NCBI GenBank assembly: GCA_016699995.1
Contig: CP064996.1
Location: 202,357-266,356 of the forward strand
From: a bacterium
GTDB taxonomy: Bacteria; Patescibacteriota; Doudnabacteria; UBA920
Direction of reading: 5' to 3'
Length of the DNA stretch: 64,000 nt
Shown: piece by piece, positions 1-64,000 of the stretch
How the letters are laid out: every line of letters begins with the position of its first letter
Numbering within the stretch: the stretch's first letter is position 1
The notes under the pieces: generated by a model
Databases searched by the model: none
What the model was told of the DNA's origin: nothing
Seen by the model: the letters and a program-made list of their open reading frames with translations, nothing else
Translations under genes and position numbers: made by a program

Positions 1-183
1 AAGCGCAATATTCAAACTCCTTCGGACATTTTTAAAGAGATTGATCGCGTGACCTCGGTTCAGGTTCAAAAGCTAGCTAAAGAGTTATTTGATTCAAAAA
101 AGCTAAGCATTGCCGTTGTTGGACCGTATCCAAAAACTATGGAAAAGAAATTATTAACCATTGCAAATAAGTGGTCAAGTTAA
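1..183 (+). CDS. C-terminal fragment of an upstream gene cut by the window edge; tail resembles M16/insulinase-family peptidase C-termini
   Basis: Frame 1 is open from nt 1 to TAA at 181-183 (...LSIAVVGPYPKTMEKKLLTIANKWSS*). There is no start codon in the window. Confidence 0.3.
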   Translation, partial: KRNIQTPSDIFKEIDRVTSVQVQKLAKELFDSKKLSIAVVGPYPKTMEKKLLTIANKWSS

Positions 184-1103
184 GCGTGCGCACCGATGCT
201 AAATCTGCTGGTGCAAAAGTAGCAGCCAAGGCCGCAGCGAAGACTGTAGGTAAAAACTTACCGCTGATCGGTTGTCATGTTTCCATTGCCGGAGGTTTGC
301 AGAACGCGCCAGCGCGGGCTGCGGAATTAGGCTGCGAAACTTTTCAAATTTTTTCCCGCAGCCCGCGCGGCGGCACTGCTCCTGCTATCACAACAGATAT
401 GGAGAAAGAGTTTGCTGCCGAAATGGAAAAATATGGTTTTAAAAATTTTGTTATCCACGCGCCATATATTTTGAATTTCGGGTCTAAAAATCCGCGGTCG
501 TACAACGGATCTATTTCTTTAGTTCGCACCGACCTCGAGCGCGGCAGCCAGCTTGGCGCCAGCTACGTGATGTTCCACCCAGGCAGCTTTAAGGACCTTG
601 GTCCCAAACTCGGCATGAAGCAGGCTCAAGATGGTCTCAAAAAGGTCTTAGATGGGTACAAGGGCACCACTAAGCTCTTAATAGAGATCTCTGCCGGCGC
701 CGGTGAAGTGATCGGCGATACTTTTGAAGAAATCGCCGAGCTCATGGCACCGATCGCCAAGAACAAGGCCTTTGGCGGGGTCTGTTTCGACACTCAGCAC
801 GCCTTTGGCAGCGGTTACGATATCAGCAACGCTAAAGGTGTAGAGGATACTTTCAAAAAATTCGATAAAATAATTGGTTTGAAGTATTTGGCTATGTGCC
901 ATGTGAATGATTCCAAGGTAGAATTGGGTGCGCGTAAGGATCGTCATGAGCATATCGACGAGGGTTATATCGGCAAGGCCGGCTTTAAAGCGATCTTAGA
1001 CTTCTTTAAGAAAAAAAAGATGGCCATTCCCTTGATTCTCGAAACTGAGCATGATAAAGTTGAGAAAGATATTAAATTACTCAAGGATTTGCGAGGAAAG
1101 TAG
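171..1103 (+). CDS. nfo: Endonuclease IV (AP endonuclease family 2) with a Lys/Ala-rich N-terminal tail
   Basis: 310-aa ORF with a GTG start. Motifs HVSIAGG and IHAPYILNFGS and metal-ligand spacing match Nfo. The first ~28 aa (KSAGAKVAAKAAAKTVGK) lie outside the TIM-barrel core. Confidence 0.85.
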   Translation: MVKLSVRTDAKSAGAKVAAKAAAKTVGKNLPLIGCHVSIAGGLQNAPARAAELGCETFQIFSRSPRGGTAPAITTDMEKEFAAEMEKYGFKNFVIHAPYILNFGSKNPRSYNGSISLVRTDLERGSQLGASYVMFHPGSFKDLGPKLGMKQAQDGLKKVLDGYKGTTKLLIEISAGAGEVIGDTFEEIAELMAPIAKNKAFGGVCFDTQHAFGSGYDISNAKGVEDTFKKFDKIIGLKYLAMCHVNDSKVELGARKDRHEHIDEGYIGKAGFKAILDFFKKKKMAIPLILETEHDKVEKDIKLLKDLRGK

Positions 1104-1142
1104 TCCGAGCAAGTCAGGAAATAAAAGAAAGGTCAATCTATT

Positions 1143-1406
1143 ATGGGGATTTTTAGGGAGATATTTGGCGGCTCAGAAAAAAACGCAGAATTCGTAGCGC
1201 CAGAACAAACTTCAGCAGCAGAAACAAAGATTAATCCGGAGAATAAGCAAGAGATCTTGCCAGATTCTGCTAATTTTACAGCCGAAACAGGCAAAGCTGT
1301 TGCCAGCGTAGAAACCGTTGAAGAAATCCCAGAGGCTAAAAATGGCCTGGAAGCACTACTCAATATGATGGATCGGCATAACGAAGAGTTGCCGACACAG
1401 AACTAA
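1143..1406 (+). CDS. small acidic hypothetical protein
   Basis: 87-aa ORF with no recognisable motif. Confidence 0.3.
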   Translation: MGIFREIFGGSEKNAEFVAPEQTSAAETKINPENKQEILPDSANFTAETGKAVASVETVEEIPEAKNGLEALLNMMDRHNEELPTQN

Positions 1407-1410
1407 ATAT

Positions 1411-1641
1411 ATGGACGAAAAATTACAGAAGATTATTGATTTAATCGAACAATCAGCACTTGATCGCACGATCAAGGATATTCTCATTAGAGACCTCCAA
1501 AACGAAGGCCTTACAGATTTTTTACGTGAGCAAATTAAAGCTTACTGTTTGGAAGGCATGAAGCAGCTCGACGCAAGAATGGAAGCCGCTAAAGCTGCAT
1601 TAGAATCACCTCCGGAACCAACTCCAGAAAACCCAGCCTAA
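1411..1641 (+). CDS. small hypothetical protein
   Basis: 76-aa ORF closely following the previous one and followed by an intrinsic terminator. Confidence 0.35.
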   Translation: MDEKLQKIIDLIEQSALDRTIKDILIRDLQNEGLTDFLREQIKAYCLEGMKQLDARMEAAKAALESPPEPTPENPA

Positions 1642-1654
1642 GCTGGGTTTTTTT
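1632..1654 (+). terminator. Rho-independent terminator
   Basis: cccagc-ctaa-gctggg stem-loop followed by T7. Confidence 0.55.
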
Positions 1655-1713
1655 AATTCTTTACACAGTTACAGAGTTAGTATATACTTCTGGGTAATCT
1701 TTAGGGGGAAAAT

Positions 1714-2133
1714 ATGAGAAATTTAATACTGACTGTGATGCCTCTGGTTTTGGTTGTGATTTCCGGAATTGTCGGTTTTCGGCTGTTTCCTAAACTGGAA
1801 CCCATGTTTCCTTATGCTTCAGATAGTTTTTGGCACTGCGTGCTAGCGGGTTCTGTTCTTGGGGCTATAAGTACAGTTTATGGCGTATTTATAGTTCCGT
1901 TTGTTCTCATTAGGGTTAGGGATTTTGCTGATGCACGGTTTGGCGGTCGCACTAGCGGTTTGAGCGGAGCACTGTACATTTTCAATGTTGTGGTTTGGGC
2001 GACTTTTGCGGCCCCGGGATTATACTGTATAGCGGTAATAATGGGTGGTCTTCCCTCGGGATCGGCATTAGTCAGTTGTGTTGCTACGGTTATATTCGGG
2101 CTGGTATTTTTCCTTTACCCGAGAAAAGATTGA
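1714..2133 (+). CDS. hypothetical integral membrane protein (about 4 TM)
   Basis: 139 aa with strongly hydrophobic segments; RBS-like ggggga upstream. Confidence 0.4.
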   Translation: MRNLILTVMPLVLVVISGIVGFRLFPKLEPMFPYASDSFWHCVLAGSVLGAISTVYGVFIVPFVLIRVRDFADARFGGRTSGLSGALYIFNVVVWATFAAPGLYCIAVIMGGLPSGSALVSCVATVIFGLVFFLYPRKD

Positions 2134-2193
2134 TAAGCTACTACGGTAGCTTTTTTATTTTGGCTTTGGATAAAAATTCGCTATAATCAAGGC

Positions 2194-3210
2194 ATGAATT
2201 ACTCATTAGACTATTCAACCAAGGTCATTCTCCGGGTGGTGGCTGTTCTGCTCATCCTGGGGTTTCTATGGGTGATCCGCGACATTGTAGTTGTGGTGTT
2301 GCTGGCTTTGGTGCTGGCTTCTGCTATGGAGCCAATGGTTGACTACCTGACTAAATTTAAAATTCCACGGTTCGTGAGCGTGCTCGGCGCATATATTATC
2401 GTCATAGGATTTTTCGGTCTGCTGGTAACTTTATTTTCTCCACTGGTCATTGATCAGGCTAAAGTATTGTCTCAAAATCTTCCGACGTATGCCGTAGAGC
2501 TTCAGGCTCGTTATCCGAGCCTAACGGTTTTGTTTGGCGGTGCTGACTTAGCGACAGTGGCCCAGAATTTAGTTTTAGGCGAAAGTGGTAGCGGTTTATT
2601 ATTTGGCCGTGCGGTGGGTTTGTTTAACGGAGTTGTGGCTCTGGTTACCGTATTGGTGATTTCTTTCTATTTGGTAGCAGCCGACAGAGGTATGAAAAAA
2701 TTTATTGGCGATTTGCTGCCTACTCAATATCACAATAGCGTGATCCGCTTAATAGAAAAGATTCAGCGCAAAATGGGGATGTGGGTGGTTGGCCAGCTTA
2801 TTTTAAGTATTTTTATTTTTGTACTTACTTATGTCGGCTTAACTATCTTAGGTGTTGAGTATGCACTAGTCTTAGCGCTTATTGCGGGTGCCCTGGAAAT
2901 AGTGCCGTACATTGGTCCGTTTGTAGCGGCCATTCCGGCAGTATTCTTTGCTATGGTTCAAAGCCCGGCGTTAGTGATTGGCGTAATTATTCTATACATC
3001 ATTATCCAAAAGACCGAAGGTTATGTTTTGGTTCCAAAAGTAATGGAAAAAACCGTAGGCACATCGCCTTTGGTGGTGATGCTATCCCTTCTTATTGGTT
3101 ATAAGTTAGCCGGCATTTTAGGCGTTTTGCTCGCTGTGCCTTTGGCGGGTGCTATTACAGTAGTTATTAAAGAGCTTTATCATGAAAAACCCGTGCAGCC
3201 AGACGTTTAA
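2194..3210 (+). CDS. AI-2E family transporter (PerM/YhhT-like, UPF0118)
   Basis: 338 aa, polytopic, with the family-typical N-terminal basic region and TM pattern. Confidence 0.75.
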   Translation: MNYSLDYSTKVILRVVAVLLILGFLWVIRDIVVVVLLALVLASAMEPMVDYLTKFKIPRFVSVLGAYIIVIGFFGLLVTLFSPLVIDQAKVLSQNLPTYAVELQARYPSLTVLFGGADLATVAQNLVLGESGSGLLFGRAVGLFNGVVALVTVLVISFYLVAADRGMKKFIGDLLPTQYHNSVIRLIEKIQRKMGMWVVGQLILSIFIFVLTYVGLTILGVEYALVLALIAGALEIVPYIGPFVAAIPAVFFAMVQSPALVIGVIILYIIIQKTEGYVLVPKVMEKTVGTSPLVVMLSLLIGYKLAGILGVLLAVPLAGAITVVIKELYHEKPVQPDV

Positions 3211-3289
3211 TCAACTTGTTGGCCACGGTATAAAAAGATATAATGAAAGAGCTCAAACATGAGCTTTTTCTTAATTTATAAGGCAGAAT

Positions 3290-4735
3290 ATGGCAGAAAA
3301 TCATTCTAAATTTTATATTACGACCGCGATAGATTACATCAACGGCAAGCCTCACATTGGCCACTCATACGAGAAAGTCGCCAGTGATGTTTTAGCGCGT
3401 TATCATCGCGCAAAAGGCGACAACGTCCGTTTTTTAACCGGCACTGATGAACACGGCGCGAAGATTTCAGAATACGCAAAAGATTCCGGATTAGGACTGC
3501 AAGATTTCGCAGACAAAACTGCAGCAGGTTTTAAACTGGCTTGGGATAATCTGAATTTGTCTTACGACCGCTTTATACGCACTACCGACAGCGATCATAT
3601 TAAAATTGTGGAGGAGTTGGTCGCTAAAATTCGCGATAATGGCTATTTGTATGAGGGGGACTACGAAGGTTTGTATTGTGTTGGGCACGAAGCATTTTTG
3701 ACAGAAAAGGATTTAGTCGACGGCGTGTGCCCCGATCATAAAACCAGGCCCGAACTTATTAAAGAAAAAAACTGGTTCTTCAAACTGGCAGAAGGAGTCA
3801 ATGGTCAGCCGCCGCTTACAGAAACCATCAAGCAGAAAATTGAATCGAACGAGTTTTTAATCTACCCGGAACATTCGCGCAAAGAAATTTTGTCGATGTT
3901 AGACGAAGGTTTTCGAGATATTGCCGTAACGCGCCCTAACGTGAAATGGGGGATTCCGGTACCTTGGGATACAGAGCAAACTATTTATGTCTGGGTTGAT
4001 GCATTAATCAACTACTATACTGGCGCCAAAGCAGAGAATGAGGATTTTTGGCCGGCGGATGTTCATATGGTTGGACCAGATATTGCTAAATTCCATTGCA
4101 TTATCTGGCCGGCATTGCTTTTGGCAGCGGGTTTGGCTTTGCCAAAAGCAGTTGCTGTTCATGGTTTCTTGACCCTGAACAATCAAAAGCTGTCTAAGAC
4201 TACTGGCAATATCGTTGACCCAAATGATTGGGTGGCAAAGTATGGTGCAGATTCGGTAAGATACTTTTTAATGCGCGAAGTGCCGTTCGATAGTCATGGG
4301 GATGTAAGCGAAGAAAAACTTCGCGCTCGCTATGAAGGCGACCTGGCTAACGGTTTGGGAAACTTGGTAAGCAGAATTACGAATTTGATCGAAAAGAATT
4401 TAGGCGGAAAAGTTAATCGCGAATTGGCTGAGCAGCATAACTTGCATACTGAGGATATCAACAAAGATATAGAGCAATTTAAGTTCCACGATGCTCTGGC
4501 AAAAGTTTGGCAAAACGTAGCGTTAGCTAACAAAATTGTTGATGAGCAGAAGCTGTGGGAATTGGCAAAAACAGATTTGGAGAGCTTCGAAAAGTACTGT
4601 GCTTCGGTCCTTAATATTATAGAGAGAACGGCAAGCGATTTAGTGCCATTTGTTCCAGAAACAGCTCAAAAAATTCTCGATGCTGTTACTGCAAATGAAA
4701 TTACTAAAGTAGAGCCTTTGTTTCCAAGGGTTTAG
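3290..4735 (+). CDS. metG: Methionyl-tRNA synthetase, short form
   Basis: Class I HIGH-like motif (KPHIGHSYE), KMSKS variant KLSKTTGN, and conserved MetRS core blocks. Confidence 0.9.
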   Translation: MAENHSKFYITTAIDYINGKPHIGHSYEKVASDVLARYHRAKGDNVRFLTGTDEHGAKISEYAKDSGLGLQDFADKTAAGFKLAWDNLNLSYDRFIRTTDSDHIKIVEELVAKIRDNGYLYEGDYEGLYCVGHEAFLTEKDLVDGVCPDHKTRPELIKEKNWFFKLAEGVNGQPPLTETIKQKIESNEFLIYPEHSRKEILSMLDEGFRDIAVTRPNVKWGIPVPWDTEQTIYVWVDALINYYTGAKAENEDFWPADVHMVGPDIAKFHCIIWPALLLAAGLALPKAVAVHGFLTLNNQKLSKTTGNIVDPNDWVAKYGADSVRYFLMREVPFDSHGDVSEEKLRARYEGDLANGLGNLVSRITNLIEKNLGGKVNRELAEQHNLHTEDINKDIEQFKFHDALAKVWQNVALANKIVDEQKLWELAKTDLESFEKYCASVLNIIERTASDLVPFVPETAQKILDAVTANEITKVEPLFPRV

Positions 4736-4780
4736 ATTGCAGAAACAGGGCATTGTGAAATGAAATAGAACACTTATTGC

Positions 4781-5647
4781 ATGAAATTTATCGACACTCA
4801 TACCCACATAAATTTGCGGGCTTTCGCAGAAGATGCTGCGGAGGCTGTTCAGCGCGCCCACGAAGCTGGAGTAGCTATTGTAAATGTTGGTACGCAAATT
4901 GATACCAGTCGCCAGGCTGTAGATATGCTTAAGCAATTTCCAGAAAATGTTTATGCTGTTATCGGTCTTCATCCGTCACACGCTTATGATCATGGATTCG
5001 AAGACGAGCAGGAGGTGGCTGATAAGACTCGAGAAGAATTTTTTGATGCCAAACTGTATAAACAATTAGTAGAAGGCGCCGGCGCAAATGCCAGTCGGAT
5101 TATAGGAATCGGGGAGTGCGGCTTGGATTATTATCGCTTGCCCGAGGACGGAGATATTAATCAAATTAAACTGCAGCAGCTAGCTGCATTTACCGAACAG
5201 ATCAATTTGGCCCTCGATTTAAATAAAGCGCTTTGTGTTCATTGCCGCCCATCCGATGGCACCGATGATGCCTACGAAGATATGCTGAAAGTTTTAACGA
5301 AGTTTAAGACTGAAAACCCCAACCTCCGATTCGAAATTCACTGTTTTACTGGCAGTCTCGAAACAGCAAAAAAGTTTGCCGATCTTGGCGGATACATCGG
5401 CATTAACGGCATTATCACTTTCGATAAGACCGGCCGCAGTGAAGAGGTGGTCAAAGGCCTGCCCTTGGAGGCTATGATTTTAGAAACCGATGCGCCATAC
5501 TTAACTCCTAAATCTAACCGTGGCAAGCGCAATGAGTCTAGCTATTTGCCAGAAGTTGCGGAAAAAATTGCCGAGTGGAAGAGCGTAACAGTAGATGAAG
5601 TTGCAGCTGCTACCACCGCCAACGCAAAAAAATTATTTAACCTGTAA
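4781..5647 (+). CDS. tatD: TatD-family metal-dependent hydrolase/DNase
   Basis: 288 aa; begins MKFIDTHTHIN with conserved His/Glu/Asp positions of the TatD TIM barrel. Confidence 0.85.
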   Translation: MKFIDTHTHINLRAFAEDAAEAVQRAHEAGVAIVNVGTQIDTSRQAVDMLKQFPENVYAVIGLHPSHAYDHGFEDEQEVADKTREEFFDAKLYKQLVEGAGANASRIIGIGECGLDYYRLPEDGDINQIKLQQLAAFTEQINLALDLNKALCVHCRPSDGTDDAYEDMLKVLTKFKTENPNLRFEIHCFTGSLETAKKFADLGGYIGINGIITFDKTGRSEEVVKGLPLEAMILETDAPYLTPKSNRGKRNESSYLPEVAEKIAEWKSVTVDEVAAATTANAKKLFNL

Positions 5648-5661
5648 GCGGGCTGTCTAAA

Positions 5662-6441
5662 ATGAACGAACGCGACTTTGCCAAAATAAATTTTAACGAA
5701 ACCTCTCATCCCCCGGATGGCAGTTTTGAATATCCACTCATTGATAGCAATATGAGCCGGCAAGAGATTGAAGACTTTATTTTAGAATCGTATCCTGAGG
5801 CAAAAGAAGTCTTAGAGCGGCAGGAGATTTTAGATGTCAGATATCTAAATAAAGAAGGCAAGTTTTGCCAAGGGCAGATTGTTGTAGACAGAGAATTAGC
5901 TGCGGAAGTAGAGGATTTCTTTAAATTTTTATTAGATATACAATTTGGGATAGACAAAGTCGTTCCCATTCAGGACAAAAAATATTCCGGCGATGATGAA
6001 ACCTCGATGCAGGACAACAATAGCTCGGCCATGAATTATCGTTTTATTGCTGGCACAGAAAGATTGTCACTGCATTCATTTGGCTTCGCGATTGATATTA
6101 ATCCTTGGGACAATCCTGTGATAAAGAATGGGGAGATATTGGCTCCGATCGGCGGGGTTATGCCGAATTTGGATGACCCTCAAACTTTAACTGCAGAGCA
6201 TCCGGTGGTAAAATGGTTAGAAGAACATGGCTGGGAGTGGGGAGGCAGATGGGGGAATGATCGTTACGAAGATAATCATCACTTTCAAAAGCCGCTGGCT
6301 ACAGAACAATATTTGCAGGAATTAGAGAAGCAGCTGCAAGACGGAAAAATTTCCCAAGAAGATTTTGATGGTAGAGTTGGGGTAGCTAAAGCTAATTTAG
6401 ATTTAATTCAAAAGCATGAACAACGAACAGATACAGAATAA
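5662..6441 (+). CDS. Peptidase M15 family (VanY/D,D-carboxypeptidase-like) cell-wall hydrolase
   Basis: 259 aa; SxHxxGxAxD-type motif (LSLHSFGFAIDINPWDN) and a downstream His pair. Confidence 0.6.
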   Translation: MNERDFAKINFNETSHPPDGSFEYPLIDSNMSRQEIEDFILESYPEAKEVLERQEILDVRYLNKEGKFCQGQIVVDRELAAEVEDFFKFLLDIQFGIDKVVPIQDKKYSGDDETSMQDNNSSAMNYRFIAGTERLSLHSFGFAIDINPWDNPVIKNGEILAPIGGVMPNLDDPQTLTAEHPVVKWLEEHGWEWGGRWGNDRYEDNHHFQKPLATEQYLQELEKQLQDGKISQEDFDGRVGVAKANLDLIQKHEQRTDTE

Positions 6442-6470
6442 TATAGAAGAGAAAAAACAGCGCAAAAAAC

Positions 6471-6604
6471 GGGGAGAGGGGGAGGGGGGGGGGGGGGGGG
6501 GGGGGCGCCCCGGGGGAGTAAAAAAAACTAAAATAAAAAAATGGGGTGGGGGGGGTGGTGTGTATGTTAAAAAGAGAAAATTGTTGTGGGGGGTTCTTTT
6601 CCCC
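6471..6604. repeat. G-rich low-complexity tract with poly-G runs, including a roughly (G)26 run
   Basis: Directly visible: ggggagagggggag(g)n cgccccggggg ... tggggtggggggggtgg ... tgtggggggttcttttcccc, in the intergenic region between the M15 gene and leuS. Confidence 0.8.
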
Positions 6605-6666
6605 AATGGGTTCTAAAATCTGTTTACCGGTAATTAAAAGAAAATGGTTAGAAAACTATTACAAAA

Positions 6667-9513
6667 ATGAAAAAGTATAATCCACAGACAATTGAAAAGA
6701 AGTGGCAGGAATATTGGGCAACTAATAATACTTTTGCTGCGACCGAAAACTCCGACAAAGAAAAGAGGTATGTTTTAGTGGAGTTCCCATATCCCTCTGG
6801 AGACGGTTTGCACATGGGGCATTTGCGAAGCTATACAGCCGCAGATGTTTTGGCTCGCTGTTACAGAATGCAGGGCAAAGAAGTTATGTATCCAATAGGT
6901 TGGGATGCTTTTGGCTTGCCTGCAGAAAATTATGCCATAAAACATGGCGTGCAGCCGGCGATTACTACAGCAAAAAATATTGAAAACATTAAAAAGCAAT
7001 GCCAACGCCTCGGTTATAGCTTCGACTGGAACCGCGAAGTAAATACTACCGACCCGGAATACTATAAATGGACACAATGGCTGTTCTTAAAGTTTTTCGA
7101 GGCTGGTTTGGCATACGAAGCAACCGGTTTAATTAACTGGTGCCCGAAAGATAAAACCGGATTGGCCAACGAGGAAGTAGTGAATGGCCATTGCGAACGC
7201 TGCGGCACGCTTGTTGAAAAGAAAGAGCTGCGCCAGTGGTATTTAAAAATTACTGAATACGCCGACAAATTATTGCAAGGCTTAGAAACATTGCCCGAGT
7301 GGCCAGAGGCTGTGAAACTGCAGCAGGCTAATTGGATAGGGAAGTCTGAGGGTGCAGAAATCGATTTTGCGATTCAGGGCACAGACCAATCAATTAAAGT
7401 CTTTACGACTCGCCCCGACACCATATTCGGTGCTACATATTTAGTATTGGCCCCGGAGCACGAATTGCTCTCAGTTTTGCTTGAAGAAGAAGACAAGAAA
7501 CTGGAAAATTTTGCAGAGGTGGCTGGTTATGTTCAGCAGGCCAAATCAAAAACAGAGATCGACCGCAGTGCCGAAGGGAAAGAAAAGACCGGCGTTGAGT
7601 TAAAAGGTGTAAAGGCAATCAACCCGGCTACGAATGAGCAAATTCCAATTTTTGTTGCAGATTACGTGTTGGGAGGTTATGGCACAGGCGCTATTATGGC
7701 TGTTCCGGCTCACGACAGCCGCGATTTTGAATTTGCAAAAAAATATAATATCCCTATTGTGCAGGTCGTTGCGCCTAAAGTCATTGACACAGTAAATCCT
7801 CCTGTCGAGGGCGAGGAATATACAGCCCGTAAATTGGTTCATGTGATTGTTAAGCATCCGACTGAGGAAAAATTTATCTCTTTAAAATGGAAAGAGCATA
7901 AGTGGAATACTTTTGTGACCGGCGGCGTAGAGGATGGCGAAGATTTAATAGAAGCTGCAAAGCGGGAAGCACTAGAGGAAACGGGCTATAAAAACATGAC
8001 TTTTGTGGCACAAATGCCTTACATAGTCAGGGCAGAATTTTTTGCCAAGCATAAAAATGTAAACCGCCGCGCTGATGCCTATGTGGTTATACTTAAATTA
8101 GATGATTTGGACCAAGATCAAGTTGTCAAAGAGGAGCAGGATCTATTTGAACCGGAATGGTGGGATATGAAAGATATGAAGCATCTATCACCGGTTTCAG
8201 AATTGGAATACATCTTAAACTGGCTGGAAAATGGCGATGGGCCTTACACAGGCGAAGGTGTATTAATAAACTCCGGCGAGTTTACTGGGCTGAATTCTAC
8301 AGAGGCCCTGGAGAAAATGGCCGCAAAATACGGTATACCTAAAACTACTTACAAGCTGCGCGATTGGGTCTTCAGTCGCCAGCGCTATTGGGGCGAGCCA
8401 ATTCCTATTGTGCACTGCGAGACAGACGGGGTGGTGGCAGTTCCTTACGACCAGCTTCCAGTTGTGTTGCCTGAGGTTAAACAGTATGAACCAACTGGTA
8501 CCGGAGAGTCGCCTTTGGCTGCGATAGATGATTGGGTCAACACCGCGTGTCCGAAATGCGGAGGCGAAGCAAAACGAGAAGCTAATACCATGCCGCAATG
8601 GGCTGGCAGCAGCTGGTACTATTTGCGCTATGCAGACGCGCGCAATAATAATGAGTTTGCTGCTCCTGATAAACTAAAGTATTGGCTTCCTGTCGATACA
8701 TATTTTGGCGGCATGGAACATACTACGCTGCATCTTTTGTATTCCCGCTTTTGGAATATCTTTCTGCACGATCAAGGCTTAGTCCCGGTCAGCGAGCCTT
8801 ACACTAAACGCGTGCCGCACGGCATGGTTTTGGCCGCCGACGGCAGCAAGATGAGCAAGAGCAAAGGCAATGTAATTAATCCAGACGAAATCGTAAAGAA
8901 GTACGGGGCAGATACTGCGCGAATGTACGAGCTGTTTTTGGGACCGCATGAGGCAAGCGTCTCTTGGAGCGATCAGGGTATTACTGGAGTGGCCCGTTTC
9001 TTGGATCGTGTATGGTACTGGGTTAACAATATTACTCCGTCAGAAAGCAATAGTGAAATTGCAGACAGGGAAATCAATATTCTCATTAAGAAGATCACCG
9101 AAGACATTGCTGCTTGTGGGTATAACACTGCGATTTCTAACTTCATGAAATTTCACAATGAAGTCAAAGATGAAGCTATCACTAAACAATCTATGGTTGA
9201 TTTTATAAGGCTGCTTTATCCATTTGCTCCTCATATCTCCGAAGAAATTTTCGAGCTGCTCGGTGGAGAGGGAAGCGTGCAGCACCAGCCATGGCCTCAA
9301 TTTGATGAAGGCAAAATAGCAACAGCGACGGTTAAGATAGTAGTGCAGGTGAATGGTAAGGTAAGAGATACTCTAGAAGTTGCGGTGGGAGGTAGTCAAG
9401 AAGAAGTTTTAGCTCGCGCTATTCAATCGGAAAAGGTTAGCACGGCTATGGCCGGGAAACAGTCGACCAGGGTAATATTCGTAAAAGATAAGCTGATCAA
9501 TATAGTGTTATAA
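6667..9513 (+). CDS. leuS: Leucyl-tRNA synthetase carrying an inserted Nudix-hydrolase domain
   Basis: 948 aa; HMGH and KMSKS motifs, CP1 editing-domain blocks (AHDSRDFEFAKKY), and RDWxxSRQRYWG. About 120 extra residues after the editing domain contain GGVEDGEDLIEAAKREALEETGY, which matches GX5EX7REUXEEXGU. Confidence 0.95.
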   Translation: MKKYNPQTIEKKWQEYWATNNTFAATENSDKEKRYVLVEFPYPSGDGLHMGHLRSYTAADVLARCYRMQGKEVMYPIGWDAFGLPAENYAIKHGVQPAITTAKNIENIKKQCQRLGYSFDWNREVNTTDPEYYKWTQWLFLKFFEAGLAYEATGLINWCPKDKTGLANEEVVNGHCERCGTLVEKKELRQWYLKITEYADKLLQGLETLPEWPEAVKLQQANWIGKSEGAEIDFAIQGTDQSIKVFTTRPDTIFGATYLVLAPEHELLSVLLEEEDKKLENFAEVAGYVQQAKSKTEIDRSAEGKEKTGVELKGVKAINPATNEQIPIFVADYVLGGYGTGAIMAVPAHDSRDFEFAKKYNIPIVQVVAPKVIDTVNPPVEGEEYTARKLVHVIVKHPTEEKFISLKWKEHKWNTFVTGGVEDGEDLIEAAKREALEETGYKNMTFVAQMPYIVRAEFFAKHKNVNRRADAYVVILKLDDLDQDQVVKEEQDLFEPEWWDMKDMKHLSPVSELEYILNWLENGDGPYTGEGVLINSGEFTGLNSTEALEKMAAKYGIPKTTYKLRDWVFSRQRYWGEPIPIVHCETDGVVAVPYDQLPVVLPEVKQYEPTGTGESPLAAIDDWVNTACPKCGGEAKREANTMPQWAGSSWYYLRYADARNNNEFAAPDKLKYWLPVDTYFGGMEHTTLHLLYSRFWNIFLHDQGLVPVSEPYTKRVPHGMVLAADGSKMSKSKGNVINPDEIVKKYGADTARMYELFLGPHEASVSWSDQGITGVARFLDRVWYWVNNITPSESNSEIADREINILIKKITEDIAACGYNTAISNFMKFHNEVKDEAITKQSMVDFIRLLYPFAPHISEEIFELLGGEGSVQHQPWPQFDEGKIATATVKIVVQVNGKVRDTLEVAVGGSQEEVLARAIQSEKVSTAMAGKQSTRVIFVKDKLINIVL

Positions 9514-9536
9514 TATAGGTACATTAACTAACAAAC

Positions 9537-9929
9537 ATGAAAGGTTACATTCAAAACATAGAAAAATTATCCTTAGAAAATACAGATTTTCGACGGGTTT
9601 TGTATACAGCAAAGCATAGCCAGCTGGTTTTGATGTGCATTCAGCCTGGAGATGAAATTGGCCAGGAGACTCACCATTTGGATCAGTTTATCCGCATCGA
9701 AGCCGGAAATGGGAAAGCTATTTTGGATGATGTAGAGACAGCGCTAGAAGACGGTTTTGCTGTGGTGATTCCAGCCGGCACCAAGCATAACATAATTAAC
9801 ACCGGTTTAGAGCCGCTCAAGCTTTACACTGTTTATTCTCCGCCGGAACATAAGGATCAGGTTGTGCGTGCCACCAAGGCGGACGCAATGGCTAACGAAG
9901 AGCACTTTGACGGTCAGACTACAGAATAA
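9537..9929 (+). CDS. Cupin-domain protein
   Basis: 130 aa; double-stranded beta-helix pattern with His-containing motifs (THHLDQFIRIEAGNG ... PAGTKHNIIN). Confidence 0.55.
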   Translation: MKGYIQNIEKLSLENTDFRRVLYTAKHSQLVLMCIQPGDEIGQETHHLDQFIRIEAGNGKAILDDVETALEDGFAVVIPAGTKHNIINTGLEPLKLYTVYSPPEHKDQVVRATKADAMANEEHFDGQTTE

Positions 9930-9958
9930 CTATTTTCATAAAACCAAAATAAAAATTA

Positions 9959-11113
9959 ATGCACTCACATTTTCACCTACACCTACCGCACTATTTTGCC
10001 TCTAAGGTACGCAAGGAAGTAGAGCATCTTTATGCTTCCACAGCAGTGGGCAACTTGGCTCAAGCAATCATAGCATTGTTTGAACCGATTTTTTTGTATG
10101 TGGTGTTGGGATTGAGCATAACAGAAGTTCTGTTGTTTGCGGCCGTGGTTTACGGGCTTTACATCGTACTGATACCTTTTGGAGCAAAGATTGCTGCTAG
10201 ATTCGGCTATGCCCATTCAATCTTGCTTAGTATTCCATTCCAGATTCTGCTGTGGATGTCCCTCATAGGTTCGCAATATTATTTTGAATTGATATATATC
10301 GCACCAGTTTTATTTGCGCTACAAAAAATATTTTTCTGGCCGGCTTGGCATGCAACACTCGCTCGGTTTGCCCATGGAAAACAGGTTGCGCGCGAATTTA
10401 GCGCAATGTACGCAATCATGAATCTTGTGCAAATTATGGGCCCAATGATCGGTGGCTTTTTGACAATGTTTTTTGGGGTGAACTCGGTGTTTCTTATTGG
10501 TTCGCTAATCTACGCATGCTCTGCCATTCCTTTGCTTCTATCAAAGGAAATTTTTGTCCCTAAGCCGTACCGCTATCGCGATACATGGGAATTGGTCAAA
10601 AAATACCCCGTTAGGTTTGCAGGGTACCTCGGTTTTGGAGAAGAGTTGCTGGTCATGATTATATGGCCGATATTTATTTACATGATCGTCAAGGATTATC
10701 AGAATTTGGGTTCGTTGGTAACCATCGCAAGCTTGGCTGCCACCGGACTGGCTCTGCTTATCGGTATTTATTCCGATAAATACGGTAAGAAAAAAATTCT
10801 GCAGATTGGAGGATTCTTCTATGTGCTTTCCTGGTTAGCACGTATTCCTGTGATTAGTCCTTTCGGAGTATTTATCACAGATGCCATTTCTAGGACCGCC
10901 AAGAGTTTGGTATTTATTCCTGTCACAGCTATGACGTATGAGCGTGCCGAAACTACTCACATCATGCCCTATGTCGTGGGAATGGAGCAGCTTTTATGTG
11001 TTGGAAAATTTTTAGCTGCGGTGATGGGTATTGTTGTTTTCGCTGCAACCGGCAGCTTTATTGCGCTATTTATTTTGGCGGCCGTCTTTAGTTTATTCTA
11101 TTTTTTGATATAA
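9959..11113 (+). CDS. MFS-type membrane transporter (about 12 TM)
   Basis: 384 aa, polytopic; MFS-like loop motif PFGAKIAARFGY between TM2 and TM3. Confidence 0.5.
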   Translation: MHSHFHLHLPHYFASKVRKEVEHLYASTAVGNLAQAIIALFEPIFLYVVLGLSITEVLLFAAVVYGLYIVLIPFGAKIAARFGYAHSILLSIPFQILLWMSLIGSQYYFELIYIAPVLFALQKIFFWPAWHATLARFAHGKQVAREFSAMYAIMNLVQIMGPMIGGFLTMFFGVNSVFLIGSLIYACSAIPLLLSKEIFVPKPYRYRDTWELVKKYPVRFAGYLGFGEELLVMIIWPIFIYMIVKDYQNLGSLVTIASLAATGLALLIGIYSDKYGKKKILQIGGFFYVLSWLARIPVISPFGVFITDAISRTAKSLVFIPVTAMTYERAETTHIMPYVVGMEQLLCVGKFLAAVMGIVVFAATGSFIALFILAAVFSLFYFLI

Positions 11114-11120
11114 TTCGTTA

Positions 11121-12377
11121 ATGAATTACAATAATCTACTACAATCCGACCCTCAAATAAGCGAGATTTTACAGGTAGAACAGCAGCGCCAGAGTGAGGG
11201 GGTAGAATTGATTCCATCCGAAAATTATGTTTCGAAGGCAGTGCTTGAAGCTTTGGGAACGGTTTTTACTAATAAATATAGCGAAGGTTATCCTGGTAAT
11301 CGCTATTACGGCGGTCAGGAGAATATCGATAAGATAGAACAGCTGGCAATAGAGCGAGCGAAACAATTATTTAAAGCTGAACATGCTAATGTGCAGCCTC
11401 ATAGCGGTGCCCCAGCAAATGCCGCGGTCTATTTGGCGATCTTAAAACCAGGGGACACAGTTCTTGCAATGGATCTTTCTCACGGTGGGCATTTAACCCA
11501 TGGCCATCCGGTAACGCAAAGTGCCCAGTTTTATAACTTTGTTCATTACAAAATGAAAGATGTCGAAACGGGTGAATTAGATTATGAACAAATCCGCGAG
11601 TTGGCTTTGGAGCATAAACCAAAAATTTTACTGGCCGGCTTTTCTAGTTATCCGCGTGACATTGATTACGCTAAAATGAAAGCCATTGCAGATGAAGCGG
11701 GTAGCGTAACTATGATGGACGCTTCGCATATCGCCGGATTAGTCGCAACAGGAGAATTAGATAACCCGTTTGATTTTGGGTTCGACATTATTACTACTAC
11801 CACGCATAAAACTTTGCGCGGCCCGCGTGGCGGGTTAATTTTGTGCCGCGGTGAGTTTGCGGCTGCCATTGATAAAGCGGTTTTCCCTGGGTTGCAGGGC
11901 GGGCCGCATATGAATACGATCGCGGCCAAAGCGGTTGCCTTTGGCGAAGCTCTTCAGTCGGAGTTTAAGGAGTACGCCAAACAGATTCTGAAAAATGCCC
12001 AGGCAATGGCTCAAGCGTTTTTGGATCAAGACGTGAAGTTAATTACCGGCGGCACCAGCAACCACTTGATGCTAATCGATACTGTTAAGAATTTTAATTT
12101 GTCCGGTAAAGAGTCTCAAGACTTACTAGATGCAGTAGGAATTACGGTAAATAAAAATGTACTGCCAGAAGACCCTCGTGGCCCTCAAGATCCAAGCGGG
12201 ATCCGCCTTGGCACACCAGCCATTACAACCCGCGGAGCTAAAGAAGCGGATATGATAAAGATTGCTAGCTGGATTATACAAATTTTAAGCAATCCGCAGG
12301 ATTCTTCATTAAAAGAAAAAATTAAACAGGAAGTTAAAAAGTTCAGCTTAGGACTCTCGGGAAATATTAAGACATGA
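11121..12377 (+). CDS. glyA: Serine hydroxymethyltransferase
   Basis: 418 aa; SHMT signature blocks including TTTTHKTLRGPRGG (PLP-lysine region). Confidence 0.95.
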   Translation: MNYNNLLQSDPQISEILQVEQQRQSEGVELIPSENYVSKAVLEALGTVFTNKYSEGYPGNRYYGGQENIDKIEQLAIERAKQLFKAEHANVQPHSGAPANAAVYLAILKPGDTVLAMDLSHGGHLTHGHPVTQSAQFYNFVHYKMKDVETGELDYEQIRELALEHKPKILLAGFSSYPRDIDYAKMKAIADEAGSVTMMDASHIAGLVATGELDNPFDFGFDIITTTTHKTLRGPRGGLILCRGEFAAAIDKAVFPGLQGGPHMNTIAAKAVAFGEALQSEFKEYAKQILKNAQAMAQAFLDQDVKLITGGTSNHLMLIDTVKNFNLSGKESQDLLDAVGITVNKNVLPEDPRGPQDPSGIRLGTPAITTRGAKEADMIKIASWIIQILSNPQDSSLKEKIKQEVKKFSLGLSGNIKT

Positions 12378-12580
12378 AAATACAAAAAATCCTTATTATA
12401 CTATTACTCGCACTTATTACTGGCGCTATTGGATCGTATATTGTATTTCCAAAGAATCAGTGGGGGGAGAAAATGTGTTATTTGGTTTATGCTCCAATAA
12501 AGGCACATCATCCAGTATTATTTTTTATCGAGGATACGTTTGACAACGAATGTTTAATTCCGAGAGGTTGGAGAGTGTAG
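12374..12580 (+). CDS. small hypothetical membrane protein
   Basis: 68 aa; start overlaps the glyA stop (ATGA); N-terminal TM helix. Confidence 0.3.
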   Translation: MKIQKILIILLLALITGAIGSYIVFPKNQWGEKMCYLVYAPIKAHHPVLFFIEDTFDNECLIPRGWRV

Positions 12581-12581
12581 T

Positions 12582-13391
12582 ATGGAACTATTTCAAGCAT
12601 TTATTTTAGGGATGGTGCAGGGGCTAGGCGAGTTTTTGCCTATCTCTTCTTCGGCGCATTTAGTTTTGGCTCCATGGGTTTTTGGCTGGCCAGACCAAGG
12701 ATTAGCTTTTGATATCGCCTTGCACTGGGGCACATTGGTAGCAGTTGTGGCTTATTTCCGCAAAGATATTTGGCATCTAGCCAAAGGGTTTTTTCATTCA
12801 TTTTTTAAAACCACCCGCGACTTCGAAAATAATATCTACCAAAAATTGAGTTGGTTTTTACTACTTGCTACTATTCCGGCGGCTATTTTTGGAAAGCTGT
12901 TGGAAAGCAGGGTGGAAACTACATTCCGCAATCCACTGTTGATTGCTGTCACTCTTTCGGTGGTCGGCATAATTTTATATCTGGCAGATAGGTATGGGGC
13001 GAAGCTTAAGAGTCTTGCGCATATTACTTGGATCAATAGCTTGCTAATTGGTATTGGTCAGGCCGTTGCGGTAATCCCGGGAATTTCTAGAAGTGGAGCA
13101 ACAATGATTGCCGGTCTAGCTCAGGGACTTAAGAGAGAGGATGCAGCGAAGTTTAGTTTTTTAATGTCCATCCCGATTATCTTGGGAGCTGGGGTGCTTA
13201 AATTACCAGACATCGCGGAAATTCCTAATCATACTCAGGTTGCGGTGGGCTTTTTGTCTAGTGCAGTATTTGGGTTTTTGGCGATCAAATACATGCTTAA
13301 ATACATAGCGAAGAGGTCATTTACCGTATTTGCAATATACCGTTTAGCATTGGCAGCGATAATATTTATTCTGTACTTCATCCGCACATGA
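12582..13391 (+). CDS. uppP: Undecaprenyl-diphosphatase (BacA)
   Basis: 269 aa; LPISSSAHL motif, 8-TM architecture, conserved second motif region. Confidence 0.9.
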   Translation: MELFQAFILGMVQGLGEFLPISSSAHLVLAPWVFGWPDQGLAFDIALHWGTLVAVVAYFRKDIWHLAKGFFHSFFKTTRDFENNIYQKLSWFLLLATIPAAIFGKLLESRVETTFRNPLLIAVTLSVVGIILYLADRYGAKLKSLAHITWINSLLIGIGQAVAVIPGISRSGATMIAGLAQGLKREDAAKFSFLMSIPIILGAGVLKLPDIAEIPNHTQVAVGFLSSAVFGFLAIKYMLKYIAKRSFTVFAIYRLALAAIIFILYFIRT

Positions 13392-13903
13392 CTTTAGCAA
13401 CCGAACGTAATTATAAAAACTGGCAGGCTCGCTTGCAGAAAGGTAGCTGGTATAAGTACTGGTGGCAATTTTGGAGCAACTACTCTTGGTTAACCATTGT
13501 ACCAATTTTTGCTTATATATACTTTTACTTCGCAGATGAAAATTTTGTTATCGAAATTATCATCGCTTTCTTCTTATCCAGGATAATTTTGGTTCCAATA
13601 ATTTCTAAATTGTATCCCAGTGCGCGACCGTACCAGCAGTATAAATTCGAACCAATTGCTTCTGTGTTTCTATCGCGCCGGACGGATTCGCTCAATTCTT
13701 TTCCTTCCAGCCATGTAATTTCTATCATGGCAACCAGCGGGGTGATGATGTTAACACATCCATTGCTTGGCTCTTTGCTGTTTGGAATCGGCCTCATGAC
13801 TGGACTCGGACGCATTGTACTGAGTTTTCATTATCCTAGAGATGTGTTTTTCTCGACTATTTCTGGCTTAATTATAGGTATTATTGTCAGTGTTGTAGTT
13901 TAG
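13388..13903 (+). CDS. PAP2-superfamily phosphatase
   Basis: 171 aa membrane protein with PSSH and SFHYPRDV acid-phosphatase motifs. Confidence 0.6.
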   Translation: MTLATERNYKNWQARLQKGSWYKYWWQFWSNYSWLTIVPIFAYIYFYFADENFVIEIIIAFFLSRIILVPIISKLYPSARPYQQYKFEPIASVFLSRRTDSLNSFPSSHVISIMATSGVMMLTHPLLGSLLFGIGLMTGLGRIVLSFHYPRDVFFSTISGLIIGIIVSVVV

Positions 13904-13974
13904 GTGCCGATTGCGTGAAACCAGTACTTTTGGTAATATTACAGAGTTATTTGAAATCAAATAGTATTCTTTAT

Positions 13975-14059
13975 GGCCGAGTGGCGGAACTGGCAGACGC
14001 GCACGACTCAAAATCGTGTATCTTCGGGTGTGAGGGTTCGACTCCCTCCTCGGCCACCA
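13975..14059 (+). tRNA. tRNA-Leu (anticodon CAA), class II with long variable arm, CCA encoded
   Basis: Acceptor stem GGCCGAG/CTCGGCC; anticodon stem CACGA/TCGTG with loop CTCAAAA (U33, CAA); long variable arm; T-arm GAGGG-TTCGACT-CCCTC; 3' ACCA. Confidence 0.85.
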
Positions 14060-14065
14060 TAAATT

Positions 14066-15223
14066 ATGGACCCAATTTATCCAGTTAATAACAACCCTAA
14101 TAATAATTCGCAAGGCACCCAGTTGCCGGGCGATGATTCTGTTTCCGAACAGAATTTTTTTGATTATGAAGAGCCTGCTGCATCACCGGTTCCGCAACCC
14201 ATAGCAGAAACAGATTTCCCTCAGACTCCAGCTTATAATCCGACGCCAAGCTTTCAGCCTGAGCCGCAGCATTCGCAAGAGCCGGATCCTGCGCACCAAC
14301 CTCCGTCTGCGACGGAACCTATTTCCGAAATTGAAGCTTTTGATGAGTTCAGCGCTCCTGCCCCGAGCGAACCTGTAAACTTGGAACCTTCCGAAAAAGT
14401 CTCTTATGCAGACAGTGTGATTGAGGAAATCGAAGTCTCTAAAATTGTCGCTAACCCATACCAGCCCCGCAAAATTTTTCGCGAAGAAGCTTTAAAAGAA
14501 TTGGCAGAGTCAATTAAAGAACACGGAGTTATTCAGCCAGTCGTTGTCACTCAGACCGCCGCCGGATACGAGTTGGTGGTGGGTGAGCGCCGCTTCCGTG
14601 CTTCTCAGCTTGCCGGCTTAACCAAGGTTCCTGCGATTGTTAAGTCTACGCTTCAGGATCAAACTAAGCTCGAAGTGGCCTTAATCGAAAATATTCAGCG
14701 CCAGGAATTGAATCCTATCGAAGAAGCTCAGGCATACCAGCGCTTGATGGAAAAATTTAATTTGAATCAGGCCGAAGTAGCAGCGAAAATGGGTAAGTCC
14801 CGCTCTGCAGTCGCCAACACCTTGCGCTTATTAAACTTGCCCGCAGAAATTCAGCGCGGCATTATCGAAGGAAAAATTTACGAAGGCCATGGTCGGGCTA
14901 TTTTAACTTTGCCGGATATGGAAAAGCAGCTGCTTATGTATAAGCAGATCATTGAGCAAGGGATGAACGTTCGGCAGGTCGAAGCTCGGGTGCGCGAGTT
15001 TGCGCGCCGTAAAAAGATGGATTCGGCGATGCCTGATCCAAAGCTAATGGCCATCGAAACTAAGCTGCGCGGCAAGTTTGGCACGCAGGTAAAAGTTTCT
15101 CGCCAAGGCCGCGGCGGTAAAATTACTATCGAATTTTTTTCTGACGAAGATTTGGACGATATTGTCAAGCGCATCGAGGAAGAAAAGGGCAACGAGCCTG
15201 CAGAAGGTTATTTCACCGTTTAA
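14066..15223 (+). CDS. parB: ParB/Spo0J-like partition protein with a ~130-aa Pro-rich N-terminal extension
   Basis: 385 aa; ParB box region GERRFRA and HTH block; N-terminus is PxP-rich low complexity. Confidence 0.8.
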   Translation: MDPIYPVNNNPNNNSQGTQLPGDDSVSEQNFFDYEEPAASPVPQPIAETDFPQTPAYNPTPSFQPEPQHSQEPDPAHQPPSATEPISEIEAFDEFSAPAPSEPVNLEPSEKVSYADSVIEEIEVSKIVANPYQPRKIFREEALKELAESIKEHGVIQPVVVTQTAAGYELVVGERRFRASQLAGLTKVPAIVKSTLQDQTKLEVALIENIQRQELNPIEEAQAYQRLMEKFNLNQAEVAAKMGKSRSAVANTLRLLNLPAEIQRGIIEGKIYEGHGRAILTLPDMEKQLLMYKQIIEQGMNVRQVEARVREFARRKKMDSAMPDPKLMAIETKLRGKFGTQVKVSRQGRGGKITIEFFSDEDLDDIVKRIEEEKGNEPAEGYFTV

Positions 15224-15238
15224 TTTTAAAAATTATTC

Positions 15239-15312
15239 CGGGCTGTAGTATACCGGTAGTACGCGCCCATGGGGTGGGTGTAGACCGAGTTCGATTCTCG
15301 GCAGCCCGACCA
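15239..15312 (+). tRNA. tRNA-Pro (anticodon GGG), CCA encoded
   Basis: Acceptor CGGGCTG/CAGCCCG; D-stem GTAT/GTAC; anticodon stem CGCCC/GGGTG with loop ATGGGGT (U33, GGG, G37); T-arm CCGAG-TTCGATT-CTCGG; discriminator A plus CCA. Confidence 0.7.
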
Positions 15313-15385
15313 AAGTTAGGAGCTTTATTGACCGCCATGAGGCGGTTTTTGATTTGGTGGTATAATTACGGCATATAAGCAGTGA

Positions 15386-15817
15386 ATGATGCAGCAAATA
15401 TTTTTTAAAAAATTAAATGGAAAGGCGGTATTGCCGACCCGGGGCAGTGCGCATGCTGCCGGGCTAGACCTGTATTCCACAGAAGACGTGGTTATTCCTG
15501 CTCGTAGCAGAAAGGGCATTCCCACAGGCGTAGCGGTATCTATTCCCGAAGGCTATTATGGCCGTATCGCGCCGCGATCTGGCTTAGCTGCTAAGTTCGG
15601 CATAGATACTTTGGCCGGAGTCGTCGACCAGGATTATCGCGGCGAGTTAATTTGCATACTGGCCAATCACACCGACCAAGATTTTGAGGTTAAAGTTGGC
15701 GACAGGGTGGCGCAATTTATTATCGAAGCTATTGCTTTGCCTCAACCGATATTTGTAGATGAGTTGCCAGATACCGAACGCGGCAGCGGCGGTTTTGGAA
15801 GCACAGGACATAATTAA
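15386..15817 (+). CDS. dut: dUTP diphosphatase
   Basis: 143 aa; trimeric dUTPase motifs (AGLDL, GRIAPRSGLA, GVVDQDYRGE, RGSGGFGSTG). Confidence 0.9.
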   Translation: MMQQIFFKKLNGKAVLPTRGSAHAAGLDLYSTEDVVIPARSRKGIPTGVAVSIPEGYYGRIAPRSGLAAKFGIDTLAGVVDQDYRGELICILANHTDQDFEVKVGDRVAQFIIEAIALPQPIFVDELPDTERGSGGFGSTGHN

Positions 15818-15823
15818 ACAAAA

Positions 15824-16324
15824 ATGAACAAGAAGAATAACAGCTTAATAATTCGCAACTTTACTTTCGGAGTGGAGGATAGCTTGGTATCGACCGTTGG
15901 TTTGCTGGCCGGAATCGCAATCGCGGGCATGAGCAAAGAAAATATTTTACTTACCGGTTTTGTTTTGATTTTTGTCGAAGCATTTTCGATGGCAATCGGC
16001 AGTCTGCTATCTGAACAATCCGTAGAGGAATACGAAGGTCACAAAGAAGTGTCTTTAACCAAGCCGTTGTTTGCGGCTGTAATTATGTTTTTCTCGTATG
16101 TTTTTGCCGGGCTCATTCCTTTAGCGCCCTATTTCCATTTTGGGGGAAATCAAAGCGTAATTTTTTCTGTCGCGTTAACTTTAGTTTCTTTATTCCTCCT
16201 TGGGGTGTTTAATGCCAAACTTACCCATGTCCGAGCATGGAGAGATGGCTTATTTACGTTATTTATGGGCGGCATAGCAATCTTGGTCGGTATCACGGTT
16301 GGGCAGATTGCTGAAAAGTTTTAG
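15824..16324 (+). CDS. VIT1/CCC1-family membrane protein
   Basis: 166 aa; G-x-(E/D)-S-L-V-S-T-V-G-L-L-A-G block resembles the VIT GxDGLVS signature; multiple TM helices. Confidence 0.5.
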   Translation: MNKKNNSLIIRNFTFGVEDSLVSTVGLLAGIAIAGMSKENILLTGFVLIFVEAFSMAIGSLLSEQSVEEYEGHKEVSLTKPLFAAVIMFFSYVFAGLIPLAPYFHFGGNQSVIFSVALTLVSLFLLGVFNAKLTHVRAWRDGLFTLFMGGIAILVGITVGQIAEKF

Positions 16325-16340
16325 CTACCGATCTACCTTT

Positions 16341-18098
16341 ATGCAAAAGAAAATGAAATTCCTTAAATTGACTTTTACCATATTTTTGTCTGCAATTTTC
16401 ATTTTCCCTTTTACTGCGCTGGCTCAGGGACAGGATAGTAGTGCTTTGGATGCTATCTACACCGAGGAAGTAAATAATTTGGAAGTGACCATAATAACAG
16501 ACTCCGAAGGAATTTATGTAAAGGAGCGAATTGAGTATGATTTTGGCTCACAGGAGCGCCATGGAATTTTTAGAAATATCCCATATAAGTATAAGAACAA
16601 TTTGGGCAAATTCAATTTACGGATTGAAGATATTACTGTTAAGCGGAACGGCGAAAATGAACCCGTGTCGATTTCTAGAAGCGGCGGGGAAGTTAAGTTA
16701 AAAATAGGCGATTCGGAAAAAACCATAACCGGCAAACATGTTTATGATATTGCCTATAGTGTGAAAAGGGCAATCAATTTCTTCGCCGATCATGATGAGT
16801 TATACTGGAACGCTATTGGTACAGGTTGGACTGCACCAATAGTGCGGAGTTCGGTTTTAATAGTCAGTCCAGCGCAGATTACAAAAGTACAATGCTTCAC
16901 CGGTTCGCTTAACTCTCAGGAAAGTAACTGTACTAAAACAGGTGAAAATACTACTCAGCCTCAATTAACAAACAATGAGGTGCTATACCCTGGGGAAGGA
17001 TTCACTGTGGTGATCGCTTTTCCGGTAGGTGCGTTTGCAAAGCCAACTGCTCCTCAAAAAATTATGGACATTGTTCGAGATAACGGTGTTGTGGTTTTAC
17101 CTATACTGGTTTTTATAATAATGTTTTGGTTATGGAGAAAGTTTGGCAAAGATGCCAAGGGTCGTGGCGTAATTGTGCCTCAATATGACCCTCCGCAAAA
17201 TTTAACTCCTCTGTATATGGGAACTCTGGTGGATGGCAGATTGGATAATCGGGATTTTGCTGCAGAATTAATATATCTGGCTACTCACGGCTACATTAAG
17301 ATCGAGAGAATAGAAACGAAAAAGTTTTTATGGCTCAAGGGTAAAAATTATGAGTTTACTAAGCTGAAGGAAGCAGGCTCTTCGCTGCCGGAATCAACCC
17401 GTTCTCTTTTCTCTTCCATTTTTGCCAATGAAACTACCAAAAACAAGGTGCTAGTATCGGAGCTTAGGGACAATGCATTATTCTCGTCTTACGTTAGATC
17501 GGCCCCAAATGATGTGTTTAAGGAATTAAAAACCGCCGGGTATTATAAGTACAATCCTGTATTGCTTAAGGGTATTTTTATAGCCTTAGGTTTTGGATTT
17601 GCTATGTTTAGTACGTTTGTGTTGATGGCGACGTTCGGTTTGCTAGGTTTGTTTAGCGGGATTGCTTCGGGAATCATTATAATCGTCTTTGGGTTCTTAA
17701 TGCCAGCTCGCACAGTTAAGGGAGCAGAAGAGCGGGAATACATCTTAGGACTTAAACATTATATGAATGTTGCCGAAAAGGACCGTTTAGAGTTTCATAA
17801 TGCCCCAGAAAAAAATCCAGAAAGATTTGAACTGCTGTTGCCCTTTGCCGTAGCTCTTGGAGTGGAGAAGCGGTGGGCGAAGCAGTTTGAAGGAATTTAT
17901 ACATCTCAACCAAGCTGGTACAGCGATTCCACTGGAGCCGGTTTTAATGCGGCTGTATTATCCAGCTCTATCGGCGATTTTTCTTCTTCCATGCAATCAG
18001 CGGTTTCTTCTGTAACTACATCTGCTAGCGGCGGTAGCGGCTTTTCTGGCGGAGGTGTTGGCGGTGGCGGAGGCGGCGGAGGCGGCGGAAGCTGGTAG
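16341..18098 (+). CDS. DUF2207-family membrane protein with Gly-rich C-terminal tail
   Basis: The table ORF begins at 16299, overlapping the upstream gene. The ATG at 16341 (MQKKMKFLKL...) gives a signal/TM segment, a central TM cluster and a GGSGFSGGGVGG(G)nSW tail typical of DUF2207. Confidence 0.7.
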   Translation: MQKKMKFLKLTFTIFLSAIFIFPFTALAQGQDSSALDAIYTEEVNNLEVTIITDSEGIYVKERIEYDFGSQERHGIFRNIPYKYKNNLGKFNLRIEDITVKRNGENEPVSISRSGGEVKLKIGDSEKTITGKHVYDIAYSVKRAINFFADHDELYWNAIGTGWTAPIVRSSVLIVSPAQITKVQCFTGSLNSQESNCTKTGENTTQPQLTNNEVLYPGEGFTVVIAFPVGAFAKPTAPQKIMDIVRDNGVVVLPILVFIIMFWLWRKFGKDAKGRGVIVPQYDPPQNLTPLYMGTLVDGRLDNRDFAAELIYLATHGYIKIERIETKKFLWLKGKNYEFTKLKEAGSSLPESTRSLFSSIFANETTKNKVLVSELRDNALFSSYVRSAPNDVFKELKTAGYYKYNPVLLKGIFIALGFGFAMFSTFVLMATFGLLGLFSGIASGIIIIVFGFLMPARTVKGAEEREYILGLKHYMNVAEKDRLEFHNAPEKNPERFELLLPFAVALGVEKRWAKQFEGIYTSQPSWYSDSTGAGFNAAVLSSSIGDFSSSMQSAVSSVTTSASGGSGFSGGGVGGGGGGGGGGSW

Positions 18099-18112
18099 TT
18101 AAAAAGGTAAAT

Positions 18113-18136
18113 AAAAAACACCACGTATGGTGTTTA
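18113..18136. terminator. weak bidirectional hairpin terminator
   Basis: acacc-acgtat-ggtgt stem-loop flanked by an A-run and a T-run between convergent genes. Confidence 0.35.
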
Positions 18137-18367
18137 GAGATAAAAGTGCCGTTCTAGGATGTCATTCCTTTTGCGTTCTTGTTGGTCAGAAATCGATTGT
18201 TGCTTTGCTCGTTCTTCTTCGCACTTCGCTATATGATCTTTGGCTAACCAGTTAAGGATGCGTTCTTGTCCGCAAATCGGACAGTTTGTACAGCACGGAC
18301 CGTGCTTATGTTCGAAATCCTTTTCGACAGTGTGACAGCGACAGTTGCATATAGTTACATCGGCCAT
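18134..18367 (-). CDS. small Cys-rich (zinc-ribbon-like) protein
   Basis: 77 aa; Cys pattern C7-x-C9-x-C11 ... CC-x2-C-x2-C; basic C-terminus. Confidence 0.4.
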   Translation of the reverse strand: MADVTICNCRCHTVEKDFEHKHGPCCTNCPICGQERILNWLAKDHIAKCEEERAKQQSISDQQERKRNDILERHFYL

Positions 18368-18423
18368 AACTTCCTCCTATTTGGCTCTAAATTGCTTATA
18401 ATAGTATACTTATATTATAGATT

Positions 18424-19053
18424 ATGCAAGTTACTAAATTTAGCCATTCCTGCATATTGATAGATGATGGTCAGACAAAGCTGTTGTTTGATCCTGGTTT
18501 GTATGGTGGAGTGCCGCAAGATTTGACTGTCGATGCAATCGTGATAACTCATGTGCACCAGGATCACGTTGATATTGATGTGCTTAAACCATTGCTCGCA
18601 AATAACCCTCGAATAATTACTAACTTCGAAGTAAAAGCCGAACTCGACAAACATGACATTGCCTGCGAGATTGTAGAAGAAGGTAGTACTGTGAGCGTAG
18701 GCTCTTATACTTTAGAAGCTTTTGGCAACGAGCATGCTGTTATGCATCCTGAACTGCCTAAATTCCAGAATACTGGCTATCTAATTAACGACTCAATTTT
18801 TCATCCCGGCGACGCGTTGCTAGTACCTAGTAAACCCGTAAAGACATTGCTTTTGCCGGTGGCTGCGCCATGGAGCAAAGTAGAGGAAACTTTAGACTAC
18901 ATTACCAAGATCCAGGCCGACATAAATTTTCCTATCCATGACGGTTTTATAAGGGGCGGCGGCGGAGCTTTTTACCGCTTTGCCAAAATGTGGTGCGAAA
19001 AATTGAATGTTCAATTTATAGATCCGGAATTAGGGAAAGCTTATGAAATTTAA
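18424..19053 (+). CDS. MBL-fold metallo-hydrolase
   Basis: 209 aa; HxHxDH motif (ITHVHQDHVD). Confidence 0.75.
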   Translation: MQVTKFSHSCILIDDGQTKLLFDPGLYGGVPQDLTVDAIVITHVHQDHVDIDVLKPLLANNPRIITNFEVKAELDKHDIACEIVEEGSTVSVGSYTLEAFGNEHAVMHPELPKFQNTGYLINDSIFHPGDALLVPSKPVKTLLLPVAAPWSKVEETLDYITKIQADINFPIHDGFIRGGGGAFYRFAKMWCEKLNVQFIDPELGKAYEI

Positions 19054-19513
19054 TTTTATTATCATCCCCGCAATTATTATTGCTACTTCGTACTTTGGAG
19101 TCAGATATGCCAAGCAGGGTTTAAAGACTTGGTACGCGCATCTTAAAAAACCGAAGTGGACCCCGACCGGAAAAATCATCGGCGAGATATGGACTTTTCT
19201 GTACGTCATTACTGGTTTTGCAGTGATGTGGTTTTGGAACGTACCCGTTTTTAGTTTTTGGCATTTTATTGTAGGCGCCTTAATGCTGACTAACGCTTAT
19301 CTGAATGCAACCTGGAATAAAGTTTTCTTCATAGAACACAATTTTAAAAAAGCATACAAGCATATGATTATCATGAACATCACGGCTATTGCTGCAGCTG
19401 TAATCATGATTTTCATAGCTCCTATCGCAGCTGTTCTGATGCTGCCGTACATTATCTGGGTATTCATTGCTACTAAACTGGAAAAAGAGGTTTGGCAGAT
19501 GAATAAAAAATAA
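19043..19513 (+). CDS. TspO/MBR-family tryptophan-rich membrane protein
   Basis: 156 aa, 5 TM; N-terminal LKKPKWTP...W-rich helices typical of TspO. Confidence 0.6.
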   Translation: MKFNFIIIPAIIIATSYFGVRYAKQGLKTWYAHLKKPKWTPTGKIIGEIWTFLYVITGFAVMWFWNVPVFSFWHFIVGALMLTNAYLNATWNKVFFIEHNFKKAYKHMIIMNITAIAAAVIMIFIAPIAAVLMLPYIIWVFIATKLEKEVWQMNKK

Positions 19514-19567
19514 TTAAGTTTACTTCACTGGCATATACTTGCTGCGCAGGCATTCATTTTGCAAAAC

Positions 19568-19599
19568 AAAAAACTGCTTCTATTCGGAAGCAGTTTTTT
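19568..19599. terminator. bidirectional Rho-independent terminator
   Basis: A6-ctgcttc-tattcg-gaagcag-T6; serves the convergent TspO-like (+) and rpmB (-) genes. Confidence 0.6.
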
Positions 19600-19789
19600 A
19601 AGCGGCTACTTTAGCGACCTTTTTGGTTTTCGCTTTAATGCAGCGTGTGCAAGCCTTAACTCTATTATTGCTGTCGTCGCGAGTCCATTGCAAGTTAGCT
19701 TTGAGTCGGACGATAGAAGCGCGCATACTGTGCGAACGCTTCACGGTTTTAGAGTAAGTCTTGCCGCAAATGGTACACATTCTTGGCAT
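19598..19789 (-). CDS. rpmB: 50S ribosomal protein L28
   Basis: Table ORF 19598..19813; likely start MPRM/MCTICGK. CxxC...SHS...CxxC pattern and K/R-rich composition match L28. Confidence 0.7.
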   Translation of the reverse strand: MPRMCTICGKTYSKTVKRSHSMRASIVRLKANLQWTRDDSNNRVKACTRCIKAKTKKVAKVAA

Positions 19790-19908
19790 ATAAAATCCTA
19801 TATATTTCCGCAAAATAAACCTTGTGCGGAATTAAGCTTTAAATTAAATACTTGTTAAGTATATACTATTGTGTTATATTTGGCAATACCTTAGAGGGGG
19901 AAAGATAT

Positions 19909-20259
19909 ATGAATATTGGGGAATATGCGCTTTTGATTTTAATTTTGGCGATTTACGCCATCCCAAAGGCTATGATGTCGGCGTGGATCGTGCTGGTCAT
20001 CAGGGATATAGCCGAGAATTTTACTCAAGTTTTTCCCAGACCAGACACGCTTAAAGGCAAGTTTAAGGAGCTGTTTGGCCTGGCAAAAGGCATGTATCTC
20101 CCAGTATTTGTCACGCTCCTGGTAGGTTTATCTTTGTATGAATATGTACATCCTTTCGTGGTTGTCGTTGTGGCCGCTGGAGTGATCCCAGTAGCGGTGT
20201 TCTGGAAAAAAAGACGCGAATATATTGAATCAATGCTGAATGGTTCAACAACGAATTAA
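19909..20259 (+). CDS. hypothetical membrane protein
   Basis: Start trimmed to ATG 19909 (MNIGEYALL) preceded by agagggggaaag RBS; about 3 TM. Confidence 0.35.
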   Translation: MNIGEYALLILILAIYAIPKAMMSAWIVLVIRDIAENFTQVFPRPDTLKGKFKELFGLAKGMYLPVFVTLLVGLSLYEYVHPFVVVVVAAGVIPVAVFWKKRREYIESMLNGSTTN

Positions 20260-20328
20260 CAGTCCTAACTTGGGCTGTTTTTATTTTTCTAAAAATTCAT
20301 TTCTCTTAACATATGCTAAAATACAAGC

Positions 20329-20934
20329 ATGGAAATTTTGATTACATTAGTTATATTGCTTTTTTCGGCGATCGTTCACGAAGTTAGTCATGGCTTAATG
20401 GCGGAAAAATTAGGAGACAGTACTGCTCGGGATGAAGGGCGTATTACCCTAAATCCAATTCCTCATATTGATCCGTTTGGCTCCATTATGCTGCCCGCGC
20501 TCTTGCTATTTGTCGGTAGTCCGATTGTATTTGGTGCGGCCAAGCCAGTACCGGTTGACTTTAACAATCTCCATCCGCGCCGGTTAGGGATGGCATTAGT
20601 GTCTTTATCGGGGCCGCTGAGCAATTTAATCCTCGCAGTATTGTTTATGCTGCCAGTAAAATTCGGATTGGTAGATGGAGTAATGGCGGAGATCTGGTTA
20701 AAGGCTGTGCTGATTAATCTTGTATTGGCAGTGTTTAACATATTGCCGATTCCTCCGTTGGATGGAAGTAAAATTGTCGCTTCGGTGTTGCCGGATAACA
20801 TTATGTACAAACTGCTGGAACTAGAAAGATTTGGATTTGTCTTGGTTATTATATTCTTGTTCTTAGGCATATTGGAAAAGATATTGCTGCCGGTTGTCAC
20901 GCTGTTTTTCCGACTTTTTGGGGTTACTTTCTAG
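20329..20934 (+). CDS. Peptidase M50 (site-2 protease-like) family membrane metalloprotease
   Basis: 201 aa; HExxH in TM1 (VHEVSHGL) and downstream LDG motif (PPLDGSK). Confidence 0.7.
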   Translation: MEILITLVILLFSAIVHEVSHGLMAEKLGDSTARDEGRITLNPIPHIDPFGSIMLPALLLFVGSPIVFGAAKPVPVDFNNLHPRRLGMALVSLSGPLSNLILAVLFMLPVKFGLVDGVMAEIWLKAVLINLVLAVFNILPIPPLDGSKIVASVLPDNIMYKLLELERFGFVLVIIFLFLGILEKILLPVVTLFFRLFGVTF

Positions 20935-20961
20935 AATAAAACTTATTTGAAATAAAAAAAT

Positions 20962-20991
20962 GCCCGAACCATTCTTGCGAAAGGTTCGGGC
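20962..20991. terminator. hairpin terminator (A-run upstream, so mainly serves the minus-strand gene at 21013-21906)
   Basis: A7-gcccgaacc-...-ggttcgggc stem-loop. Confidence 0.5.
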
Positions 20992-21012
20992 AAAGTATTT
21001 ATAAGCAGTTTG

Positions 21013-21906
21013 TTAGTGGGTGATCGCCGCGCGAATGGCCGTGGAGTGGCCTCGTTCCACGAGTGTTCTGATGTCCATCACCGGAAACGTTCCGGTGTGG
21101 TTCTTGCATTCCGCCGGCTTCTCGTTTCGGCGGAAAAACGTGTAGATGTAGTCCTCTACAGGGACCACAGTTTTTCTCGGAAGCCTCTTGAGTGCCACCG
21201 TTGTCAGTTCTAGCTCTTCAGCTTCGAACTGGGCCTTGGCTTCCGGCAGCCACCTTCTCAGAGCAGTGTTCTGCTGCTGCTCGAGTACTCCCGACGGTTG
21301 CCGGCGATAGCCGGCAAGCTCGCGGCCAATGGCCTTTGCGACACGTTCGATAACGGTGTCGTTCTTGCCGCCGAGCTTTTCGTAGCCCGAACGGACCACG
21401 ATACTCTCGACGAACCAGCGACCTCTGCGATTTTCGAACACCATCACGGCGATGGCTTCGTTTTTGCCAACGACCTTCTGGTCGTAAACGACCTTGCCGT
21501 CATTCGTGAAGACGACCAGATCCTGGTCCTTTCCGGCTTTGATCGCGTCGTTGTGCTTGGCCAAAATATTCTGGCTCAGCGACGTCCGGGCGATCTCGCG
21601 TCGGATAGGCGAGTTGCCGTATCGCGACGGTCCAGCGATGACGATCATCTGACCGCATTCATCAATGCGGAGCACGTCGTCTTGCCGGAGCACGGCCGTA
21701 TTGTCGAGTGCCTCGATGTTGTCGTGGCACTTTACAAAGAAATTCCCTGTTGTGCCGGCATTCGGCACGATCTCGATCTCCGGGAACTCGACTATTTCCC
21801 CGGTCCGGGTCGTTGTCTTCGGGTAGAATACTCCCGTGAGGCCGATGAACTCGACCCCGATGATGTAAATAACTTCCAGCCCTTTACTAAACATTCCTTT
21901 CTTCAT
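21013..21906 (-). CDS. hypothetical protein encoded on a high-GC islet
   Basis: Table ORF 21013..21990; likely start ATG 21906 (MKKGMFSK) with aggagaaaag RBS. Local GC is 55-63% versus about 40% in flanks. No recognisable domain. Confidence 0.5.
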   Translation of the reverse strand: MKKGMFSKGLEVIYIIGVEFIGLTGVFYPKTTTRTGEIVEFPEIEIVPNAGTTGNFFVKCHDNIEALDNTAVLRQDDVLRIDECGQMIVIAGPSRYGNSPIRREIARTSLSQNILAKHNDAIKAGKDQDLVVFTNDGKVVYDQKVVGKNEAIAVMVFENRRGRWFVESIVVRSGYEKLGGKNDTVIERVAKAIGRELAGYRRQPSGVLEQQQNTALRRWLPEAKAQFEAEELELTTVALKRLPRKTVVPVEDYIYTFFRRNEKPAECKNHTGTFPVMDIRTLVERGHSTAIRAAITH

Positions 21907-22233
21907 TTTCTTTTCTCCTGGGCAGTGCCCTTCAAAAACCAAAAATGGTGGACGGCGGCCTCGTTGGCCTTTGTCCGCTGCGGGGCGCAAAAGCGCTGTG
22001 TGGAAGCAAACCTAATAAACTGCTTGTAAATGTGCATCAACCCCAGACTATTACCGTGCTGGGTCTGGAATAAACCAGTAAACTCAGCACAATTAAAGCC
22101 ATTTAAGGTTAACTGGAAATTATAGCATAAAATATCAATTTTGTCAATACCCAACAATATGTGATATTTATCGACTTCGATTATTGGTTTAAGTATGTGT
22201 TTCTTTGTAAATCAGGAATTTTTATTTATTCCC

Positions 22234-22262
22234 TTGCATTTATTCATCGAAATAGGTATAAT
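22234..22262 (+). promoter_or_regulatory. sigma70-like promoter upstream of rpsL
   Basis: TTGCAT, 17-nt spacer, TATAAT. Confidence 0.5.
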
Positions 22263-22377
22263 TTCCATACAATTCGTTAGAAGCCCCTAACTTAAGGAAT
22301 TACCGACACATTTGTCGCTCAATTGGGAATTAACTGGCACAGGCTTCGTCAGAGTACCAAGACAGCGAACCGTAGAG

Positions 22378-22404
22378 ACTGACTCTAAGGTCAGTTTTTG
22401 TTTT
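22378..22404 (+). promoter_or_regulatory. terminator-like hairpin inside the rpsL leader (possible attenuator)
   Basis: actgac-tctaag-gtcagt followed by TTTTTGTTTT, about 70 nt before the rpsL start. Confidence 0.4.
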
Positions 22405-22474
22405 GTAAATTAATGGGCGCGGCCGGCAATTTTGCCAGCTGCACGTGTCAGTCCACAGAAAGGTCATTCAGTAA

Positions 22475-22900
22475 ATGCCAACTATTAACCAATTGGTACG
22501 TAAGCCTCGCAAACCGCTTACTACCAAAAGCGCATCTCCGGCATTGCAACGCCGTCAGAACTTGATCAAGAACAAGACTTTGTTCATCAAGACCGGCAGC
22601 CCGTTTATGCGCGGCGTGTGTTTGAAGGTTTATACCTCCACACCAAAAAAGCCAAACTCGGCTTTGCGTAAGATTGCAAAAGTTAAGTTGACTAACGGCA
22701 TGGAAGTTTTAGCTTACATCCCAGGAGTTGGTCACAACTTGCAGGAACACAGTGTAGTCATGATCCGTGGCGGACGTGTAAAAGATTTACCAGGTGTTCG
22801 CTACCACATTGTTCGAGGTAAACTCGACACCTTAGGCGTTGAAGGTCGAAAACGCTCTCGCAGTAAGTACGGAACCAAGCGTCCGTCTGCCGCTGCTTAA
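22475..22900 (+). CDS. rpsL: 30S ribosomal protein S12, with a ~17-aa N-terminal insertion
   Basis: [10 protein letters not shown]...[10 protein letters not shown]...GHNLQEHS...KDLPGVRYH conserved. Confidence 0.95.
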
Positions 22901-22956
22901 TAACTTTGCCGTCGCTATATAAGCGCTCGGCATAAATTCAGAAAGGAAAAACTAAC

Positions 22957-23469
22957 ATGCCACGAAGAGCAAGAAGTTTTGAAAAACGAACCCCAGAACC
23001 AGATCCAAAGTTTAGCAGCGTAAAGTATGCTAAGTTCATCAACTACTTGATGGAACGCGGCAAGAAGAGCGTATCTCAGAGAATCTTTTACACTGCCTTG
23101 GATTTAGTAGAAGAAAAAATGAAGAAAGAAAAGGATGCCGAAGTTACTGATCCACGTCAGGTCTTCGACATTGCGTTAAAGAATGTTTCTCCAATTATGG
23201 AAATCAAAGGTCGCCGTATTGGTGGTTCTAACTATCAGGTTCCAATGGAAGTTCAAGAACCACGCCGCACCGCACTTGGAATGAAATGGATGATTGCCGC
23301 AGCACGTGCTCGCAAGGGTGCGCCTATGGCTACTAAACTAGCCCAGGAAGTTGTTGATGCTTTCAATAAATTGGGCGCTGCAGTAAAGAAGCGCGAAGAT
23401 ACTCACCGTATGGCTGAAGCCAACAAAGCGTTTGCTCACTTTGCAAGATTTGGAAGCAAGAGGAAGTAG
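22957..23469 (+). CDS. rpsG: 30S ribosomal protein S7
   Basis: 170 aa; S7 blocks throughout. Confidence 0.95.
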   Translation: MPRRARSFEKRTPEPDPKFSSVKYAKFINYLMERGKKSVSQRIFYTALDLVEEKMKKEKDAEVTDPRQVFDIALKNVSPIMEIKGRRIGGSNYQVPMEVQEPRRTALGMKWMIAAARARKGAPMATKLAQEVVDAFNKLGAAVKKREDTHRMAEANKAFAHFARFGSKRK

Positions 23470-23523
23470 TAGGGAAATAAAAAAGGCGTCCTAAATTTTA
23501 GAACGCACTTTTAGACAAACCAC

Positions 23524-23739
23524 TTATGAAGTTTTATGCTCACCAAGTTGGATGTAATTAGTTAAACAGATGTCAGTATAGTGTTCAGGAGCTCGTCTCC
23601 GGATTTCACTTTCCATCTCGACCACTTGCTCAAACTTTTCCACCATACCGTTTGTGATGACCACTGCTTTCCCGTAATTAACGAAGGCTATTCTGCGCTT
23701 GCTTCTGAATGTGTAGAATACGCAGTAATTATATTTCAT
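23524..23739 (-). CDS. small hypothetical protein antisense within the rpsG-fusA spacer
   Basis: 71-aa ORF; no motif recognised. Confidence 0.25.
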   Translation of the reverse strand: MKYNYCVFYTFRSKRRIAFVNYGKAVVITNGMVEKFEQVVEMESEIRRRAPEHYTDICLTNYIQLGEHKTS

Positions 23740-23829
23740 TTATTTCCCTCCTGTTCAGTTGAACATCAAACTATATCTAATTTGACCAAAACAGTCAATA
23801 TCAATTAAAAATCCATTAAATAATTAAAA

Positions 23830-25959
23830 ATGCCTAGAGAATATCCAATAGAAGCGACCCGTAATATCGGGATTATCGCTCACATCGATGCCGGCAAAAC
23901 TACAACTACCGAAGGTATCTTGTACAACACCGGCATGATCCACAAGATCGGCGCAGTGCACGAAGGTGAAACTGTAACCGACTGGATGGAACAAGAACGC
24001 GAACGCGGTATCACTATTACTTCTGCGGCCGTAACTTGTTACTGGAAGCCTCAATATATTAAGATTGAGGATTCGAACATCCCAGAATACAAAATCAACA
24101 TTATCGACACGCCTGGTCACGTAGACTTTACTGTAGAAGTAGAGCGTTCTTTGCGCGTGCTCGATGGTGCAATCACTGTATTCGACGGAAAGATGGGCGT
24201 AGAGCCCCAGTCCGAAACCGTGTGGCGCCAGGCCGACAAGTACGGCGTGCCTCGCATGTGCTTTATTAACAAAATCAACCAAACCGGCGGCGACTTTTAT
24301 AAGTCTTTAGATTCTATCCACACACGTTTAACTAAGAACGCGTTTCCTGTTCAGTTGCCAATCGGTTTCGAAAAAGACATTGTCGGTGTCGTCGACTTGG
24401 TAACAATGAAGTCTTACACCTATAAGGATTACACAGACAAAGAATTTACTATTGGCGAAGTTCCAGCAGACATGCAGGAAAAGTGCGAAAAGTATCGCCA
24501 GGAATTAATTGAAAAAGTTGTTGAATTCGACGAAGCCATGATGGAAAAATATCTTGGCGGCGAAGCTTTAACAGAGGATGAATTGTTAAAGACCATCCGT
24601 AAGGCTGTACAGAGCGGTGAATTCTTCCCAGTATTCGGCGGTGACGGCCGTGGTATTATCGTGCGTACATTATTGGACGCTGTTGGAAACTTCTTGCCAA
24701 GCCCAACCGATAAAGGTGCTGTTAAAGGCCACAACCCAAAGACCGGCGAAGAGTTGGAACGCAACGCTAAGGATGAAGAACCCTTTACTGCATTGGCTTT
24801 CAAAATTGCCACTGATCCTTTTGTGGGTCGCTTGGCTTTCTTCCGCGTTTACTCTGGTACTTTGCAAGCTGGCAGTTATGTGCTCAATGCTCGTACTGGC
24901 AACAAAGAACGCGTCGGGCGTATCGTACGTATGCGCGCGGATCAGCGTGATGAGGTAAAAGAAGTATTTGCTGGCGACATTTGTGCGTTGGTAGGTCCGA
25001 AAGAAACTATTACTGCCGACACTTTGTGTGCCGAAAATGCTCCGATCGAATTAGAAAAGATCAAATTCGCAGATCCGGTTATTAGCATGGCGATCGAGCC
25101 AAAGACTAAAGCTGACCAGGAAAAAATGGGTATTGCTTTGCAAAAGCTTGCCGAAGAAGATCCAACCTTTAAAGTCTCTTCCAACGAAGAAACCCAGCAG
25201 ACAATTATTGCTGGTATGGGCGAACTTCACTTGGAAATTTTAGTAGACCGCATGAAGCGCGAATTTAAAGTAGAAGCTAATGTAGGTAAGCCAGAAGTAG
25301 CCTTTAAGGAATCCTTCAAGAAGATGGCGACTGCAGAAGTTAAGTATATCCGTCAATCCGGTGGTCGTGGTCAGTATGGTCACGTGTACTTGCGTGTCGA
25401 ACCTCTCGAACCAGGTTCTGGTTACAAATTTATCGACGAAATTGTTGGTGGTGTAATTCCAAAAGAATACATCAAACCAATTGATAAAGGTATTCAAGAA
25501 TCTGCTGCAAACGGTGTAATCGCTGGTTATCCATTGGTGGACTTCTCAGCCGCGGTTTACGACGGTAGCTATCACGAAGTTGATTCTTCCGAAATGGCCT
25601 TCAAAATCGCTGCATCTAAGTGTTTGCAAGAAGCCGTTAAGAAAGGTGATCCAATCTTGCTCGAACCGGTGATGAAAGTTGTAGTTACAACTCCAGAAGC
25701 AAATATGGGTGACGTAATCGGTGATTTAAACTCCAAGCGCGCTAAGATCCAGGATATGGAAGACATTACCGGCCGCAAGGTGGTTACTGCTTTCGTACCG
25801 TTGGCCGAAATGTTCGGTTACGCAACTCAATTGCGTTCCTTAACTCAAGGCCAGGCATCTAGTATCATGGAATTCGATCATTACGAAGAAGTTCCAAAGA
25901 ACGTTGCTAACACTATTATTGAATCTCGCGCGGGCATGAATGTTCGTAAGGGGCAATAG
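23830..25959 (+). CDS. fusA: Elongation factor G
   Basis: 709 aa; G1-G5 GTPase motifs ([18 protein letters not shown]) and EF-G domains II-V. Confidence 0.97.
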
Positions 25960-25994
25960 TAACAATGGTGGCGATTATAGCTGCAAATATAAAA

Positions 25995-26020
25995 ACCGCT
26001 CCGTATGGGGCGGTTTTTTT
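25995..26020 (+). terminator. Rho-independent terminator after fusA
   Basis: accgc-tccgtatgg-gcggt plus T7. Confidence 0.6.
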
Positions 26021-26021
26021 A

Positions 26022-26050
26022 TTGTTTATTTTTCTACCTCCTGTTATAAT
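26022..26050 (+). promoter_or_regulatory. sigma70-like promoter for the gene at 26074
   Basis: TTGTTT, 17 nt, TATAAT, then aggagga RBS. Confidence 0.4.
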
Positions 26051-26073
26051 GAGCCGACCAGCTAGGAGGACAT

Positions 26074-26763
26074 ATGGACGAAGATTTTGTAGAGAGCGAT
26101 GAAACCAGTTTGATTGCAGCTTTGGATAGTAGTAAAATTGCAATCGGCCCTGCCGTGAGCAAGGATGTAGAGAAGATCAAATTCTCAAAAAGTTTTTTTG
26201 AGCGTTTGATCAAGACGTTGGTCGGATTACTGTTTTTTGCGGCAGTAACGGGCGTGATATTTTTTGCTCATTGGTTGAGTCAAACGCCGCTGCATACTCT
26301 TGATAATGTAATCATTATTGCGATGATCGTTATGACCTTTGCGATGACTTACAAATTCACCTGGGATCACTCTAAAATTAACAAAACCCAGGAAGAAATT
26401 AAAGACAAGCTTTTTACTACCGTGGCAATACCGCTCGCGAATTCTATCGAAAATCATAATTCCAGAGTTCAGGAGTTGATCGATATAGTTAATATTCAAT
26501 CTGCGTTTGATGAAACCGGAGAGAATACTAAACTACTTGTCGAGCGGATTCATGAAAAACTTCCTGTGATACAAGCCAACCGTGAAAGACTCGAGCGCAT
26601 TCACAGTAAGTACGAGGACATTCGCGGAGCTCATAAAAACACAATCGCCAGTCTTCAGCTGACTATTTCTGATGATGCATTATTGTCTTCTGAAGAAATG
26701 GAGTTGAATCATTTGGCCGAGGTTGTTAACGGTAGCGTTCAATTGCAAACTCGCAATGGGTAG
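26074..26763 (+). CDS. hypothetical membrane protein (2 TM plus coiled-coil C-terminus)
   Basis: 229-aa ORF with strong RBS. Confidence 0.4.
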   Translation: MDEDFVESDETSLIAALDSSKIAIGPAVSKDVEKIKFSKSFFERLIKTLVGLLFFAAVTGVIFFAHWLSQTPLHTLDNVIIIAMIVMTFAMTYKFTWDHSKINKTQEEIKDKLFTTVAIPLANSIENHNSRVQELIDIVNIQSAFDETGENTKLLVERIHEKLPVIQANRERLERIHSKYEDIRGAHKNTIASLQLTISDDALLSSEEMELNHLAEVVNGSVQLQTRNG

Positions 26764-26890
26764 CCTTGATAAGGCAATTTTTAAGAGACAGTGTCGGAAC
26801 ATGACCGGCACTTTTTATTTAGTTTAAATAATTATTCTTGATTGATGGTAGTAACTATGTTAGTATTGGTAGTCATAAACAGGAGGACTT

Positions 26891-27438
26891 ATGAAAAAGT
26901 ACAAACATGCTTATATAGTCGGGCGCATGTGCCCCATGCATCTTGGCCATCGGAGGTTGATTCGATCTATGATCGATGAGTTCGGCTATAGGAACAGTCT
27001 ACTGCTCATTGGTAGCTGTAATGAGCCCCAGAGTTATCGAAATATCTTCGATTACATTCAGCGTCGGAGCTTTGTAAAAAAGTTTTCCCAAAATTACGCA
27101 TACAGGGTTTGCCGGATTTTAAGCCGCGCAACGATCTCTGGGAACAGCAGACCACTGACGTGCTGGTTAACTGCGGCTTTGATCCAGAGAAAACCATCTT
27201 ATATACCGGATCAATGGAAGACAGTGAAGTCTCTATTAAATATGGCAGGGAAGTGCTTTCTGTTGATAGGTACAGTAAAAAGCTTTCTATAGTGCAGGGC
27301 TTGTCTGCGTCTATGGTGCGGGACGCGCTTACCAAGAACGCTTCCGTCGAAGAAATTGCCGAGCTGGTAGGCGATGATATAGCTGAGGATGTGATTTCAG
27401 CTTTCCACTCCAGCTGGGGTATTTTTACTAAAACTTAA
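26891..27438 (+). CDS. Archaeal-type/NadM-like nicotinamide-nucleotide adenylyltransferase, reading frame broken at an A6 run (27076-27081)
   Basis: N-terminal piece (26891..) has IVGRMCPMHLGH (the HxGH motif) and LLLIGS. The C-terminal piece (frame 1 from 27082, table ORF 27109..27438) has LPDF...NDLW and LSASMVRDAL (ISSTxIR-like). One extra A would rejoin them into about 180 aa. Confidence 0.55.
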
Positions 27439-27473
27439 AATATGGTGTCGTAATATATGCGGCACTTTTTTAT

Positions 27474-27995
27474 TTGCCAAGAATACCTCGGAGGATTATA
27501 GTATGGAGTATGGATATCAAAGATTTATTGCAATTAGCAGGTAAAAATGGGAAAGTCATTATCGTAAATGAAGACGGGGAAGTTAAAGGTGTGTTTTTAT
27601 CTGAGGGTCAGTATGCTGGTTTAACTCCGAAGAACGGGGTAGGGGATAAGATTGCTGTTCCTGCATTAGATCCTGAGGTTGTGAATAGAGAAATTTTGCA
27701 GGCTCAGCTAAGCGATAATGTAGACTTGGATAATAAAAATTTGGAAACTATTGCGCCTGTTAATCCAATACATATGTATTCACCCCCTTCACCAATAAAA
27801 AATATTTTAGCGCGCCGCGCGAGGGATTTATTTGTCTCCTCTCCATATGGTCGCCAGGAGCCGCCTGAATATGATATGCGCGAAGAGGTAATGGATCCTA
27901 CTTTTGGCCAACCTCCAATAATGCAAACTCCGTCAGCCTCGCCAATGGTAGAAGATTCGGATGAGGAGATCAAACCCAACTTTGACGATATATAA
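27474..27995 (+). CDS. hypothetical protein
   Basis: 173-aa ORF (alternative start MDIKDLL at 27510); acidic C-terminus. Confidence 0.35.
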   Translation: MPRIPRRIIVWSMDIKDLLQLAGKNGKVIIVNEDGEVKGVFLSEGQYAGLTPKNGVGDKIAVPALDPEVVNREILQAQLSDNVDLDNKNLETIAPVNPIHMYSPPSPIKNILARRARDLFVSSPYGRQEPPEYDMREEVMDPTFGQPPIMQTPSASPMVEDSDEEIKPNFDDI

Positions 27996-28031
27996 TTTAG
28001 TTGCTGCATAACATGCAAAGGCAAAATGAAA

Positions 28032-28058
28032 ACGCGAACATCATGTTCGCGTTTTTTT
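28032..28058 (+). terminator. Rho-independent terminator
   Basis: acgcgaaca-tca-tgttcgcgt plus T7. Confidence 0.6.
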
Positions 28059-28067
28059 AAAAAGAAA

Positions 28068-28095
28068 AGCGCAGGTCCTAAATTGAACCTGCGCT
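28068..28095 (-). terminator. Rho-independent terminator for the minus-strand genes
   Basis: agcgcaggt...acctgcgct hairpin with T-run on the minus strand. Confidence 0.5.
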
Positions 28096-28116
28096 GTTTA
28101 AGTTGTACGTGCCTAT

Positions 28117-28401
28117 TTACTGCACGCATCGACCGACTGGCTCGGTAACGACCCAGTAGCCGAGGGTTTGTCCGTGTGGGGTTGCTGAATCGTCAGCGAT
28201 GCTGATTATTCGGAGCTGAGGTCTTTCCTTCCGGAATTTTACCAACTCGTCGTTGAAGTTTTTCTTTACAACATCGAAATAGAACACGCCCTCTCCTTTG
28301 TCGATTATCGCTGGCTTATTTTCCTCCGATGAATTGACGACCGGACCTGAACTGCACTGATCGGCGTACAGAGCCATAAATACCACCAAAAATATCTTCA
28401 T
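28117..28401 (-). CDS. small secreted hypothetical protein (signal peptide)
   Basis: 94 aa; N-terminal hydrophobic leader; in the higher-GC segment. Confidence 0.4.
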   Translation of the reverse strand: MKIFLVVFMALYADQCSSGPVVNSSEENKPAIIDKGEGVFYFDVVKKNFNDELVKFRKERPQLRIISIADDSATPHGQTLGYWVVTEPVGRCVQ

Positions 28402-28524
28402 GTTGCTCTTCTCCTTCTAGTCGAGCTGCTGTTAAACGGCAGCGACAGTATTGGCCTCCTGCATTTCCTCGATCTCCGCTTCGTTGCGGAATTCGAGCCA
28501 TACGTCGAGTCTCCGCGTAACTTC

Positions 28525-29085
28525 CTAAGCGGTGTTAGCGCAGCTGATTTTGCCGTTTCTACGATCAGCTGGATCGATCTCGATGGTGTCGAACTTCATA
28601 ATCAGCCCTTTTTTCTTCAGAGCAGATTTGAAGTTCTGTAGCGCCATATGCTCTGGGCCTTTAAACCACAGAGTGAGCTTGTTATCGGGAATGCCGAATG
28701 TGTTAACTTCCGGTTCCGACCAGAACTCGCCATTGCTTTCGAGCCACGCGAGCATCAGATCTAGAAGCATGAAGTTTCCGTAGTTAAAGACTCCTACGTC
28801 GAATCGGAAAGCCTTGCTAACTCTTTCGAGTATGTCGATCTCGCTGTGCATTGCATTTCTGCAAGCTGAGCAGCCGACAGCACCATGAAGGCGGCCATGA
28901 TCGTTGCATGCGACGGCGTCTCCGAAGTTCGTGTATTCGTTTTCGATGTCGCTGCGAAGGCTCTCGACAGCTGCTTCATGAGGAGTCATATCCTCTTCGC
29001 GGAGTTCTGCGGGGCAGGGCACTTCGCCAGCTTCTTCAAAACCTTCGTCAATTTCGCGTTCGCTTAATTTAGCCACGTTATTCAT
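28525..29085 (-). CDS. hypothetical protein with a Cys/His cluster
   Basis: Table ORF to 29136; likely start ATG 29085 (MNNVAKL) with aaggag RBS; CNDHGRLHGAVGCSACRNAMH motif; GC about 60%. Confidence 0.45.
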   Translation of the reverse strand: MNNVAKLSEREIDEGFEEAGEVPCPAELREEDMTPHEAAVESLRSDIENEYTNFGDAVACNDHGRLHGAVGCSACRNAMHSEIDILERVSKAFRFDVGVFNYGNFMLLDLMLAWLESNGEFWSEPEVNTFGIPDNKLTLWFKGPEHMALQNFKSALKKKGLIMKFDTIEIDPADRRNGKISCANTA

Positions 29086-29232
29086 TCTCCTTTTTTTTGG
29101 GGTTGGTATCTGATTTTTGTGTGTATATTTTACCACAAAATAGTACTTTTGTCAATACTGCGTTTTTTATTAAAATTTACCAAACAGGCATAATAAAAAC
29201 GCGAATATATTCGCGTTTTAGATAAAATCAGC

Positions 29233-29616
29233 CTATGGCTCAAAGTCTTCGACAAAAGTTAGCGATTCAACAGTGAATCGTTCCGGAGCAGTGGGTCCGT
29301 CCAAATCCGTCAGATCATTAATGGTCAGAAAGATCTGGTCATGGCTGGTCATGCCGTAGAGCTCCACTTTTGCAACTAGTCCAGAAGCAAAGAGCGGTCC
29401 CATGAACTGCGGGTTGGTCCGCAGATACTTCTCCAGAAAAATAAAAGAAAGTTTTCCTTCCTCAACCTTTTGCTCATAAGTGAACGATTTTGCTCGACCT
29501 AGGAAAATATGCAATCGGTGCTGATCTTTACGATTGGATAAGTGTTGCTCCCAGGTTTCTCGGATTAATTCTTTAACGTCGTTCCAGTTGATCACGGGTG
29601 TTGCTGCAGCTTCCAT
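29233..29616 (-). CDS. hypothetical protein
   Basis: Likely start ATG 29616 (MEAAATPV) with ggaggt RBS. Confidence 0.4.
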   Translation of the reverse strand: MEAAATPVINWNDVKELIRETWEQHLSNRKDQHRLHIFLGRAKSFTYEQKVEEGKLSFIFLEKYLRTNPQFMGPLFASGLVAKVELYGMTSHDQIFLTINDLTDLDGPTAPERFTVESLTFVEDFEP

Positions 29617-29629
29617 TTTACCTCCAGTT

Positions 29630-29872
29630 TTATACAAAAGCTTGTTCTTCGGTCCAGATGCCGTTTACTGAATGGAGAAATCCAAAGATTTCATTATTTA
29701 CAGTCCAAGGCGTTAGGGGGCCTGCAGGTGAGAGTCCTGGTAAGCTGGGCTTGTTTAGCTCTCGTTCTGCAAACAATCGGGCTTTGTCTGAGTTAAGGTG
29801 TATTGAGTATACGAACTCTTCACCGCTGTCGGACGTGCGCCGCCATTTTTGCTTGAACACAGTGTGGTCCAT
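29630..29872 (-). CDS. hypothetical protein
   Basis: 80 aa; aggaggtg RBS; first gene of a three-gene minus-strand operon. Confidence 0.4.
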   Translation of the reverse strand: MDHTVFKQKWRRTSDSGEEFVYSIHLNSDKARLFAERELNKPSLPGLSPAGPLTPWTVNNEIFGFLHSVNGIWTEEQAFV

Positions 29873-29979
29873 ATTCTATTCACCTCCTTTAAGATTTTAT
29901 AACTAGTTATATCATGTGCCGTGATTTTAAGCAATACCCGGCAAAACACCGAAATAAAAAAGACTCGCATCGCAAGTCT

Positions 29980-30387
29980 TTATGAAGGCAACTTCACCAA
30001 GTTTACATCCAAATAATTTAAAAATGGATACGGGCGGCCTGGGCAAGCGGGGTCGCTGGGTTTGTCTCTGAATTCAAAATAGAACTCGTCCTGCTCAGCG
30101 AGTTTCCATCCCTTTACAATTCTATTCAAGCAAGAACCGCTCCGGAAGGTTATACTCTTTCTTTCGAGCCCAGATGCTGGTTGCAGAATTATATCTACCT
30201 CGTAGCTGTATTCGCTAACGTTAGCCGTGCGGATAGCCATCACTTTATAACGTCCGGCGAATTTCCTGGCTTCCTGTTTAGCTTCCTCTACTTGCTTTTC
30301 CGACAACCTGTTTGCGCCGCACGAGATAAACAGATTAGGCAAGACAATCAGCAGGCAAAGTATAAGCAGTCTAGATGTTGGTTTCAT
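29980..30387 (-). CDS. hypothetical lipoprotein
   Basis: 135 aa; signal peptide with lipobox-like LFISC; strong RBS. Confidence 0.5.
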   Translation of the reverse strand: MKPTSRLLILCLLIVLPNLFISCGANRLSEKQVEEAKQEARKFAGRYKVMAIRTANVSEYSYEVDIILQPASGLERKSITFRSGSCLNRIVKGWKLAEQDEFYFEFRDKPSDPACPGRPYPFLNYLDVNLVKLPS

Positions 30388-30488
30388 TTATGTCCTCCTT
30401 ATATGACTTCATATTTTGCAATATAATACTACATATGTCAAGGTAGTCGCCGTTTCTTCTTCTGAATCCGGGATGCACGGCTCAAAGC

Positions 30489-30517
30489 TTGACAACCTGG
30501 CTTAAAAGCCATAAAAT
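30489..30517 (+). promoter_or_regulatory. sigma70-like promoter upstream of tuf
   Basis: TTGACA, 17 nt, TAAAAT; about 185-nt leader to the tuf start. Confidence 0.5.
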
Positions 30518-30701
30518 AATTTGTGATTGGCGCGCTTTGCGGCCGCCAGTTTTTAAATCATTAAAATTCTATACGCTAAACTTTTTAGTCACCTGGATTC
30601 CTAAGTGAAAAAAAGAGAAACCCTCTCTTTTTCCTCGCATCGATAGGGGAAGGAGCGAGGGTATCTCGGTACCAAAAAGAAGATATAGACGAAAGGTAAA
30701 A

Positions 30702-31883
30702 ATGGCAGAAGCATTTGATCGTTCAAAGCCTCACCTTAATGTGGGAACCATTGGTCACGTAGACCACGGTAAAACCACATTGACCGCTGCTATCACTACC
30801 GTGCTTGCAAAGTCTGGACACGCTAAAGCGAAAGCTTACGACCAGATCGACAACGCACCGGAAGAAAAAGCTCGCGGTATTACTATTAATACCTCTCACA
30901 GCGAATACGAATCCGACAAGCGTCACTACGCTCACGTAGACTGTCCTGGTCACGCCGACTACATCAAGAACATGATTACCGGTGCTGCTCAGATGGATGG
31001 TGCGATTCTTGTGGTATCTGCTGCTGATGGTCCTATGCCTCAGACTCGCGAACACATCTTGCTCGCTCGTCAGGTAGGCGTACCTTCTATCGTTGTTTAC
31101 ATGAACAAGGTAGACCAGGTTTCTGATCCAGAACTTCTCGACTTGGTAGAAGAAGAAATTCGCGACTTGCTTAACAAGTACGAATTCCCTGGCAAAGACA
31201 CCCCAATCATTCGCGGTTCCGCGTTAAAGGCTCTCGAAGGAGATGCTGCTAACGAAGAAACTATCACTAAGCTTGTAGAAGCTTTGGATACTTTCATCCC
31301 AGAACCAACTCGCGAAACCGACAAGCCTTTCTTGATGCCTATCGAAGATATCTTTACTATCGAAGGTCGCGGTACCGTAGTTACCGGTCGTATCGAACGC
31401 GGTATCATCAACATCAACGAAGAAGTAGAAATCGTTGGTATCAAACCAACTTCTAAGACTGTAGTTACCGGTATCGAAATGTTCAACAAGCAGTTGGACA
31501 AAGGTATGGCTGGTGACAACGCAGGTTTGTTGCTCCGCGGTGTTAAGAAGGAAGAAGTAGAACGCGGCCAAGTTTTGGCTAAGACTGGTTCTATCACTCC
31601 TCACACTGAATTCGAAGCTGAAGTTTATATCTTGAACAAAGAAGAAGGCGGACGCCACACTCCTTTCTTCAAGGGTTATAAGCCTCAGTTCTACGTGCGC
31701 ACTACCGACGTAACCGGTGAAGTTATCTTGCCAGAAGGCCAAGAAATGGTTATGCCTGGCGATACTGTTAACATCAACGTAAAGCTTATTACTCCAATCG
31801 CTTTGGAAGAAAAAGGCAAGTTCGCTATCCGTGAAGGTGGCCGAACTGTTGGTGCTGGTGTTGTCGTTAAGATTGTAAAATAA
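30702..31883 (+). CDS. tuf: Elongation factor Tu
   Basis: 393 aa; [18 protein letters not shown] and full EF-Tu conservation. Confidence 0.97.
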
Positions 31884-31887
31884 TATA

Positions 31888-31967
31888 TAAAAACTATTTG
31901 CACGAAGGGAGCGCTTTCGTCACTTCGTGACGGCGCTAGCTGACTCCCTTCATAGCAAATAGTTTTT
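31888..31967 (+). terminator. long imperfect hairpin (about 8+8+4 bp) with T-run after tuf
   Basis: aaaactatttgcacgaagggag ... ctcccttcatagcaaatagttttt, with an inner cgtcac-ttc-gtgacg hairpin. Confidence 0.5.
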
Positions 31968-31987
31968 ATTTTCATCTCAATCATAGA

Positions 31988-32020
31988 AACTCCCCGAAAG
32001 GGGAGTTTTATATTTTCCGG
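31988..32020 (+). repeat. 33-nt terminator-containing repeat, copy A
   Basis: aactccccgaaaggggagttttatattttccgg, identical to 33033-33065. Confidence 0.8.
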
Positions 32021-32092
32021 TTTGTGATATCATTACTTTTCTCAATTTTTGGTATAATTTAATATGAATAGACAAGAAAATAATCTAATCAT

Positions 32093-33021
32093 ATGAAAAA
32101 ATATATATTACCCTTAACTCTAGTTGTATTACTTATTGGTGGTTTTATACAGTTTCCCATAGCTAAAGCTCAGACAGGGGCTTGTGCGCCGCTATTTGGT
32201 TTAACAAAGCCCAGTGGGCGTCATTTTTATACTACAAACAAAGGTGAGGTATTTCAGGTTATGCAGTACGGCTATCGCTATGATGGCATTGTCGCAAATA
32301 TTTTAGCTGCACCTAACTCGGATACTTTGCCCATTCAGAGATATTATCGATCTGCAACCGGGGCTCATCGTTATTTTGCAAGCAATAATGTTTCGGAATC
32401 TTACGGCGCTCATGAGGGTGTAGTCGGATATATAGCGCAAACAGAAGGCAATGGAACGGCCTTGCACTTTGCAGCAGACGATTCAATTACCGATGTTGTT
32501 TTTTATCAAGGTACCCGCAACCCAACCAGTAATTATAGTCGTACTGGTACTTTAGGGTACGCTTGCGGAGGGGAATCATACTTGGATAAACAAAATACAA
32601 TATACCGTTATTATAATCCTCGGTCAGGCAAGCATTTTTACACTACTAGCAAGACCGAAGGTGACAGCGCTGTCACAAAATCAGGATTCAAATATGAAGG
32701 GGTTGCGGGGTACGTATTCGACATAAATTCAGCAGGGAATAGCAATCCTATATATCGACTATATAATCCTTCTCAGAATAAGCATTTCTATACAACGAAC
32801 GAAGAAGAGAAACAAGCATTAACTTCTAATGGCGGTTACCGTTTTGAGGAACGATGGGATATACAGCCGGCGGGTATCGTGGTTTGACCATGCACCGTTT
32901 ATATAAGGCTAGTACTAACGACCATTTATGGACTACTGATAATTTAGAAGCAGAGCGGGCAGAAAATGTCGGATATACCAAAGAGTCAGCACTGGGATTC
33001 ATCAATCCTCACATCAATTAA
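32093..33021 (+). CDS. secreted protein with four HFYTT-type (DUF5648-like) repeats plus a fifth repeat out of frame
   Basis: Table ORF 32093..32887 has a signal peptide and repeats ...RHFYTTNKGE, ...HRYFASNN, ...YRYYNPRSGKHFYTTSKTE, ...YRLYNPSQNKHFYTTNEEE. A fifth unit (HRLYKASTNDHLWTTDNLEAE) continues in frame 1 from ~32848 to the stop at 33021, implying an indel near 32875-32890. Confidence 0.55.
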
Positions 33022-33032
33022 GCAGGAGCAAT

Positions 33033-33065
33033 AACTCCCCGAAAGGGGAGTTTTATATTTTCCGG
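33033..33065 (+). repeat. 33-nt terminator-containing repeat, copy B
   Basis: Identical to 31988-32020. Confidence 0.8.
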
Positions 33066-33154
33066 CTTGTGGATAACCTTTTTGCCAAATAAACATTATT
33101 AAACGATAATTTAAATACATTATTAAGGGTTTATTAAACCCACGAAATTTAAAT

Positions 33155-33451
33155 ATGAAATTTGATCAACAATCCTTAATTGTAGGACTGCTAATCGGTT
33201 TGGTTATAGGTGGTGGTGTAATTGGTTATATCGATGCTAATCGCCCTCAGCCTCTTTTCTCTTCAGCAGATTTTGAAGAGGCGGGAAACTGTGATGCAGA
33301 ATGGGCAGCAGCTGCTAACTATGCGAGGAAGAATAGAGTAACTCCTCAGAATATAGCAAATCATCCGCAGTATATAAGCTTGTTGCAGAATTGGGCTGCA
33401 TGCAGAGATGGGCAACCTCAAGAAGGCGGCGGTCCAGGCTTGCTCCAATAG
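33155..33451 (+). CDS. small membrane-anchored hypothetical protein
   Basis: 98 aa; N-terminal TM; followed by an actccc-tttt-gggagt + T-run terminator at 33461-33485. Confidence 0.35.
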   Translation: MKFDQQSLIVGLLIGLVIGGGVIGYIDANRPQPLFSSADFEEAGNCDAEWAAAANYARKNRVTPQNIANHPQYISLLQNWAACRDGQPQEGGGPGLLQ

Positions 33452-33544
33452 CTATTAAAAACTCCCTTTTGGGAGTTTTTGTTTTAACTAATTTATTCAC
33501 TTGCGATAGAATCACCCTATCAAAAAAATAAAGGAGTCACGATA

Positions 33545-33985
33545 ATGAACACTGGTCCATGGCGCAGCATTAACTCCATTAACATCATGCTTAGCGGCAG
33601 CACTGCTTTTTTAAATCAGATTCTGACGGAAATTCAGATTGAGCTTGCCGAGCAAGCATGCGACAAATCTATTGAACTCTTTCGTTACCGCACCGCGGAG
33701 TTCTTGATCAACAACCCAAGACTGGAAAAGAAGATTTCCGAACTAACTCCCGGTCAAAAGGAAAGCTTGGATGAACTACTCGCTGGTTACGGCAAGTCGC
33801 TTGGATGTATTATGGAGCTAGATGCTGCCGAAATCGGCACGAAGACGAACTGCAGTATGCGATTCGGGTTTCCGAACCCGTCGAGGATATCTCTCCTAGC
33901 GGAGATGATGATAGTGACATCAAAGTCGATCTTGCTCCGGAAATATTCGAGCTCCCATGGCTATGACTGCACGGGCGTAATATAA
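33545..33985 (+). CDS. hypothetical protein
   Basis: 146-aa ORF; terminator gcgaatc-attgc-gattcgc + T7 directly after. Confidence 0.35.
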   Translation: MNTGPWRSINSINIMLSGSTAFLNQILTEIQIELAEQACDKSIELFRYRTAEFLINNPRLEKKISELTPGQKESLDELLAGYGKSLGCIMELDAAEIGTKTNCSMRFGFPNPSRISLLAEMMIVTSKSILLRKYSSSHGYDCTGVI

Positions 33986-34114
33986 GGCGAATCATTGCGA
34001 TTCGCTTTTTTTGTATAATTAGGAAGTAGGGATGTAGGTTATAAGTTTGGCGGGTTGACTTGCGGCTTAAAACATACTAATATTGCTTGTTAAAAACAAT
34101 AGGAGGAAAATCTT

Positions 34115-34875
34115 GTGGCACAAGTTTTAGCATTTAAACCATCTGCCAAAGTTGTGAGGCTTATGAAGAACCGTTTCGCGGAAATGAGCGAAGAAGATAT
34201 TGAGGGGTATGTCAGAAGAGTAATATCTCCAATGGTCGAGCGCGGTAATCGAGCAGACGCCCTTACGGAGTTAAATGAAATTGTGAAGACTGTTGACTTC
34301 GAAGATAAGCCGCGGGGAATTGCCGCAGCCTTGGGTGTTCGAATAGTGTTGAATAAGCACTTGTGGCAGAATACGGGCGAAAAAATGTATTTATCCGAGA
34401 TGCTTAATGATGTTTATCAGGGTATTCACCTGGATATATCGAATGCAGTTCGTGCCCAGTTTACCTGCGCGATGGTGATGTTTCTGCCTCAATCGGGGGA
34501 TAAAAAGCCGCCGAAGTTAAATACGAGATGGCTCATAATTGTGTCACCAAGGGTGGCAGGGAAGAAGCCGAATATTTGGGCCATTATGGTGAGGCGCTCG
34601 CTAATAACGGCAAGGCTGTTCAGGGATTGTTCCAGGTTCAAAGAGCACTAGATCTTATGCGCTGCGATCTTACTGGAACTGTGGAAGAGCGGCTAATTGT
34701 GACTTCTGGCTTGTATGGCCGCCTGGCGAAATGCGCTTTCAAAAGCTTTCGCTTAATCTTGGCTGTTCGGTCTTATCGGACTGGTAGAAAGCAGGCCGAA
34801 GAGCTTGCGTACCGGTACGGCATGCCGCAAAGATTGAATCAATATCGTCTCCGCTTACGCGAGAGAAGTGTATAA
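34115..34875 (+). CDS. hypothetical protein split over two frames near a G5/A5 run (~34496-34506)
   Basis: GTG start after aggagga RBS. Table ORFs 34115..34651 and 34528..34875 overlap. The second frame is open from 34504 and reads as a helical-repeat-like C-terminus; terminator at 34882-34912. Confidence 0.35.
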
Positions 34876-35233
34876 AAATAGCTCCGAAACGAAATTCGTT
34901 TCGGAGCTTTTCAGTTCATCTTGAAAAGATTAGTACCAGCCGCCGATTTCTATTCCCATTTTATGTACAAAAATGGTATAGATTCCCAGGCTTAAGGCTA
35001 TTGCGCCACTTATCGTGAGTGCGCAATTATCCCAAGGTATGGGGTAAAGAAAATCAGTGACACCATTGCCGCAGCTAATACAACAACCACGACAGCGAAA
35101 GTCTTCTCCAGAACTTTTTTAGCATATGTCCTCCAAAACTATTTGCAAAAACGTATAAATTCTACCATAAAATAGGACTTTTGTCAAGATTAAAAAGAAA
35201 TCAGAATTTCTTTAAATTTTTCAAGAAAATCAT

Positions 35234-35262
35234 TTGACAATGCCCTAAAAATGGGATAAAAT
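35234..35262 (+). promoter_or_regulatory. sigma70-like promoter of the S10 operon
   Basis: TTGACA, 17 nt, TAAAAT, about 95 nt upstream of rpsJ. Confidence 0.5.
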
Positions 35263-35358
35263 TTTGATTAAGTTCTGCTAGCAGTAACGCTAGTAGTTTT
35301 AATTGCTGTAAAGTGGCTCAATTAAGAGCAAAAACAGCGTCTTGTCAATTCATTTACT

Positions 35359-35682
35359 ATGCAAACGGCCGAACACAAGCCTAAAATTCGCATCAAGATT
35401 CGCGCATACGATCATAAACTGATCGATCAAAGTGCAAAGCAAATCGTTGATACTGCTAAGAGAACTGGCGCCAGCGTTTCTGGTCCAGTGCCTTTGCCGA
35501 CCGCAAAGCGAAAGTACACCGTGCTTCGTTCGACTTTTGTACATAAGGACAGCCGAGAACAGTTCGAAATGCGCACTCATAAGCGCATGATCGATATCCT
35601 CGAGCCAACCCCTAAGACTATCGATTCTCTCACTAACCTAAGCCTTCCGGCCAGGGTAGATGTAGAAATCAAAATGAGTTAG
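35359..35682 (+). CDS. rpsJ: 30S ribosomal protein S10
   Basis: 107 aa; [16 protein letters not shown]...GPVPLPT conserved. Confidence 0.95.
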
Positions 35683-35881
35683 ACAGTGTGAATTGGTTCT
35701 AGTCTGTGCGAGCCCAGAAAGCTCTTCAAGCTAGATAACTATTCGCCGAATAATTGCAAAGCATCTTTGCTGCAAGGCTTAGGCCCGGGGCAAACGTGAT
35801 GAATTGTTTTTATGTGGTGAATAGCCGCATTTTTTTATTTTTAAGGACCTGATGTCTCTTCCGAGACCAATCAAAACCGTT

Positions 35882-36553
35882 ATGAAATTTATCGTAGGTA
35901 AAAAGTTGAATATGACTCAGTATTTTGCAGAAAATGGCGAAGTGATTCCAGCAACTGTAGTAAAAGCGCCAGAAATGGTAGTTACGCAGGTTAAGCTGGC
36001 GGATACTAAAGACGGCTATAACGCCGTTCAGGTAGGTATCTCTGCTGGTGTTGCCGGTAGTCGCAAAGCTAATAAAGCTAAGGCCGGTCACTCTAAAAAT
36101 CTAGGGACTTTTGGAAAATTTATCGAATTCCGCGTAGAGAACCCGCAAGATTATTCTGTCGGGCAAAAGATAGACGCTACACAATTTGAAATTGGCGAAA
36201 TGGTCAATGTTATCGGTACTATGAAGGGACGCGGTTTTGCCGGCGGCATTAAGCGTCATGGCTTCCACGGTTTCCCGGCTAGTCATGGTCATAACCGTCC
36301 TCGCAGCGTAGGTTCGATTGGTCAGCGCTATCCTCAGCACGTTAACAAAGGCCACCGCATGGCTGGTCATATGGGTACTAATTCCGTTACTGTAAAGAAT
36401 TTGCAAATTGTTGATGTTGATACGGCTAAAGGTTTAATTTTAGTTAAGGGTGCGGTGCCTGGTACTCGCAATGGCATGGTGCGCATTTCTACAACTGGTG
36501 TTACTAAGCCAATCGTTGCTCCAGAAGCAACAGAGGGCAAGAAGAAGAAATAG
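35882..36553 (+). CDS. rplC: 50S ribosomal protein L3
   Basis: Start trimmed to ATG 35882 (MKFIVGKKLNMTQ); L3 blocks (GKGFAGGIKRHGF). Confidence 0.9.
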   Translation: MKFIVGKKLNMTQYFAENGEVIPATVVKAPEMVVTQVKLADTKDGYNAVQVGISAGVAGSRKANKAKAGHSKNLGTFGKFIEFRVENPQDYSVGQKIDATQFEIGEMVNVIGTMKGRGFAGGIKRHGFHGFPASHGHNRPRSVGSIGQRYPQHVNKGHRMAGHMGTNSVTVKNLQIVDVDTAKGLILVKGAVPGTRNGMVRISTTGVTKPIVAPEATEGKKKK

Positions 36554-36567
36554 CCTAATATAGTTAT

Positions 36568-37272
36568 ATGAAGATTCAAGTATACAATCAGAACGCAGAA
36601 AGCGTAGGCGAAATCGAAGTCAGCGATGCTATCTTTGCCGTCAAACCATCTTTGCACTTAATGGCAGAAAGCGTACGCGCTCAAGCTAATAATGCTCGCA
36701 AAGGTTTGGCTAACACCAAGACTCGCGGAGAAGTGAGCGGTGGTGGTAAAAAGCCTTGGCGTCAAAAGGGAACCGGTCGCGCTCGCGCGGGCAGTACCCG
36801 AAGCCCAATCTGGAGACACGGTGGTGTGACTTTTGGTCCTACTTCCGATCGTAACTGGAGCTTAAAGATCAACAAAAAAGCTAAGACCAAAGCGCTATTC
36901 ATGTCCTTATCCGACAAGGCTCGCGATGGCAAGCTTATTGTAATCGAAGGCTTAAACCTCGAAGCGCCAAAGACAAAAGAATTTATCAAGGTTATGCAGG
37001 CTTTCCATACTAAGCTAAACAACCTGGGTAACAAGCAGATGATGGTTCTTCCAAAGAAAGAAGAAACTTTGATCCGTGCCTCCCGCAATTTACCAGAAGT
37101 TTCTACCGCTTTTGCAACTAGCTTAAACATTACCGATATTCTCAAGGCTGACTCTATGCTCGTGCTAAAAGACAGCTTGTCTATTATAGAAAAGACTTAT
37201 TTGAAAGCTACCGATAAAGCTCCTAAGGCACCAGCGAAAGCTGCTACCAAGACAGAGAAGCCGGAAAGCTAA
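36568..37272 (+). CDS. rplD: 50S ribosomal protein L4
   Basis: 234 aa; KPWRQKGTGRARAGS motif. Confidence 0.93.
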   Translation: MKIQVYNQNAESVGEIEVSDAIFAVKPSLHLMAESVRAQANNARKGLANTKTRGEVSGGGKKPWRQKGTGRARAGSTRSPIWRHGGVTFGPTSDRNWSLKINKKAKTKALFMSLSDKARDGKLIVIEGLNLEAPKTKEFIKVMQAFHTKLNNLGNKQMMVLPKKEETLIRASRNLPEVSTAFATSLNITDILKADSMLVLKDSLSIIEKTYLKATDKAPKAPAKAATKTEKPES

Positions 37273-37442
37273 GCAGACAGAGAAGGCGGGAAGCAGCAGT
37301 TAAGTAAAACCACTCATTAATTTATGGCAATTTTTTCCAAAAAGAAGACAGCAACGTCAAAGTTGATGCTGTAGCTGGCGATCAGCCAAAGCAGGTAGAC
37401 TCAGAAGTTGCTGCGGAATCTCAGCAAGATGCTCCACAAAAG

Positions 37443-37752
37443 ATGGTGGATGTTGTTAACAGTGGTTTGGGCAGCAAGGGTTTAATCGTACCGCGCGTTT
37501 CTGAAAAAGCGGGTTTTGTTGGACGATTCAACCAATATATTTTTCACTATCTATGGCAAGTTGAATAAGATTGAAGTTAAGAACGCAGTCGAAAAAATGT
37601 ACGGCGTTAAAATCGCTAACATTAACATGATTCAGGTTGCAGGCAAGAGCCGCCGTTTTGGCCGAACTCAGGGCATGCGCAGTGGATTCAAGAAAGCGAT
37701 TGTAACCTTAACTCCGGATAGCAAGAAAATTGATATCGTTGAGCCGAGTTAA
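37443..37752 (+). CDS. rplW: 50S ribosomal protein L23, frame broken at a T5 run (37540-37544)
   Basis: N-terminal part (LIVPRVSEKAGFV...NQYIF) is in frame 0 from ATG 37443. The C-terminal part (TIYGKLNKIEVKNAVEKMYGVKI...) is table ORF 37516..37752 in frame 1. The start is uncertain; ATG 37324 is possible. Confidence 0.7.
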
Positions 37753-37774
37753 TACCTTTATATAGATCAAATTT

Positions 37775-38606
37775 ATGGCAGTTAAAATTTACAAACCAAC
37801 TACACCGGCCCGCCGCCAAACTAGCGTTATAGACTACGCTAAGGTGCTCGATAAAAAGAAAAGACTCCAAAGTCTTTACTGATGAGCAAGGGCAAGAAAG
37901 CCGGCCGCAACAATTCTGGTAAGATTACGGTTCGCCATCGTGGCGGCGGCGCTAACAAAAAAGTCCGTATCGTCGACTTTATTCGTAGCGATCGCAAAGA
38001 TATCCCTGGAACTGTTAAGAGTGTAGAATATGATCCGACCCGCACCGCATTTATCTCTTTAATTCACTATCGAGATGGCGTAAAGCGATTGATCTTAACT
38101 CCAGCCGGTTTAAAGGTTGGCGATCAGGTGATTTATAGCGACACGGCAGAGATCCATCCTGGTAATCGTTTACCAATTTCTAGCATCCTGTTGGTACCAC
38201 TATTCACGATGTAGAATTGATCCCTGGCCAAGGGGGAAAGCTGGCTCGCAGTGCTGGCAGCGGAGTATTATTGCAGAACATCGAAAGCGGTTATGCATTC
38301 CTCAAGCTCCCATCTGGCGAAATCCGCAAAGTTCGCGAAACTTGTACCGCTTCTATTGGAGCAATCTCTAATAGCGACTGGATGAACGTTCGCATCGGTA
38401 AAGCTGGCCGCAAGCGCCATATGGGCTGGAGACCTCAGGTTCGCGGTAAAGTGATGAACCCGGTTGATCACCCTCACGGTGGTGGTGAAGGAAGCAACTC
38501 TATCGGTATGAAATATCCTAAGACTCCTTGGGGTAAGCATGCTCTCGGCGTAAAGACCCGCGACAAGAAGAAGGCTTCCAATAAATTTATTGTTAAGCGC
38601 CGCTAA
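37775..38606 (+). CDS. rplB: 50S ribosomal protein L2, split over three frames
   Basis: [15 protein letters not shown] (37775..) then [21 protein letters not shown] (table ORF 37882..38214) then [12 protein letters not shown]...[12 protein letters not shown] (table ORF 38217..38606). Shifts occur near 37850-37885 (A-runs) and 38190-38215. Confidence 0.85.
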
Positions 38607-38682
38607 GAAGCGCTAACGCATAAGCGTTAGACGAAGCGCTAGGTAAAACTAGCCGCGGCAAAAGAAACGTTAATTACTAATT

Positions 38683-38969
38683 ATGTCTAGAAGTTTAAAA
38701 AAGGTCCATTTATAGATCCTCGCGTCATGAAGAAGGTTTTGGCTGGAAAGCCAGGCGATAAAATCAAGACCTGGGCTCGCGATTGTGCTATTTCTCCAGA
38801 AATGGTTGGTTTTACTTTCATGGTGCACAATGGCCGAACTCATCTCGAAGTATTCGTTACCGAGAATATGGTGGGTCATAAGTTAGGCGAATTTGCTCCG
38901 ACCCGTAAGTTCATCAGTCATGGTGGTAAGCTGGCTAAAGAGCAAAAAGCCGAAGCCGCTTCTAAGTAA
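38683..38969 (+). CDS. rpsS: 30S ribosomal protein S19, frame broken at an A6 run (38697-38702)
   Basis: ATG 38683 gives MSRSLKK then hits a stop. Frame 0 continues [12 protein letters not shown] and table ORF 38727..38969 ([26 protein letters not shown]). One extra A restores the canonical S19. Confidence 0.85.
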
Positions 38970-38990
38970 ACTTTATTTATATCAATTCCA

Positions 38991-39653
38991 ATGGCAGAAA
39001 AAACTGTACAAAAGAATAAGAAAGCTGTTGCTGGCAAATCTACTGCCAAGGCTGTTAAAGCTGCTCCAAAAAAAGCCGCTAGCAAAGTCGCAGCAGGTAA
39101 AAGCGAAGCCGTGGCAACTAAGCCGCTGGTTAAGGCTTTCGCCCGCAATTTGCGCATTTCTCCTCGCAAGGCTGGCTGGTTACCAATCTGGTAAAGAATA
39201 TGCATGCAGGGGATGCGCTAGTTCAGCTTCCAGTTCACCAATAAAAAGGTGCGCCGATGGTGGCAAAGCTAATTCAGTCCGCGATTGCTAATGCAGAGAA
39301 TAATTTCTCGCTAAACCGCGACGGCTTGTACATTAAGAGCATTACCTGCGATATGGGTCCGGTGTTGCAACGCGCGTTTCCTCGTGCTCGCGGCAGCGCT
39401 CTTCATTATCCGCCGCAAGATGGCTCACGTAAATCTGGTATTGGAAGAAAAGGAAGTAAAAAAGAAGAAAACCGCAAAGGTGGCTAAAGTGAAGAAAGCA
39501 GATAAGCCAGTCCAAACTGTAGAAGGTTCTGTTGGAATGCCCGTCGAGAAAGCAGCCAAGATGCCGAAGGAAAAGAAAGTGAAAGAAGTTCATCGCGAGA
39601 ACGAAGGCAGCTTAGTAGATCAAAAGACTGAACCGGAGAATTTAATAAAATAA
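38991..39653 (+). CDS. rplV: 50S ribosomal protein L22 with K/A-rich N- and C-terminal extensions, multiple frame disruptions
   Basis: Table ORF 38991..39194 (K/A-rich, ...RISPRKAG), then LVTNLVKNMHAGDALVQL with an in-frame TAA where Lys is expected, then AKLIQSAIANAENN...PRARGSA (table ORF 39257..), then LFIIRRKMAHVNLVLEEKE plus a Lys-rich tail (table ORF 39384..39653). Confidence 0.75.
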
Positions 39654-39654
39654 T

Positions 39655-40307
39655 ATGGGAAATAAGATTAATCCAACTTCATTTAGACTGAAAGTTACCG
39701 ATACCTGGAAATCCAAATGGTATTCCAAGTTAAACTTTGTCGAGCTGCTTAAGGAAGATGTTCGCATCCGCGAATACTTAGAGAAGCATTTGCGCAAAGC
39801 CGGTCTGTCTCGTATCGATATCGAACGCCTTAATGACGGCACTATTACTATCGTTATCCGCACCACCAAGCCTGGTTTAATTATCGGCAAAGGCGGCGCC
39901 GGCATCGAAGAGTTAAAGAAGCGCGTTAAGAAGCAGCTAAAGATCAAGAGCGAACTCAAAGTTAATATCGAAGAAATTCGTGATGTTAATATGCACGCTC
40001 AGGTTATTGCTAACGGTATCGCCGAACAGATCGAACGCCGTGTCGCTTTTTCGCCGCTTAATGGAAGCAGTCGTTAGAGCAAGTCATGCAGGCCGGAGCT
40101 AAGGGTGTAAAGGTTGCTATCGGTGGGCGTTTGAATGGAGCAGAAATCGCTCGTACCGAACATTTATCCAGCGGTAAGATTCCTCTTCACACCTTGCGTG
40201 CCGACATCGACTACGCTAAGGCTACTGCCCATACTACCTACGGAACTATCGGTATTAAAGTATGGATCTACCGCGGCGACGTCTTCGCTAACAAAGAAGC
40301 TAAATAA
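39655..40307 (+). CDS. rpsC: 30S ribosomal protein S3, split over three frames
   Basis: Table ORF 39655..40077 (KH-domain N-terminus ...[11 protein letters not shown]), a short stretch [10 protein letters not shown] in another frame after T5 at 40046-40050, then table ORF 40086..40307 ([23 protein letters not shown]...). Confidence 0.85.
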
Positions 40308-40335
40308 TTTCTTTCGTTAATATTTCAACAAGTTT

Positions 40336-40743
40336 ATGTTAATTCCAAAAAAGGTCAAACACCGCAAGCATCACCGCGGTCATAACAAAGGCAAGGCTAC
40401 TTCCGGCAATTTTATTGCCTTCGGCAGTTTCGCGCTTAAAGCAATGGAAGGCAGTTTTGTAACTGCCCGCCAGATTGAATCTGCCCGCCGCGCTATGACT
40501 CGCAGTATCAACCGCGGTGGTAAAATTTGGATCCGCATTTTTCCTGACAAGCCGATCACCGATCACGGTAACGAATCTGTAATGGGTAGCGGTAAAGGTG
40601 CTGTATCTCATTTCGTGGCTGTAGTTAAAAAGGGACGCATCTTGTTCGAAATGGACGGAGTACCAGAACCGGCTGCCCGCGAAGCTATGCGCCTTGCGGC
40701 ACATAAACTTCCGGTAAAGACTAAATTCTTAATTAAGGCTTAA
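40336..40743 (+). CDS. rplP: 50S ribosomal protein L16
   Basis: 135 aa intact; [11 protein letters not shown]...RMGSGKG. Confidence 0.95.
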
Positions 40744-40747
40744 AGTT

Positions 40748-40935
40748 ATGAAGTATTCAGAAGTTACAACTCAATCTGTAAGAGCTTTACGAAAGGAATT
40801 GGCTACTTTGCAGGAAAAGCGCGAAAACCTGAAGATGAAGATCAAGCTTGGCCAGGTCAAGAACACCAACGAGCTTTCTCTTGTAAAAAGGATATCGCTC
40901 GCATTCTAACTCATCTTAATTCAGGGAGCAACTAA
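40748..40935 (+). CDS. rpmC: 50S ribosomal protein L29, frame broken at an A5 run (40885-40889)
   Basis: MKYSEVTTQSVRALRKELATLQEKRENLKMKIKLGQVKNTNELSLVKR then shifts; adding one A gives ...KKDIARILTHLNSGSN*. Confidence 0.7.
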
Positions 40936-40948
40936 GTAATCTAAATTT

Positions 40949-41194
40949 ATGGAAAAGCATATTACAAAACAACAGATGTCTGGAACCGTTGTCTCGAATA
41001 AGATGGATAAAACTGTTGTGGTAAAAGTAGATGTGATCAAGCGTCACCCTAAATACCACAAGAGCTACACTAAGTCCTATCGATTCAAGGCTCACGATGC
41101 AGATAATAGCTGCGAGATCGGCGACAAGGTCGTTATCGAAGCTATCCGCCCAATGAGCCGCGACAAGAAGTTCGCTGTCATCAAGAAAGCCTAA
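40949..41194 (+). CDS. rpsQ: 30S ribosomal protein S17
   Basis: 81 aa intact; GTVVSNKMDKTVVVKV...HDADNSCEIGDKV. Confidence 0.93.
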   Translation: MEKHITKQQMSGTVVSNKMDKTVVVKVDVIKRHPKYHKSYTKSYRFKAHDADNSCEIGDKVVIEAIRPMSRDKKFAVIKKA

Positions 41195-41275
41195 GCGCAA
41201 AGCGCAGGCTCTGGCGCTAATCTTAATTAGAGCGCCTCGCACGACCCGTGCATTACTTAATCTTTTAATAATCGT

Positions 41276-41647
41276 ATGTTACAAATTCGATCTTACATTA
41301 AAATAGCAGACAATACTGGCGCTAAAGTCGTCAACTTGTTCAGCGTGAACGGAAAAAACAAGCGACGTTACGCCCGGGTTGGTGACATTGTTGCTGGTAG
41401 CGTTCGTCAGGCCGCGCCTAATGGTTCGGTTAAGAAAGGCGATAAGATTTACGCTGTAATTGTCCGCACTAAGAAAGAAATCCGCCGCAAGGACGGTTCT
41501 TACATCCGATTTGATGAAAACGCTGGCGTATTGGTAGATAAGGAAAAAGGCGAACCGAAAGGTACCCGTATCTTTGGTCCGATCCCTCGCGAAGTTCGTG
41601 ATGCCGGTTTCGCAAAGATTGCGTCATTAGCACCAGAAGTTATCTAA
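41276..41647 (+). CDS. rplN: 50S ribosomal protein L14
   Basis: 123 aa; [17 protein letters not shown]... canonical. Confidence 0.95.
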
Positions 41648-41656
41648 TTTATATAT

Positions 41657-41980
41657 ATGAGTAAAGCAAAGTTAAAAATTAAGAAAGGCGACACCGTAAA
41701 GGTTTTGTCTGGTAAAGATAAAGGTAAGACTGGAAAAGTGTTGCGCGTTCTTCCTACTGCTGGAAAAGTAGTGGTAGAAAACGTCAACATGCATACTAAG
41801 TTCGAGCGCAGCCGTCGTGCTGGTCAGCCGGGTCAGCGAATTACTTTCGCTGGAGCTATGGCTGCTTCCAAAGTGATGGTTGTCGATCCAAATTCTGGCA
41901 ATCCAACCCGTATCGGCTACCAGATCCTGGAAAATGGCACTAAGCAGAGAATCGCTAAGCAGAGTGGAAAGGCTATCTAA
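41657..41980 (+). CDS. rplX: 50S ribosomal protein L24
   Basis: 107 aa; KOW motif KIKKGDTVKVLSGKDKGKTGKV. Confidence 0.93.
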   Translation: MSKAKLKIKKGDTVKVLSGKDKGKTGKVLRVLPTAGKVVVENVNMHTKFERSRRAGQPGQRITFAGAMAASKVMVVDPNSGNPTRIGYQILENGTKQRIAKQSGKAI

Positions 41981-41984
41981 TATT

Positions 41985-42524
41985 ATGAACCGTTTACAAG
42001 AACAATATAATAAAGAGATCGTTCCAGCTCTAAAGGAAAAATTCGGCTACAAGAATATTATGGCTGTGCCGAAGATCAAGCAGATCAACCTTAACGTGGG
42101 TGTCGGCCGTTTCCTAAAAGATAACCGCTTTATGGAATCTTTGAAAAAAGATTTCACTAAGCTGGCTGGTCAGGCTCCCGTAGAAACTATGGCACGCAAG
42201 TCTATCGCTGGATTCAAAATCCGCGAAGGCCAGCAAGTCGGCCTTACTGTCACTTTGCGCGGAACCCGTATGTATGAATTCCTGGATAAGCTTATCAGTA
42301 TCGGCATGCCTCGCGTTAAAGATTTCCGTGGCGTTTCCCGCAAAGGTTTCGACGGTCGCGGTAACTATAACCTTGGTCTTAAAGAGCATCTCGTATTCCC
42401 AGAAATTTCTCAGGATGCACTCGAACATATTTTCGGTCTTCAGGTAACGATTGTAACGAACGCAGGAGAAGACGAACCTGCATACCAATTATTAAAGCAA
42501 ATGAAGTTTCCCTTTAAGGATTAA
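41985..42524 (+). CDS. rplE: 50S ribosomal protein L5
   Basis: Start trimmed to ATG 41985 ([20 protein letters not shown]); the table ORF starts upstream inside rplX. Confidence 0.93.
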
Positions 42525-42532
42525 TTAAAACA

Positions 42533-42727
42533 ATGGCTAAAAAATCTCTAATCGCAAAAGCAAATAGAAGCTTAACAAAGCCGAAATTCTCTACCAGAGT
42601 AATTCGCCGTTGTTTTAAGTGTGGTCGAAAAGCGGCTTTCATGAGAGACTTCTCTCTTTGCCGTATTTGCTTCCGAGAACTAGCTAGCCGTGGAGAAATC
42701 CCTGGTGTAACCAAGTCCTCCTGGTAG
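42533..42727 (+). CDS. rpsZ: 30S ribosomal protein S14 type Z (zinc-binding)
   Basis: 64 aa; CxxC...CxxC (CFKCGR...CRIC). Confidence 0.93.
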
Positions 42728-42743
42728 AACTAAATCTAATTAT

Positions 42744-43137
42744 ATGTACACAGATCCAATTTCCGACATGTTAACCCGCATTCGCAATGCCCTGGCTAGC
42801 CGCAAGGCCGATTTAGTCATGCCTTACTCCAAGTTCAAACACAGCTTAGCTAAAGTCCTTTTAGAAGAAGAACTGTAGCTGGCGTTAACGAACTCCCAGG
42901 CCGCGTCAAAATGCTGCAGATCAATTTTAAAGTATGATCAAGGCGGGAAGCCCGGTCATCTCTGGCGTGAAACGCGTTAGTACTCCAGGCCAAAGAATCT
43001 ATTTGCCAGTTACCAAAATTCCTCGCACTAATGGCGGTTTCGGCGTGACTGTAGTATCTACATCTAAAGGTCTAGTTACAGATAAGCGTGCCCGCAAGGA
43101 CCGCATTGGCGGTGAAGTAATCTGCCAAGTCTGGTAG
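42744..43137 (+). CDS. rpsH: 30S ribosomal protein S8, several frame disruptions
   Basis: [16 protein letters not shown] (ATG 42744) then [19 protein letters not shown] (another frame) then YDQGGKP then table ORF 42934..43137 ([16 protein letters not shown]...GGEVICQVW). Confidence 0.8.
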
Positions 43138-43153
43138 GGATAATTTTAAATAT

Positions 43154-43735
43154 ATGAGTAGAATAGGAAAAAACCAGTCATCTTACCGCAAGGCATTACT
43201 GCCGAGCTAAAAGACAATCATCTTACTATCAAAGGTAGCAAGGGTAGTTTAGAATTAGATATTCACCCAAAGGTTTTGGTAGAAGTTAAGGATGGGGGAA
43301 GTGACTGTAGACGTTGCAAAGAAAGAGAATAAGCAAGAAAAAGCTCTTTGGGGTTTGTTCCGCGCTTTGGTTCAGAACATGGTAGACGGCTTAACCACCG
43401 GCTACACTAAGCAGCTCGATATCGTCGGCGTAGGTTTTAAGGCAGAAAGCCGCGGCCAGAGCTTAATTTTGAACTTGGGTTTCTCTCACCCAATTGATTT
43501 TCCAATCCCAACTGGTATTGAAGTAAAAGTCGAAAAAGATCCAGCTAAAGTAACTATCCAGCAGTATCAAACCACGGTTACTTTAACCGGTATTGATAAG
43601 CAATTAGTCGGTCAGGTTGCAGCAAATATTCGCGAATTAAAGAAGCCAGAGCCTTACAAAGGCAAAGGTATCCGTTATAGCGATGAAACTATCCTGCGCA
43701 AGGCTGGTAAAGTTGTTAAAGCAGTAGGTAAGTAA
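43154..43735 (+). CDS. rplF: 50S ribosomal protein L6, frame broken at A6 (43168-43173) and G5 (43294-43298)
   Basis: MSRIGK then (K)[41 protein letters not shown] then table ORF 43292..43735 ([19 protein letters not shown]...). Confidence 0.85.
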
Positions 43736-43739
43736 ACAT

Positions 43740-44093
43740 ATGAACAAACAACAGCACAAAATTTTAAAGCATAACTTACGCAAAGGTCGCGTTCGCAGCC
43801 GTGTTAGCGGTACCGAATCTCGCCCTCGTTTAAGCGTGTTCCGTTCTAATACTCAGATCTACGCTCAGATTATCGATGACGTTACTGGCAAGACTTTAGC
43901 CGCTACTTCTAGTATTAATCTGAAGGCTACCGGTAAAAAAGTAGACCAGGCTGTTAATGTTGGAAAAGACATCGCAGCGAAAGCAACCGCAGCTGGTATT
44001 AAAGCAGTTGTGTTTGATCGCGGTGGCTACAAGTACCACGGCCGAGTTAAAGCATTAGCAGACGCAGCTCGCGAAGCTGGGCTACAATTTTAA
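43740..44093 (+). CDS. rplR: 50S ribosomal protein L18
   Basis: 117 aa intact. Confidence 0.93.
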
Positions 44094-44107
44094 TTTAATT
44101 CAAATAT

Positions 44108-44593
44108 ATGGATAAGAGACCTCGCAGAAACAATCAAAGAGACGGCGGCGAAGCCCGCGAATTCGACCAGAAAGTGGTAGAAATTAGCCGCGTAACCCGC
44201 GTAACCGGCGGCGGTAAGCGTATGCGTTTTCGTGCTTTGGTGGTAATTGGTGACCACAAAGGCAAAGTTGGTATTGGCTTGCGCAAAGGTATGGATGTAA
44301 CCGGAGCTGTAAACAAAGCTGTGAATGCCGCTAAGAAAAGCATGATTACTGTACCGATTGTGAATGATACCATTCCTCATCAAGTTAATATCAAATATAA
44401 GGCTAGCAAACTGCTAATGATCCCAGCCCGTCCTGGTACCGGTGCGATTGCCGGCGGTGCTGTTCGCAGCGTATTAGACATGGCAGGCGTTAAGAATGTG
44501 ATCAGCAAAATGATCGGTTCTAACAATAAGACTAACAACGTTCGTGCTGCATACAGAAGCTTTCAAAATGATGCGCAGCAAAGAAGATATTAA
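44108..44593 (+). CDS. rpsE: 30S ribosomal protein S5
   Basis: 161 aa; SRVTRVTGGGKRMRFRALVVIGD. Confidence 0.95.
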   Translation: MDKRPRRNNQRDGGEAREFDQKVVEISRVTRVTGGGKRMRFRALVVIGDHKGKVGIGLRKGMDVTGAVNKAVNAAKKSMITVPIVNDTIPHQVNIKYKASKLLMIPARPGTGAIAGGAVRSVLDMAGVKNVISKMIGSNNKTNNVRAAYRSFQNDAQQRRY

Positions 44594-44647
44594 AAAGAGC
44601 CGCGCCTAATTAACTGCAGCGAATAATTCGCAGCGTAATTTAAATAT

Positions 44648-45082
44648 ATGATTAAACTTCATCAATTAAAACGTCATCCAAAATCCACTAAGCGCCGCAA
44701 AGTTGTCGGCCGCGGTATTGGTAGTGGTCATGGTACCTATTCTACTCGTGGTGCAAAAGGGCAGAAGGCTCGCAGCGGTCACTCTAAGTCTCCGGCAGCA
44801 TTCGAAGGCGGACGTCAGCCACTGGTACGCCAGATTAAAAAGCTTCGCGGTTTTAAGAGCTTGGCGCCAAACGCTCAAGCGATTAAGCTCGACTTGCTTA
44901 ACAAGTTTGACGACGGTGCCGAAGTAACTTTGAACAGCTTGATCGCTAAAGGCATTGTTGCTTCTACCACTAAGAAAGTTAAACTCTTGAAGGGTGAGTT
45001 AAAGCGCAAGCTAACAGTAAAAGTTCCCGCATCTGGCACTGCTAAGTCTGCAATCGAAGCAGCAGGCGGTTCAGTTAAATAA
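44648..45082 (+). CDS. rplO: 50S ribosomal protein L15
   Basis: 144 aa; KRVGRGIGSGHGTYSTRGAKGQKARSG. Confidence 0.93.
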   Translation: MIKLHQLKRHPKSTKRRKVVGRGIGSGHGTYSTRGAKGQKARSGHSKSPAAFEGGRQPLVRQIKKLRGFKSLAPNAQAIKLDLLNKFDDGAEVTLNSLIAKGIVASTTKKVKLLKGELKRKLTVKVPASGTAKSAIEAAGGSVK

Positions 45083-45088
45083 ATCAGA

Positions 45089-45191
45089 GCTCACAGTGAA
45101 TTTTTGATCACCGTCGCTGAACAGCTACGACCAGCTTCGCTGGTCTGGGCAGTGAGGCTCCTTTGACCAAAAATTCACTGTGAGCTGTTTT
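45089..45191 (+). promoter_or_regulatory. long near-perfect inverted repeat / structured element between rplO and secY
   Basis: Arms gctcacagtgaatttttg (45089-45106) and caaaaattcactgtgagc (45168-45185), an 18-bp perfect complement, around a ~61-nt loop that holds an internal gaccagc-ttc-gctggtc hairpin; followed by tgtttt. Confidence 0.6.
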
Positions 45192-45249
45192 ATTTCTTAT
45201 CCCATAAATCAATTAGACCCGAATCTCCGGGTAGAGTATAATACTAAAT

Positions 45250-46527
45250 ATGAACAAATTAAGCTTAATTTGGAAAACAAAAGATTTGCGCTGGAAGATT
45301 TTCATGGTGCTTCTTCTGCTCCTTGCTACCCGTGTTTTATCTCATATTCCAATCCCTGGGATCAGCGTAACTGGTCTTCGCGCCTTCTTCGAAAGCAATC
45401 AGTTCTTAAACTTATTGAATATTTTCTCAGGCGGAGGCTTGAGCAACTTTTCTATTGTACTGCTTGGTGTCGGTCCTTACATTACCGCATCTATTATTAT
45501 GCAGTTATTGACCATGATCGTGCCTTCTTTGACTGAGCTGCAGAAGGAAAGCGGAGAAGCCGGCCGACAGAAGATTAATCAATACACCCGCTTCTTAACC
45601 ATCCCTTTGGCGGTACTCTCTGGGTTTGGAACTATCCGATTATTGCAAAGTCAAGGCGGTGCAGAACTCCTTGGTACTTTTTCTCCTTTCCAGTGGTTCT
45701 TAACTTTGTTGACCGTTACAGCCGGCACTATGTTCATCATGTGGATCGGTGAAATTATTTCCGAATACGGGATTGGTAACGGTATTTCTTTAATTATATT
45801 TGCGGGTATCGTTTCTCAGCTCCCAACCAGTGTTGGTTCTTTGATCCAACTTTATGATCCAAGCCAGCTGCCGACAATTATTGCGTTTGCAGTGGCGATC
45901 TTGGTGGTAATTGCTAGCGTGGTTATGGTTAGCGAAGCCCAGCGCAACGTACCGGTTACATACGCCAAGCGCGTGGCAGGGGATAAGCAAGTCGGCGGAG
46001 TAAACTCCTTCTTGCCGCTGCGCTTAAACCAAGCCGGTGTAATCCCGATTATTTTTGCAATTTCTTTATTGCTATTCCCGGCGATCATTGCCCAATTCTT
46101 CTTAAACGCTAAAACCCCAATCATTGCAGAATACGCGCAGAAGGCGATTGACTTTACCAACAATCAGGGCGTTTGGTATGGTGTGGCCTACTTTGTATTA
46201 GTTGTGATGTTTACTTACTTCTATACGAACATCGTTGTGAATCCAGATGAAGTGTCCGAAAATATGCAACGCAGCGGCGGATTTGTCCCGGGTATTCGCC
46301 CTGGCAAACAGACTGCCGACTATCTGTACAAAGTTCTGAATCGTATTACTTTGCCTGGTTCTTTGTTCCTGGGCTTGATTGCAATCCTTCCTTTTATCGT
46401 TCAGTATTTTACCGGCACGCAGGCGCTGACCTTTGGTGGTACCGGCTTGTTGATCGTTGTAGCGGTGGTTATTGAAAGCATCAAGCAAGTGGAAGCCCAG
46501 CTGACCATGCATGACTATCAGAAATAA
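45250..46527 (+). CDS. secY: Preprotein translocase subunit SecY
   Basis: 425 aa, 10 TM; conserved SecY blocks (ITASIIMQLLT, GEAGRQKINQYTR). Confidence 0.95.
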   Translation: MNKLSLIWKTKDLRWKIFMVLLLLLATRVLSHIPIPGISVTGLRAFFESNQFLNLLNIFSGGGLSNFSIVLLGVGPYITASIIMQLLTMIVPSLTELQKESGEAGRQKINQYTRFLTIPLAVLSGFGTIRLLQSQGGAELLGTFSPFQWFLTLLTVTAGTMFIMWIGEIISEYGIGNGISLIIFAGIVSQLPTSVGSLIQLYDPSQLPTIIAFAVAILVVIASVVMVSEAQRNVPVTYAKRVAGDKQVGGVNSFLPLRLNQAGVIPIIFAISLLLFPAIIAQFFLNAKTPIIAEYAQKAIDFTNNQGVWYGVAYFVLVVMFTYFYTNIVVNPDEVSENMQRSGGFVPGIRPGKQTADYLYKVLNRITLPGSLFLGLIAILPFIVQYFTGTQALTFGGTGLLIVVAVVIESIKQVEAQLTMHDYQK

Positions 46528-46533
46528 TTAAAA

Positions 46534-46552
46534 CCCTCGCAAGAGGGTTTTT
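46534..46552 (+). terminator. Rho-independent terminator after secY
   Basis: ccctc-gcaa-gaggg plus T5. Confidence 0.6.
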
Positions 46553-46583
46553 AATTTTGTTTAAACTCTATTACATGGCCAAT

Positions 46584-46617
46584 AAAAAACCCCGTCAATT
46601 TGACGAGGTTATTTTTT
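46584..46617. terminator. bidirectional hairpin terminator
   Basis: A6-ccccgtcaa-ttt-gacgagg-ttaT6; serves the minus-strand gene at 46631. Confidence 0.5.
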
Positions 46618-46630
46618 AAATTGGTAATAT

Positions 46631-47599
46631 TTAGGCTGTGCTTTTATCGGCAATCAGCTTATCCATAGGCGATTGGCCAGAGTTTAGCTGCTTAGCATTA
46701 TCGACCATATCTATTCCGACGTTATTGACTTTGCTCACTTCAGACCCTATCTCACGGAGTTTGTTTATTTGTCCTTCAAATAGGCGTGTTGCAGTATCAT
46801 TAACCGATTCATAGCTACCCCCAGCATATTTTTGTATGAGAGGGTCAGCCTCTGATACGCTACGCAGGTCATTGACCATCTTGCTTAGTTCTCTGGAAAC
46901 CTGTTCTGCTATTTGCATTTGGGCTTCTGTTTGGTCTCTCACTGCTATCAATTCTTCAGGGGCGCGGATGGCGCTGAGTTGAGAAGCGATGTTGTCCCGT
47001 GTCTCTTCGACCGCCTTTTTTTGGCTTGTATTTAGGAATCTATCTTCCTGAATAATTCTTTCGATCTTGCTCAGATCGTTTTCCAGCTCGAATCTTAAGC
47101 TATGTAATGCAGAGCTTACGTCGGCCTTAGCGTTTTCGAATTTGATCCTGAGTGCTGGTATTTTACACTCGCTGAGGAATTTATGCATCTCATCCATGCG
47201 AAAGATTGGGTCTATGAGAAACTGTCCCCTCATTTTACCCACCTGGGTAGATGTTCTTTTTGAGCTTCTTAAAATGCGCTCGGTGCGATCTTTAAGATAA
47301 AAGAAATTGGCACCCAGATAGCTGCCGATGGCTGCGCAAAGGAACCCTAACCCAATTCTTAGTGCTAGCCAGGGGACCCCAAATTCAGGGAAGTAAGGGT
47401 CGATGATGAAGACTCCTATGGTTGAAGCAACTAAAAACGCAAACAATATATTTCCGATTAAACCGCCTATCCTGGAATATAATTCTTTTCTGGTAGGGGG
47501 TTTGATGCTATCTTTCCAAAATTCCTCTAGTTCCGGCATCAGCCAGTCAAAACTGGTAGAATCCAAATAGGCTTTCGCCATATTATCAATTGATGACAT
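46631..47599 (-). CDS. hypothetical membrane-anchored coiled-coil protein
   Basis: 322 aa; two N-terminal TM helices then a long helical/coiled-coil region. Confidence 0.45.
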   Translation of the reverse strand: MSSIDNMAKAYLDSTSFDWLMPELEEFWKDSIKPPTRKELYSRIGGLIGNILFAFLVASTIGVFIIDPYFPEFGVPWLALRIGLGFLCAAIGSYLGANFFYLKDRTERILRSSKRTSTQVGKMRGQFLIDPIFRMDEMHKFLSECKIPALRIKFENAKADVSSALHSLRFELENDLSKIERIIQEDRFLNTSQKKAVEETRDNIASQLSAIRAPEELIAVRDQTEAQMQIAEQVSRELSKMVNDLRSVSEADPLIQKYAGGSYESVNDTATRLFEGQINKLREIGSEVSKVNNVGIDMVDNAKQLNSGQSPMDKLIADKSTA

Positions 47600-47701
47600 A
47601 TTACCTCCTAAGGATTAAGTTTTATTTTACTTATTTTTTACATAAATGTCAAGTACCGCGCCATGTATTGAATTCCCTAAAGATAGCTACATTTTATACT
47701 T

Positions 47702-48103
47702 TTGTGGTATAATGATGGCAATATGATTGATTTATTGCGTAATACTCCAGACCTAAATTCACCCGAAGCTGGGCACTCTCCAAATGAGTCCGAGCAGATT
47801 ATTCACGGGCAGGAAGGACAATTAGAAGGCCAGGAAGGCGGAGCAGAACATCAGGGCTACGAAGCTCAGCCCGGCAGTTCCGAACAGGGAAATGCGCTAG
47901 AAGAAGAACCGGCAGCAGCAGGTCAGCAATATGAACAATCGCAAGTAGAAACGTTCGTACCGGCGCCGGAAGCTGTGCTAAATGAAACTCCACAGCAAAT
48001 AGAGGATGAAACCGGCAAGCTTTTAACCGGAGAGAACAGGATTAATCCGGCAGACAGCTCTACAGCTAAAGCGCTGCTAGACATCCTTAACGGCGGAAAA
48101 TAG
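47702..48103 (+). CDS. acidic low-complexity hypothetical protein
   Basis: 133 aa (possible start 47723, MIDLLRN); Q/E/G-rich. Confidence 0.3.
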   Translation: MWYNDGNMIDLLRNTPDLNSPEAGHSPNESEQIIHGQEGQLEGQEGGAEHQGYEAQPGSSEQGNALEEEPAAAGQQYEQSQVETFVPAPEAVLNETPQQIEDETGKLLTGENRINPADSSTAKALLDILNGGK

Positions 48104-48195
48104 CTTCTATTCAGCCGCTTTTATTCGGACATAGGTTCATGCGCAGTGAATTGTAAAATCATCTGAGATAAAAACTCAAAAACCAAAACAAATAA

Positions 48196-50751
48196 ATGTT
48201 CGGATTAGAAACTAATACTATTATTTTTGCTTCACTGCTACTGGGTCTTTTAGTAGTAGTGTTTTTGTCTATCCTGGCGTATTATTTGCACCGCCACTGG
48301 TACTATAAGAAAGTCATTCTGCCTCGCACCAAGAACTGGGTGTTTTTAGAAATCCAGATGCCTAAAGATAATAGCGAAGATAAAGAAAAGTATCAGCGCG
48401 ATGAAGAAAAGAAAAATCTAATTTCTATTGCCGAACAGCTTTATACCACTCTGTCTGGCATAAGCCACGAGAATTGGTTTTGGCAGCCGCGCGAATACAT
48501 CAGTTTCGAAATTGCCTGTATAGAAAAAAAGATTTCTTTTTTCATTAACTGTCCGCGCAACTTGCAGGAGCTAATCGAAAAGCAGATTCAGGCTCAATAC
48601 CCCCACGCCTTTATCGAGGAGATCAAAGGCTACAATCCGTTTCCGGCTAACGGCACTATCGAAGCGACTGAGTTAAAGCTCAATAAAGCCTATATGTTCC
48701 CGGTGCGCACTTATCGCAATATGGAAACCGATCCGCTGAATGCGCTTACTAACGCCATGTCCAAGTTAGGTGAAGAAGATGGCGCGGTCATTCAATTGAT
48801 TCTGTATCCGGCCGGCCATCATTGGCAGCATCGCCCGCGCCATATGGCTTTGGAAATTCAGCAGGGAAAAAATCCCAACGTAGTTGCTAAGAGCGCTCTG
48901 GGAAGATTTGGAAAGGAAGTCGGCGGCGAATTAAAGAATACAGTTATCGGCGGCGGCAAGCTGACCGACGATCAGCGCAGTCAGCGTACGGACTTATCCG
49001 GACGTTATATGGCTATTAATCTAACGCCCATGCAGCAGGAGATGGTCAAGCGCTTTGAAGAAAAAGCCAGCCGGCCAGGGTTTTACAGCAATATCCGCAT
49101 CATCACCGCATCGCCAAACGCCAATACTGCCAAGGTTAATATGCACAACCTCACTGCATCTTTTTTGCAGTACAGCATGCCGCCATTTAATGGCTTTCGC
49201 GTTAAGCGCCGTTCTAAAAAGCGAATTATCAAAGATTATATTTTCCGGATTTATCGCCGTTACGGCCGCAAGGCAATCTTGAATACCGAAGAGCTGACCA
49301 GTATTTGGCATCTGCCAACTCCATTTTTAGAAACCCCAAATATCAAATGGCTGCTTTCTAAGAAAGCTCCACCGCCGATTAACTTGCACGAAGATGGCGT
49401 ATTAATCGGCCGCAATATTTACCGCGGCACAGAGACTAAGATTCATATGGGCCGAGATGACCGCCGCCGTCATATGTACATTCTCGGCCGTACCGGTGTG
49501 GGTAAGACCGAAATCATGAAGTATATGTCTGTACAGGATATCCAGAACGGCGATGGCGTTTGTATTATCGACCCCCACGGCGACTTTATCGAAGACGTAT
49601 TGCCACACATTCCTAAGGAGCGAGCTGAAGATGTTATTCTGTTTGACCCATTCGATACCGACAGGCCGATGGGCTTAAACATGCTTGAGGTTACCAGCGA
49701 AGAGCAAAAAGACTTTGCTGTGCAGGAAATGATTTCCATTTTCTATAAATTGGTCACCGATCCGGCTATGCTAGGACCGATGTTTGAGCATAATATGCGC
49801 AATGCGATGTTAACGCTGATGGCAGACGAAGAAAGCCCAGGCACGTTGGTAGAAATTCCGCGTATTTTTACAGATACGGAATTTCAGAAGTATAAGGTTT
49901 CCAAGCTCCGCGATCCAGTTGTTCGGGCATTTTGGGAAAAGGAAATGGCCAAGACTTCGGACTTCCACAAGTCGGAGATGTTAGGTTATTTGGTTTCCAA
50001 AGTTGGCCGCTTCGTAGAAAATTCTATGATGCGCAATATCGTCGGTCAGCCAAAGAGTTCTTTTAATTTCCGAGAGATAATGGACAACAAAAAGATCTTG
50101 CTGGTTAACTTGGCTAAAGGAAAAGTGGGGGAGATGAATGCTAAACTTATCGGTTTGATTTTAGTTAGTAAGATCCAAATGGCTGCATTGTCCCGCGCTG
50201 ATATTCCGGAAAGCGAACGCCAGGACTTCTATCTTTATGTAGATGAATTCCAAAACTTTATCACCGATGCATTTTCTTCTATTCTGAGTGAAGCGCGTAA
50301 ATACAGACTTAATTTGATTATTGGCCACCAATTCTTGGCTCAGCTCGCGCAAGGAGCCGGTGCGCAAGGAGCCGGCAGTAACGATTTGCGTGACGCTGTA
50401 TTCGGTAATGCTGGCAGCATGGTTACTTTCCGTATCGGTGTAGAGGATGCCGAGACTATGGCTAAAGAGTTTGCGCCAACCTTCAATGAATTTGATTTAT
50501 TGAATGTTGATCGGTTTAATGCCTTTGTAAAGCTAATGATCAACGGTACAGCCAGTAAACCGTTTAACATCGCTACGTATCCGCTCCCTAAGCCAAACGA
50601 AGAGCAAAAGAAAACCGCCGGCGCTATTCGCCAGCTGTCGCGATTAAAGTTTGGCCGGCCGCGCAGCGATGTAGAAACGGAAATTCTAGAGGCTAGTCAG
50701 ATTGCCGACATGATGGCCGCCGGTCCTGGCGCTATAGAAAAAACAGTTTAA
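48196..50751 (+). CDS. membrane-anchored T4SS-type P-loop ATPase (TraG/TraD/VirD4 coupling-protein-like; a VirB4-like assignment is not excluded)
   Basis: 851 aa; N-terminal TM helix; Walker A ILGRTGVGKTE (~aa 438); Walker B LYVDEFQNF (~aa 668); downstream EARKYRLNLIIGHQFLAQL resembles the RKYGLxLxLxTQSxxQL motif of VirD4/TraG. Confidence 0.6.
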   Translation: MFGLETNTIIFASLLLGLLVVVFLSILAYYLHRHWYYKKVILPRTKNWVFLEIQMPKDNSEDKEKYQRDEEKKNLISIAEQLYTTLSGISHENWFWQPREYISFEIACIEKKISFFINCPRNLQELIEKQIQAQYPHAFIEEIKGYNPFPANGTIEATELKLNKAYMFPVRTYRNMETDPLNALTNAMSKLGEEDGAVIQLILYPAGHHWQHRPRHMALEIQQGKNPNVVAKSALGRFGKEVGGELKNTVIGGGKLTDDQRSQRTDLSGRYMAINLTPMQQEMVKRFEEKASRPGFYSNIRIITASPNANTAKVNMHNLTASFLQYSMPPFNGFRVKRRSKKRIIKDYIFRIYRRYGRKAILNTEELTSIWHLPTPFLETPNIKWLLSKKAPPPINLHEDGVLIGRNIYRGTETKIHMGRDDRRRHMYILGRTGVGKTEIMKYMSVQDIQNGDGVCIIDPHGDFIEDVLPHIPKERAEDVILFDPFDTDRPMGLNMLEVTSEEQKDFAVQEMISIFYKLVTDPAMLGPMFEHNMRNAMLTLMADEESPGTLVEIPRIFTDTEFQKYKVSKLRDPVVRAFWEKEMAKTSDFHKSEMLGYLVSKVGRFVENSMMRNIVGQPKSSFNFREIMDNKKILLVNLAKGKVGEMNAKLIGLILVSKIQMAALSRADIPESERQDFYLYVDEFQNFITDAFSSILSEARKYRLNLIIGHQFLAQLAQGAGAQGAGSNDLRDAVFGNAGSMVTFRIGVEDAETMAKEFAPTFNEFDLLNVDRFNAFVKLMINGTASKPFNIATYPLPKPNEEQKKTAGAIRQLSRLKFGRPRSDVETEILEASQIADMMAAGPGAIEKTV

Positions 50752-50816
50752 AAAAGAAGCGTTCTCGGGAGAGAACGCTTCGATGCTTTTCAGCGAAAGA
50801 GGTAAAAGAATTTGGC

Positions 50817-52739
50817 CTACGGTTCAACAATCAAAGGCGATTGCTGCGAGATCGTGTCGTCGTAGATATCCTCGAAGAACTTTTGGAACTCCGGGTTATA
50901 AACGATATGATCGGCTGTACCTTCTGCAATACGGTCTATAAGACCGTCTGCTCGAAGATCGCGGATCACGAAGATCAATGCTCGCCGCGTTTTCGCCGAC
51001 ATCGGAGCGCCTTTGATATTGGCGCCAATGTCGAATGCGGAACCGATTACGTGCGTCCGTGGCTGCGTTTGGGGCAGGCACTTTCTCACGTCGTACATCC
51101 AGTTCGACCGGATTAATCCGGTCACTTCGAACGGGTCTGTACCCTCTTGCTCCTTTACCTTAGCAGCGATGAAGAATATCATGCCGGTGGTTGCTTTCCT
51201 GGTGTAGTAGTAGCTACTTTTGTGTTCAGGATCGCATTCGCCCACGGGGTTTTGTCCGGTAGTGCGGAGGACAAACCCATATTTGGCATTGTCAGGTACC
51301 GATACTAATTCTCCCCGCTTGGCAGCAAGGTCGATGTCTTGGCGAGTATTATACACCGCTTCGTCATCACCGTACCACGCGCGCATCGGCCGGTTGGCCA
51401 AACCGCCGTCCGGATCCTGCTGTTCGGCTACCATCTTGTCGAAGGCAGTACGATCGCTCCTCATTAGCTCGAAGCCTTTGAGGGCGGCTAGGCCGGTGTA
51501 GACGTAGGTGGCAGAACTGTCCTCAAGCCTATACAAGAACGAATATGTTTTCGGTGTCTTTGTGGGAGTGCACCGGAAAAATATGTCGTCGTACGTAAAG
51601 CCGTATTTGGCTATGGCTTTGGGAATGGACCTGTCCGGGTCGCTGATCTGGAACCTTTGCACGTTTTTCATGCCAGGAACATTAGATCGGTCGATCGGAA
51701 ATTCTTTGCTCCAGCCTGGGTAGACTTCATCCAGGTAATGAACTACCAGCTTGCGCTGGAAGCCCTGACCCATATGGTACTGGACGAAAGCCCAGTTTTC
51801 GTCGCCCCAGTATTTGGTCGCCTTGCCTAGGATCGATGCAGCTACGGGAACAGCCGCGGACGGGTTAAGCCGTTTGTCGTCGATGTTTTCACCTTTGGGG
51901 ATGAACTTCATCTTCTTCGCACGGGCTCGCTTGCAGAATGCTTTGTCGGCGATTAAGCCTTCTTCGCATCCCACACTCAACATAATCTGAGCAATGCCTG
52001 CCGCACCCGACGTGTTGTTAACTTTGTCGGTACTGCTGGCGCTCTCTACGAATAGCTGAGCTTCCAGGCGATTGGGAGTGATGCCGTTGGCATTGGCCTC
52101 ATTCTCAATCAGATTCCGGAATTGACCCATACGCTCTGCATTCTTGGTAGCATCCTTTTGTCCCCACACTGCCCACATGGCGTGGTTGATGCGGTTCTCC
52201 TTGCGCTTTGCCAGATCTTCTACGCTCATGTCTCCGCGGTTTCGTCCATAAGGCCATTTCGATGCAACTGTTTCGACCGTTTTAATCGAAATGAATACCG
52301 AAACCGGAATAACGAAAGCGAGCGTAACGCCGATAGCTATTAGCCTGGTTCGGAGCGGTAAAGCCATGAACCATTTACCGGCGATTTTGGCGTACTCAAT
52401 TTGTACAGAGTGAAGCTTTCCAAGACCCCTGCGAATGAATCGCAGGAAGGCATTGCCGATCTCAATAGCTCTGAAGAGCTTTGGCCGGTTTGCGAAAAGT
52501 TCAGGCTTGTGAACAAGTTTGCCTAGCACATAGCTTGAAACGATCAATAAGGTAAAACCTAAAATCAACCATATCGCGCCGTATGCCAGAGTTACGAACA
52601 GGTAGGTGAGCGCCAAAGCGGCTGCTGCTCCTACCGTCAGCCAGGGTAAAACATAGAACGTCCAAATGACGGTCAGTTTTACCAGCCACTTCGAAATCCA
52701 ATGGTTCTTTGTACCATTGGACAGCATTTTATCAACCAT
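50817..52739 (-). CDS. membrane-bound lytic transglycosylase (SLT domain), PrgK/TcpG/VirB1-like
   Basis: 640 aa; 4 N-terminal TM helices; SLT motif ES...S(x)AGAAGIAQIM; extra C-terminal domain; GC about 50%. Confidence 0.55.
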   Translation of the reverse strand: MVDKMLSNGTKNHWISKWLVKLTVIWTFYVLPWLTVGAAAALALTYLFVTLAYGAIWLILGFTLLIVSSYVLGKLVHKPELFANRPKLFRAIEIGNAFLRFIRRGLGKLHSVQIEYAKIAGKWFMALPLRTRLIAIGVTLAFVIPVSVFISIKTVETVASKWPYGRNRGDMSVEDLAKRKENRINHAMWAVWGQKDATKNAERMGQFRNLIENEANANGITPNRLEAQLFVESASSTDKVNNTSGAAGIAQIMLSVGCEEGLIADKAFCKRARAKKMKFIPKGENIDDKRLNPSAAVPVAASILGKATKYWGDENWAFVQYHMGQGFQRKLVVHYLDEVYPGWSKEFPIDRSNVPGMKNVQRFQISDPDRSIPKAIAKYGFTYDDIFFRCTPTKTPKTYSFLYRLEDSSATYVYTGLAALKGFELMRSDRTAFDKMVAEQQDPDGGLANRPMRAWYGDDEAVYNTRQDIDLAAKRGELVSVPDNAKYGFVLRTTGQNPVGECDPEHKSSYYYTRKATTGMIFFIAAKVKEQEGTDPFEVTGLIRSNWMYDVRKCLPQTQPRTHVIGSAFDIGANIKGAPMSAKTRRALIFVIRDLRADGLIDRIAEGTADHIVYNPEFQKFFEDIYDDTISQQSPLIVEP

Positions 52740-53083
52740 CTTTTACCTCAATATTTCCTCTTTATATTTGAAATCGTCACAAATTTCAGTGACTTATTAA
52801 AATAGCATATTTTACCTGTTTTGTCAATAAATAAAGGGTTTTTTGGCTTTACCCTTGACAAAAACTTAAAAATAGTGTATACTAATCCTTCAAACTAAAT
52901 ACAGTGAATTTCCTGAGGAAAATTGGTTTATGAGGGATATAATCAATTTGCCCAAGAGTAAAGCAATTTTCCTCAGGTCATGCACAGTGCAGACCGTTGT
53001 AGCGTAGCGCCAAGAAATTGGTTAGCGACATTGTAACGGTCAGCATTTTGACCAGAGATTTCAAACATCGCCTAAAGGAGGGC

Positions 53084-53767
53084 ACTATGTTTAAAAAGAT
53101 TATTACTTTTGTACTGTTTGCTGTTTTCACGTTTGGTTTCGTTTCGCCGGCCCTTGCTGGCGGCGGTGACGATTGTCCGGTCGCCAAGAAGAAGGCTACT
53201 ACGGTCGTCAAAAAGCGTACCTGCGTAACCTGTCCGAAAGCGGATGGTGTCGCACGGGCCGATAACAAGCGCCAGGACGAAGAGCTTGCTGCTCTTCGCG
53301 ACGGTAAAGCTGACAAGGCCGACCTCGCGGGAAAAGCCAATCAGGCCGACCACGAGAACCTTGAAAAGCGGGTCACGGTGATCGAAAACAAGCTTCCAAG
53401 CTTCTTCGTTCTTCCGGACCTTGGTGGTCTGGGCTGGCTGATCTTCTGGATCGGTATCATGGCGCTAATCGCCGCTGCGATTTACGCACTCGTGCGAGGT
53501 CGTGGTAACGGCGGTGGTACTGTGTACAATTACCCGGCAAACCCGCCGGCCCCTCAGCCGGTGCCGGTGGCGTACAACCCCGGTTATCAATACCACCCGT
53601 ATGGTTATCCGGCCCCGGCTCCTCAGCCCGCACCTGCGCCGGCCGCGCAGCAGAACCAAAACGGGGTATTCGTCCCCGTTAACTACGAGGTCGCTCCGAT
53701 CACAATTCGACTGGGAGCCACCGTGGTTCCTCAGCAAGGCCCGGCAAACCCGCCGGCAGCGCAATAG
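53084..53767 (+). CDS. Pro-rich secreted/membrane protein on a high-GC segment
   Basis: Start trimmed to ATG 53084 (MFKKIITFVLFAVFTFGFVSPALA signal peptide) after aaggaggg RBS. Central TM helix; C-terminal PAPQP/YP repeats; GC about 60%. Confidence 0.5.
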   Translation, partial: TMFKKIITFVLFAVFTFGFVSPALAGGGDDCPVAKKKATTVVKKRTCVTCPKADGVARADNKRQDEELAALRDGKADKADLAGKANQADHENLEKRVTVIENKLPSFFVLPDLGGLGWLIFWIGIMALIAAAIYALVRGRGNGGGTVYNYPANPPAPQPVPVAYNPGYQYHPYGYPAPAPQPAPAPAAQQNQNGVFVPVNYEVAPITIRLGATVVPQQGPANPPAAQ

Positions 53768-54131
53768 TGCGCGAATCTTTTTTTACCAGAGGTCTAAGTT
53801 TCATGCTTGGGCCTCTTTTTTTGAGCTATTTTTATCCACTTTTCTTATTTATGGTTTATATATGGTATAATTAAGCAAAGCTGATTTCCTAATTTTGAAA
53901 TAAAAACATGGCGAAACGCGAAGGTGCGCCTCGGCCTGAACAAGAAAACGACCAACAAAATATTGGACAAAATACAACCAGAATGCAGATCAAGCTGGTC
54001 GTTTAGACGTACCTCAGACAGAACAGGAGGCCCGTTATTATCAAGAAATTAACGAGTCTCGAGCTAAGGCCAAAGCTTACGAAGCTAAGCTAGAAGGTTC
54101 CATTGCAGAGCGTGAAGCTCAGGCAAAATAC

Positions 54132-57100
54132 GTGGATAAGATGCGAGCCATGTACCCAAACTGGGATAAGTTCAACGGGGTGTCTTTAGCTGAGCAGTAT
54201 GCAAATCGCGAACAGCTGCAAGCCAGAGCGGAGGTTGCGAGGGAGGTTGTTAATGGCGCAGAACAAATTGTAAACGAAGTTGTTCATGGCCCAGAACTTA
54301 TTGCTCAGGTGGACCACGCATTGGCTACGGGCGCATTAACAGCAGAACAGGCGGCGCAGATGCGCGCAGCTCTGCAAAATGAGCAGGCCCGCCAGCAAAT
54401 TGTTACCAAAACTATTACATGGAAGGATCGCGCATCTAATTTTAAAGATTGGGTTGTAGACAGAGCACCGGCATTTATTGCAGGTGCTGTTGCCGGTGGA
54501 GCCGCGCGCAAAGCCGTTAAAGTCGGAGCTATAGCAGCTTTTGGGGCTAATTTGCCTGTGGCTATTGCCGCCGGTGCTTTAGGCGGTGGTCTAGTAGAGG
54601 GGATTAAAACCGCCTGGCGCGAATCTAAATCATACCGCACCAAAGATATAATGGAGCGTTTTAATAATGCGGGCGATTTAGATAAAGCTGCGATGTTGGC
54701 GAAAATAGAGCAGTTGCACGCAGAGCAGCGTTTAGAGGCTAGTCCGGAGGAATATTTGGCAATCGGCAATGCTTTGGCTCAAGCAAGAGCACAAATGCAG
54801 CTCAGCGTGGAAGGTCGCGATAATCGCTATGCCAATATGAGTGAACGCGATAAAATCGCGTATATTCTTCATATTACAGACAAGAACCGTAAAGATGTGA
54901 TGAAACTGGAAGACAAGAACCGTATGAAGGAATCTAAGGCTTTGATTAAAGCTTTAAATAAGGAAATTGAATCCAAGCATGACAAGAGCTTTGCACGCTT
55001 GGGCGGCAAGAAAGCCGTCGTCGGTAAAGCGATCTTTAAAGGGGCCGCATTCGGTGCGCTGGGCGGCACTATTGGCGCTGCTGTTGTAGATTACTTTAGC
55101 GGTCCGTCTAGTGAGACTATATCTAGAGTTGTAGAACAGAAACCTACTGTATCCGAGAGTTTTCATGCGCATATGGATCACCGCGGCATTACCGGTGGAG
55201 CGCGCGATTCGCTTCATACTTTAATCGAACAGCAGCGAGGTATAGATCCAGAATTTGCTAAGGGTATTAATGTCGAACAGCTTGTCTATGCAGAAGATAC
55301 TCTTGCTAAAGATGCACTAAGAGCTGGAGTTAATCCTGGCGTAGAGAGCATGACTTGGTCTAAAGATGAGTTAATGGGCGCTTTGGAAAAGTCTGGCGCT
55401 ATTCCGGATGATGCGACTCTAACAGAAGCCGGTCAGCAGAATATAAGTGAAGTTATCAAAACTAAAGCTCATTTCTTATCGGAAGCGACCAAGGCAAAGA
55501 TGCTCGATTTTGATCCGGCTGAGGCCCGCACTTTTATAGAAGAAGTTTCTGTCGACAGAAATGATAGTTTTACTTATGAAGATTATGCAGCCTTGGCGGG
55601 CGTTTTGGCAGCTATATTAGCTTCCGAAGCCATAAGTTATGCAGATCGCGATAAAGCTGCCGCTAAGCTTCGAACTTTATATTACAACGTTCCAGGATTA
55701 CCAGGACGGCCGCCAGAAGGCGTAGCTCCGACGGCCGGCGGCGAGTATGTTGCTCCCACTCCTGTTTTTAGGACCACAGAAGGGCGAGATGTAAACAGAA
55801 CCCAACCGGAAGACCAGCCGATTCCAAGGCCAGAGGGTGTGCCGTTTGATCGAGCCGAAAATTCAGAAGATGCTCCGATAGCTAAGCCGGAGGGCACGCC
55901 TTTTAATAACGAAGAAAAATCTGATGAAGATGACCAGGGAGACAAAAATGAGCGTTTTCCAAATGGAGCGCCTCCATCGCCATTTACTCATCCGGAAGGA
56001 GTGAATCCTGAAGCGCAAGATAACGAGGAGCAGAATGAAGAAGCTGAAGAAGCTACAGAAGGTGAACAGCCTAACGAGGAAGGCACAGAGTCTAAGCCTA
56101 AGGGTCCTCACGCGAAGTTCGCGGAAAAATTAAATAAGGAATTGCAGGATGCAAAGATTCCTACCGAAGTGAAGTTGCCGCGGGGTAAGCTTAGCGAAAA
56201 AGACAGAAATCGCATCGAGTACTTAACCGATGAGTTTATTTTGAATTCCGAAAGATTGGATGGCTTGGATATTCCTCATAAGGTTGTGTTAGATTTTTAT
56301 CCGAAAGGGGAGAGGAAGTTAGGATTTAATCAGGACAACGAAATTGTTGTTGGAGTGCCTTTTACAGATAAGCAAATCAATGGCAAGTCTATGCTAAAAC
56401 TTGCTAAAGAAATCGTTAAGCTAAAAGTCGAGGATGTGATCCAGGGCGTTAAGGAATTGTATGGCCAGGTATTAACAAAGAGCGAACGCAAGCGTTTGAA
56501 TAAACTTCCTGTAGAGAACCAGCTTAGGGCTGCTAATATGCTGTTAGAAGCGCATGATAAGAAAGCTATGGAGAAGGTTCTGCCTAATGTCAGGGGTTAC
56601 TTGAAGGAATCACCGTTGGCTGAGGAAGGCGAAAATATTATCGAAGGTGAGTTCATTGATATTGTTGAAGACAAAAATGAAGTCGAATCTGTGCCGGAGA
56701 AAGAAGAACAGCTTACTAGCGCCGAGATACCGGGATATTCTAATATTTTTATCGATGAGAGATTTGATAAAGTCGATAATAAACAGCAGGTATTTTTTAA
56801 AGATACAGTTAGGGATATTTTGGACCATGAGTTTTTAGGTGGACTGAATCCGGATTTGAAAATTGTGCTTTCAAATCAATTTTCTGTTAAGGATAAAACT
56901 CTATATTTGGATGCCAATAAATCCGATTGGAAACATATATCAGGACGTTTGCACAGCGGTATTCGCTTAGCTTTGAAAGGCGGGGATTTCCGTACGCTAG
57001 AACCGGCGAAAGATTACGCTTCAAAAGCGAAGAGAAAAAAAGCAGACGACGAATACCAGATGGGTCAGCCTAAATTTAGAAGCAGCGAGGGGCGCGATTT

Positions 57101-57542
57101 AAACCAAGAAAAGGAAGAATTACAGGATAGCAATACTCCAGATAGAATTGCTGCAGAAAAGTTTGCCGACAGTGCTGTAAAAGAGCTGTTTGATACTGAT
57201 GTTAATTTAGTGGATTTGAAAAAAGGCGACACCGAATGGCAGCAGTGGATCGACGAAGAGAGATTGAATTTGGATAGAATTTCATCCAAGAAAATTTCCA
57301 ATACCCAAAAGAAAAAGATCGAAAGTCATTTGGGGAAGAAAAAAATCACAATAGAAAGTTTATTAGATGAAGAAGCACCTCCCGAAATTGCCGGTGTAAA
57401 GCCTAATACTGTAAAGAGGTATATTGCAGAAGCTGCCTTGAATAAATTGGAAGAAATAATTAATGACCCTGCTGACCTTGACGAAGAATTTAACAGTCTT
57501 CGCAATAAAACCGAAGAATATTTGGAAAGGAAAGACAAGTGA
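54132..57542 (+). CDS. very large hypothetical protein (1136 aa) with glycine-zipper membrane hairpins and acidic linker
   Basis: Table ORF with a GTG start. The frame is open upstream to 53940, and an ATG at 53908 in the adjacent frame suggests a longer N-terminus. Segments AFIAGAVAGGAARKAVKVGAIAAFGANLPVAIAAGALGGGLVEG and GKAIFKGAAFGALGGTIGAAVV; E/D-rich middle; coiled-coil regions. Confidence 0.55.
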   Translation: MDKMRAMYPNWDKFNGVSLAEQYANREQLQARAEVAREVVNGAEQIVNEVVHGPELIAQVDHALATGALTAEQAAQMRAALQNEQARQQIVTKTITWKDRASNFKDWVVDRAPAFIAGAVAGGAARKAVKVGAIAAFGANLPVAIAAGALGGGLVEGIKTAWRESKSYRTKDIMERFNNAGDLDKAAMLAKIEQLHAEQRLEASPEEYLAIGNALAQARAQMQLSVEGRDNRYANMSERDKIAYILHITDKNRKDVMKLEDKNRMKESKALIKALNKEIESKHDKSFARLGGKKAVVGKAIFKGAAFGALGGTIGAAVVDYFSGPSSETISRVVEQKPTVSESFHAHMDHRGITGGARDSLHTLIEQQRGIDPEFAKGINVEQLVYAEDTLAKDALRAGVNPGVESMTWSKDELMGALEKSGAIPDDATLTEAGQQNISEVIKTKAHFLSEATKAKMLDFDPAEARTFIEEVSVDRNDSFTYEDYAALAGVLAAILASEAISYADRDKAAAKLRTLYYNVPGLPGRPPEGVAPTAGGEYVAPTPVFRTTEGRDVNRTQPEDQPIPRPEGVPFDRAENSEDAPIAKPEGTPFNNEEKSDEDDQGDKNERFPNGAPPSPFTHPEGVNPEAQDNEEQNEEAEEATEGEQPNEEGTESKPKGPHAKFAEKLNKELQDAKIPTEVKLPRGKLSEKDRNRIEYLTDEFILNSERLDGLDIPHKVVLDFYPKGERKLGFNQDNEIVVGVPFTDKQINGKSMLKLAKEIVKLKVEDVIQGVKELYGQVLTKSERKRLNKLPVENQLRAANMLLEAHDKKAMEKVLPNVRGYLKESPLAEEGENIIEGEFIDIVEDKNEVESVPEKEEQLTSAEIPGYSNIFIDERFDKVDNKQQVFFKDTVRDILDHEFLGGLNPDLKIVLSNQFSVKDKTLYLDANKSDWKHISGRLHSGIRLALKGGDFRTLEPAKDYASKAKRKKADDEYQMGQPKFRSSEGRDLNQEKEELQDSNTPDRIAAEKFADSAVKELFDTDVNLVDLKKGDTEWQQWIDEERLNLDRISSKKISNTQKKKIESHLGKKKITIESLLDEEAPPEIAGVKPNTVKRYIAEAALNKLEEIINDPADLDEEFNSLRNKTEEYLERKDK

Positions 57543-57853
57543 TCAAAGACATTATCAACAAAGCATTAGCTGATCTTAATATTAACGACCTGCAGGAAGC
57601 AGAGCAGTACCAGGTCATGACTCAGCTTACTGAGCATTTTAACCAAATCGCAATCGATACTGTAATTGCTAATTTGAACGATGAACAATTAGCGGAGTTT
57701 AAAAGTATTGTTTCGGGCGGCGACCCGGAGAAATTGGAAGATGACTTGTCCGTGCTTGTGGCTAAGATTCCGGCTATCGATTTAAAGCTAGAAGAAGCGA
57801 TTAATTCTGAAATTGCCCATATCAAAGCCTCTAAGGCAATTATGGATAAGTAA
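57539..57853 (+). CDS. small acidic hypothetical protein, translationally coupled to the upstream gene (GTGA overlap)
   Basis: 104-aa ORF. Confidence 0.4.
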   Translation: MIKDIINKALADLNINDLQEAEQYQVMTQLTEHFNQIAIDTVIANLNDEQLAEFKSIVSGGDPEKLEDDLSVLVAKIPAIDLKLEEAINSEIAHIKASKAIMDK

Positions 57854-57936
57854 CTAGCTTGCCTAATTTTATTAGGGGTGTTATAATTTTTTTGAACTTC
57901 TGAGATTCTGAAATACAAATAAAAAACAAAATTACA

Positions 57937-58566
57937 ATGGATAAAGGAAATTTTGCTTTGATCGTGCAAATGATCGAAGCGGCAGAAAAAAATATTCAGT
58001 CAGCCAAGCATTTGTTGCGCGAAATGGCCGGTGGAACTATACCTAAATCGACTACTAACTTTGCAGAAAAGGCTAGTACTCTTGGCGTTGCCGAAGGCGG
58101 TAAAGTTATAGAAGGGGTATTTGACGGCCAAAATATGATTGGACCAGACAGCAAGCAGTATCCGGTGCCTGCAAACTATGCTTCTAAGTCTAAGCTGGTT
58201 GAAGGGGATGTGTTAAAGCTGACCATCGCCGAAGACGGATCTTTTATTTACAAACAAATTGGTCCGGTTGAACGCCGCAAAATCATTGGCGTATTGATGC
58301 AGGATGAAAATGGCGATTACAAAGTTATTGCTGATGGAAAAACTTACCGCGTCCTTTTGGCTTCGCTTACTTACTTTAAAGCAGAAGCAGGGGATGAAGT
58401 TACCATTGTGGTGCCTAGCGAAGGAGAAACCCAGTGGGCGGCGGTGGAAAATGTGATCAAGCACTTGGCTGGCGGAGCTGGCGGCGAATTTGCCGGTCCT
58501 TCTAGTGCTCCTAAAGATGAAGACATCGAAGCCGACTTAGCTGTCGGAGAAACCGAAGAATTTTAA
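57937..58566 (+). CDS. hypothetical protein
   Basis: 209-aa ORF; acidic C-terminus. Confidence 0.4.
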   Translation: MDKGNFALIVQMIEAAEKNIQSAKHLLREMAGGTIPKSTTNFAEKASTLGVAEGGKVIEGVFDGQNMIGPDSKQYPVPANYASKSKLVEGDVLKLTIAEDGSFIYKQIGPVERRKIIGVLMQDENGDYKVIADGKTYRVLLASLTYFKAEAGDEVTIVVPSEGETQWAAVENVIKHLAGGAGGEFAGPSSAPKDEDIEADLAVGETEEF

Positions 58567-59231
58567 TGCAAGCTTTGCAGAGCTATAATCAAAAAATTTC
58601 ACAATTACTGGCCGAAAAACCAGTAATTTTGCAACTGTTAAAATTTGCCGCAATTGGCTCGTTAAATACGGCCTTGGATTTTATAATCCTGAATTACGTT
58701 ACTAAATCTTTCGGCGTTACTTCCGGTTTAAATCTGGGCCTGCTCAATTTTATCAGCTTTAGCGCCGCAATGATCCAAAGTTACCTATGGAACCGTGCTT
58801 GGACGTTTGCCTCTTCCACACTGTCTCCACTGCGTAATCTATTCCGCTTGATCGTAGTCGGCAGCTTGGGGTTTGGCGCGTTTGCCCTGGTGTTTATTGG
58901 CGGCCTATACAGCGTAGTCGATACTTATTATCTATTCATTTTAATTGTCTTCCTTATTGCCGAAATTTTAATCTGGTATGGATTTGGCCTGAACTTAAGC
59001 CAGAAGGTAGATGCCGGAGCCAGTCATCAGTTTGGCGTATTTATGATAGTTAGTCTTGTGGGACTGGTAATCAACAGCGCAATTGTGGTTGGCGCCTCTA
59101 TTGCCTTGGCGCCTATGCTGACTAGTTTGATCAACGCTGACACTATAAAAAACGTGGCGAAAATCTTGGCAACGGCAGTTTCTTTGATCTGGAATTTCGT
59201 AGGCTATAAGCTGATCGTTTTCAAAAAATAA
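58566..59231 (+). CDS. GtrA-family membrane protein (polysaccharide/glycolipid synthesis-associated)
   Basis: 221 aa; ATGA overlap with the upstream gene; GtrA-like pattern KFAAIGSLNTALDFIILNYV...YLWNRAWTF; 4+ TM. Confidence 0.55.
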   Translation: MQALQSYNQKISQLLAEKPVILQLLKFAAIGSLNTALDFIILNYVTKSFGVTSGLNLGLLNFISFSAAMIQSYLWNRAWTFASSTLSPLRNLFRLIVVGSLGFGAFALVFIGGLYSVVDTYYLFILIVFLIAEILIWYGFGLNLSQKVDAGASHQFGVFMIVSLVGLVINSAIVVGASIALAPMLTSLINADTIKNVAKILATAVSLIWNFVGYKLIVFKK

Positions 59232-59354
59232 AGCGCTTATATAAGAGATAAATCAGCCTCAAAAAGGCTGATTTTTGTATGGTATAATATAAGTAATAAA
59301 AGTTTACTTTTTCTTCAGAAATCCTTATAAAATTTAGATCAAAAACAAACCCGA

Positions 59355-60926
59355 ATGGCAGTCTTTTACCAAATTTATCGCCCAAAAAATTTCTCTGAAG
59401 TGATTGGTCAAGAATCAATCGTTAGGACTCTTCAGCAAGCTGTTTCCAATAAGAATGTTGGACACGCTTATTTATTTACCGGGAGCCGGGGGATTGGTAA
59501 AACCACTCTGGCCAGAATTTTGGCGAAGGCTGTCAATTGCGAAAAAGTTAAAGACGGCAATCCTTGCGGTGCATGCGATGTGTGCACTTCGATTGCGGCA
59601 GGAAACTTTTTGGATGTCATAGAAATAGACGCTGCCTCCCATACGGGCGTAGACAATATTCGCGAGCTAATCGAACATATTCACTTTCAGCCAACGCGAG
59701 GACGTACCAAAGTTTTTGTCATCGACGAAGTCCACATGCTGTCTAAGGCTGCTTTTAATGCGTTACTAAAGACTTTGGAAGAACCGCCAGCAAACGTCTT
59801 GTTTATTTTAGCCACCACCGACATCGAAAAAGTCTTGGATACGATTATTTCCCGAACTCAGCGCTTTGATTTTCGCAAGATCACCGGCGAAAATATGAAA
59901 CCTGCTTTGGAGCAGATTGTAAAAAATGAAAAACTGAAATTGCCGGCCGGCACCCTGGATGTGATTGTAGAAAATAGTGAAGGCGGCCTGCGCGATGCAT
60001 TGTCCCAGCTGTCTATGGCAGCTCACTTGGACAGCTCGAGCAGTATTGATGATGTTCATTTATTGCTCGGCACCACTGCCCGCGCATCCGTAATAGAATT
60101 GTTGAACTTAATTGCCCAAGGCAGCACAGGAGAAATGAGCAGTTTTTTCAAAACGCAGACAGCCGCCAATTTTGATGCTGCTTCGTTTGCCCGCAAGACT
60201 CTGGTTATTTTGCAGGAGCATTTGGAGGTTTCTCTGTCTAAACAGCAAGGAGCTCCGGATTTAGTAACCCAGTTCAGCCTTAATCAGCTACTGTATATTA
60301 TCCGTCTGTTCATGCGAGCCTACAAAGAAATTGACAGGGCTACTTCGTCCGAATTGCCTTTATTATTGGCCAGTATAGAAGCGGCTATGTTTATTCAGCC
60401 TGGTAGTTCTGATTCTGGCACCGATAAGGATGAACCGACTTATACCCCAGGCAAGCGGGCGGGTGCTGCTCCGGCAATCTCAAAAATGGAAGTAATAGAA
60501 GAAAAAGTTTCTTTAAAGCAGCCTGCGATGGCCAAAGATGTTCCGGAGGCAAGTGCGCAAAACTCAGTCGTGTTTAATAGCAGCGACATAGAGTTGGACA
60601 CCGCTCAGGTAATTGCCTGGTGGCCGGGACTCATTGCTAACGTTAAGAGCGTAAATAGCCCTCTGGCGACACTGCTTAAAAATTCTCCCTTGCATGAGGT
60701 CAGCGGCAATAAAATCATCATTGGCGTAAAGTATTTATTCCATAAGGAGCAGCTGGAAGCGGCTAAGGTTCGCACTCAGATAACTAACTTCTTAAGGGAG
60801 AAAGCTGGCGGGGATGTAGAATTTCGGGTTGTCATCGCTAAAGATTCTATGGGCGAGCAAATCGTCGACACGGCCGCCGCGGTCTCTGATGCTTTAAAGA
60901 TATTCGGCGGCGAGCTGGTAGAGTAG
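59355..60926 (+). CDS. dnaX: DNA polymerase III subunit gamma/tau
   Basis: 523 aa; AAA+ clamp-loader motifs (GSRGIGKTT Walker A, DEVHML Walker B, CxxC zinc module, SRTQ sensor). Confidence 0.92.
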   Translation: MAVFYQIYRPKNFSEVIGQESIVRTLQQAVSNKNVGHAYLFTGSRGIGKTTLARILAKAVNCEKVKDGNPCGACDVCTSIAAGNFLDVIEIDAASHTGVDNIRELIEHIHFQPTRGRTKVFVIDEVHMLSKAAFNALLKTLEEPPANVLFILATTDIEKVLDTIISRTQRFDFRKITGENMKPALEQIVKNEKLKLPAGTLDVIVENSEGGLRDALSQLSMAAHLDSSSSIDDVHLLLGTTARASVIELLNLIAQGSTGEMSSFFKTQTAANFDAASFARKTLVILQEHLEVSLSKQQGAPDLVTQFSLNQLLYIIRLFMRAYKEIDRATSSELPLLLASIEAAMFIQPGSSDSGTDKDEPTYTPGKRAGAAPAISKMEVIEEKVSLKQPAMAKDVPEASAQNSVVFNSSDIELDTAQVIAWWPGLIANVKSVNSPLATLLKNSPLHEVSGNKIIIGVKYLFHKEQLEAAKVRTQITNFLREKAGGDVEFRVVIAKDSMGEQIVDTAAAVSDALKIFGGELVE

Positions 60927-60988
60927 CTTCCTTGCAGAATGGCTTTAACGAAATAAAAATTTTAAAACAACAAAAAAATTAAAAAATT

Positions 60989-62617
60989 ATGGAAGACAAA
61001 AATAAAAAATTATCATACGCAATCATAGCCCTGGCGGTGGTGGCATTGGTTGTCATAACAGTTTGGCAGCCGGGGGAGTGGAGCTTTAGGGACCGCACCA
61101 ATTACGACGCTGCCACCAAGGCTGCCCAGGAAGAACTGGAGCAGTACAAAGCTTTTCTGGCAGAGCTTGATCCAAATTACGAAGCCAGCCAGCAATTGTT
61201 GGAAAAGATTGCCACCGAAGATGTTGTGCGGGAACAGGTAGAGACTGTTCTTAATACCAAGCAGCGCATTGTCGTTCCTCAATTGGCTAATTCGGAAATT
61301 AAAATCAGCTCCCGCAAAGATGCAGGTTTTGTAGTCAATTACCTTACGGATATAAATTCGATGGTAACCAATTACCGCAACGCCATCAATACCAGCGTAA
61401 ATAATCTGTATTCAGCCAATGCCAGCCTGGCCGATTTGCAAAAAGGTAAATCCGAAACCGCGAAGCTGGTAGCTAGCTTAAAATCGGCAGAAGTTCCGAG
61501 TTCTTTGGTGGAAATGCATAAAGCCAATATCGTATCTTTTCAAAAGTACGGTGAAATTTTTGACAGTGCTACTGGTTATAGTGAAGGCCGCGTAGCGGAG
61601 CCTTGGGCGGATTTCTATCAGGATTATGCCGTTATAGATAACCGATTGGCAGTGGTGAATTCCGAGCTGGAGAAGACTGCTCAGCAATATGCTATGGCCG
61701 GAGAGCTGGAACAGAACTTGAATGTATTCGGCATTAAGACGGCTCAAGCCCAAATTCCGAGCGTGGTTACTGTAAGCACAGATCTGAAACGCGACATTCT
61801 GGAAGGCGTCAAAATGGGTTTAGCCAAAGCTTTTGCTAATTTTTCTATAAAGATGCTGGATAAGCTGGTGGCGCATATAGAAAAGAGCTTTGCCATTGCC
61901 AGCCAGCTTTATTACTCTAACGAGCTCGGACGGTTCTATTCGGTGGAATATATGAAGAAATTCGTATCCGATCCGCTTGATCAGGATATTATCCAAAAAT
62001 TCTTGCCCGAATACTTTTGCATTAACCCGAGTAAAAAAGATCTTAACCAGATCTTTGTGGCCAAAGCCCGTGAGAATATTGGAAACGACTTAACCATTAA
62101 TCCAGGCGATCCGGATTTTGTTCAGAAATTAGCCCGCTTGGGAAGCGACGAAAAAAACTACCCGCAGTGGTGGGAAGGTTATTACGAGACTTTGGCCGCA
62201 CGTACTAAGGCAGAGGCCGAAGCAGCAGCAACCAAAGAAGTGTTGAGTCCTGGGATTAAGACGGGTCGAGATTTGGTTAGTAGTCAGGTTAACAAAACCG
62301 TATCCGCGATTTTTAATGTACAGGAAGCGGCTATTTCTGGGGCTATCGAACTGGGTACTAACAATACCGAAAATCCTGTGAGCCAATTGGTAGCCGGAGT
62401 GGTAGAAAATTTGGTTAACAAGTTTGTGTTTACTCCGATTTCCGGAGGTAGTTCCAGCAGTGGCGGTATTGGGGTAATCCAGGAGCGCAATGTTTGCTTG
62501 GATACCGCATCCATAAAACCGTTAATTCCTTTAGCTTCTTCTGGCTATGAAAATTCGGAAGGATCTGGAAGTTCGACTGCACCGGTTTCTACTCCTCCAT
62601 TTTCTCCGCGCGAATAA
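60989..62617 (+). CDS. hypothetical secreted/membrane-anchored protein
   Basis: 542 aa; N-terminal TM/signal anchor; Ser/Gly-rich C-terminus. Confidence 0.4.
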   Translation: MEDKNKKLSYAIIALAVVALVVITVWQPGEWSFRDRTNYDAATKAAQEELEQYKAFLAELDPNYEASQQLLEKIATEDVVREQVETVLNTKQRIVVPQLANSEIKISSRKDAGFVVNYLTDINSMVTNYRNAINTSVNNLYSANASLADLQKGKSETAKLVASLKSAEVPSSLVEMHKANIVSFQKYGEIFDSATGYSEGRVAEPWADFYQDYAVIDNRLAVVNSELEKTAQQYAMAGELEQNLNVFGIKTAQAQIPSVVTVSTDLKRDILEGVKMGLAKAFANFSIKMLDKLVAHIEKSFAIASQLYYSNELGRFYSVEYMKKFVSDPLDQDIIQKFLPEYFCINPSKKDLNQIFVAKARENIGNDLTINPGDPDFVQKLARLGSDEKNYPQWWEGYYETLAARTKAEAEAAATKEVLSPGIKTGRDLVSSQVNKTVSAIFNVQEAAISGAIELGTNNTENPVSQLVAGVVENLVNKFVFTPISGGSSSSGGIGVIQERNVCLDTASIKPLIPLASSGYENSEGSGSSTAPVSTPPFSPRE

Positions 62618-62627
62618 ATAAATCTTT

Positions 62628-63008
62628 ATGAAAGTATTAGGTATTGACTACGGAACAAAACGAATAGGGTTAGCTATCTCGGACGAAACGCAGACTTTAG
62701 CGCGTGAGCTGGCGATTGTATCGCCGGAAGAATTTTGGCAGCAGATCGACGGGCTTATAGAGGAACAGGGAGTTAGCATCATCGCCCTGGGGCTGCCGCT
62801 GAATATGTCGGGCGAAGCTACTCAAAAGTCTGCAGAGGTTCAGGAGTTTAGCGACAAGCTGCAGCAACGCTTAACTATACCGGTGGAGATGGTGGATGAG
62901 CGACTATCCAGCGTTATGGCCGAACAAATTACGGGTAGCGGCGAGCAAATCGACAGTTTGGCTGCACAAATCTTTTTACAAAATTATTTAAATAAAAATA
63001 AACAGTAA
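62628..63008 (+). CDS. ruvX: Holliday-junction resolvase-like RuvX/YqgF
   Basis: 126 aa; begins MKVLGIDYGTKRIGLAISD (RNase H-like fold). Confidence 0.85.
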   Translation: MKVLGIDYGTKRIGLAISDETQTLARELAIVSPEEFWQQIDGLIEEQGVSIIALGLPLNMSGEATQKSAEVQEFSDKLQQRLTIPVEMVDERLSSVMAEQITGSGEQIDSLAAQIFLQNYLNKNKQ

Positions 63009-64000
63009 TGTCTCAATTTCGCCGCAATCCCATTAATAAGCATTGGGTTCTAATTGCTCCGGGCCGCAATAAGCGTCCGGAGGAGTTTAAAACATACAGC
63101 GTGAGTTCAGGCCTGCCGGAAATTGATCCCGCATGCGTGTTTTGTCCTGGGAATGAAAATAAGAATCCGGATCTATGCGAAGACGTTTGCCGGTTGCCAG
63201 ATAATAAAGATTGGCAATTAAGGGTGATTCCGAACAAATTTCAATCTCTAGAAGAAACTCGCATATACGCAAATCGCGATTTTTACGAGTCTCGTGCGGG
63301 GTATGGCGAGCATGAAGTCATTATCACTCGCAAGCACAATGAGCCTCCTGCTTTGCAGTCCGCGGTGCTTGTCCAACAAACATTAAAATTATTTCAGGAC
63401 CGGATTAAGGAGATTCAGAAGGATCCGGAAATAAAATATGTACAGATATTCCATAATCACGGCCGCGATGCCGGCGCATCCCTAGTGCACCCTCACTATC
63501 AGATCTTGGCTACACCAATCGTTCCTCCGCATATCCACGAGGAGCTCCGCAGTTGCTACCATCATTATCAACAAACAGGAACTTGCATTTACTGCGACAT
63601 CGTCAAAGAAGAGATTAAGAACAAGGACCGCATTGTTTATGAGGATGACTATTTTGTTGTGATGTCCGCATACGCATCGCGCAGTCCGTTTGAGACTTGG
63701 ATCTTGCCCAAACGCCATCATGCGCGCTTCGAAGCTACGTCCGATGTCGAATTGCTGCATCTGGCGCATGTATTAAAGAAAGTTTTGGGAAGTTTGTATG
63801 TAAAGCTGTCAGATCCGCCATTAAACTATTACATTCACACCATGCCGCATTCCCAAGACAAACATTTGGTTCATGAAGAAAAGAGCTACCATTGGCATCT
63901 GACTGTTTTCCCGCGGTTAACCATTTGGGCAGGTTTCGAGTACGGCACCGGCATTCCTGTAAACCCAGTGGCTCCGGAAATGACCGCTAAGTTTTTGAGA
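63008..64000 (+). CDS. GalT-like HIT-family nucleotidyltransferase (galactose-1-phosphate uridylyltransferase / ADP-glucose phosphorylase family), 3' partial
   Basis: ATG overlaps the ruvX stop (TAATG). CVFCPGNE zinc motif and HPHYQI active-site motif. The frame is open to the window end (331 codons). Confidence 0.75.
   Translation, partial: MSQFRRNPINKHWVLIAPGRNKRPEEFKTYSVSSGLPEIDPACVFCPGNENKNPDLCEDVCRLPDNKDWQLRVIPNKFQSLEETRIYANRDFYESRAGYGEHEVIITRKHNEPPALQSAVLVQQTLKLFQDRIKEIQKDPEIKYVQIFHNHGRDAGASLVHPHYQILATPIVPPHIHEELRSCYHHYQQTGTCIYCDIVKEEIKNKDRIVYEDDYFVVMSAYASRSPFETWILPKRHHARFEATSDVELLHLAHVLKKVLGSLYVKLSDPPLNYYIHTMPHSQDKHLVHEEKSYHWHLTVFPRLTIWAGFEYGTGIPVNPVAPEMTAKFLR

Follow-up and report, generated by a model that had tools for sequence, protein, structure and literature searches.

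Organization of the leuS locus

The window (the whole 64,000-nucleotide stretch of DNA that was analyzed) comes from an ultra-small bacterium (CPR/Patescibacteria) and carries a leuS gene coding for a leucyl-tRNA synthetase (LeuRS) with a Nudix domain nested in its CP1 editing domain. The protein is identical to NCBI protein QQS23134.1 (exact database match P0001). The features of the gene are as follows.

6667..9513, + strand: leuS, 948-aa leucyl-tRNA synthetase with a nested Nudix domain; a single unbroken open reading frame
6811..6822, + strand: HIGH signature (HMGH, aa 49-52) of the synthetic active site; H49, G51, and H52 are invariant in 46 homologues
7330..7773, + strand: N-terminal portion of the CP1 editing domain (aa 222-369); positions 2-146 of the 185-position PF13603 model fall on aa 222-374
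7405-7422, + strand: TTRPDT Thr-rich motif, aa 247-252, within the N-terminal part of CP1
7708-7725, + strand: AHDSRD motif with D350/D353, within the N-terminal part of CP1
7774..8241, + strand: Nudix cassette (aa 370-525), located where Thermus LeuRS has its 12-residue loop 364-375 (1h3n alignment)
7921..7989, + strand: Nudix box GGVEDGEDLIEAAKREALEETGY, aa 419-441, with predicted catalytic residues E434, E437, and E438
8035..8067, + strand: family-specific motif EFFAKHKNVNR, aa 457-467, with aromatics 17 and 18 positions past the box, plus K463, N466, and R467
8242..8349, + strand: CP1 C-terminal part, aa 526-561, beginning PYTGEGVLINSGEF, helix and return strand; aligns from Thermus residue 376 on
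8350..9510, + strand: second half of the catalytic domain from YKLRDWVFSRQRYWG, followed by the anticodon-binding and C-terminal domains
8848-8862, + strand: KMSKS, aa 728-732

The window LeuRS appears to be a complete bacterial enzyme and is functional-looking. The equivalog model for bacterial leuS, TIGR00396, gives it 1019 bits (cutoff, 548) and the PF13603 editing-domain model 213 bits, and it is homologous to T. thermophilus LeuRS (1h3n) over its full length (E = 2e-234). It has the HIGH, KMSKS, and ZN1 regions in common with canonical bacterial LeuRS (T. thermophilus 1h3n/2v0c and the E. coli 4aq7 family), as well as the CP1 Thr-rich motif and conserved Asp, for which the E. coli numbering is the same as that of the window. 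Among 46 Nudix-bearing LeuRS, the HMGH and KMSKS motifs are intact and invariant, as are CP1 residues T247, T248, R249, D251, T252, D350, and D353. Since these editing motifs are invariant, we reject the idea that the Nudix domain compensates for a loss of canonical editing.

Canonical LeuRS differ from the window protein in having a 12-residue CP1 loop where the window has the 156-residue Nudix insert and in carrying a leucine-specific domain, which most, although not all, bacterial LeuRS possess. In the 1h3n alignment, the window LeuRS has no counterpart of Thermus residues ~594-635, and the LeuRS of Mycoplasma mobile is likewise known to have no leucine-specific domain (PMC3643597). This absence is not tied to the Nudix domain, as the C-terminal length is equal in relatives with and without it. 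The G-rich leuS leader gives no credible Rfam match to a riboswitch or T-box.

A Nudix domain interrupts CP1

Alignment with 1h3n pairs window residues 1-369 with Thermus 1-363 and residues 526-737 with Thermus 376-593, such that 156 residues stand in place of 12, for a net gain of ~144 aa. A previous sequence-only reading of this DNA had correctly noted extra residues relative to canonical LeuRS but underestimated them at 120 to 125 aa, and it had placed them after the end of CP1, whereas the insert interrupts that domain. The PF13603 match is broken by the insert at ~position 146 of 185 in the window LeuRS but is continuous across the insertion site, up to position 182, in the insert-free relative P0057; the insert thus lies inside CP1 and not at the boundary with the catalytic core.

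Pfam NUDIX (PF00293) matches aa 410-507 with 48.7 bits in the whole protein (E = 1e-12; gathering cutoff, 21.1) and the isolated insert with 51.9 bits, and there are no Pfam matches in the insert other than Nudix. The Nudix box GGVEDGEDLIEAAKREALEETGY fits the consensus GX5EX7REUXEEXGU with zero mismatches and lies outside normal LeuRS sequence in the Thermus alignment. The AF2 model of the insert alone has a pLDDT of 95.7 and a pTM of 0.89, with the alpha/beta/alpha arrangement of the Nudix fold, and modeling of the whole protein gives pLDDT values of ~89-95 for this domain and for the two junctions. The in-frame fusion within one uninterrupted 948-aa reading frame and the perfect box at nt 7921-7989 are as the sequence-only reading had described them, and the checks it proposed (HMM search, LeuRS alignment, structure model, and the survey of related CPR leuS genes described below) bear it out on these points. 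A complete, rigidly folded Nudix domain is truly fused in frame within LeuRS, nested in a surface loop of CP1.

An intein or self-mobile element was considered and rejected, as the insert has only Nudix Pfam matches, is bounded by no direct or inverted repeats of any significance, and is modeled confidently as part of the mature protein. There is no second copy of the Nudix family among 329 six-frame ORFs in the window.

Residue conservation was computed over 227 homologous modules with overall identities as low as about 30%. The box is strongly conserved (G419, 99%; E434, 99%; E437, 96%; E438, 100%; G440, 99%), as is the family-specific motif (aromatics, 93-94%; K463, 98%; N466, 96%; R467, 90%). 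Position +17 after the box is F or Y in 94% of modules and +18 is Y in 51% and F in 42%, with F458 and F459 in the window. The hallmarks of the family are a (F/Y)(Y/F)AxHKxxNR motif and an N-terminal V-x-P...R segment. Retention of both the box and the family-specific residues in 227 modules argues that the box match is not due to chance, and the 96-100% conservation of E434, E437, and E438 argues for catalytic activity. We consider it very probable that the architecture is as described and that the Nudix module is catalytically competent.

The LeuRS-Nudix architecture is widespread

Hundreds of related genomes have the same LeuRS-Nudix design, and the module is at the site seen in the window in 57 of the 120 closest LeuRS. 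At E<=1e-30, 173 clusters (50% identity) match the module profile, and LeuRS account for 115 of the top 150. We also searched loci of GTDB species genomes with a profile from an 8-sequence alignment and inspected the best 55, in 40 of which the two LeuRS flank motifs enclose the box with the spacing of the insert; nine more, on cut contigs, have one flank. The lineages among these best loci include Saccharibacteria, Moranbacteria, Taylorbacteria, and Paceibacteria, along with others. The architecture is found in NCBI, JGI, ENA, and Logan assemblies, some in contigs of 0.6-0.9 Mb, and chimeric assembly is rejected, as many independent assemblies and sources carry the same insert. This Nudix family is specific to ultra-small prokaryotes (CPR/Patescibacteria and DPANN).

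The cassette is gained, lost, and swapped, as is seen by comparing P0010, which has it, with P0062, which does not. Their LeuRS cores are 98% identical and differ by a clean block of 597 nt versus 57 nt, with the counterpart of the CP1 C-terminal part (window aa 526-561) falling within the swapped block. The existence of near-identical LeuRS genes with and without the module shows that it is dispensable. The closest relative of the window LeuRS has a Nudix domain only about 31% identical to that of the window, and in other LeuRS lineages the same CP1 loop holds a serine hydrolase, HAD, or methyltransferase domain. Sites A and B of CPR LeuRS both host such non-Nudix domains, and a His-phosphatase domain is present inside a CPR IleRS. 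From these comparisons, the module behaves as an exchangeable accessory cassette that is probably gained, lost, or replaced by recombination between conserved LeuRS flanks. It is plausible, given the unrelated domains hosted by the same loop, that the site is simply permissive.

One Nudix family is repeatedly associated with aminoacyl-tRNA synthetases

The module occurs at five or more LeuRS insertion sites (~209, ~240, ~370, ~460, and ~505), with identities of up to 60% between modules at different sites and from one to three copies per LeuRS. The same module is present in a small clade of DPANN-type ProRS, where it separates the anticodon-binding domain from the C-terminal domain and so is not part of the class II catalytic core. 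In the 150 top-scoring clusters, all matches other than stand-alone, double-Nudix, or too-short-to-place proteins fall in an aminoacyl-tRNA synthetase (aaRS), these hosts being LeuRS, plus ProRS in one case. The stand-alone P0137 ends 2 nt ahead of a Nudix-bearing leuS and is labeled a MutT-type enzyme by JGI. Another, P0216, sits between argS and ileS, with a dUTPase, a thymidylate kinase/dNK, and another Nudix in its surroundings, and a third, P0190, is directly downstream of a fpg/nei glycosylase with ruvA and polA nearby. The repeated placement of one Nudix family in aaRS, at several sites, in several copies, and in both bacteria and archaea, indicates that selection links aminoacylation chemistry with nucleotide-polyphosphate hydrolysis, for example, Ap4A turnover.

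Relationships to known enzymes

ApnA hydrolases and RppH (lupin 1f3y/1jkn, Aquifex 3i7u, Chlamydia CT771, Thermus Ndx1, and E. coli RppH) are the best characterized sequence and structure neighbors of the module and share with it the fold and the box, with the aromatics 17-18 residues past the box as a possible further likeness; the module differs in being 12-23% identical, in having its own motif, and in being nested within another enzyme rather than free-standing. No match to a characterized Nudix enzyme is strong, as all have 12-23% identity and 24-37 bits and lie mostly over the Nudix box. The best profile match to a solved protein is to lupin Ap4A hydrolase (E = 3e-8). The closest structure is 2AZW, a stand-alone MutT/Nudix protein of Enterococcus faecalis with 16-17% identity to the module and a function listed as undetermined (PMC5389931). 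The next fold neighbors are RppH, DIPP1, the Ap6A hydrolase Ndx1, and the M. tuberculosis ApnA hydrolase Rv2985, followed by the Ap4A hydrolases 1jkn, 4ilq, 3i7u, and 1kt9.

A Tyr ~16-18 positions past the Nudix box was reportedly identified by Dunn et al. in 1999 as a marker of ApnA hydrolases, and the aromatics at +17 and +18 of the module may correspond to it. ADP-ribose pyrophosphatases have a Pro ~16 residues past the box, whereas the window has E457 at +16, and the NudE, NudF, and YffH models score far under cutoff, as do NudI and other NCBIfam subfamily models. No clear placement in a known Nudix subfamily emerged, the signals from NCBIfam equivalogs, from PDB sequence profiles, and from a pair of fold searches being weak and mixed. 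Our best guess is an ApnA-type (Ap4A/Ap3A) substrate, although this assignment is tentative and we would not be surprised to see it fail.

Several systems combine related activities in other ways. By their catalytic domains, class I aaRS are placed in the HIGH nucleotidyltransferase superfamily. As an analogy to the tethered enzyme proposed below, NMNAT-Nudix (NadM-Nudix) joins a HIGH-superfamily adenylyltransferase to a Nudix domain able to hydrolyze its adenylylated product (PMC7824862), but this is an end-to-end fusion in NAD metabolism, whereas the window Nudix sits inside a loop within a synthetase editing domain. Other aaRS with modules in cis (CP1, ProRS INS/YbaK, and AlaX) are alike in having added enzyme domains, as is the synthetase described by NCBIfam NF040702 ('isoleucine--tRNA ligase, N-acetyltransferase domain-containing'). 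The known aaRS editing modules are aminoacyl-tRNA deacylases, and a Nudix pyrophosphatase is not known to have been reported in an aaRS. No account of a LeuRS-Nudix or aaRS-Nudix fusion turned up in full-text literature searches, in agreement with the sequence-only reading, which knew of none.

Possible roles of the Nudix module

We propose that the module may act as an independent accessory enzyme tethered to LeuRS that would hydrolyze a nucleotide-polyphosphate compound tied to synthetase chemistry. The likeliest substrates would be dinucleoside polyphosphates such as Ap4A and Ap3A, which synthetases form when ATP attacks the enzyme-bound aminoacyl-adenylate, and the products would be ATP or ADP plus AMP. 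The module would play no part in amino-acid proofreading. Taken as a whole, this explanation, from a competent cassette to its role outside proofreading, is one that we favor with reserve, at somewhat less than an even chance. We note that Ap4A is soluble and diffuses, so tethering would bring no obvious kinetic gain.

It is possible, if on the doubtful side, that the module is instead a general pyrophosphatase (MutT-like or of broad specificity) that sanitizes the nucleotide pool and hitch-hikes, uncoupled from leucylation, in a loop that tolerates it, the host being an essential and constitutively expressed gene in a reduced genome. The neighborhoods of some stand-alone relatives (P0190 next to fpg/nei and near ruvA and polA; P0216 near dUTPase, thymidylate kinase/dNK, and another Nudix) favor a MutT-like housekeeping role, as does the JGI label of P0137, and the dispensability of the module in the P0010/P0062 pair and the serine hydrolase, HAD, methyltransferase, and IleRS His-phosphatase domains are in keeping with it. 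However, permissiveness alone hardly explains at least five LeuRS sites, multiple copies, and a class II ProRS in another domain of life; nor does it fit well with the stand-alone copy abutting leuS or with the finding that, in the best 150 clusters, all placeable matches other than stand-alone and double-Nudix proteins fall in aaRS.

An RppH-like RNA 5'-end pyrophosphohydrolase or decapping enzyme, tethered to LeuRS and acting on 5'-triphosphate or Np4N-capped RNA, possibly LeuRS-bound tRNA, is unlikely. Identity to RppH is just 12-15%, the module scores 26-30 bits against RppH equivalogs (NCBIfam PRK00714) with cutoffs of 116-118, and the 5' end of mature tRNA is normally a monophosphate made by RNase P.

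A broader and still less probable reading is that the variable loops of CPR LeuRS, together with DPANN ProRS, form a recombination-swapped accessory locus whose strain-specific cassettes are target-tethered enzymes against small molecules acting on the synthetase. The cassettes would include several Nudix subtypes, the serine hydrolase, the HAD domain, and the methyltransferase, and the small molecules would be adenylate-mimicking inhibitors, alarmones, or host- or competitor-derived nucleotides. If true, this would be an arms-race or immunity system inside a drug target rather than a housekeeping fusion.

The sequence-only reading had suggested that the module could act in cis to clear (mis)activated adenylates or Ap4A, for proofreading or housekeeping. 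Its Ap4A part is still the most plausible guess at a substrate. Its adenylate part would amount to pre-transfer proofreading, a role for which physical fusion to the editing domain and the recurrent tie to aaRS might speak but which we judge highly improbable. Aminoacyl-adenylates are acyl-phosphate anhydrides that do not have the diphosphate linkage cut by Nudix enzymes, the canonical editing site is intact, a LeuRS with a 98% identical core exists without the module, the ProRS copy lies outside the catalytic core, and non-Nudix enzymes occupy the same loop of other LeuRS. That the insert is non-catalytic and serves structure or tRNA binding, or that it stems from a chimeric assembly, is scarcely credible, since the few degenerate boxes (Gly for E434 in P0025; Gln at E425 in 11% of modules) stand against catalytic residues 96-100% conserved over 227 modules down to about 30% identity, a reading frame without frameshift or stop, two confidently modeled junctions, and occurrence in NCBI, JGI, ENA, and Logan assemblies with contigs of up to 0.9 Mb.

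Significance

Synthetases are textbook cases of new functions arising by domain accretion, documented mostly in eukaryotes; here, LeuRS of prokaryotes whose genomes are among the smallest known have a second, unrelated, and predicted catalytic domain within the editing domain. To our knowledge, the link between aminoacylation and Ap4A turnover has so far been known only in trans, as in the LysRS/Ap4A/NUDT2 axis. Genes that are nearly identical but differ in having or lacking the cassette, and similar cores with divergent cassettes, constitute a natural experiment offering a direct test of the role of the module, and two CP1 loops are marked as tolerant of domain insertion for protein engineering. 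Such genes are currently annotated only as 'leucine--tRNA ligase' or 'class I tRNA ligase family protein,' labels that hide the putative second enzyme.

Position and fold of the Nudix insert in LeuRS

The product of the window leuS gene is identical to NCBI QQS23134.1, encoded on a 943-kb contig of a bacterial MAG, and matches the bacterial leuS equivalog model TIGR00396 in two stretches (1019 bits, cutoff 548), with Pfam class I catalytic, PF13603 editing, and anticodon-binding domains. The sequence-only reading proposed a Nudix domain inserted in frame in this gene, and NUDIX (PF00293) matches aa 410 to 507 significantly (48.7 bits, E 1e-12, cutoff 21.1), with the Nudix box located where that reading had put it.

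Features of leuS in the window
6667..9513, + strand, leuS, single ORF of 948 aa
7774-8241, + strand, Nudix cassette (aa 370-525), replacing a 12-residue loop in the 1h3n alignment
7921-7989, + strand, Nudix box GGVEDGEDLIEAAKREALEETGY (aa 419-441)

The cassette can be delimited because alignment with Thermus thermophilus LeuRS (1h3n; E 2e-234) matches both flanks, pairing query residues 1 to 369 with 1 to 363 and 526 to 737 with 376 to 593. The net gain is ∼144 aa, somewhat more than the 120 to 125 residues initially estimated. The insert had also been placed after the end of the CP1 editing domain, but PF13603 is split, covering aa 222 to 374 (model positions 2 to 146 of 185) before a second stretch, and in the insert-free relative P0057 it runs unbroken through the insertion site to position 182; these matches place the insertion within CP1, not after it. 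Domain boundaries follow those of Thermus and Escherichia coli LeuRS.

A full-length predicted model (pLDDT 87.4, pTM 0.75) has pLDDT values of ∼89 to 95 across the Nudix domain and both junctions, evidence for a domain nested rigidly in the host and against a floppy tether. Among 227 modules of this Nudix family (window LeuRS numbering), the conserved positions are G419 (99%), G420 (98%), E434 (99%), E437 (96%), E438 (100%), and G440 (99%), together with R388 (96%), K463 (98%), N466 (96%), R467 (90%), W498 (97%), and F/Y at 458 and 459 (93 to 94%). Mean module-to-module identity is only 38% overall, and conservation of these residues despite it is the pattern expected of purifying selection on a catalytic site. 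As judged from the model and the conserved residues, the insert is a real, folded, and probably active Nudix domain.

The host enzyme retains its own active sites. In 46 full-length Nudix-bearing LeuRS, the HIGH motif (H49, G51, H52), KMSKS (K728 to K731), the CP1 Thr-rich motif (T247, T248, R249, D251, T252), and the editing-pocket Asp pair (D350, D353) are all invariant, giving no indication that the Nudix domain substitutes for a lost editing activity. We note that the 1h3n alignment shows no counterpart of Thermus residues ∼594 to 635, the leucine-specific domain, in the window LeuRS (aa ∼727 to 737, region nt 8848 to 8900); Nudix-free CPR relatives lack it likewise, and its absence is thus unrelated to the insert.

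Distribution of Nudix-bearing LeuRS

The same insert is present in leuS orthologues of related CPR genomes, with this Nudix family occupying the same site in 57 of the 120 nearest LeuRS; the segment from AVPAHDxRD to YKLRDW spans ∼200 to 224 aa with the insert and 29 to 91 aa without it. An exhaustive profile search covering 1.84 billion cluster representatives matched 173 clusters at E ≤ 1e-30, a number that rises to 541 at E ≤ 1e-10, and LeuRS or LeuRS fragments make up 115 of the 150 best-matching clusters. Among the 55 best GTDB species-representative loci, the box is bordered on both sides by the LeuRS flank motifs, at a spacing that matches the insert, in 40 and by one flank only, on cut contigs, in 9 more (lineages Saccharibacteria, Moranbacteria, Taylorbacteria, Paceibacteria, Peribacteria, Adlerbacteria, and Nomurabacteria). 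An assembly chimera is excluded as the origin of the architecture, because it recurs across many lineages and in independent assemblies from NCBI, JGI, ENA, and Logan, including contigs of 0.6 to 0.9 Mb. In the Candidatus Taylorbacteria locus L009 (∼4001 to 4507), the stop-free frame with a Nudix-bearing LeuRS extends to 1735 codons, far above the other LeuRS here, and could be a fusion with a neighboring gene or merely an open upstream frame.

Our full-text literature search found no description of a LeuRS or other tRNA synthetase with a Nudix domain, and a review that covers the Nudix clan comprehensively nowhere mentions tRNA or synthetases. The architecture is nevertheless undescribed rather than unseen, since precomputed Pfam annotations of public proteins already display it, and both kinds of component are known, synthetases with accreted domains and the Nudix hydrolase family.

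Other sites, other synthetases, and other enzymes

Nudix modules of this family occupy at least five LeuRS positions (∼209, 240, 370, 460, and 505 in coordinates of the insert-free P0019), with the window's site, 370, holding 158 of 227 modules and cross-site identity to site-370 modules reaching 60%. Twelve clusters carry two or three modules (e.g., P0107, P0121, P0122, and P0271), which Pfam identifies as LeuRS with two to three NUDIX stretches. Tandem pairs lie just before the CP1 linker among these LeuRS (P0107, P0121, P0122, P0123, and P0271), and P0271, at 1430 aa, has three modules in tandem. The family is also found in P0259, an archaeal-type ProRS with the module between its anticodon-binding and C-terminal domains, and in four further ProRS (P0273 to P0276), a small clade among ProRS labeled Nanoarchaeota or Woesearchaeota. 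Stand-alone relatives (154 to 200 aa) are 40 to 58% identical to embedded modules; one, P0137, ends 2 nt upstream of a 951-aa leuS that is itself Nudix bearing, another is flanked by argS and an ileS (locus L085), one is directly downstream of an fpg/nei glycosylase gene, and one adjoins a second Nudix gene. By chance we observed that the L085 ileS (5094 to 8498) codes for a CPR IleRS of at least 1184 aa with a His_Phos_1 (histidine-phosphatase) match between its catalytic halves; its neighbors are argS, the stand-alone Nudix gene, a dUTPase gene, and a thymidylate kinase/dNK-type gene.

The site-370 loop of other CPR LeuRS holds a serine hydrolase (P0113), a HAD phosphatase (P0119), a methyltransferase (P0103), or a Nudix domain of a different type (P0072). 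A second CP1 loop, from GAEIxF to FTTRPDT, is a frequent location for a serine hydrolase, both in LeuRS that have the site-370 Nudix and in LeuRS that do not. These occupants support the view that accessory enzymes dock at the CP1 loops, and they weaken any explanation of the site-370 spot specific to Nudix chemistry. LeuRS with extra domains include P0015, P0054, P0057, P0095, P0103, P0113, P0114, P0117, and P0119 (Ser_hydrolase/alpha-beta hydrolase, HAD_2, and Methyltransf_23 types), and some CPR LeuRS of 1120 to 1140 aa combine a hydrolase with Nudix. The interest reaches beyond one gene: Nudix recurs at several LeuRS sites and in several copies, it is present in ProRS of DPANN, and an essential gene exchanges a cassette.

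Cassette exchange

On an approximate neighbor-joining tree built from 746 core columns of 120 LeuRS after removal of the inserts, presence of the site-370 Nudix requires at least 16 state changes. The sharpest case is the pair P0010 (958 aa, with Nudix) and P0062 (798 aa, without), which share 98.1% core identity, the same gene order, and 96.7 to 97.6% DNA identity over 8 kb. They differ by a sharp-edged block of 597 nt (Nudix plus the last CP1 helix) versus an unrelated 57 nt, a replacement and not a simple deletion. The window LeuRS shows the exchange in another form: its closest relative, P0003, has 86.5% core identity and only ∼17 to 35% identity outside the Nudix box over aa 366 to 527. 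Identity changes sharply at both cassette borders, dropping at one and returning at the other. Unusually fast divergence of the cassette is a possible alternative to exchange in that case. Core and Nudix identities are uncorrelated (Spearman −0.03, 1596 pairs; approximate statistics). In the window, cassette G+C is slightly lower than that of the remainder of leuS (41.7% versus 46.0%), and we found no flanking repeats. The most economical reading is cassette exchange by homologous recombination in the highly conserved LeuRS sequence on either side.

Predicted function

No subfamily assignment emerged, as the NCBIfam models RppH, NudI, YtkD, NudE, and others all score far below their cutoffs. 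The protein of the closest structure, 2azw, has no assigned function (PMC5389931). The best-characterized neighbors act on polyphosphate-type substrates: the lupin Ap4A hydrolase, which is the best PDB profile match (E 3e-8), RppH, DIPP1, the Thermus Ap6A hydrolase Ndx1, the M. tuberculosis ApnA hydrolase Rv2985, and the Chlamydia, Aquifex, and C. elegans Ap4A hydrolases. Aromatic residues, which Dunn et al. in 1999 reportedly found to mark ApnA hydrolases, occur in the family 17 to 18 positions after the Nudix box, and there is no Pro at +16, a feature of ADP-ribose pyrophosphatases. Synthetases make Ap4A from enzyme-bound aminoacyl-adenylate and ATP, and because the family is tied to synthetases, we tentatively favor dinucleoside polyphosphates as the likeliest substrate class of the predicted hydrolase, the module then degrading those that the synthetase makes. 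The NMNAT-Nudix fusion, in which a HIGH-superfamily adenylyltransferase is joined to a product-degrading Nudix, is a precedent for the same logic (PMC7824862).

The leading rival is a general house-cleaning enzyme carried in a permissive loop, in keeping with the fpg and dUTPase gene contexts of stand-alone relatives. Another is an RppH-like RNA 5′-end enzyme. Proofreading by Nudix action on adenylates, suggested by the sequence-only reading, is the least supported, as aminoacyl-adenylates contain no diphosphate bond, the enzyme keeps its canonical editing site, and LeuRS can do without the cassette.

Surroundings of leuS

The order class I aaRS-like ORF, TatD, leuS, and MFS transporter (window 3290 to 11113) is shared with the related loci L087 and L089. 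The window has M15 peptidase and cupin genes in addition; a CYTH gene between the aaRS-like ORF and TatD in L087 and L089 was not identified in the window.

Neighbors of leuS in the window
3290-4735, class I aaRS-like ORF, assigned from position
4781-5647, TatD
5662-6441, M15 peptidase gene, before leuS
9537-9929, cupin gene, after leuS
9959-11113, MFS transporter

The 225-nt spacer upstream of leuS is G rich (6471 to 6606), with a run of ∼30 G (6471 to 6506), two more tracts (∼6542 to 6562 and ∼6587 to 6595), and GC skew of up to 0.53. Nothing in Rfam matches the stretch, which could reflect a homopolymer artifact of long-read assembly, phase variation, or a leader that forms a G-quadruplex. 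Approximately 4.5 to 6 kb downstream of leuS are tRNA-Leu(CAA) (13975 to 14059) and tRNA-Pro(GGG) (15239 to 15312), cognates of the two synthetases that carry this Nudix family, a proximity that is probably coincidental.

Follow-up and report, generated by a model that had tools for sequence, protein, structure and literature searches.

In the canonical str operon, rpsL-rpsG-fusA-tufA, the four genes classically form one operon. The stretch of 64,000 nucleotides analysed here (the window) comes from a metagenome-assembled Saccharibacteria genome of ~0.94 Mb (locus tags IPM19_, 943,189-bp contig). The order and orientation of these genes are kept in it, and rpsL and rpsG are adjacent. However, fusA has a terminator of its own, and tuf, 4.7 kb further on, has a separate promoter and a structured leader that is conserved; rpsG and fusA are set apart by 360 nt that include an antisense ORF. 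A first-pass annotation made from the sequence explained the split by an accessory block inserted between fusA and tuf, and the question is whether a single piece of DNA entered this junction or the interval has another history. The genes are indeed split and most of those in between are accessory, but the block did not enter as one unit and the split is not recent. It is no single recent insertion; one of its genes is conserved, close relatives share two more, and five are lineage-specific.

Layout of the fusA-tuf interval

The left flank is fusA (EF-G, 23830-25959, plus strand, 709-aa ORF), whose protein is 96.8% identical to that of the closest relative, L086, and 92-94% identical to those of L088, L083, L085 and L091. 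The terminator that had been ascribed to fusA is present at 25991-26018 (plus strand) as a G+C-rich hairpin with a 12-bp stem and a T-run; the hairpin is 97% conserved in L086 and is the left breakpoint of the first variable segment. The right flank is tuf (EF-Tu, 30702-31883, plus strand, 393-aa ORF), with 90-96% protein identity to relatives. Its promoter and structured leader (30489-30701, plus strand) form the right breakpoint of the second variable segment, and the promoter was found as earlier described, TTGACA-17-TAAAAT at 30489-30517, with a leader of ~178-185 nt. This promoter and the 5' hairpin are common to L086, L085 and L088; the leader helix is present also in L083, L001 and L002, the promoter not being visible in their alignment. 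The long helix of the leader shows compensatory changes in 10 of 26 pairs; the folding z-score is -3.1. Since promoter and leader are kept in relatives, the autonomy of tuf is older than the lineage-specific genes.

The 4.74-kb gap contains eight well-formed ORFs on both strands (A to H), in agreement with the first-pass count, each with a GGAGG/AGGAG ribosome-binding site. Own-frame codon usage scores best for all of them except the short N-terminal fragment of the frameshifted gene B, and codon usage and ribosome-binding sites fit the host. The 71-aa antisense ORF reported in the rpsG-fusA spacer is present at 23524-23739, with a ribosome-binding site, promoter-like sites and a terminator. 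Similar variable patches occur in the same genome upstream of rpsL and in the rpsG-fusA and tuf-rpsJ spacers.

Throughout the clade, fusA and its terminator are followed by variable segment 1, then gene C, then variable segment 2, and finally tuf with its promoter and leader. In every clade relative (L086, L088, L085, L083, L091/L092, L093, L094, L096, L098, L001 and L002) fusA and tuf are 1.1-4.0 kb apart with C between them, and the present gap is the largest in its clade. In each genome examined, both segments have a different length and a different set of genes. Among the 12 genomes, C was found in 12, G in four by BLAST and in L094 by alignment only, E in three and a ~70-aa antisense gene in three, the rest being singletons. 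The five genes A, B, D, F and H are lineage-specific and lie in the two segments flanking C; for B, D and F this status was judged from 99 fetched loci and cluster look-ups at 90% identity. Across the Patescibacteria the gap is between 0.09 and 5.1 kb long and its contents are mixed, and in non-Patescibacteria loci with tuf still beside fusA it is 36-408 nt.

Residents of the two variable segments

Segment 1 (26019-27468) holds genes A and B. Gene A (26074-26763, plus strand) encodes a 229-aa protein in which two transmembrane segments and a C-terminal half of helical character were read from the sequence, in keeping with the TM/coiled-coil protein noted before; it has a GGAGG ribosome-binding site and its codon score is highest in its own frame. 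Among 5.8e9 proteins it matched only itself (IPM19_01135), its matches to Pfam were all sub-threshold, and PADLOC gave one weak match to LeoB (19.5 bits, E 9e-5). Gene B (26891-27438, plus strand) had been called a NadM-like NMNAT. The similarity was borne out, but the translations of both frames show the gene to be disrupted at an A6 run (27076-27081, GTA AAA AAG) by a -1 frameshift. The N-terminal part matches CTP_transf_like (E 3e-6), and the 182-aa reconstruction matches NF003786 over residues 3-148 (36 bits, E 4e-9) and phage NMNAT/Nudix genes over residues 6-147, unbroken across the shift site. Gene B thus resembles NadM/NadR-type NMNATs in its HxGH-type motif (MHLGH) and in aligning over ~145 residues with the NMNAT domains of bifunctional NMNAT/Nudix proteins, but it differs in scoring far under the family cut-offs (36 bits against 127-397), in having no Nudix domain and in its broken frame. 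In relatives, segment 1 contains other genes, among them the ~70-aa antisense gene in three genomes and one for an M48 peptidase.

Segment 2 (27996-30487) holds D, E, F, G and H, all on the minus strand. They had been taken as an operon of four genes; instead there are five, which promoters (30441-30413 and 29155-29127) and terminators (29981-29959, ~29196-29220 and 28095-28029) split into about three units, H, G-F and E-D. Between C and D lie convergent bidirectional terminators (28029-28095, comprising 28029-28055 and 28068-28095). The minus-strand proteins had earlier been described as secreted, lipoprotein or Cys/His-cluster proteins; a signal peptide was recognised in D, a lipobox-like site in H and a Cys/His cluster in E, all read from the sequence. 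Gene D (28117-28401, 94 aa) has a ribosome-binding site, own-frame codon usage and an N-terminal signal peptide read from the sequence; it had no match in Pfam, NCBIfam, PHROGs or PADLOC and no tblastn match in any fetched locus, and its 90% cluster has one member. Gene F (29233-29616, 127 aa, minus strand) is acidic and cytoplasmic and occurs in this lineage only, with no family match in the same four collections and no homologue in any fetched locus. Gene H (29980-30387, minus strand) encodes a putative 135-aa lipoprotein with a lipobox-like LFISC and has a promoter (30441-30413) and a terminator (29981-29959) of its own; among 5.8e9 proteins only the self-match, IPM19_01175, was found.

Two residents of segment 2 recur in relatives. 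Gene G (29630-29872, 80 aa, minus strand), the second clade-level resident of the gap, has homologues antisense between C and tuf in L086 (59%), L085 (38%) and L091 by BLAST, and the L094 candidate has 20% identity. Gene E (28432-29085, minus strand) encodes a helical protein with the Cys/His cluster and has only three true homologues in a full HMMER scan of 1.84e9 cluster representatives; in L083 and L088, homologues are antisense and adjoin tuf. It carries an in-frame TAG (28525-28527) at a conserved Tyr, followed by 30 conserved codons, and its tail (28432-28524) still codes for the family C-terminus, while the sister-strain copy, P0133, is intact at 214 aa and has no TAG. Segment 2 therefore draws partly on recurring small-gene families (E and G), which are nearly always antisense and divergent from tuf. 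The E-D unit has a TTGACA-17-TAAAAT promoter with TG (29127-29155, minus strand), which is one of four copies of a 35-nt cassette (repeat family D1; 22113-22147, 29121-29155, 30407-30441 and 35153-35187).

Origin of the interval

The composition of the block gave little indication of foreign DNA. The GC content of 28.1-29.1 kb, described before as clearly elevated, was overstated: the window has a mean of 44.4%, whereas this stretch has 48% on average and 48.7% in its 1-kb bin, with only a few 60-mers at up to 63%. Per kilobase, the block ranges from 40 to 49% and bins elsewhere in the window reach 48%; the true outliers are 21.0-22.0 kb (55.8%) and 51-54 kb. GC3 is slightly raised in D and E (~0.57), and the homologues of E are equally GC-rich in relatives, so the GC level is a family trait. 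The comparison of GC and codon usage thus did not single out an insert, composition being essentially uniform and codon usage host-like. In the block there was no integrase, transposase, prophage or defence signature, with no PHROGs match and only the weak PADLOC match of gene A; neither C nor E had relatives on viral contigs. No tRNA gene lies nearer than 15312, and no repeat flanks the block as a whole.

Direct repeats of terminators do bracket single modules, i.e., B, D-E and a DUF5648 gene downstream of tuf. The copies around B (repeat family D3) are the terminators after A (26781-26816, plus strand) and after B (27435-27470, plus strand, at the right end of segment 1). Their pattern, GTGTCGNAANATNNNCGGCACTTTTT, occurs exactly twice in the 64-kb window against 0.01 expected, and the pattern around the DUF5648 gene likewise occurs only twice. 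The left terminator between C and D is the first copy around D-E (repeat family D11; 28019-28041 and 29186-29208, 87% identical). Two of the three repeats, 75-87% identical over 23-36 nt, could be a product of convergence.

We consider it probable, with some reserve, that the stretch between fusA and tuf is an old spacer, composite and variable, which acts as a hotspot of gene turnover without mobile-element genes and lies between two genes that are among the most conserved in this genome. New DNA would be accepted only between the fusA terminator and the tuf promoter, possibly because each flank is autonomous and highly expressed, and the antisense orientation may be favoured because read-through into tuf is avoided. 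Genes would be gained and replaced by recombination in a naturally competent lineage, through the conserved flanks or short terminator homologies, and the three local terminator duplications may be footprints of cassette insertion at terminators. The residents would be weakly constrained accessory genes for secreted, lipoprotein and small cytoplasmic proteins, which diverge fast and decay, as the frameshift in B and the nonsense allele of E suggest. Both lesions, however, may be consensus errors in a metagenome-assembled genome; the DUF5648 gene has a second likely frameshift. The phylogenies of the fusA and tuf flanks showed no clear incongruence, so that recombination there is something we infer rather than observe.

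A purely vertical history would place the eight genes, or ancestral forms of them, in the gap of the clade ancestor, with only fast divergence and differential loss afterwards. This seems unlikely, though it is the likeliest of the alternatives. The shared residents do diverge extremely fast (58-60% protein identity for C, 38-59% for G and 29-49% for E against 90-97% for fusA and tuf), and the ~70-aa antisense family drops to 27% identity within the clade. In L085, a 135-aa lipoprotein matches H in size, strand and position beside tuf, with 20% identity and a similarity that is not significant. Moreover, the nearest relative is a different species (87.7% nucleotide identity in fusA), so gains are indistinguishable from ancestral presence followed by loss, or from divergence beyond recognition. 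Against gain-free descent, the number of genes in the gap ranges from 2 to 8, equivalent slots hold unrelated proteins (an M48 peptidase in L086, 280- and 406-aa proteins in L091, the NMNAT-like enzyme here), the enzyme superfamily of B is absent from the gap of every relative, and the duplicated terminators that bracket B, D-E and DUF5648 point to insertions.

It is improbable that the minus-strand genes work together as a module, for instance as a toxin-immunity pair, in defence against phages or as a surface cassette for host interaction of an epibiont, with the variability caused by diversifying selection. The predicted secreted D and lipoprotein H, the small partner-like neighbours G-F and E-D, the quick turnover of the locus, as in defence and surface loci, and the LeoB match of gene A would fit such a module. 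However, no gene pair is conserved, as the neighbours of G differ in L086, L085, L091 and L094 and E stands alone in L088 and L083, and Pfam, NCBIfam, PHROGs and PADLOC gave no support. The first-pass annotation had suggested a test for immunity or toxin folds; for E, the AF2 model is of poor quality (pLDDT 60) and matches no fold in the PDB, and E tolerates a nonsense allele.

The single island, i.e., one horizontally acquired 4.7-kb accessory block put into a formerly contiguous junction, is very hard to maintain. It would agree with the size of the gap (4.74 kb against 1.1-4.0 kb), with the five of eight genes unique to it and with the raised GC3 of D and E. Nevertheless, C, E and G are found in relatives at the same positions and orientations, the junction is already split and the tuf promoter autonomous in clade relatives, and no compositional break, integrase, tRNA or flanking repeat delimits the whole block. 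Homology to L086 also returns in the middle of it, over C: blastn aligns 23807-26018, 27472-27907 and then from 30504. With the other relatives included, DNA homology resumes at 27469-27472 in L086 and L085 and at 30488-30504 in L086, L085 and L088. The outcome of the synteny comparison was mixed: A, B, D, F and H are specific to this genome, but relatives were already split with C in between and several of them with E or G. An artefact of assembly or binning can practically be dismissed in spite of the metagenomic source and its apparent errors (the A-run frameshift, the in-frame stop and the likely DUF5648 frameshift), as C, E and G keep exactly the places that they have in relatives, a 6-kb contig from an independent short-read assembly of a sister strain carries F unchanged and E at 97.7% identity, the gap genes fit the host in codon usage and ribosome-binding sites, and further copies of the promoter cassette of E and H occur in other parts of the window.

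Related systems and the position of gene C

Transformable bacteria commonly have hotspots that lie between core genes and contain no mobile elements (Oliveira et al. 2017, PMC5635113). The present region is similar in lying between two core genes, in differing in content between every pair of relatives, in having no integrase, transposase, tRNA or prophage and in belonging to a naturally transformable lineage, as Saccharibacteria are competent and integrate DNA via flanking homology (PMC10633639). On the other hand, it is very small (1-5 kb, 2-8 genes) and inside a classically single operon, the raised flank recombination of those hotspots has no counterpart in clear flank incongruence here, and with C fixed in the middle it is really two micro-hotspots. 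Brandis, Cao and Hughes (2019, PMC6735719) describe translation operons of Gammaproteobacteria that are separated by small insertions of several genes, without genes for mobility; such insertions are neutral only if they lie after a terminator and before the promoter that follows. The gap genes likewise have no link to mobility and lie exactly between a terminator and the promoter of the next unit, and the downstream gene, tuf, retains its own strong promoter; the tuf and rpsJ promoters have been treated as autonomous strong promoters (PMC10633639). Those insertions are between operons (rrnB-tufB, str-S10), whereas the present split is within the str operon.

Gene C (27510-27995, plus strand, 161 aa, or 173 aa from the TTG at 27474) belongs to a family of >500 members with the conserved motifs NREILxAQL and DLREEVxDPxF and no Pfam model. 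The AF2 model has a pLDDT of 69.5, with the C-terminal half disordered. Weak matches suggest that the N-terminal domain may be Phd/YefM-like: PhdYeFM (PF02604) weakly matched 13 of 64 family members, the match of the present gene being below significance, and hhalign of the family against YefM gave E 0.003 over YefM residues 22-52. The likeness to these type II antitoxins is in an N-terminal helix-strand-strand-helix with the motif G-K-V-x-I-V-x-E-x-G-x-V-K-x-V-x-L-S-x-x-x-Y. The family differs from them in its own motifs, in having no conserved toxin gene downstream and in a constant fusA-tuf location that is unlike mobile toxin-antitoxin modules. The 11 related Saccharibacteria loci that were compared (those listed above, with L091 for L091/L092) all have a homologue of C in the same gap and strand, and C is also between fusA and tuf in ~8 other, more distant Patescibacteria loci. 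Gene C is therefore conserved in the gap across many related phyla and fixed in place in the clade, and this conserved position is the most useful by-product of the analysis.

Organization of the fusA-tuf interval

The canonical order rpsL, rpsG, fusA and tuf is kept on one strand, with plus-strand ORFs called at 22475-22900, 22957-23469, 23830-25959 and 30702-31883, respectively. At the sequence level, fusA and tuf are neither contiguous nor a single predicted transcription unit. They are separated by 4742 bp, in line with the split of about 4.7 kb described in the first-pass annotation, which was also right in giving fusA its own terminator and tuf its own promoter and leader. Within the gap, fusA is closed by a terminator (25991-26018, +; 12-bp hairpin with a T-run), five genes run antisense, and a promoter of consensus type (TTGACA-17-TAAAAT, 30489-30517, +) lies ahead of the tuf leader, about 180 nt long.

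The tuf leader (30524-30701, +) is common to six relatives. Its 5' hairpin with U-run (about 30525-30556, +), attenuator-like as judged from the sequence, was kept together with the promoter in the closest relative (locus L086) and in two others (L085 and L088). The long helix closing a variable loop (about 30615-30666, +) was kept in L083, L001 and L002 as well, with compensatory changes in 10 of its 26 pairs and a folding z-score of -3.1. The Rfam scan of the block returned nothing near threshold, and the leader had no Rfam match. Since the promoter and leader are kept in relatives, the transcriptional autonomy of tuf is older than the lineage-specific genes. In line with such autonomy, genetic work on Saccharibacteria uses the promoters of tuf and rpsJ as strong promoters that act independently (PMC10633639).

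Relatives were gathered via homologues of genes E and C of the gap and by a metagenome scan with a profile of C. The window itself is from a Saccharibacteria (Patescibacteria) genome. In a fusA-based scan with one genome per species, the nearest loci were Saccharibacteria assemblies with 82% EF-G identity. EF-G identities to the window were 96.8% (L086), 93.9% (L088), 93% (L091), 92.1% (L083), 91.8% (L085) and 89-91% (L093 and L094), and those of EF-Tu were 90-96% across the relatives. As the nucleotide identity of fusA was 87.7% at best, the relatives are different species. All of them share the order DUF2207, metallo-beta-lactamase-fold, TspO, M50, rpsL, rpsG, fusA, tuf and rpsJ.

The possibility that the interval is a single recent island inserted between contiguous fusA and tuf genes, as was first proposed, did not survive the comparison. 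The two genes were contiguous in none of the 11 relatives, and gene C lay in every one of the gaps, on the strand of fusA and tuf. The gaps measured from 1.15 to 3.96 kb (L091, 3.96 kb; L083, 2.88 kb; L086, 2.73 kb; L085, 2.02 kb; L088, 1.94 kb; L096, 1.8 kb; L098, 1.66 kb; L094, 1.59 kb; L002, 1.34 kb; L093, 1.19 kb; L001, 1.15 kb). Their contents varied: an M48 peptidase (-), C, a 171-aa gene (-) and a G homologue (-) in L086; a 69-aa gene (-), C, a G homologue (-) and a 135-aa lipoprotein (-) in L085; a 71-aa gene (-), C and an E homologue (-) in L088; a 73-aa gene (-), C, a 205-aa gene (+) and an E homologue (-) in L083; genes of 280 and 406 aa (both +), C and a G-like gene (-) in L091; and a 109-aa gene (-), C and a G-like gene (-) in L094.

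Clustering of the gap ORFs of 12 genomes gave four recurring families, with the remainder being singletons. C was found in all 12, E in three, an antisense gene of about 70 aa in three, and G in four by BLAST, to which a candidate seen only by alignment in L094 (20% identity) would add a fifth. None of the 99 fetched loci had a counterpart of gene A, B, D, F or H. The 12 genomes share the flanking core genes and differ in accessory content, with the C family alone being universal and most gap genes being singletons.

In blastn comparison with L086, the alignment covered 23807-26018, fusA terminator included, returned at 27472-27907 (gene C, 69%), and then continued from 30504 onward; for L085 and L088 it resumed at 30488-30504. 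From these breakpoints the block can be divided into variable segment 1 (26019-27468, genes A and B), gene C, and variable segment 2 (27996-30487, genes D to H), the right breakpoint being the -35 box of the tuf promoter. Among 80 genome loci, the gaps in non-Patescibacteria with tuf adjoining fusA were 36-408 nt, compared with 93 nt to 5.1 kb in Patescibacteria, where about one third exceeded 1 kb and the contents were mixed (pilin-like proteins, purD/purN-like genes and membrane proteins).

Resident genes and their composition

The proteins of the block are deposited as IPM19_01135 to IPM19_01175, from a contig of 943,189 bp. Three genes are on the plus strand, A (26074-26763, 229 aa), B (26891-27438, frameshifted) and C (27510-27995, 161 aa), and five are on the minus strand, D (28117-28401, 94 aa), E (28525-29085, 186 aa up to an in-frame stop), F (29233-29616, 127 aa), G (29630-29872, 80 aa) and H (29980-30387, 135 aa). 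A properly spaced GGAGG/AGGAG site precedes all eight ORFs, and under host-trained codon usage the own frame scored best for every ORF except the short N-terminal fragment of B; on both grounds the ORFs look like real genes. The antisense genes had been described as one operon of four; they are indeed antisense, but number five, and promoter- and terminator-like sites divide them into about three units (H, G-F and E-D). As predicted from sequence, A crosses the membrane twice and has a helical tail, D is secreted, F and G are small cytoplasmic proteins and H is a probable lipoprotein, with MKPTSRLLILCLLIVLPNLFIS-C read as a match to the relaxed lipobox. A and H matched only themselves among 5.8 billion proteins. 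Paralogues of the block genes were absent elsewhere in the window, and an exact-sequence look-up of E, H, A, F and P0133 (the sister-strain copy of E) in a contig index gave no match.

The NadM-like NMNAT of the first-pass annotation corresponds to gene B, which does align to NMNAT domains but is broken in frame and missed all cut-offs of the NadM-type NMNAT families (best NF003786, 36.1 bits vs 397; PRK01153, 26.4 bits vs 127), passing only the superfamily domain CTP_transf_like (27.8 vs 21). After 64 N-terminal codons the coding frame changes to -1, within an A6 run (27076-27081, GTA AAA AAG). The joined product (182 aa) spans the junction in the NMNAT-domain alignment (NF003786 residues 3-148), and the 31% identity to phage NMNAT/Nudix genes (residues 6-147) is likewise continuous over it. 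Programmed -1 frameshifting at A AAA AAG was considered and set aside, with the heptamer itself being its sole support; the shift more likely stems from a homopolymer error or from a real mutation, and could be an assembly consensus error. Judged from its sequence, B is a divergent, perhaps defunct NMNAT-like nucleotidyltransferase.

The in-frame TAG of E (28525-28527) falls at a Tyr common to all four homologues, and the 30 codons past it (28432-28524) still encode the C-terminal helix of the family. Reassignment of TAG was rejected, as TAG terminates rpsG, rpsJ, fusA, the M50 gene, A and F. Given this ordinary use as a stop and the intact copy of 214 aa, 97.7% identical, in an independent assembly of a sister strain, the TAG of E reflects either an allele of this strain or an error of the consensus. 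The disruptions in B and E could be real decay or assembly consensus errors. E is a helical protein with a conserved C-x2-H...C-x2-C cluster, and a search of 1.84 billion cluster representatives yielded three true homologues. Two long proteins matching its C-terminus (P0007 and P0008) are Big_3 repeat surface proteins and were discarded as repeat artefacts.

Structure prediction had been proposed as a check for toxin or immunity folds among the antisense proteins; carried out for E, the AF2 model (4 sequences, pLDDT 60) had no Foldseek PDB match below E = 2. In D to H, no toxin, immunity or defence domain was matched in Pfam, PADLOC or PHROGs, and no gene pairing among them was conserved across the 12 genomes, which argues against toxin-antitoxin or toxin-immunity modules. 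The PHROGs and PADLOC scans of the block proteins gave nothing save LeoB on the coiled coil of A (19.5 bits), which was taken as spurious.

Signs of a mobile element were equally absent. No integrase, recombinase or transposase was found in the eight proteins (Pfam, NCBIfam and PHROGs), no tRNA or tmRNA insertion site was present (tRNAs come no closer than those at 13975 and 15239), no direct repeat paired the block ends near 26.0 kb and 30.5 kb, and scanning of viral contigs turned up no relative of the C or E family. The composition did not deviate from that of the host: the 1-kb bins of the block ranged from 0.40 to 0.49 against a mean of 0.444, and the codon-usage windows called for in the first-pass annotation gave host-like scores with no compositional break. 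The clearly raised GC claimed for 28.1-29.1 kb was overstated, with 48.7% in the 28-29 kb bin compared with the window mean of 44.4%, and 13% of its 60-mers reaching 58% GC compared with 6% window-wide. The homologues of E elsewhere are of 48% GC in genomes of 40-42% GC, and being equally GC-rich there, they make this slight rise a trait of the family and not a mark of recent arrival. Two more 1-kb bins with raised GC (52-53%) lie within 51001-54000.

Gene C, the fixed resident

More than 500 proteins belong to the C family, for which Pfam has no model. An HMM built from 120 members was searched against the six-frame ORFs of all fetched loci, and its 17 best matches were all directly downstream of fusA on the same strand, 16 of them in a gap bounded by fusA and tuf, and the other (L047) where its contig ends. 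These matches take in Falkowbacteria (L019, 12063-12416), Uhrbacteria (L023, 13926-14294) and several unclassified Patescibacteria, with further homologues between fusA and tuf, on their strand as in those two, in L022 (3855-4316), L024 (12118-12435), L032 (13402-13704), L042 (12741-13121) and L057 (5702-6007). In several classes (Saccharibacteria, Falkowbacteria, Uhrbacteria and others), the gene has thus stayed between those of EF-G and EF-Tu.

Conserved motifs of the family are NREILxAQL and an acidic C-terminal DLREEVxDPxF. The AF2 model (64 sequences, pLDDT 69.5) has an N-terminal helix-strand-strand-helix, two more helices and disorder. The C protein of the window did not match PF02604 (PhdYeFM_antitox); the family did so weakly, with 13 of 64 members at E <= 0.01 (best 4e-4), and hhalign placed C residues 11-42 on YefM residues 22-52 (E 0.003, probability 10%). 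The profile of C found nothing among PDB sequences. Foldseek on the model gave weak local matches (about 30 residues), mostly to halves of CBS domains, and these, including archaeal ribosome-bound CBS proteins, were not relied on. No co-oriented toxin gene adjoins C, and its downstream neighbours are antisense and vary by genome. As judged from sequence, "Phd/YefM-like" is weakly suggested and should be taken as a lead, not as membership.

C could conceivably serve the translation-factor locus as a component or regulator that is Patescibacteria-wide and has gone unrecognised, although we consider this improbable; the estimate was made jointly with that for the terminator-cassette reading of gene gain discussed below. 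Under such a reading the modelled architecture may comprise a Phd/YefM-like N-terminal domain, a disordered linker and an acidic C-terminal motif. Doc, the partner of the classical Phd antitoxin, targets EF-Tu. If the reading is true, the position of C by tuf would reflect function, e.g., as a regulator acting on the promoter or leader of tuf, or as a partner that binds EF-Tu or the ribosome.

Turnover at the fusA-tuf junction and in neighbouring spacers

The layout of the block, its breakpoints, the turnover of its genes and the lack of mobility, phage and defence signatures are matters of observation, and the region is a composite, long-lived variable spacer. Its kind, a hotspot without mobile-element genes combined with a small multigene insertion between translation units, is already known on both counts. 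The freely changeable DNA would be limited to the stretch between the fusA terminator and the tuf promoter, a constraint of the sort proposed for insertions between translation operons (PMC6735719), and antisense residents would avoid read-through into tuf. Turnover probably proceeds via recombination in a naturally competent lineage, as is known for hotspots flanked by core genes and lacking mobile elements (PMC5635113). The nucleotide identities of fusA, tuf, rpsL, rpsG and rpsJ gave broadly one ranking of the relatives, with L091 somewhat closer in tuf than elsewhere, among few and distant genomes. At such phylogenetic distance, the differences in content may reflect gain, loss or divergence beyond recognition.

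Terminator sequences were found as local direct repeats around single modules: around B (26791-26816 and 27445-27470), around D-E (28019-28041 and 29186-29208, from the repeat search only) and around the DUF5648 gene downstream of tuf (31988-32026 and 33033-33071, 39 nt, 97% identical, in the tuf terminator region). The patterns of the B and DUF5648 repeats each occur twice in 64 kb, compared with an expectation of 0.01 or less; of the three pairs, that of the DUF5648 gene alone is strong. Such duplications may be a footprint of cassette insertion at terminators. That the lineage gains genes by cassettes at terminator hairpins, leaving duplicated terminators, seems doubtful, with the same low joint estimate as the regulator reading of C.

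Similar observations were made in the neighbouring spacers. In the M50-rpsL spacer, just upstream of rpsL, an ORF of 325 aa (21013-21990, -) has 56% GC and 69% GC3, compared with 44% GC for the genome, and no family-library match; its L086 homologue, in the same place, is 37% identical and equally GC-rich (55%), and the ORF is the real compositional outlier of the str neighbourhood. Four related genomes each have a small antisense ORF of their own in the spacer of about 290-360 nt between rpsG and fusA (window 23470-23829; L086 6560-6922; L085 7158-7518; L091 3282-3571). Every such ORF carries a GGAGG site and a TTGAC-type promoter and shares its terminator with rpsG, and that of the window is the 71-aa antisense ORF already reported, which is present with its GGAGG site and TTGAC-type promoter. 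Four genes, one for a DUF5648 protein and three hypothetical, occupy the tuf-rpsJ spacer (31884-35358, 3.5 kb); relatives have weak homologues of them (29-69% over parts) or none, and the interval behaves as a further variable spacer. The DUF5648 gene (32093-33021), absent from relatives, has an apparent frameshift near 32850, with a further DUF5648 repeat in the other frame to 33021. A 35-nt promoter cassette (TTGACAAAAGTnCTATTTTGTGGTAnAAT-like) on the minus strand precedes four antisense variable genes around the str cluster (22113-22147, 29121-29155, 30407-30441 and 35153-35187), and the identity among its copies, up to 86%, exceeds what two hexamers alone require.

Based on the results of this study, the fusA-tuf junction is an old permissive site in Saccharibacteria and many Patescibacteria, in which small, mostly antisense genes turn over while the fusA and tuf flanks stay autonomous, strongly expressed units. 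Stretches of this sort, from terminator to promoter, are natural candidates for neutral sites when these bacteria are engineered. For annotators, the C family combines a large membership and the want of a Pfam model with a strikingly fixed position by tuf. Of greatest value as leads are the conserved position of C across Patescibacteria and the structured leader of tuf.

Follow-up and report, generated by a model that had tools for sequence, protein, structure and literature searches.

Does a run of adjacent envelope genes in a chromosome of the Doudnabacteria encode a divergent T4SS, or do genes of different kinds simply lie side by side? The locus is part of a stretch of 64,000 nucleotides (contig CP064996.1 of assembly GCA_016699995.1, positions 202,357 to 266,356 of the forward strand), which was analyzed as a whole and is hereafter called the window. 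In the initial annotation, five of its ORFs were grouped as a T4SS/conjugation-like module: a coupling ATPase, an SLT protein, a Pro-rich protein, and a 1136-aa protein followed by a 104-aa one. All five ORFs stand where they had been placed, and they are given here together with a hairpin and the two flanking genes (positions are those of the window).

47702..48103, + strand: small acidic low-complexity protein (pI 4.05), positional partner of the coupling ATPase (T4CP)
48196..50751, + strand: long-form VirD4/TrwB-type T4CP by sequence, 851 aa, with TM, DUF8128 N-domain and P-loop NBD
50756..50781, no strand: candidate bidirectional terminator of the convergent ATPase and SLT genes (11-bp-stem GC-rich hairpin, T-runs on both strands; consensus scan)
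50817..52739, - strand: probable membrane-anchored wall hydrolase, 640 aa, SLT plus M15/LAS-like C-domain (Pfam SLT, invariant motifs)
53018..53767, + strand: predicted bitopic envelope protein, 249-aa ORF (hydropathy, composition)
54132..57542, + strand: large fast-evolving protein, 1136 aa, island family F2 (Gly/Ala segments, Pro/acidic linker, helical C-terminal part)
57539..57853, + strand: acidic helical 104-aa partner of F2, island family F3 (pI 4.35; distantly DUF5663-like)
57937..58566, + strand: 209-aa protein, conserved downstream neighbor of the T4CP (64 loci, 64-91% identity)

Results

Identity of the ATPase

The ATPase had been likened to TraG/VirD4 as a TM-anchored P-loop protein, and this likeness held. 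A hydropathy scan found a single N-terminal TM helix (residues 9-27), followed by a cytoplasmic DUF8128 domain (approximately residues 45-400) and an NBD with an all-alpha insertion (approximately residues 410-800); Walker A (GRTGVGKT) and Walker B (LYVDEF) are both present, and the RKYRLNLIIGHQFLAQL motif pairs with GRKAGLRVVAGLQSTSQL of TrwB in alignment. Pfam TrwB_AAD_bind scored 43 bits (cut-off 20.5), TrwB was matched in the PDB with an E of 1.3e-7, and the Pfam, NCBIfam and PDB matches are TrwB, TraD and VirD4. The closest architecture is that of Gram-positive (MPF-FATA-type) plasmid T4CPs of the long DUF8128 form, which share the anchor, the TrwB-like motor, the all-alpha insertion, Walker A/B and an RKxxLxxxxxxQ motif; hhalign to a plasmid T4CP gave 99.8% probability over 631 columns, and the T4CPs of a B. 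subtilis plasmid (NZ_OX419568) and an Embleya plasmid (NZ_CP108778) are homologous to residues 82-800, N-domain included. Both plasmid T4CPs adjoin a gene annotated as 'replication-relaxation family protein', confirmed by Pfam Replic_Relax for the Embleya gene only and an annotation for the B. subtilis one, and both are distinct from the AAA_10-type VirB4 of the same plasmid.

A 'VirB4-like spacing' that had also been remarked upon fails as a sign of VirB4, because hhalign to the VirB4 of the same plasmid gave only 6.5% probability, confined to the P-loop; compared with VirB4 (TrwK, Gram-positive AAA_10-type), the ATPase is a distinct protein, and that identity was rejected. FtsK or HerA proper was rejected as well; both sequence and fold place the protein among the T4SS-family coupling proteins. 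Judged by its sequence, the ATPase is a true VirD4/TrwB-type T4CP of the long form.

A conserved backbone around the T4CP

The T4CP lies in a fixed gene order kept in about 60 related Doudnabacteria-type Patescibacteria: ribosomal proteins, SecY, a small acidic ORF, the T4CP, a gap, the 209-aa protein, GtrA and DnaX. When the window's proteins were searched by tblastn in 87 related loci, the T4CP was found in 86, the 209-aa protein in 64, SecY in 60, GtrA in 59 and DnaX in 55; the 1136-aa and 104-aa proteins were found in 7 loci each, the SLT protein in 5 and the 249-aa protein in 2. Across 28 distant genomes the mean identity is 68% for the T4CP, 68% for SecY and 42% for DnaX, and the T4CP is conserved on par with SecY. 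The plasmid T4CPs differ in this respect: that of the window is chromosomal and single, is fixed by SecY with a core-gene-like conservation (68% where DnaX has 42%), and has no adjacent relaxase, VirB4, VirB3 or VirB6.

Upstream of the ATPase an ORF is present in 77 of 85 loci (medians: 129 aa, pI 4.6, gap of 30 nt). The sequences are very divergent; inspection by eye showed an 'LLNDIL'-like helix recurring at the C-terminus of six of them. The window's copy had no Pfam or NCBIfam match. The actual conserved downstream neighbor is the 209-aa protein, whose gene begins about 100 nt past the ATPase in several related loci. It has more than 8000 homologues and belongs to no Pfam family. Its N-terminal helix precedes two small OB/cold-shock-like beta-barrels, and its acidic tail is disordered; Foldseek of its AF2 model (pLDDT 78) returned RNase R CSDs, IF5A, SSB and S1/OB proteins, all marginally (best E about 1e-3). 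In genomes that are small and seldom rearranged, a shared gene order is no proof that either the acidic ORF or the 209-aa protein functions together with the T4CP.

Search for T4SS partners

Searches of the window, of the 10 kb upstream within the 943-kb genome, and of the 87 related loci turned up no VirB4, VirB3, VirB6 or relaxase; the renewed search agrees with the initial annotation on the window, and the flanking contig that it had pointed to as a place to look, covered as those 10 kb, holds none of these genes. Stand-alone T4CPs in Patescibacteria are already known to be widespread: the accessible part of Quinonero-Coronel et al. 2025 (PMC12102498) gives 5,713 VirD4-like T4CP homologues in 2,918 genomes, 148 of them near virB4, and its orphan T4CPs are likewise VirD4-like, chromosomal and far from virB4. 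That same part contains no DUF8128 architecture, SecY/209-aa synteny, acidic upstream ORF or variable island of the kind seen here. It also reports the T4CP homologue of Southlakia epibionticum to be non-essential and holds exaptation possible; the T4SS cluster of S. epibionticum has no recognizable coupling protein or relaxase (PMC10633639).

The slot downstream of the T4CP

The SLT, 249-aa and 1136-aa/104-aa genes occupy the gap between the T4CP and the 209-aa gene. At loci with T4CP identity of 72% or less this gap measures 0.1-2 kb, except in one (L069, 9.4 kb), and in the window's subclade it measures 4-10.5 kb; its content differs among genomes whose T4CPs are 76-93% identical, and the families include 6-10-TM proteins, SLT proteins encoded in either direction, and large proteins paired with small DUF5663-like ones. 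These genes are a quick-turnover envelope island and not a conserved module. A check for conservation of the cluster across relatives, suggested earlier, gave the same answer: the five genes are not one conserved module, because the T4CP stays by SecY in about 60 genomes with or without the others.

Hypervariable gene sets at a fixed chromosomal site by a GtrA-family gene are also familiar from gtrABC- and O-antigen-type surface-variation loci, which the island may resemble by analogy; unlike in those loci, no glycosyltransferase is recognizable in the window's island. In relatives, 6-10-TM proteins of the island lie beside GtrA, and these variable polytopic proteins have no Pfam match. In another reading the T4CP would be an exapted housekeeping translocase, acting on nucleic acid with the 209-aa OB-fold protein and/or the acidic protein and independently of VirB4, and the island would be surface-variation DNA with no relation to it, linked instead to glycosylation of the GtrA type. 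The SecY-like conservation, the fixed position amid translation and replication genes, the possibly OB/CSD-like fold and SSB-like acidic tail of the modeled neighbor, the GtrA-adjoining islands, and the dispensability of the Saccharibacteria homologue for epibiotic growth (PMC12102498, accessible part) would all agree with it. We nevertheless judge it quite unlikely: the Foldseek matches are marginal, function cannot be read from synteny alone, no Pfam match exists for the polytopic island proteins, and the ATPase retains every T4CP hallmark along with full-length plasmid T4CP relatives.

Proteins of the island

The 640-aa protein had been described as a 4-TM membrane protein with an SLT motif on the opposite strand; motif and strand stand, and the TM count is 3-4, with three segments from a hydropathy scan and a 58-residue hydrophobic block (residues 18-80) that could hold another. 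The SLT lytic-transglycosylase domain covers residues 210-330 (Pfam SLT 23.3 bits, cut-off 21.3); Pfam SLT was detected in 13 of the 15 family members (best E 3e-7), and the catalytic Glu232 and an SGAAGxxQ motif are invariant. An extra C-terminal domain, also described before, is indeed present as an extension of roughly 300 aa. Its residues 480-620, approximately, carry an M15/LAS-like zinc-peptidase motif set (TGLIR540-544, H563-x6-D570, D610-H611) spaced by 20/7/41 residues, versus about 20/7/35-40 in E. coli MepK. An HxxGxAxDI pattern is common to this domain and the window's own M15_4 protein, and Pfam DUF5715 matched sub-threshold at residues 511-610 in 5 of 15 members; comparison with MepK (hmmsearch) and with the M15_4 protein (hhalign) gave nothing significant. 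The 640-aa protein also matched a PHROG 342 endolysin domain at 4e-6. Motifs and sub-threshold Pfam matches point to a probable M15/LAS zinc peptidase, and the whole protein is probably a membrane-anchored two-domain wall hydrolase.

In this architecture it resembles, as had been proposed, the Gram-positive VirB1-like hydrolases PrgK (pCF10), TraG (pIP501) and TcpG (pCW3), which have an N-terminal anchor, an SLT/lysozyme-like glycosidase and a second wall-cleaving domain. It differs from them in that the second domain appears M15/LAS-like rather than CHAP or NlpC/P60, and in that its gene, of a family of about 15 sequences, sits outside a T4SS cluster in a hypervariable slot. Only 15 relatives were found in 5.8 billion (5.8e9) proteins; all contexts examined fall in the same T4CP-to-209-aa slot, usually at the GtrA end of the island, with orientation varying between genomes. 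A housekeeping MltG/Slt identity was rejected, the protein clustering apart from those enzymes.

The Pro-rich protein does have a signal-peptide-like N-terminus and a Pro/Gln-rich tail (10% Pro), to which a short coiled region and a second TM segment (residues 137-155) can be added; the likely true start of its 249-aa ORF is the ATG at 53087. Its tblastn homologue occurs only in L004/L009, which share one contig (30% identity); L025 has, in the same place, a 216-aa protein that groups with the copy of L004, and PHROG 32124, of unknown function, matched at 1.8e-5. The description of the 1136-aa protein was likewise borne out, with Gly/Ala-rich hydrophobic segments at about residues 110-160 and 295-320, a Pro/acidic stretch at residues 500-700, and a stop that overlaps the start of the acidic 104-aa ORF by 4 nt. 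It had no match in Pfam, NCBIfam or PHROG; its F2 relatives at 9 other loci (884-1440 aa) are 24-46% identical, mostly in the C-terminal part. The 104-aa family F3 follows an F2 protein in 8 loci and appears distantly DUF5663-like (hhalign to a DUF5663 family, 90% probability, E 1.4e-6; Pfam DUF5663 in 2 of 7 members, best E 3.7e-4).

Base composition and transcription

The higher-GC segment reported under the SLT and 249-aa genes is real, with 51.1% and 56.8% GC against a window mean of 44.4%, 200-nt windows reaching 0.64, and a GC3 of 0.60 in both genes versus 0.40-0.51 in their neighbors. This deviant GC3 would fit a prophage remnant or a decayed integrated conjugative element in which a coupling protein and a lytic enzyme survive, both kinds of protein being typical of mobile elements, and full-length T4CP relatives do exist in PHROG 5156 and as gp156 of Bacillus phage G. 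We regard such an origin as very improbable: more than 60 species share the T4CP at a single chromosomal site, vertically conserved and changing as slowly as SecY; no integrase, relaxase, repeats or flanking tRNA was found at the site; and neither the T4CP nor the SLT protein had a close relative in IMG/VR.

Promoter and terminator calls in the interval are consensus matches only. A strong hairpin separates the convergent SLT and ATPase genes, the SLT gene has its own promoter-like site, and a second terminator-like hairpin (53788-53816) follows the 249-aa ORF; from these hairpins and separate promoter-like sites we propose that the island genes are separately transcribed.

Discussion

Of the proposed T4SS module, the coupling ATPase and the VirB1-like architecture stand, while a single conserved or co-transcribed machine does not, as the content changes and no VirB4, VirB3, VirB6 or relaxase was found nearby. 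A more modest version would be an export module in which the T4CP recruits the large variable protein, the 104-aa DUF5663-like protein acts as chaperone or adaptor, and the SLT-peptidase opens the wall, the island carrying cargo as in T7SS/T6SS effector islands. Throughout the window's subclade the island directly follows the T4CP, with recurrent cassettes of a large protein and a helical partner of about 105 aa (F2/F3, F9/F8-DUF5663) and recurrent wall hydrolases (SLT; DUF1615 in L007), which would also fit cargo or accessory genes of T4CP-dependent export; the anchored two-domain hydrolase parallels the PrgK/TraG-type VirB1 enzymes (PMC12102498, accessible part). This version is unlikely all the same, given that the T4CP is equally conserved in the same place in about 45 genomes with a gap of 0.1-2 kb in which none of these genes is present, that the SLT gene is encoded on the other strand past a candidate terminator, in varying orientation and usually at the GtrA end, and that no channel component was found nearby.

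The locus is probably best explained as two things differing in age and behavior, a stand-alone backbone T4CP and a lineage-specific hypervariable envelope island, rather than as one T4SS. The first would be a chromosomal long-form VirD4-type ATPase, with TM anchor, DUF8128 and a TrwB-like hexameric motor, belonging to the lineage backbone of r-protein operon, SecY, acidic ORF, T4CP, predicted 209-aa OB-fold protein, GtrA and DnaX. Most likely it acts in T4CP fashion, as a hexamer that is bound to the membrane, driven by ATP and able to bind a protein or nucleic acid substrate, and we infer that it would pass this substrate to a translocation channel whose genes lie in another part of the genome. 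The second would be an island inserted downstream of the T4CP, ahead of the 209-aa gene, here comprising a putative bifunctional membrane-anchored wall hydrolase (SLT plus probable M15/LAS zinc peptidase), a Pro-rich envelope protein predicted to be bitopic, and the large Gly/Ala-zipper protein together with the 104-aa partner that resembles DUF5663. Its genes would be separately transcribed, fast-turnover surface or envelope genes, and not subunits of an ATPase-centered T4SS.

Genomic setting and sampled loci

The window covers core chromosomal DNA of a member of the Patescibacteria (CPR), carrying LeuRS, MetRS, SHMT, ParB, EF-G, EF-Tu, a ribosomal protein operon, SecY and DnaX, and the proteins considered here (QQS23190.1 to QQS23195.1) are encoded on a contig of 943,189 bp. 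An initial annotation had read them as a candidate divergent T4SS module; the ORF coordinates that it gave were all correct, and they are listed here together with neighbouring features.

Features of the locus (positions counted from the first base of the window)
47702-48103, plus strand: acidic low-complexity ORF, with an equivalent directly upstream of the coupling protein (T4CP) in 77 of 85 loci
48196-50751, plus strand: 851-aa ATPase (the T4CP)
50756-50781: hairpin with an 11-bp stem and T-runs on both strands, between the convergent ATPase and SLT genes
50817-52739, minus strand: 640-aa protein with an SLT domain (the SLT protein)
53018-53767, plus strand: 249-aa ORF
54132-57542, plus strand: 1136-aa ORF
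57539-57853, plus strand: 104-aa ORF
57937-58566, plus strand: 209-aa protein with > 8000 homologues, without a Pfam family, downstream of the T4CP in 64 loci

The window proteins were mapped onto 87 related loci, 80 from species-representative genomes (labelled Doudnabacteria, Patescibacteria or 'uncultured Saccharibacteria') and seven from assemblies, and the search for T4SS parts spanned 10 kb on either side of each. Elsewhere in the window, the LeuRS gene (6667-9513, plus strand) encodes an unusual fusion with a NUDIX domain inserted after the editing domain (residues 410-507, Pfam E 9.6e-13), and a clear Peptidase_M15_4 gene (D-Ala-D-Ala carboxypeptidase-like; 5662-6441, plus strand) has TatD on one side and LeuRS on the other. 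In base composition, the ORF that deviates most within the window is one of 325 aa without a Pfam match (21013-21990, minus strand; GC 0.56, GC3 0.69); it overlaps a 243-aa plus-strand ORF, and either may be the true gene. Between SecY and the T4CP operon sits a 322-aa protein (46631-47599, minus strand) with a TM hairpin and a long coiled-coil, a homologue of which was found in 0 of the 87 related loci.

Family identity of the ATPase

The likeness to TraG/VirD4 coupling proteins noticed in the initial annotation is upheld by Pfam, NCBIfam, PDB and plasmid homologues alike. The ATPase matches TrwB_AAD_bind (43.2 bits vs a cut-off of 20.5) and T4SS-DNA_transf (25.3 bits vs 20.1) in Pfam, as well as DUF87/HerA; its best partial NCBIfam matches are TraD and VirD4-type models, and phmmer against the PDB retrieved TrwB (1e9r, E 1.3e-7, residues 414-725) and also DotL. 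The TM anchor and Walker A/B motifs described for it are present. The anchor is a single strong TM segment (residues 9-27), the basic residues that follow it would place the C-terminal part in the cytoplasm, and classical VirD4 has two TM helices. An all-alpha insertion is predicted in the NBD by an AF2 model with a mean pLDDT of only 71 (helices at residues 503-630; Walker A 431-438, Walker B 682-685), and the TrwB alignment covers this region. The modelled fold belongs to the VirB4/VirD4/HerA clade and does not resolve which of these families is at hand.

More decisive are homologues on a 64.7-kb Bacillus subtilis plasmid and a 325-kb Embleya plasmid, with which the ATPase aligns over residues 82-800, N-domain included (blastp E 4e-36 and 1e-68, respectively, over residues 82-797). 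Both homologues directly adjoin a gene annotated as a 'replication-relaxation family protein', confirmed as Replic_Relax by Pfam in Embleya and without a Pfam match in B. subtilis, and the plasmid clusters also hold PrgI/TcpE-like genes and a separate AAA_10-type VirB4. With hhalign, the window family matched the plasmid T4CP at 99.8% probability over 631 columns, and the VirB4 of the same plasmid at 6.5%, through the P-loop only. On this evidence the ATPase is, as judged from sequence, a long-form VirD4-type T4CP of the sort that monoderm conjugation systems employ. Comparison by hhalign and blastp with VirB4s from plasmids on which a T4CP homologue is also encoded ruled out a VirB4 identity, and neither a CagE_TrbE_VirB N-domain nor AAA_10 was matched in Pfam at E <= 0.1.

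Precomputed Pfam annotation places PF26449 (DUF8128) before residue ~400 of the ATPase. The DUF8128 domain alone is found in 2,068 clusters at 50% identity, mostly of 800-870-aa proteins. Full-length relatives of the long form (DUF8128 plus a TrwB-like motor) occur in PHROG 5156, of unassigned function (E 1.8e-96), and one is gp156 of the Bacillus jumbo phage G (JN638751.1, 90871-93141). Literature searches for DUF8128, and likewise for DUF5715 and DUF5663, found no papers.

Search for other T4SS components

Neither the locus proteins nor 30 other ORFs of the window matched a VirB4, VirB3, VirB6, VirB8, pilin or relaxase family in Pfam or NCBIfam, and plasmid VirB4, TcpE, PrgI and relaxase proteins used as tblastn queries found nothing in the window or the 87 loci, in keeping with the initial observation that the window lacks a recognisable VirB4, VirB6 or relaxase. 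Nor did sequence searches find clustered VirB4, VirB3 (PrgI/TcpE), VirB6 (PrgH) and VirB8-like genes in the window. A search of the flanking sequence had been suggested; the 10 kb upstream of the window yielded housekeeping genes. Unlike the plasmid T4CPs, the T4CP studied here shows no linkage to a relaxase or T4SS channel in the sequence searched (the 64-kb window, the 10 kb upstream, and 10 kb on either side of the 87 loci). That the locus is a decayed mobile element is very improbable. A phage or mobile origin was rejected after IMG/VR yielded nothing closely related to either the T4CP or the SLT protein.

A constant backbone and a variable island

Across the 87 loci the backbone is constant: ribosomal protein operon, SecY, small ORF, T4CP, gap, 209-aa protein, GtrA, DnaX and, last, a protein of 542 aa. 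Its genes were recovered often (T4CP in 86 loci, the 209-aa protein in 64, SecY in 60, GtrA in 59 and DnaX in 55), and conservation in 28 distant genomes was 68% for both the T4CP and SecY, 44% for GtrA and 42% for DnaX. The genes of the gap were recovered in few of the 87 loci (1136-aa in seven, 104-aa in seven, SLT in five, 249-aa in two). Conservation of the whole cluster across related genomes, a check suggested along with the T4SS reading, was not borne out, with island genes in 2-7 loci vs 86 for the T4CP.

The gap measures 0.1-2 kb in nearly all genomes with a T4CP identity of <= 72%. In the subclade to which the window belongs (>= 76% identity) it is 4-10.5 kb long, and its content varies from genome to genome. 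One family there consists of an 884-1440-aa protein followed by a 102-110-aa partner, to which the pair in the window corresponds; a second consists of a different 1500-1750-aa protein with a DUF5663 protein ahead of it. Several families with 6-10 TM segments also occur, as do SLT proteins in both orientations, mostly at the GtrA end. Pfam matched none of the relatives' polytopic and large island proteins except for DUF5663. Beside GtrA, 450-650-aa proteins with 6-10 TM segments and without a Pfam match were seen in several related loci (L006, 777-5471; L020, 16991-21520; L024, 15749-19630; and others), and such slot proteins could be GtrC/GT-C-like surface glycosyltransferases. The island of another locus (L007, 8245-9474) carries a DUF1615 protein with an 'AESGY' motif reminiscent of lytic transglycosylases, which would add another type of wall enzyme to the variable slot.

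In the window, the SLT and 249-aa genes both have a GC3 of 0.60, vs 0.40-0.51 in their neighbours, so that the higher GC claimed for this segment is confirmed. The signal peptide and Pro-rich character reported for the 249-aa ORF also hold: it has a signal-peptide-like start, a second TM segment and a Pro/Gln-rich tail, and its true start is probably at 53087. As described previously, the 1136-aa ORF combines Gly/Ala-rich hydrophobic segments with a Pro/acidic linker; by 4 nt it overlaps the start of the acidic 104-aa ORF, to which the initial annotation had it translationally coupled. The 104-aa protein itself does not match PF18908 (DUF5663); two of seven family members do (best E 3.7e-4), and hhalign against a DUF5663-positive family gave 90% probability, suggesting that the 104-aa family is distantly DUF5663-like.

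Transcription signals, called by consensus scans only, point to the same two-layer neighbourhood of backbone and island. In addition to the hairpin between the convergent ATPase and SLT genes, they comprise divergent promoter-like sites in the AT-rich spacer at 52.8 kb, a hairpin 3' of the 249-aa gene and a promoter-like site 5' of the 209-aa gene. The island adjoins the T4CP and its content turns over; that it is a set of cargo depending on the T4CP is an unlikely explanation.

Fixed neighbours of the coupling protein

The acidic ORF upstream of the T4CP has a median length of 129 aa, a pI of 4.6 and a gap of 30 nt in related loci; its sequences are almost unalignable, and a recurrent C-terminal 'LLNDIL'-like helix was seen by eye in six sequences. 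In the AF2 model of the 209-aa protein (pLDDT 78), a helix at the N-terminus is followed by two small beta-barrels and an acidic tail that is disordered. Foldseek, with marginal E-values, matched this model only to OB/cold-shock proteins that bind nucleic acids (RNase R CSDs, IF5A, SSB, S1, aIF1A), and a sequence search against the PDB gave nothing significant; on the modelled structure, the protein may bind nucleic acids in the manner of SSB. That the T4CP is a fully exapted translocase of nucleic acids, acting with this OB-fold partner, is rather improbable. The order conserved in these small genomes is a lead, and only a lead, to a joint function of the T4CP with the acidic ORF and the 209-aa protein.

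The SLT protein

The SLT protein was described as having four TM segments; membrane anchoring is supported, with 3-4 segments N-terminal to the SLT domain. This domain (residues 210-330) is above the Pfam cut-off in the window protein and matched in 13 of 15 family members at E <= 10, with the catalytic Glu (E232), S244-G245-A246, G248, Q251 and H322-M323-G324 invariant. The C-terminal domain has its own invariant residues (TGLxR 540-544, H563-x6-D570, D610-H611), in the spacing of LAS/M15 zinc peptidases; in E. coli MepK, SGYRS is followed after ~20 residues by HxxxxxxD and after ~35-40 more by His. The SLT protein also has an HxxGxAxDI pattern in common with the window's Peptidase_M15_4 protein. 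DUF5715 was sub-threshold on the C-terminal region in five of 15 members (best 19.8 bits vs a cut-off of 26.8). The C-terminal profile did not match MepK significantly in hmmsearch (-1.6 bits), and hhalign of the C-terminal family against the M15_4 protein gave no match. Since the motifs fit and the profile tests were not significant, the protein is rated a probable fusion of SLT and an M15-like peptidase. Its profile met only chance bestrophin matches to the TM region in the PDB, its sequence nothing significant there, and tblastn against phages gave nothing beyond E 0.5 to a 'carboxypeptidase'.

Only 15 homologues were found among 5.8 billion proteins, and every context examined was this same variable slot, in varying orientation and with neither VirB4 nor VirB6 alongside. 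The SLT protein resembles VirB1 enzymes of the PrgK/TraG type in architecture, as had been proposed for PrgK, TcpG and VirB1, but that likeness does not extend to genomic context: PrgK, TraG and TcpG are genes of T4SS clusters, whereas the SLT protein, in the contexts examined, lies in a variable slot outside any such cluster.

Discussion

What remains of the divergent T4SS module first proposed is a true ATPase of the T4SS family and a hydrolase of VirB1-like appearance, and not a conserved machine; the two are neighbours by insertion rather than parts of such a machine. With good confidence, we favor a stand-alone T4CP hexamer in the membrane, which would serve a channel encoded elsewhere or hold an exapted role, beside an envelope island that would be evolving fast. 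A more speculative reading, which we regard as improbable, makes the SecY-linked long-form T4CP the motor of a Patescibacteria-specific, VirB4-free translocation route. This motor would have two fixed partners, namely the acidic, disordered protein encoded upstream, in which a C-terminal helix is conserved, and the 209-aa protein with its tandem OB folds, and the hypervariable island downstream would supply a fast-evolving cargo or accessory set for host contact, including giant Gly-zipper membrane proteins, DUF5663 chaperones and a bifunctional wall hydrolase.

The stand-alone T4CP fits the orphan T4CPs already described as a class. Across 2,918 Patescibacteria genomes, a 2025 survey counted 5,713 VirD4-like T4CP homologues, of which only 148 were near virB4; it noted a Southlakia homologue not essential for epibiotic growth and left exaptation possible (Quinonero-Coronel et al. 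2025, PMC12102498). An essential T4SS cluster without a recognisable coupling protein or relaxase has been reported (Wang et al. 2023, PMC10633639). The accessible sections of these two papers do not mention a DUF8128 long form shared with plasmids, SecY-level conservation, fixed neighbours or a turnover hotspot.

Patescibacteria are host-dependent, and the sole species tested needs its T4SS for epibiotic growth. The role of the very common stand-alone T4CP homologues is a question raised in the 2025 survey (PMC12102498), and to this the present locus adds that the orphan T4CP is of the long plasmid-type form with DUF8128, that it is as slow-evolving as SecY within one order-level lineage, that two proteins without a name, one acidic and disordered and one with a predicted OB fold, stay beside it, and that it borders a hotspot of envelope-gene turnover. 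Without establishing a new kind of secretion system, these observations provide leads to the function of orphan T4CPs and to surface variation in episymbionts.
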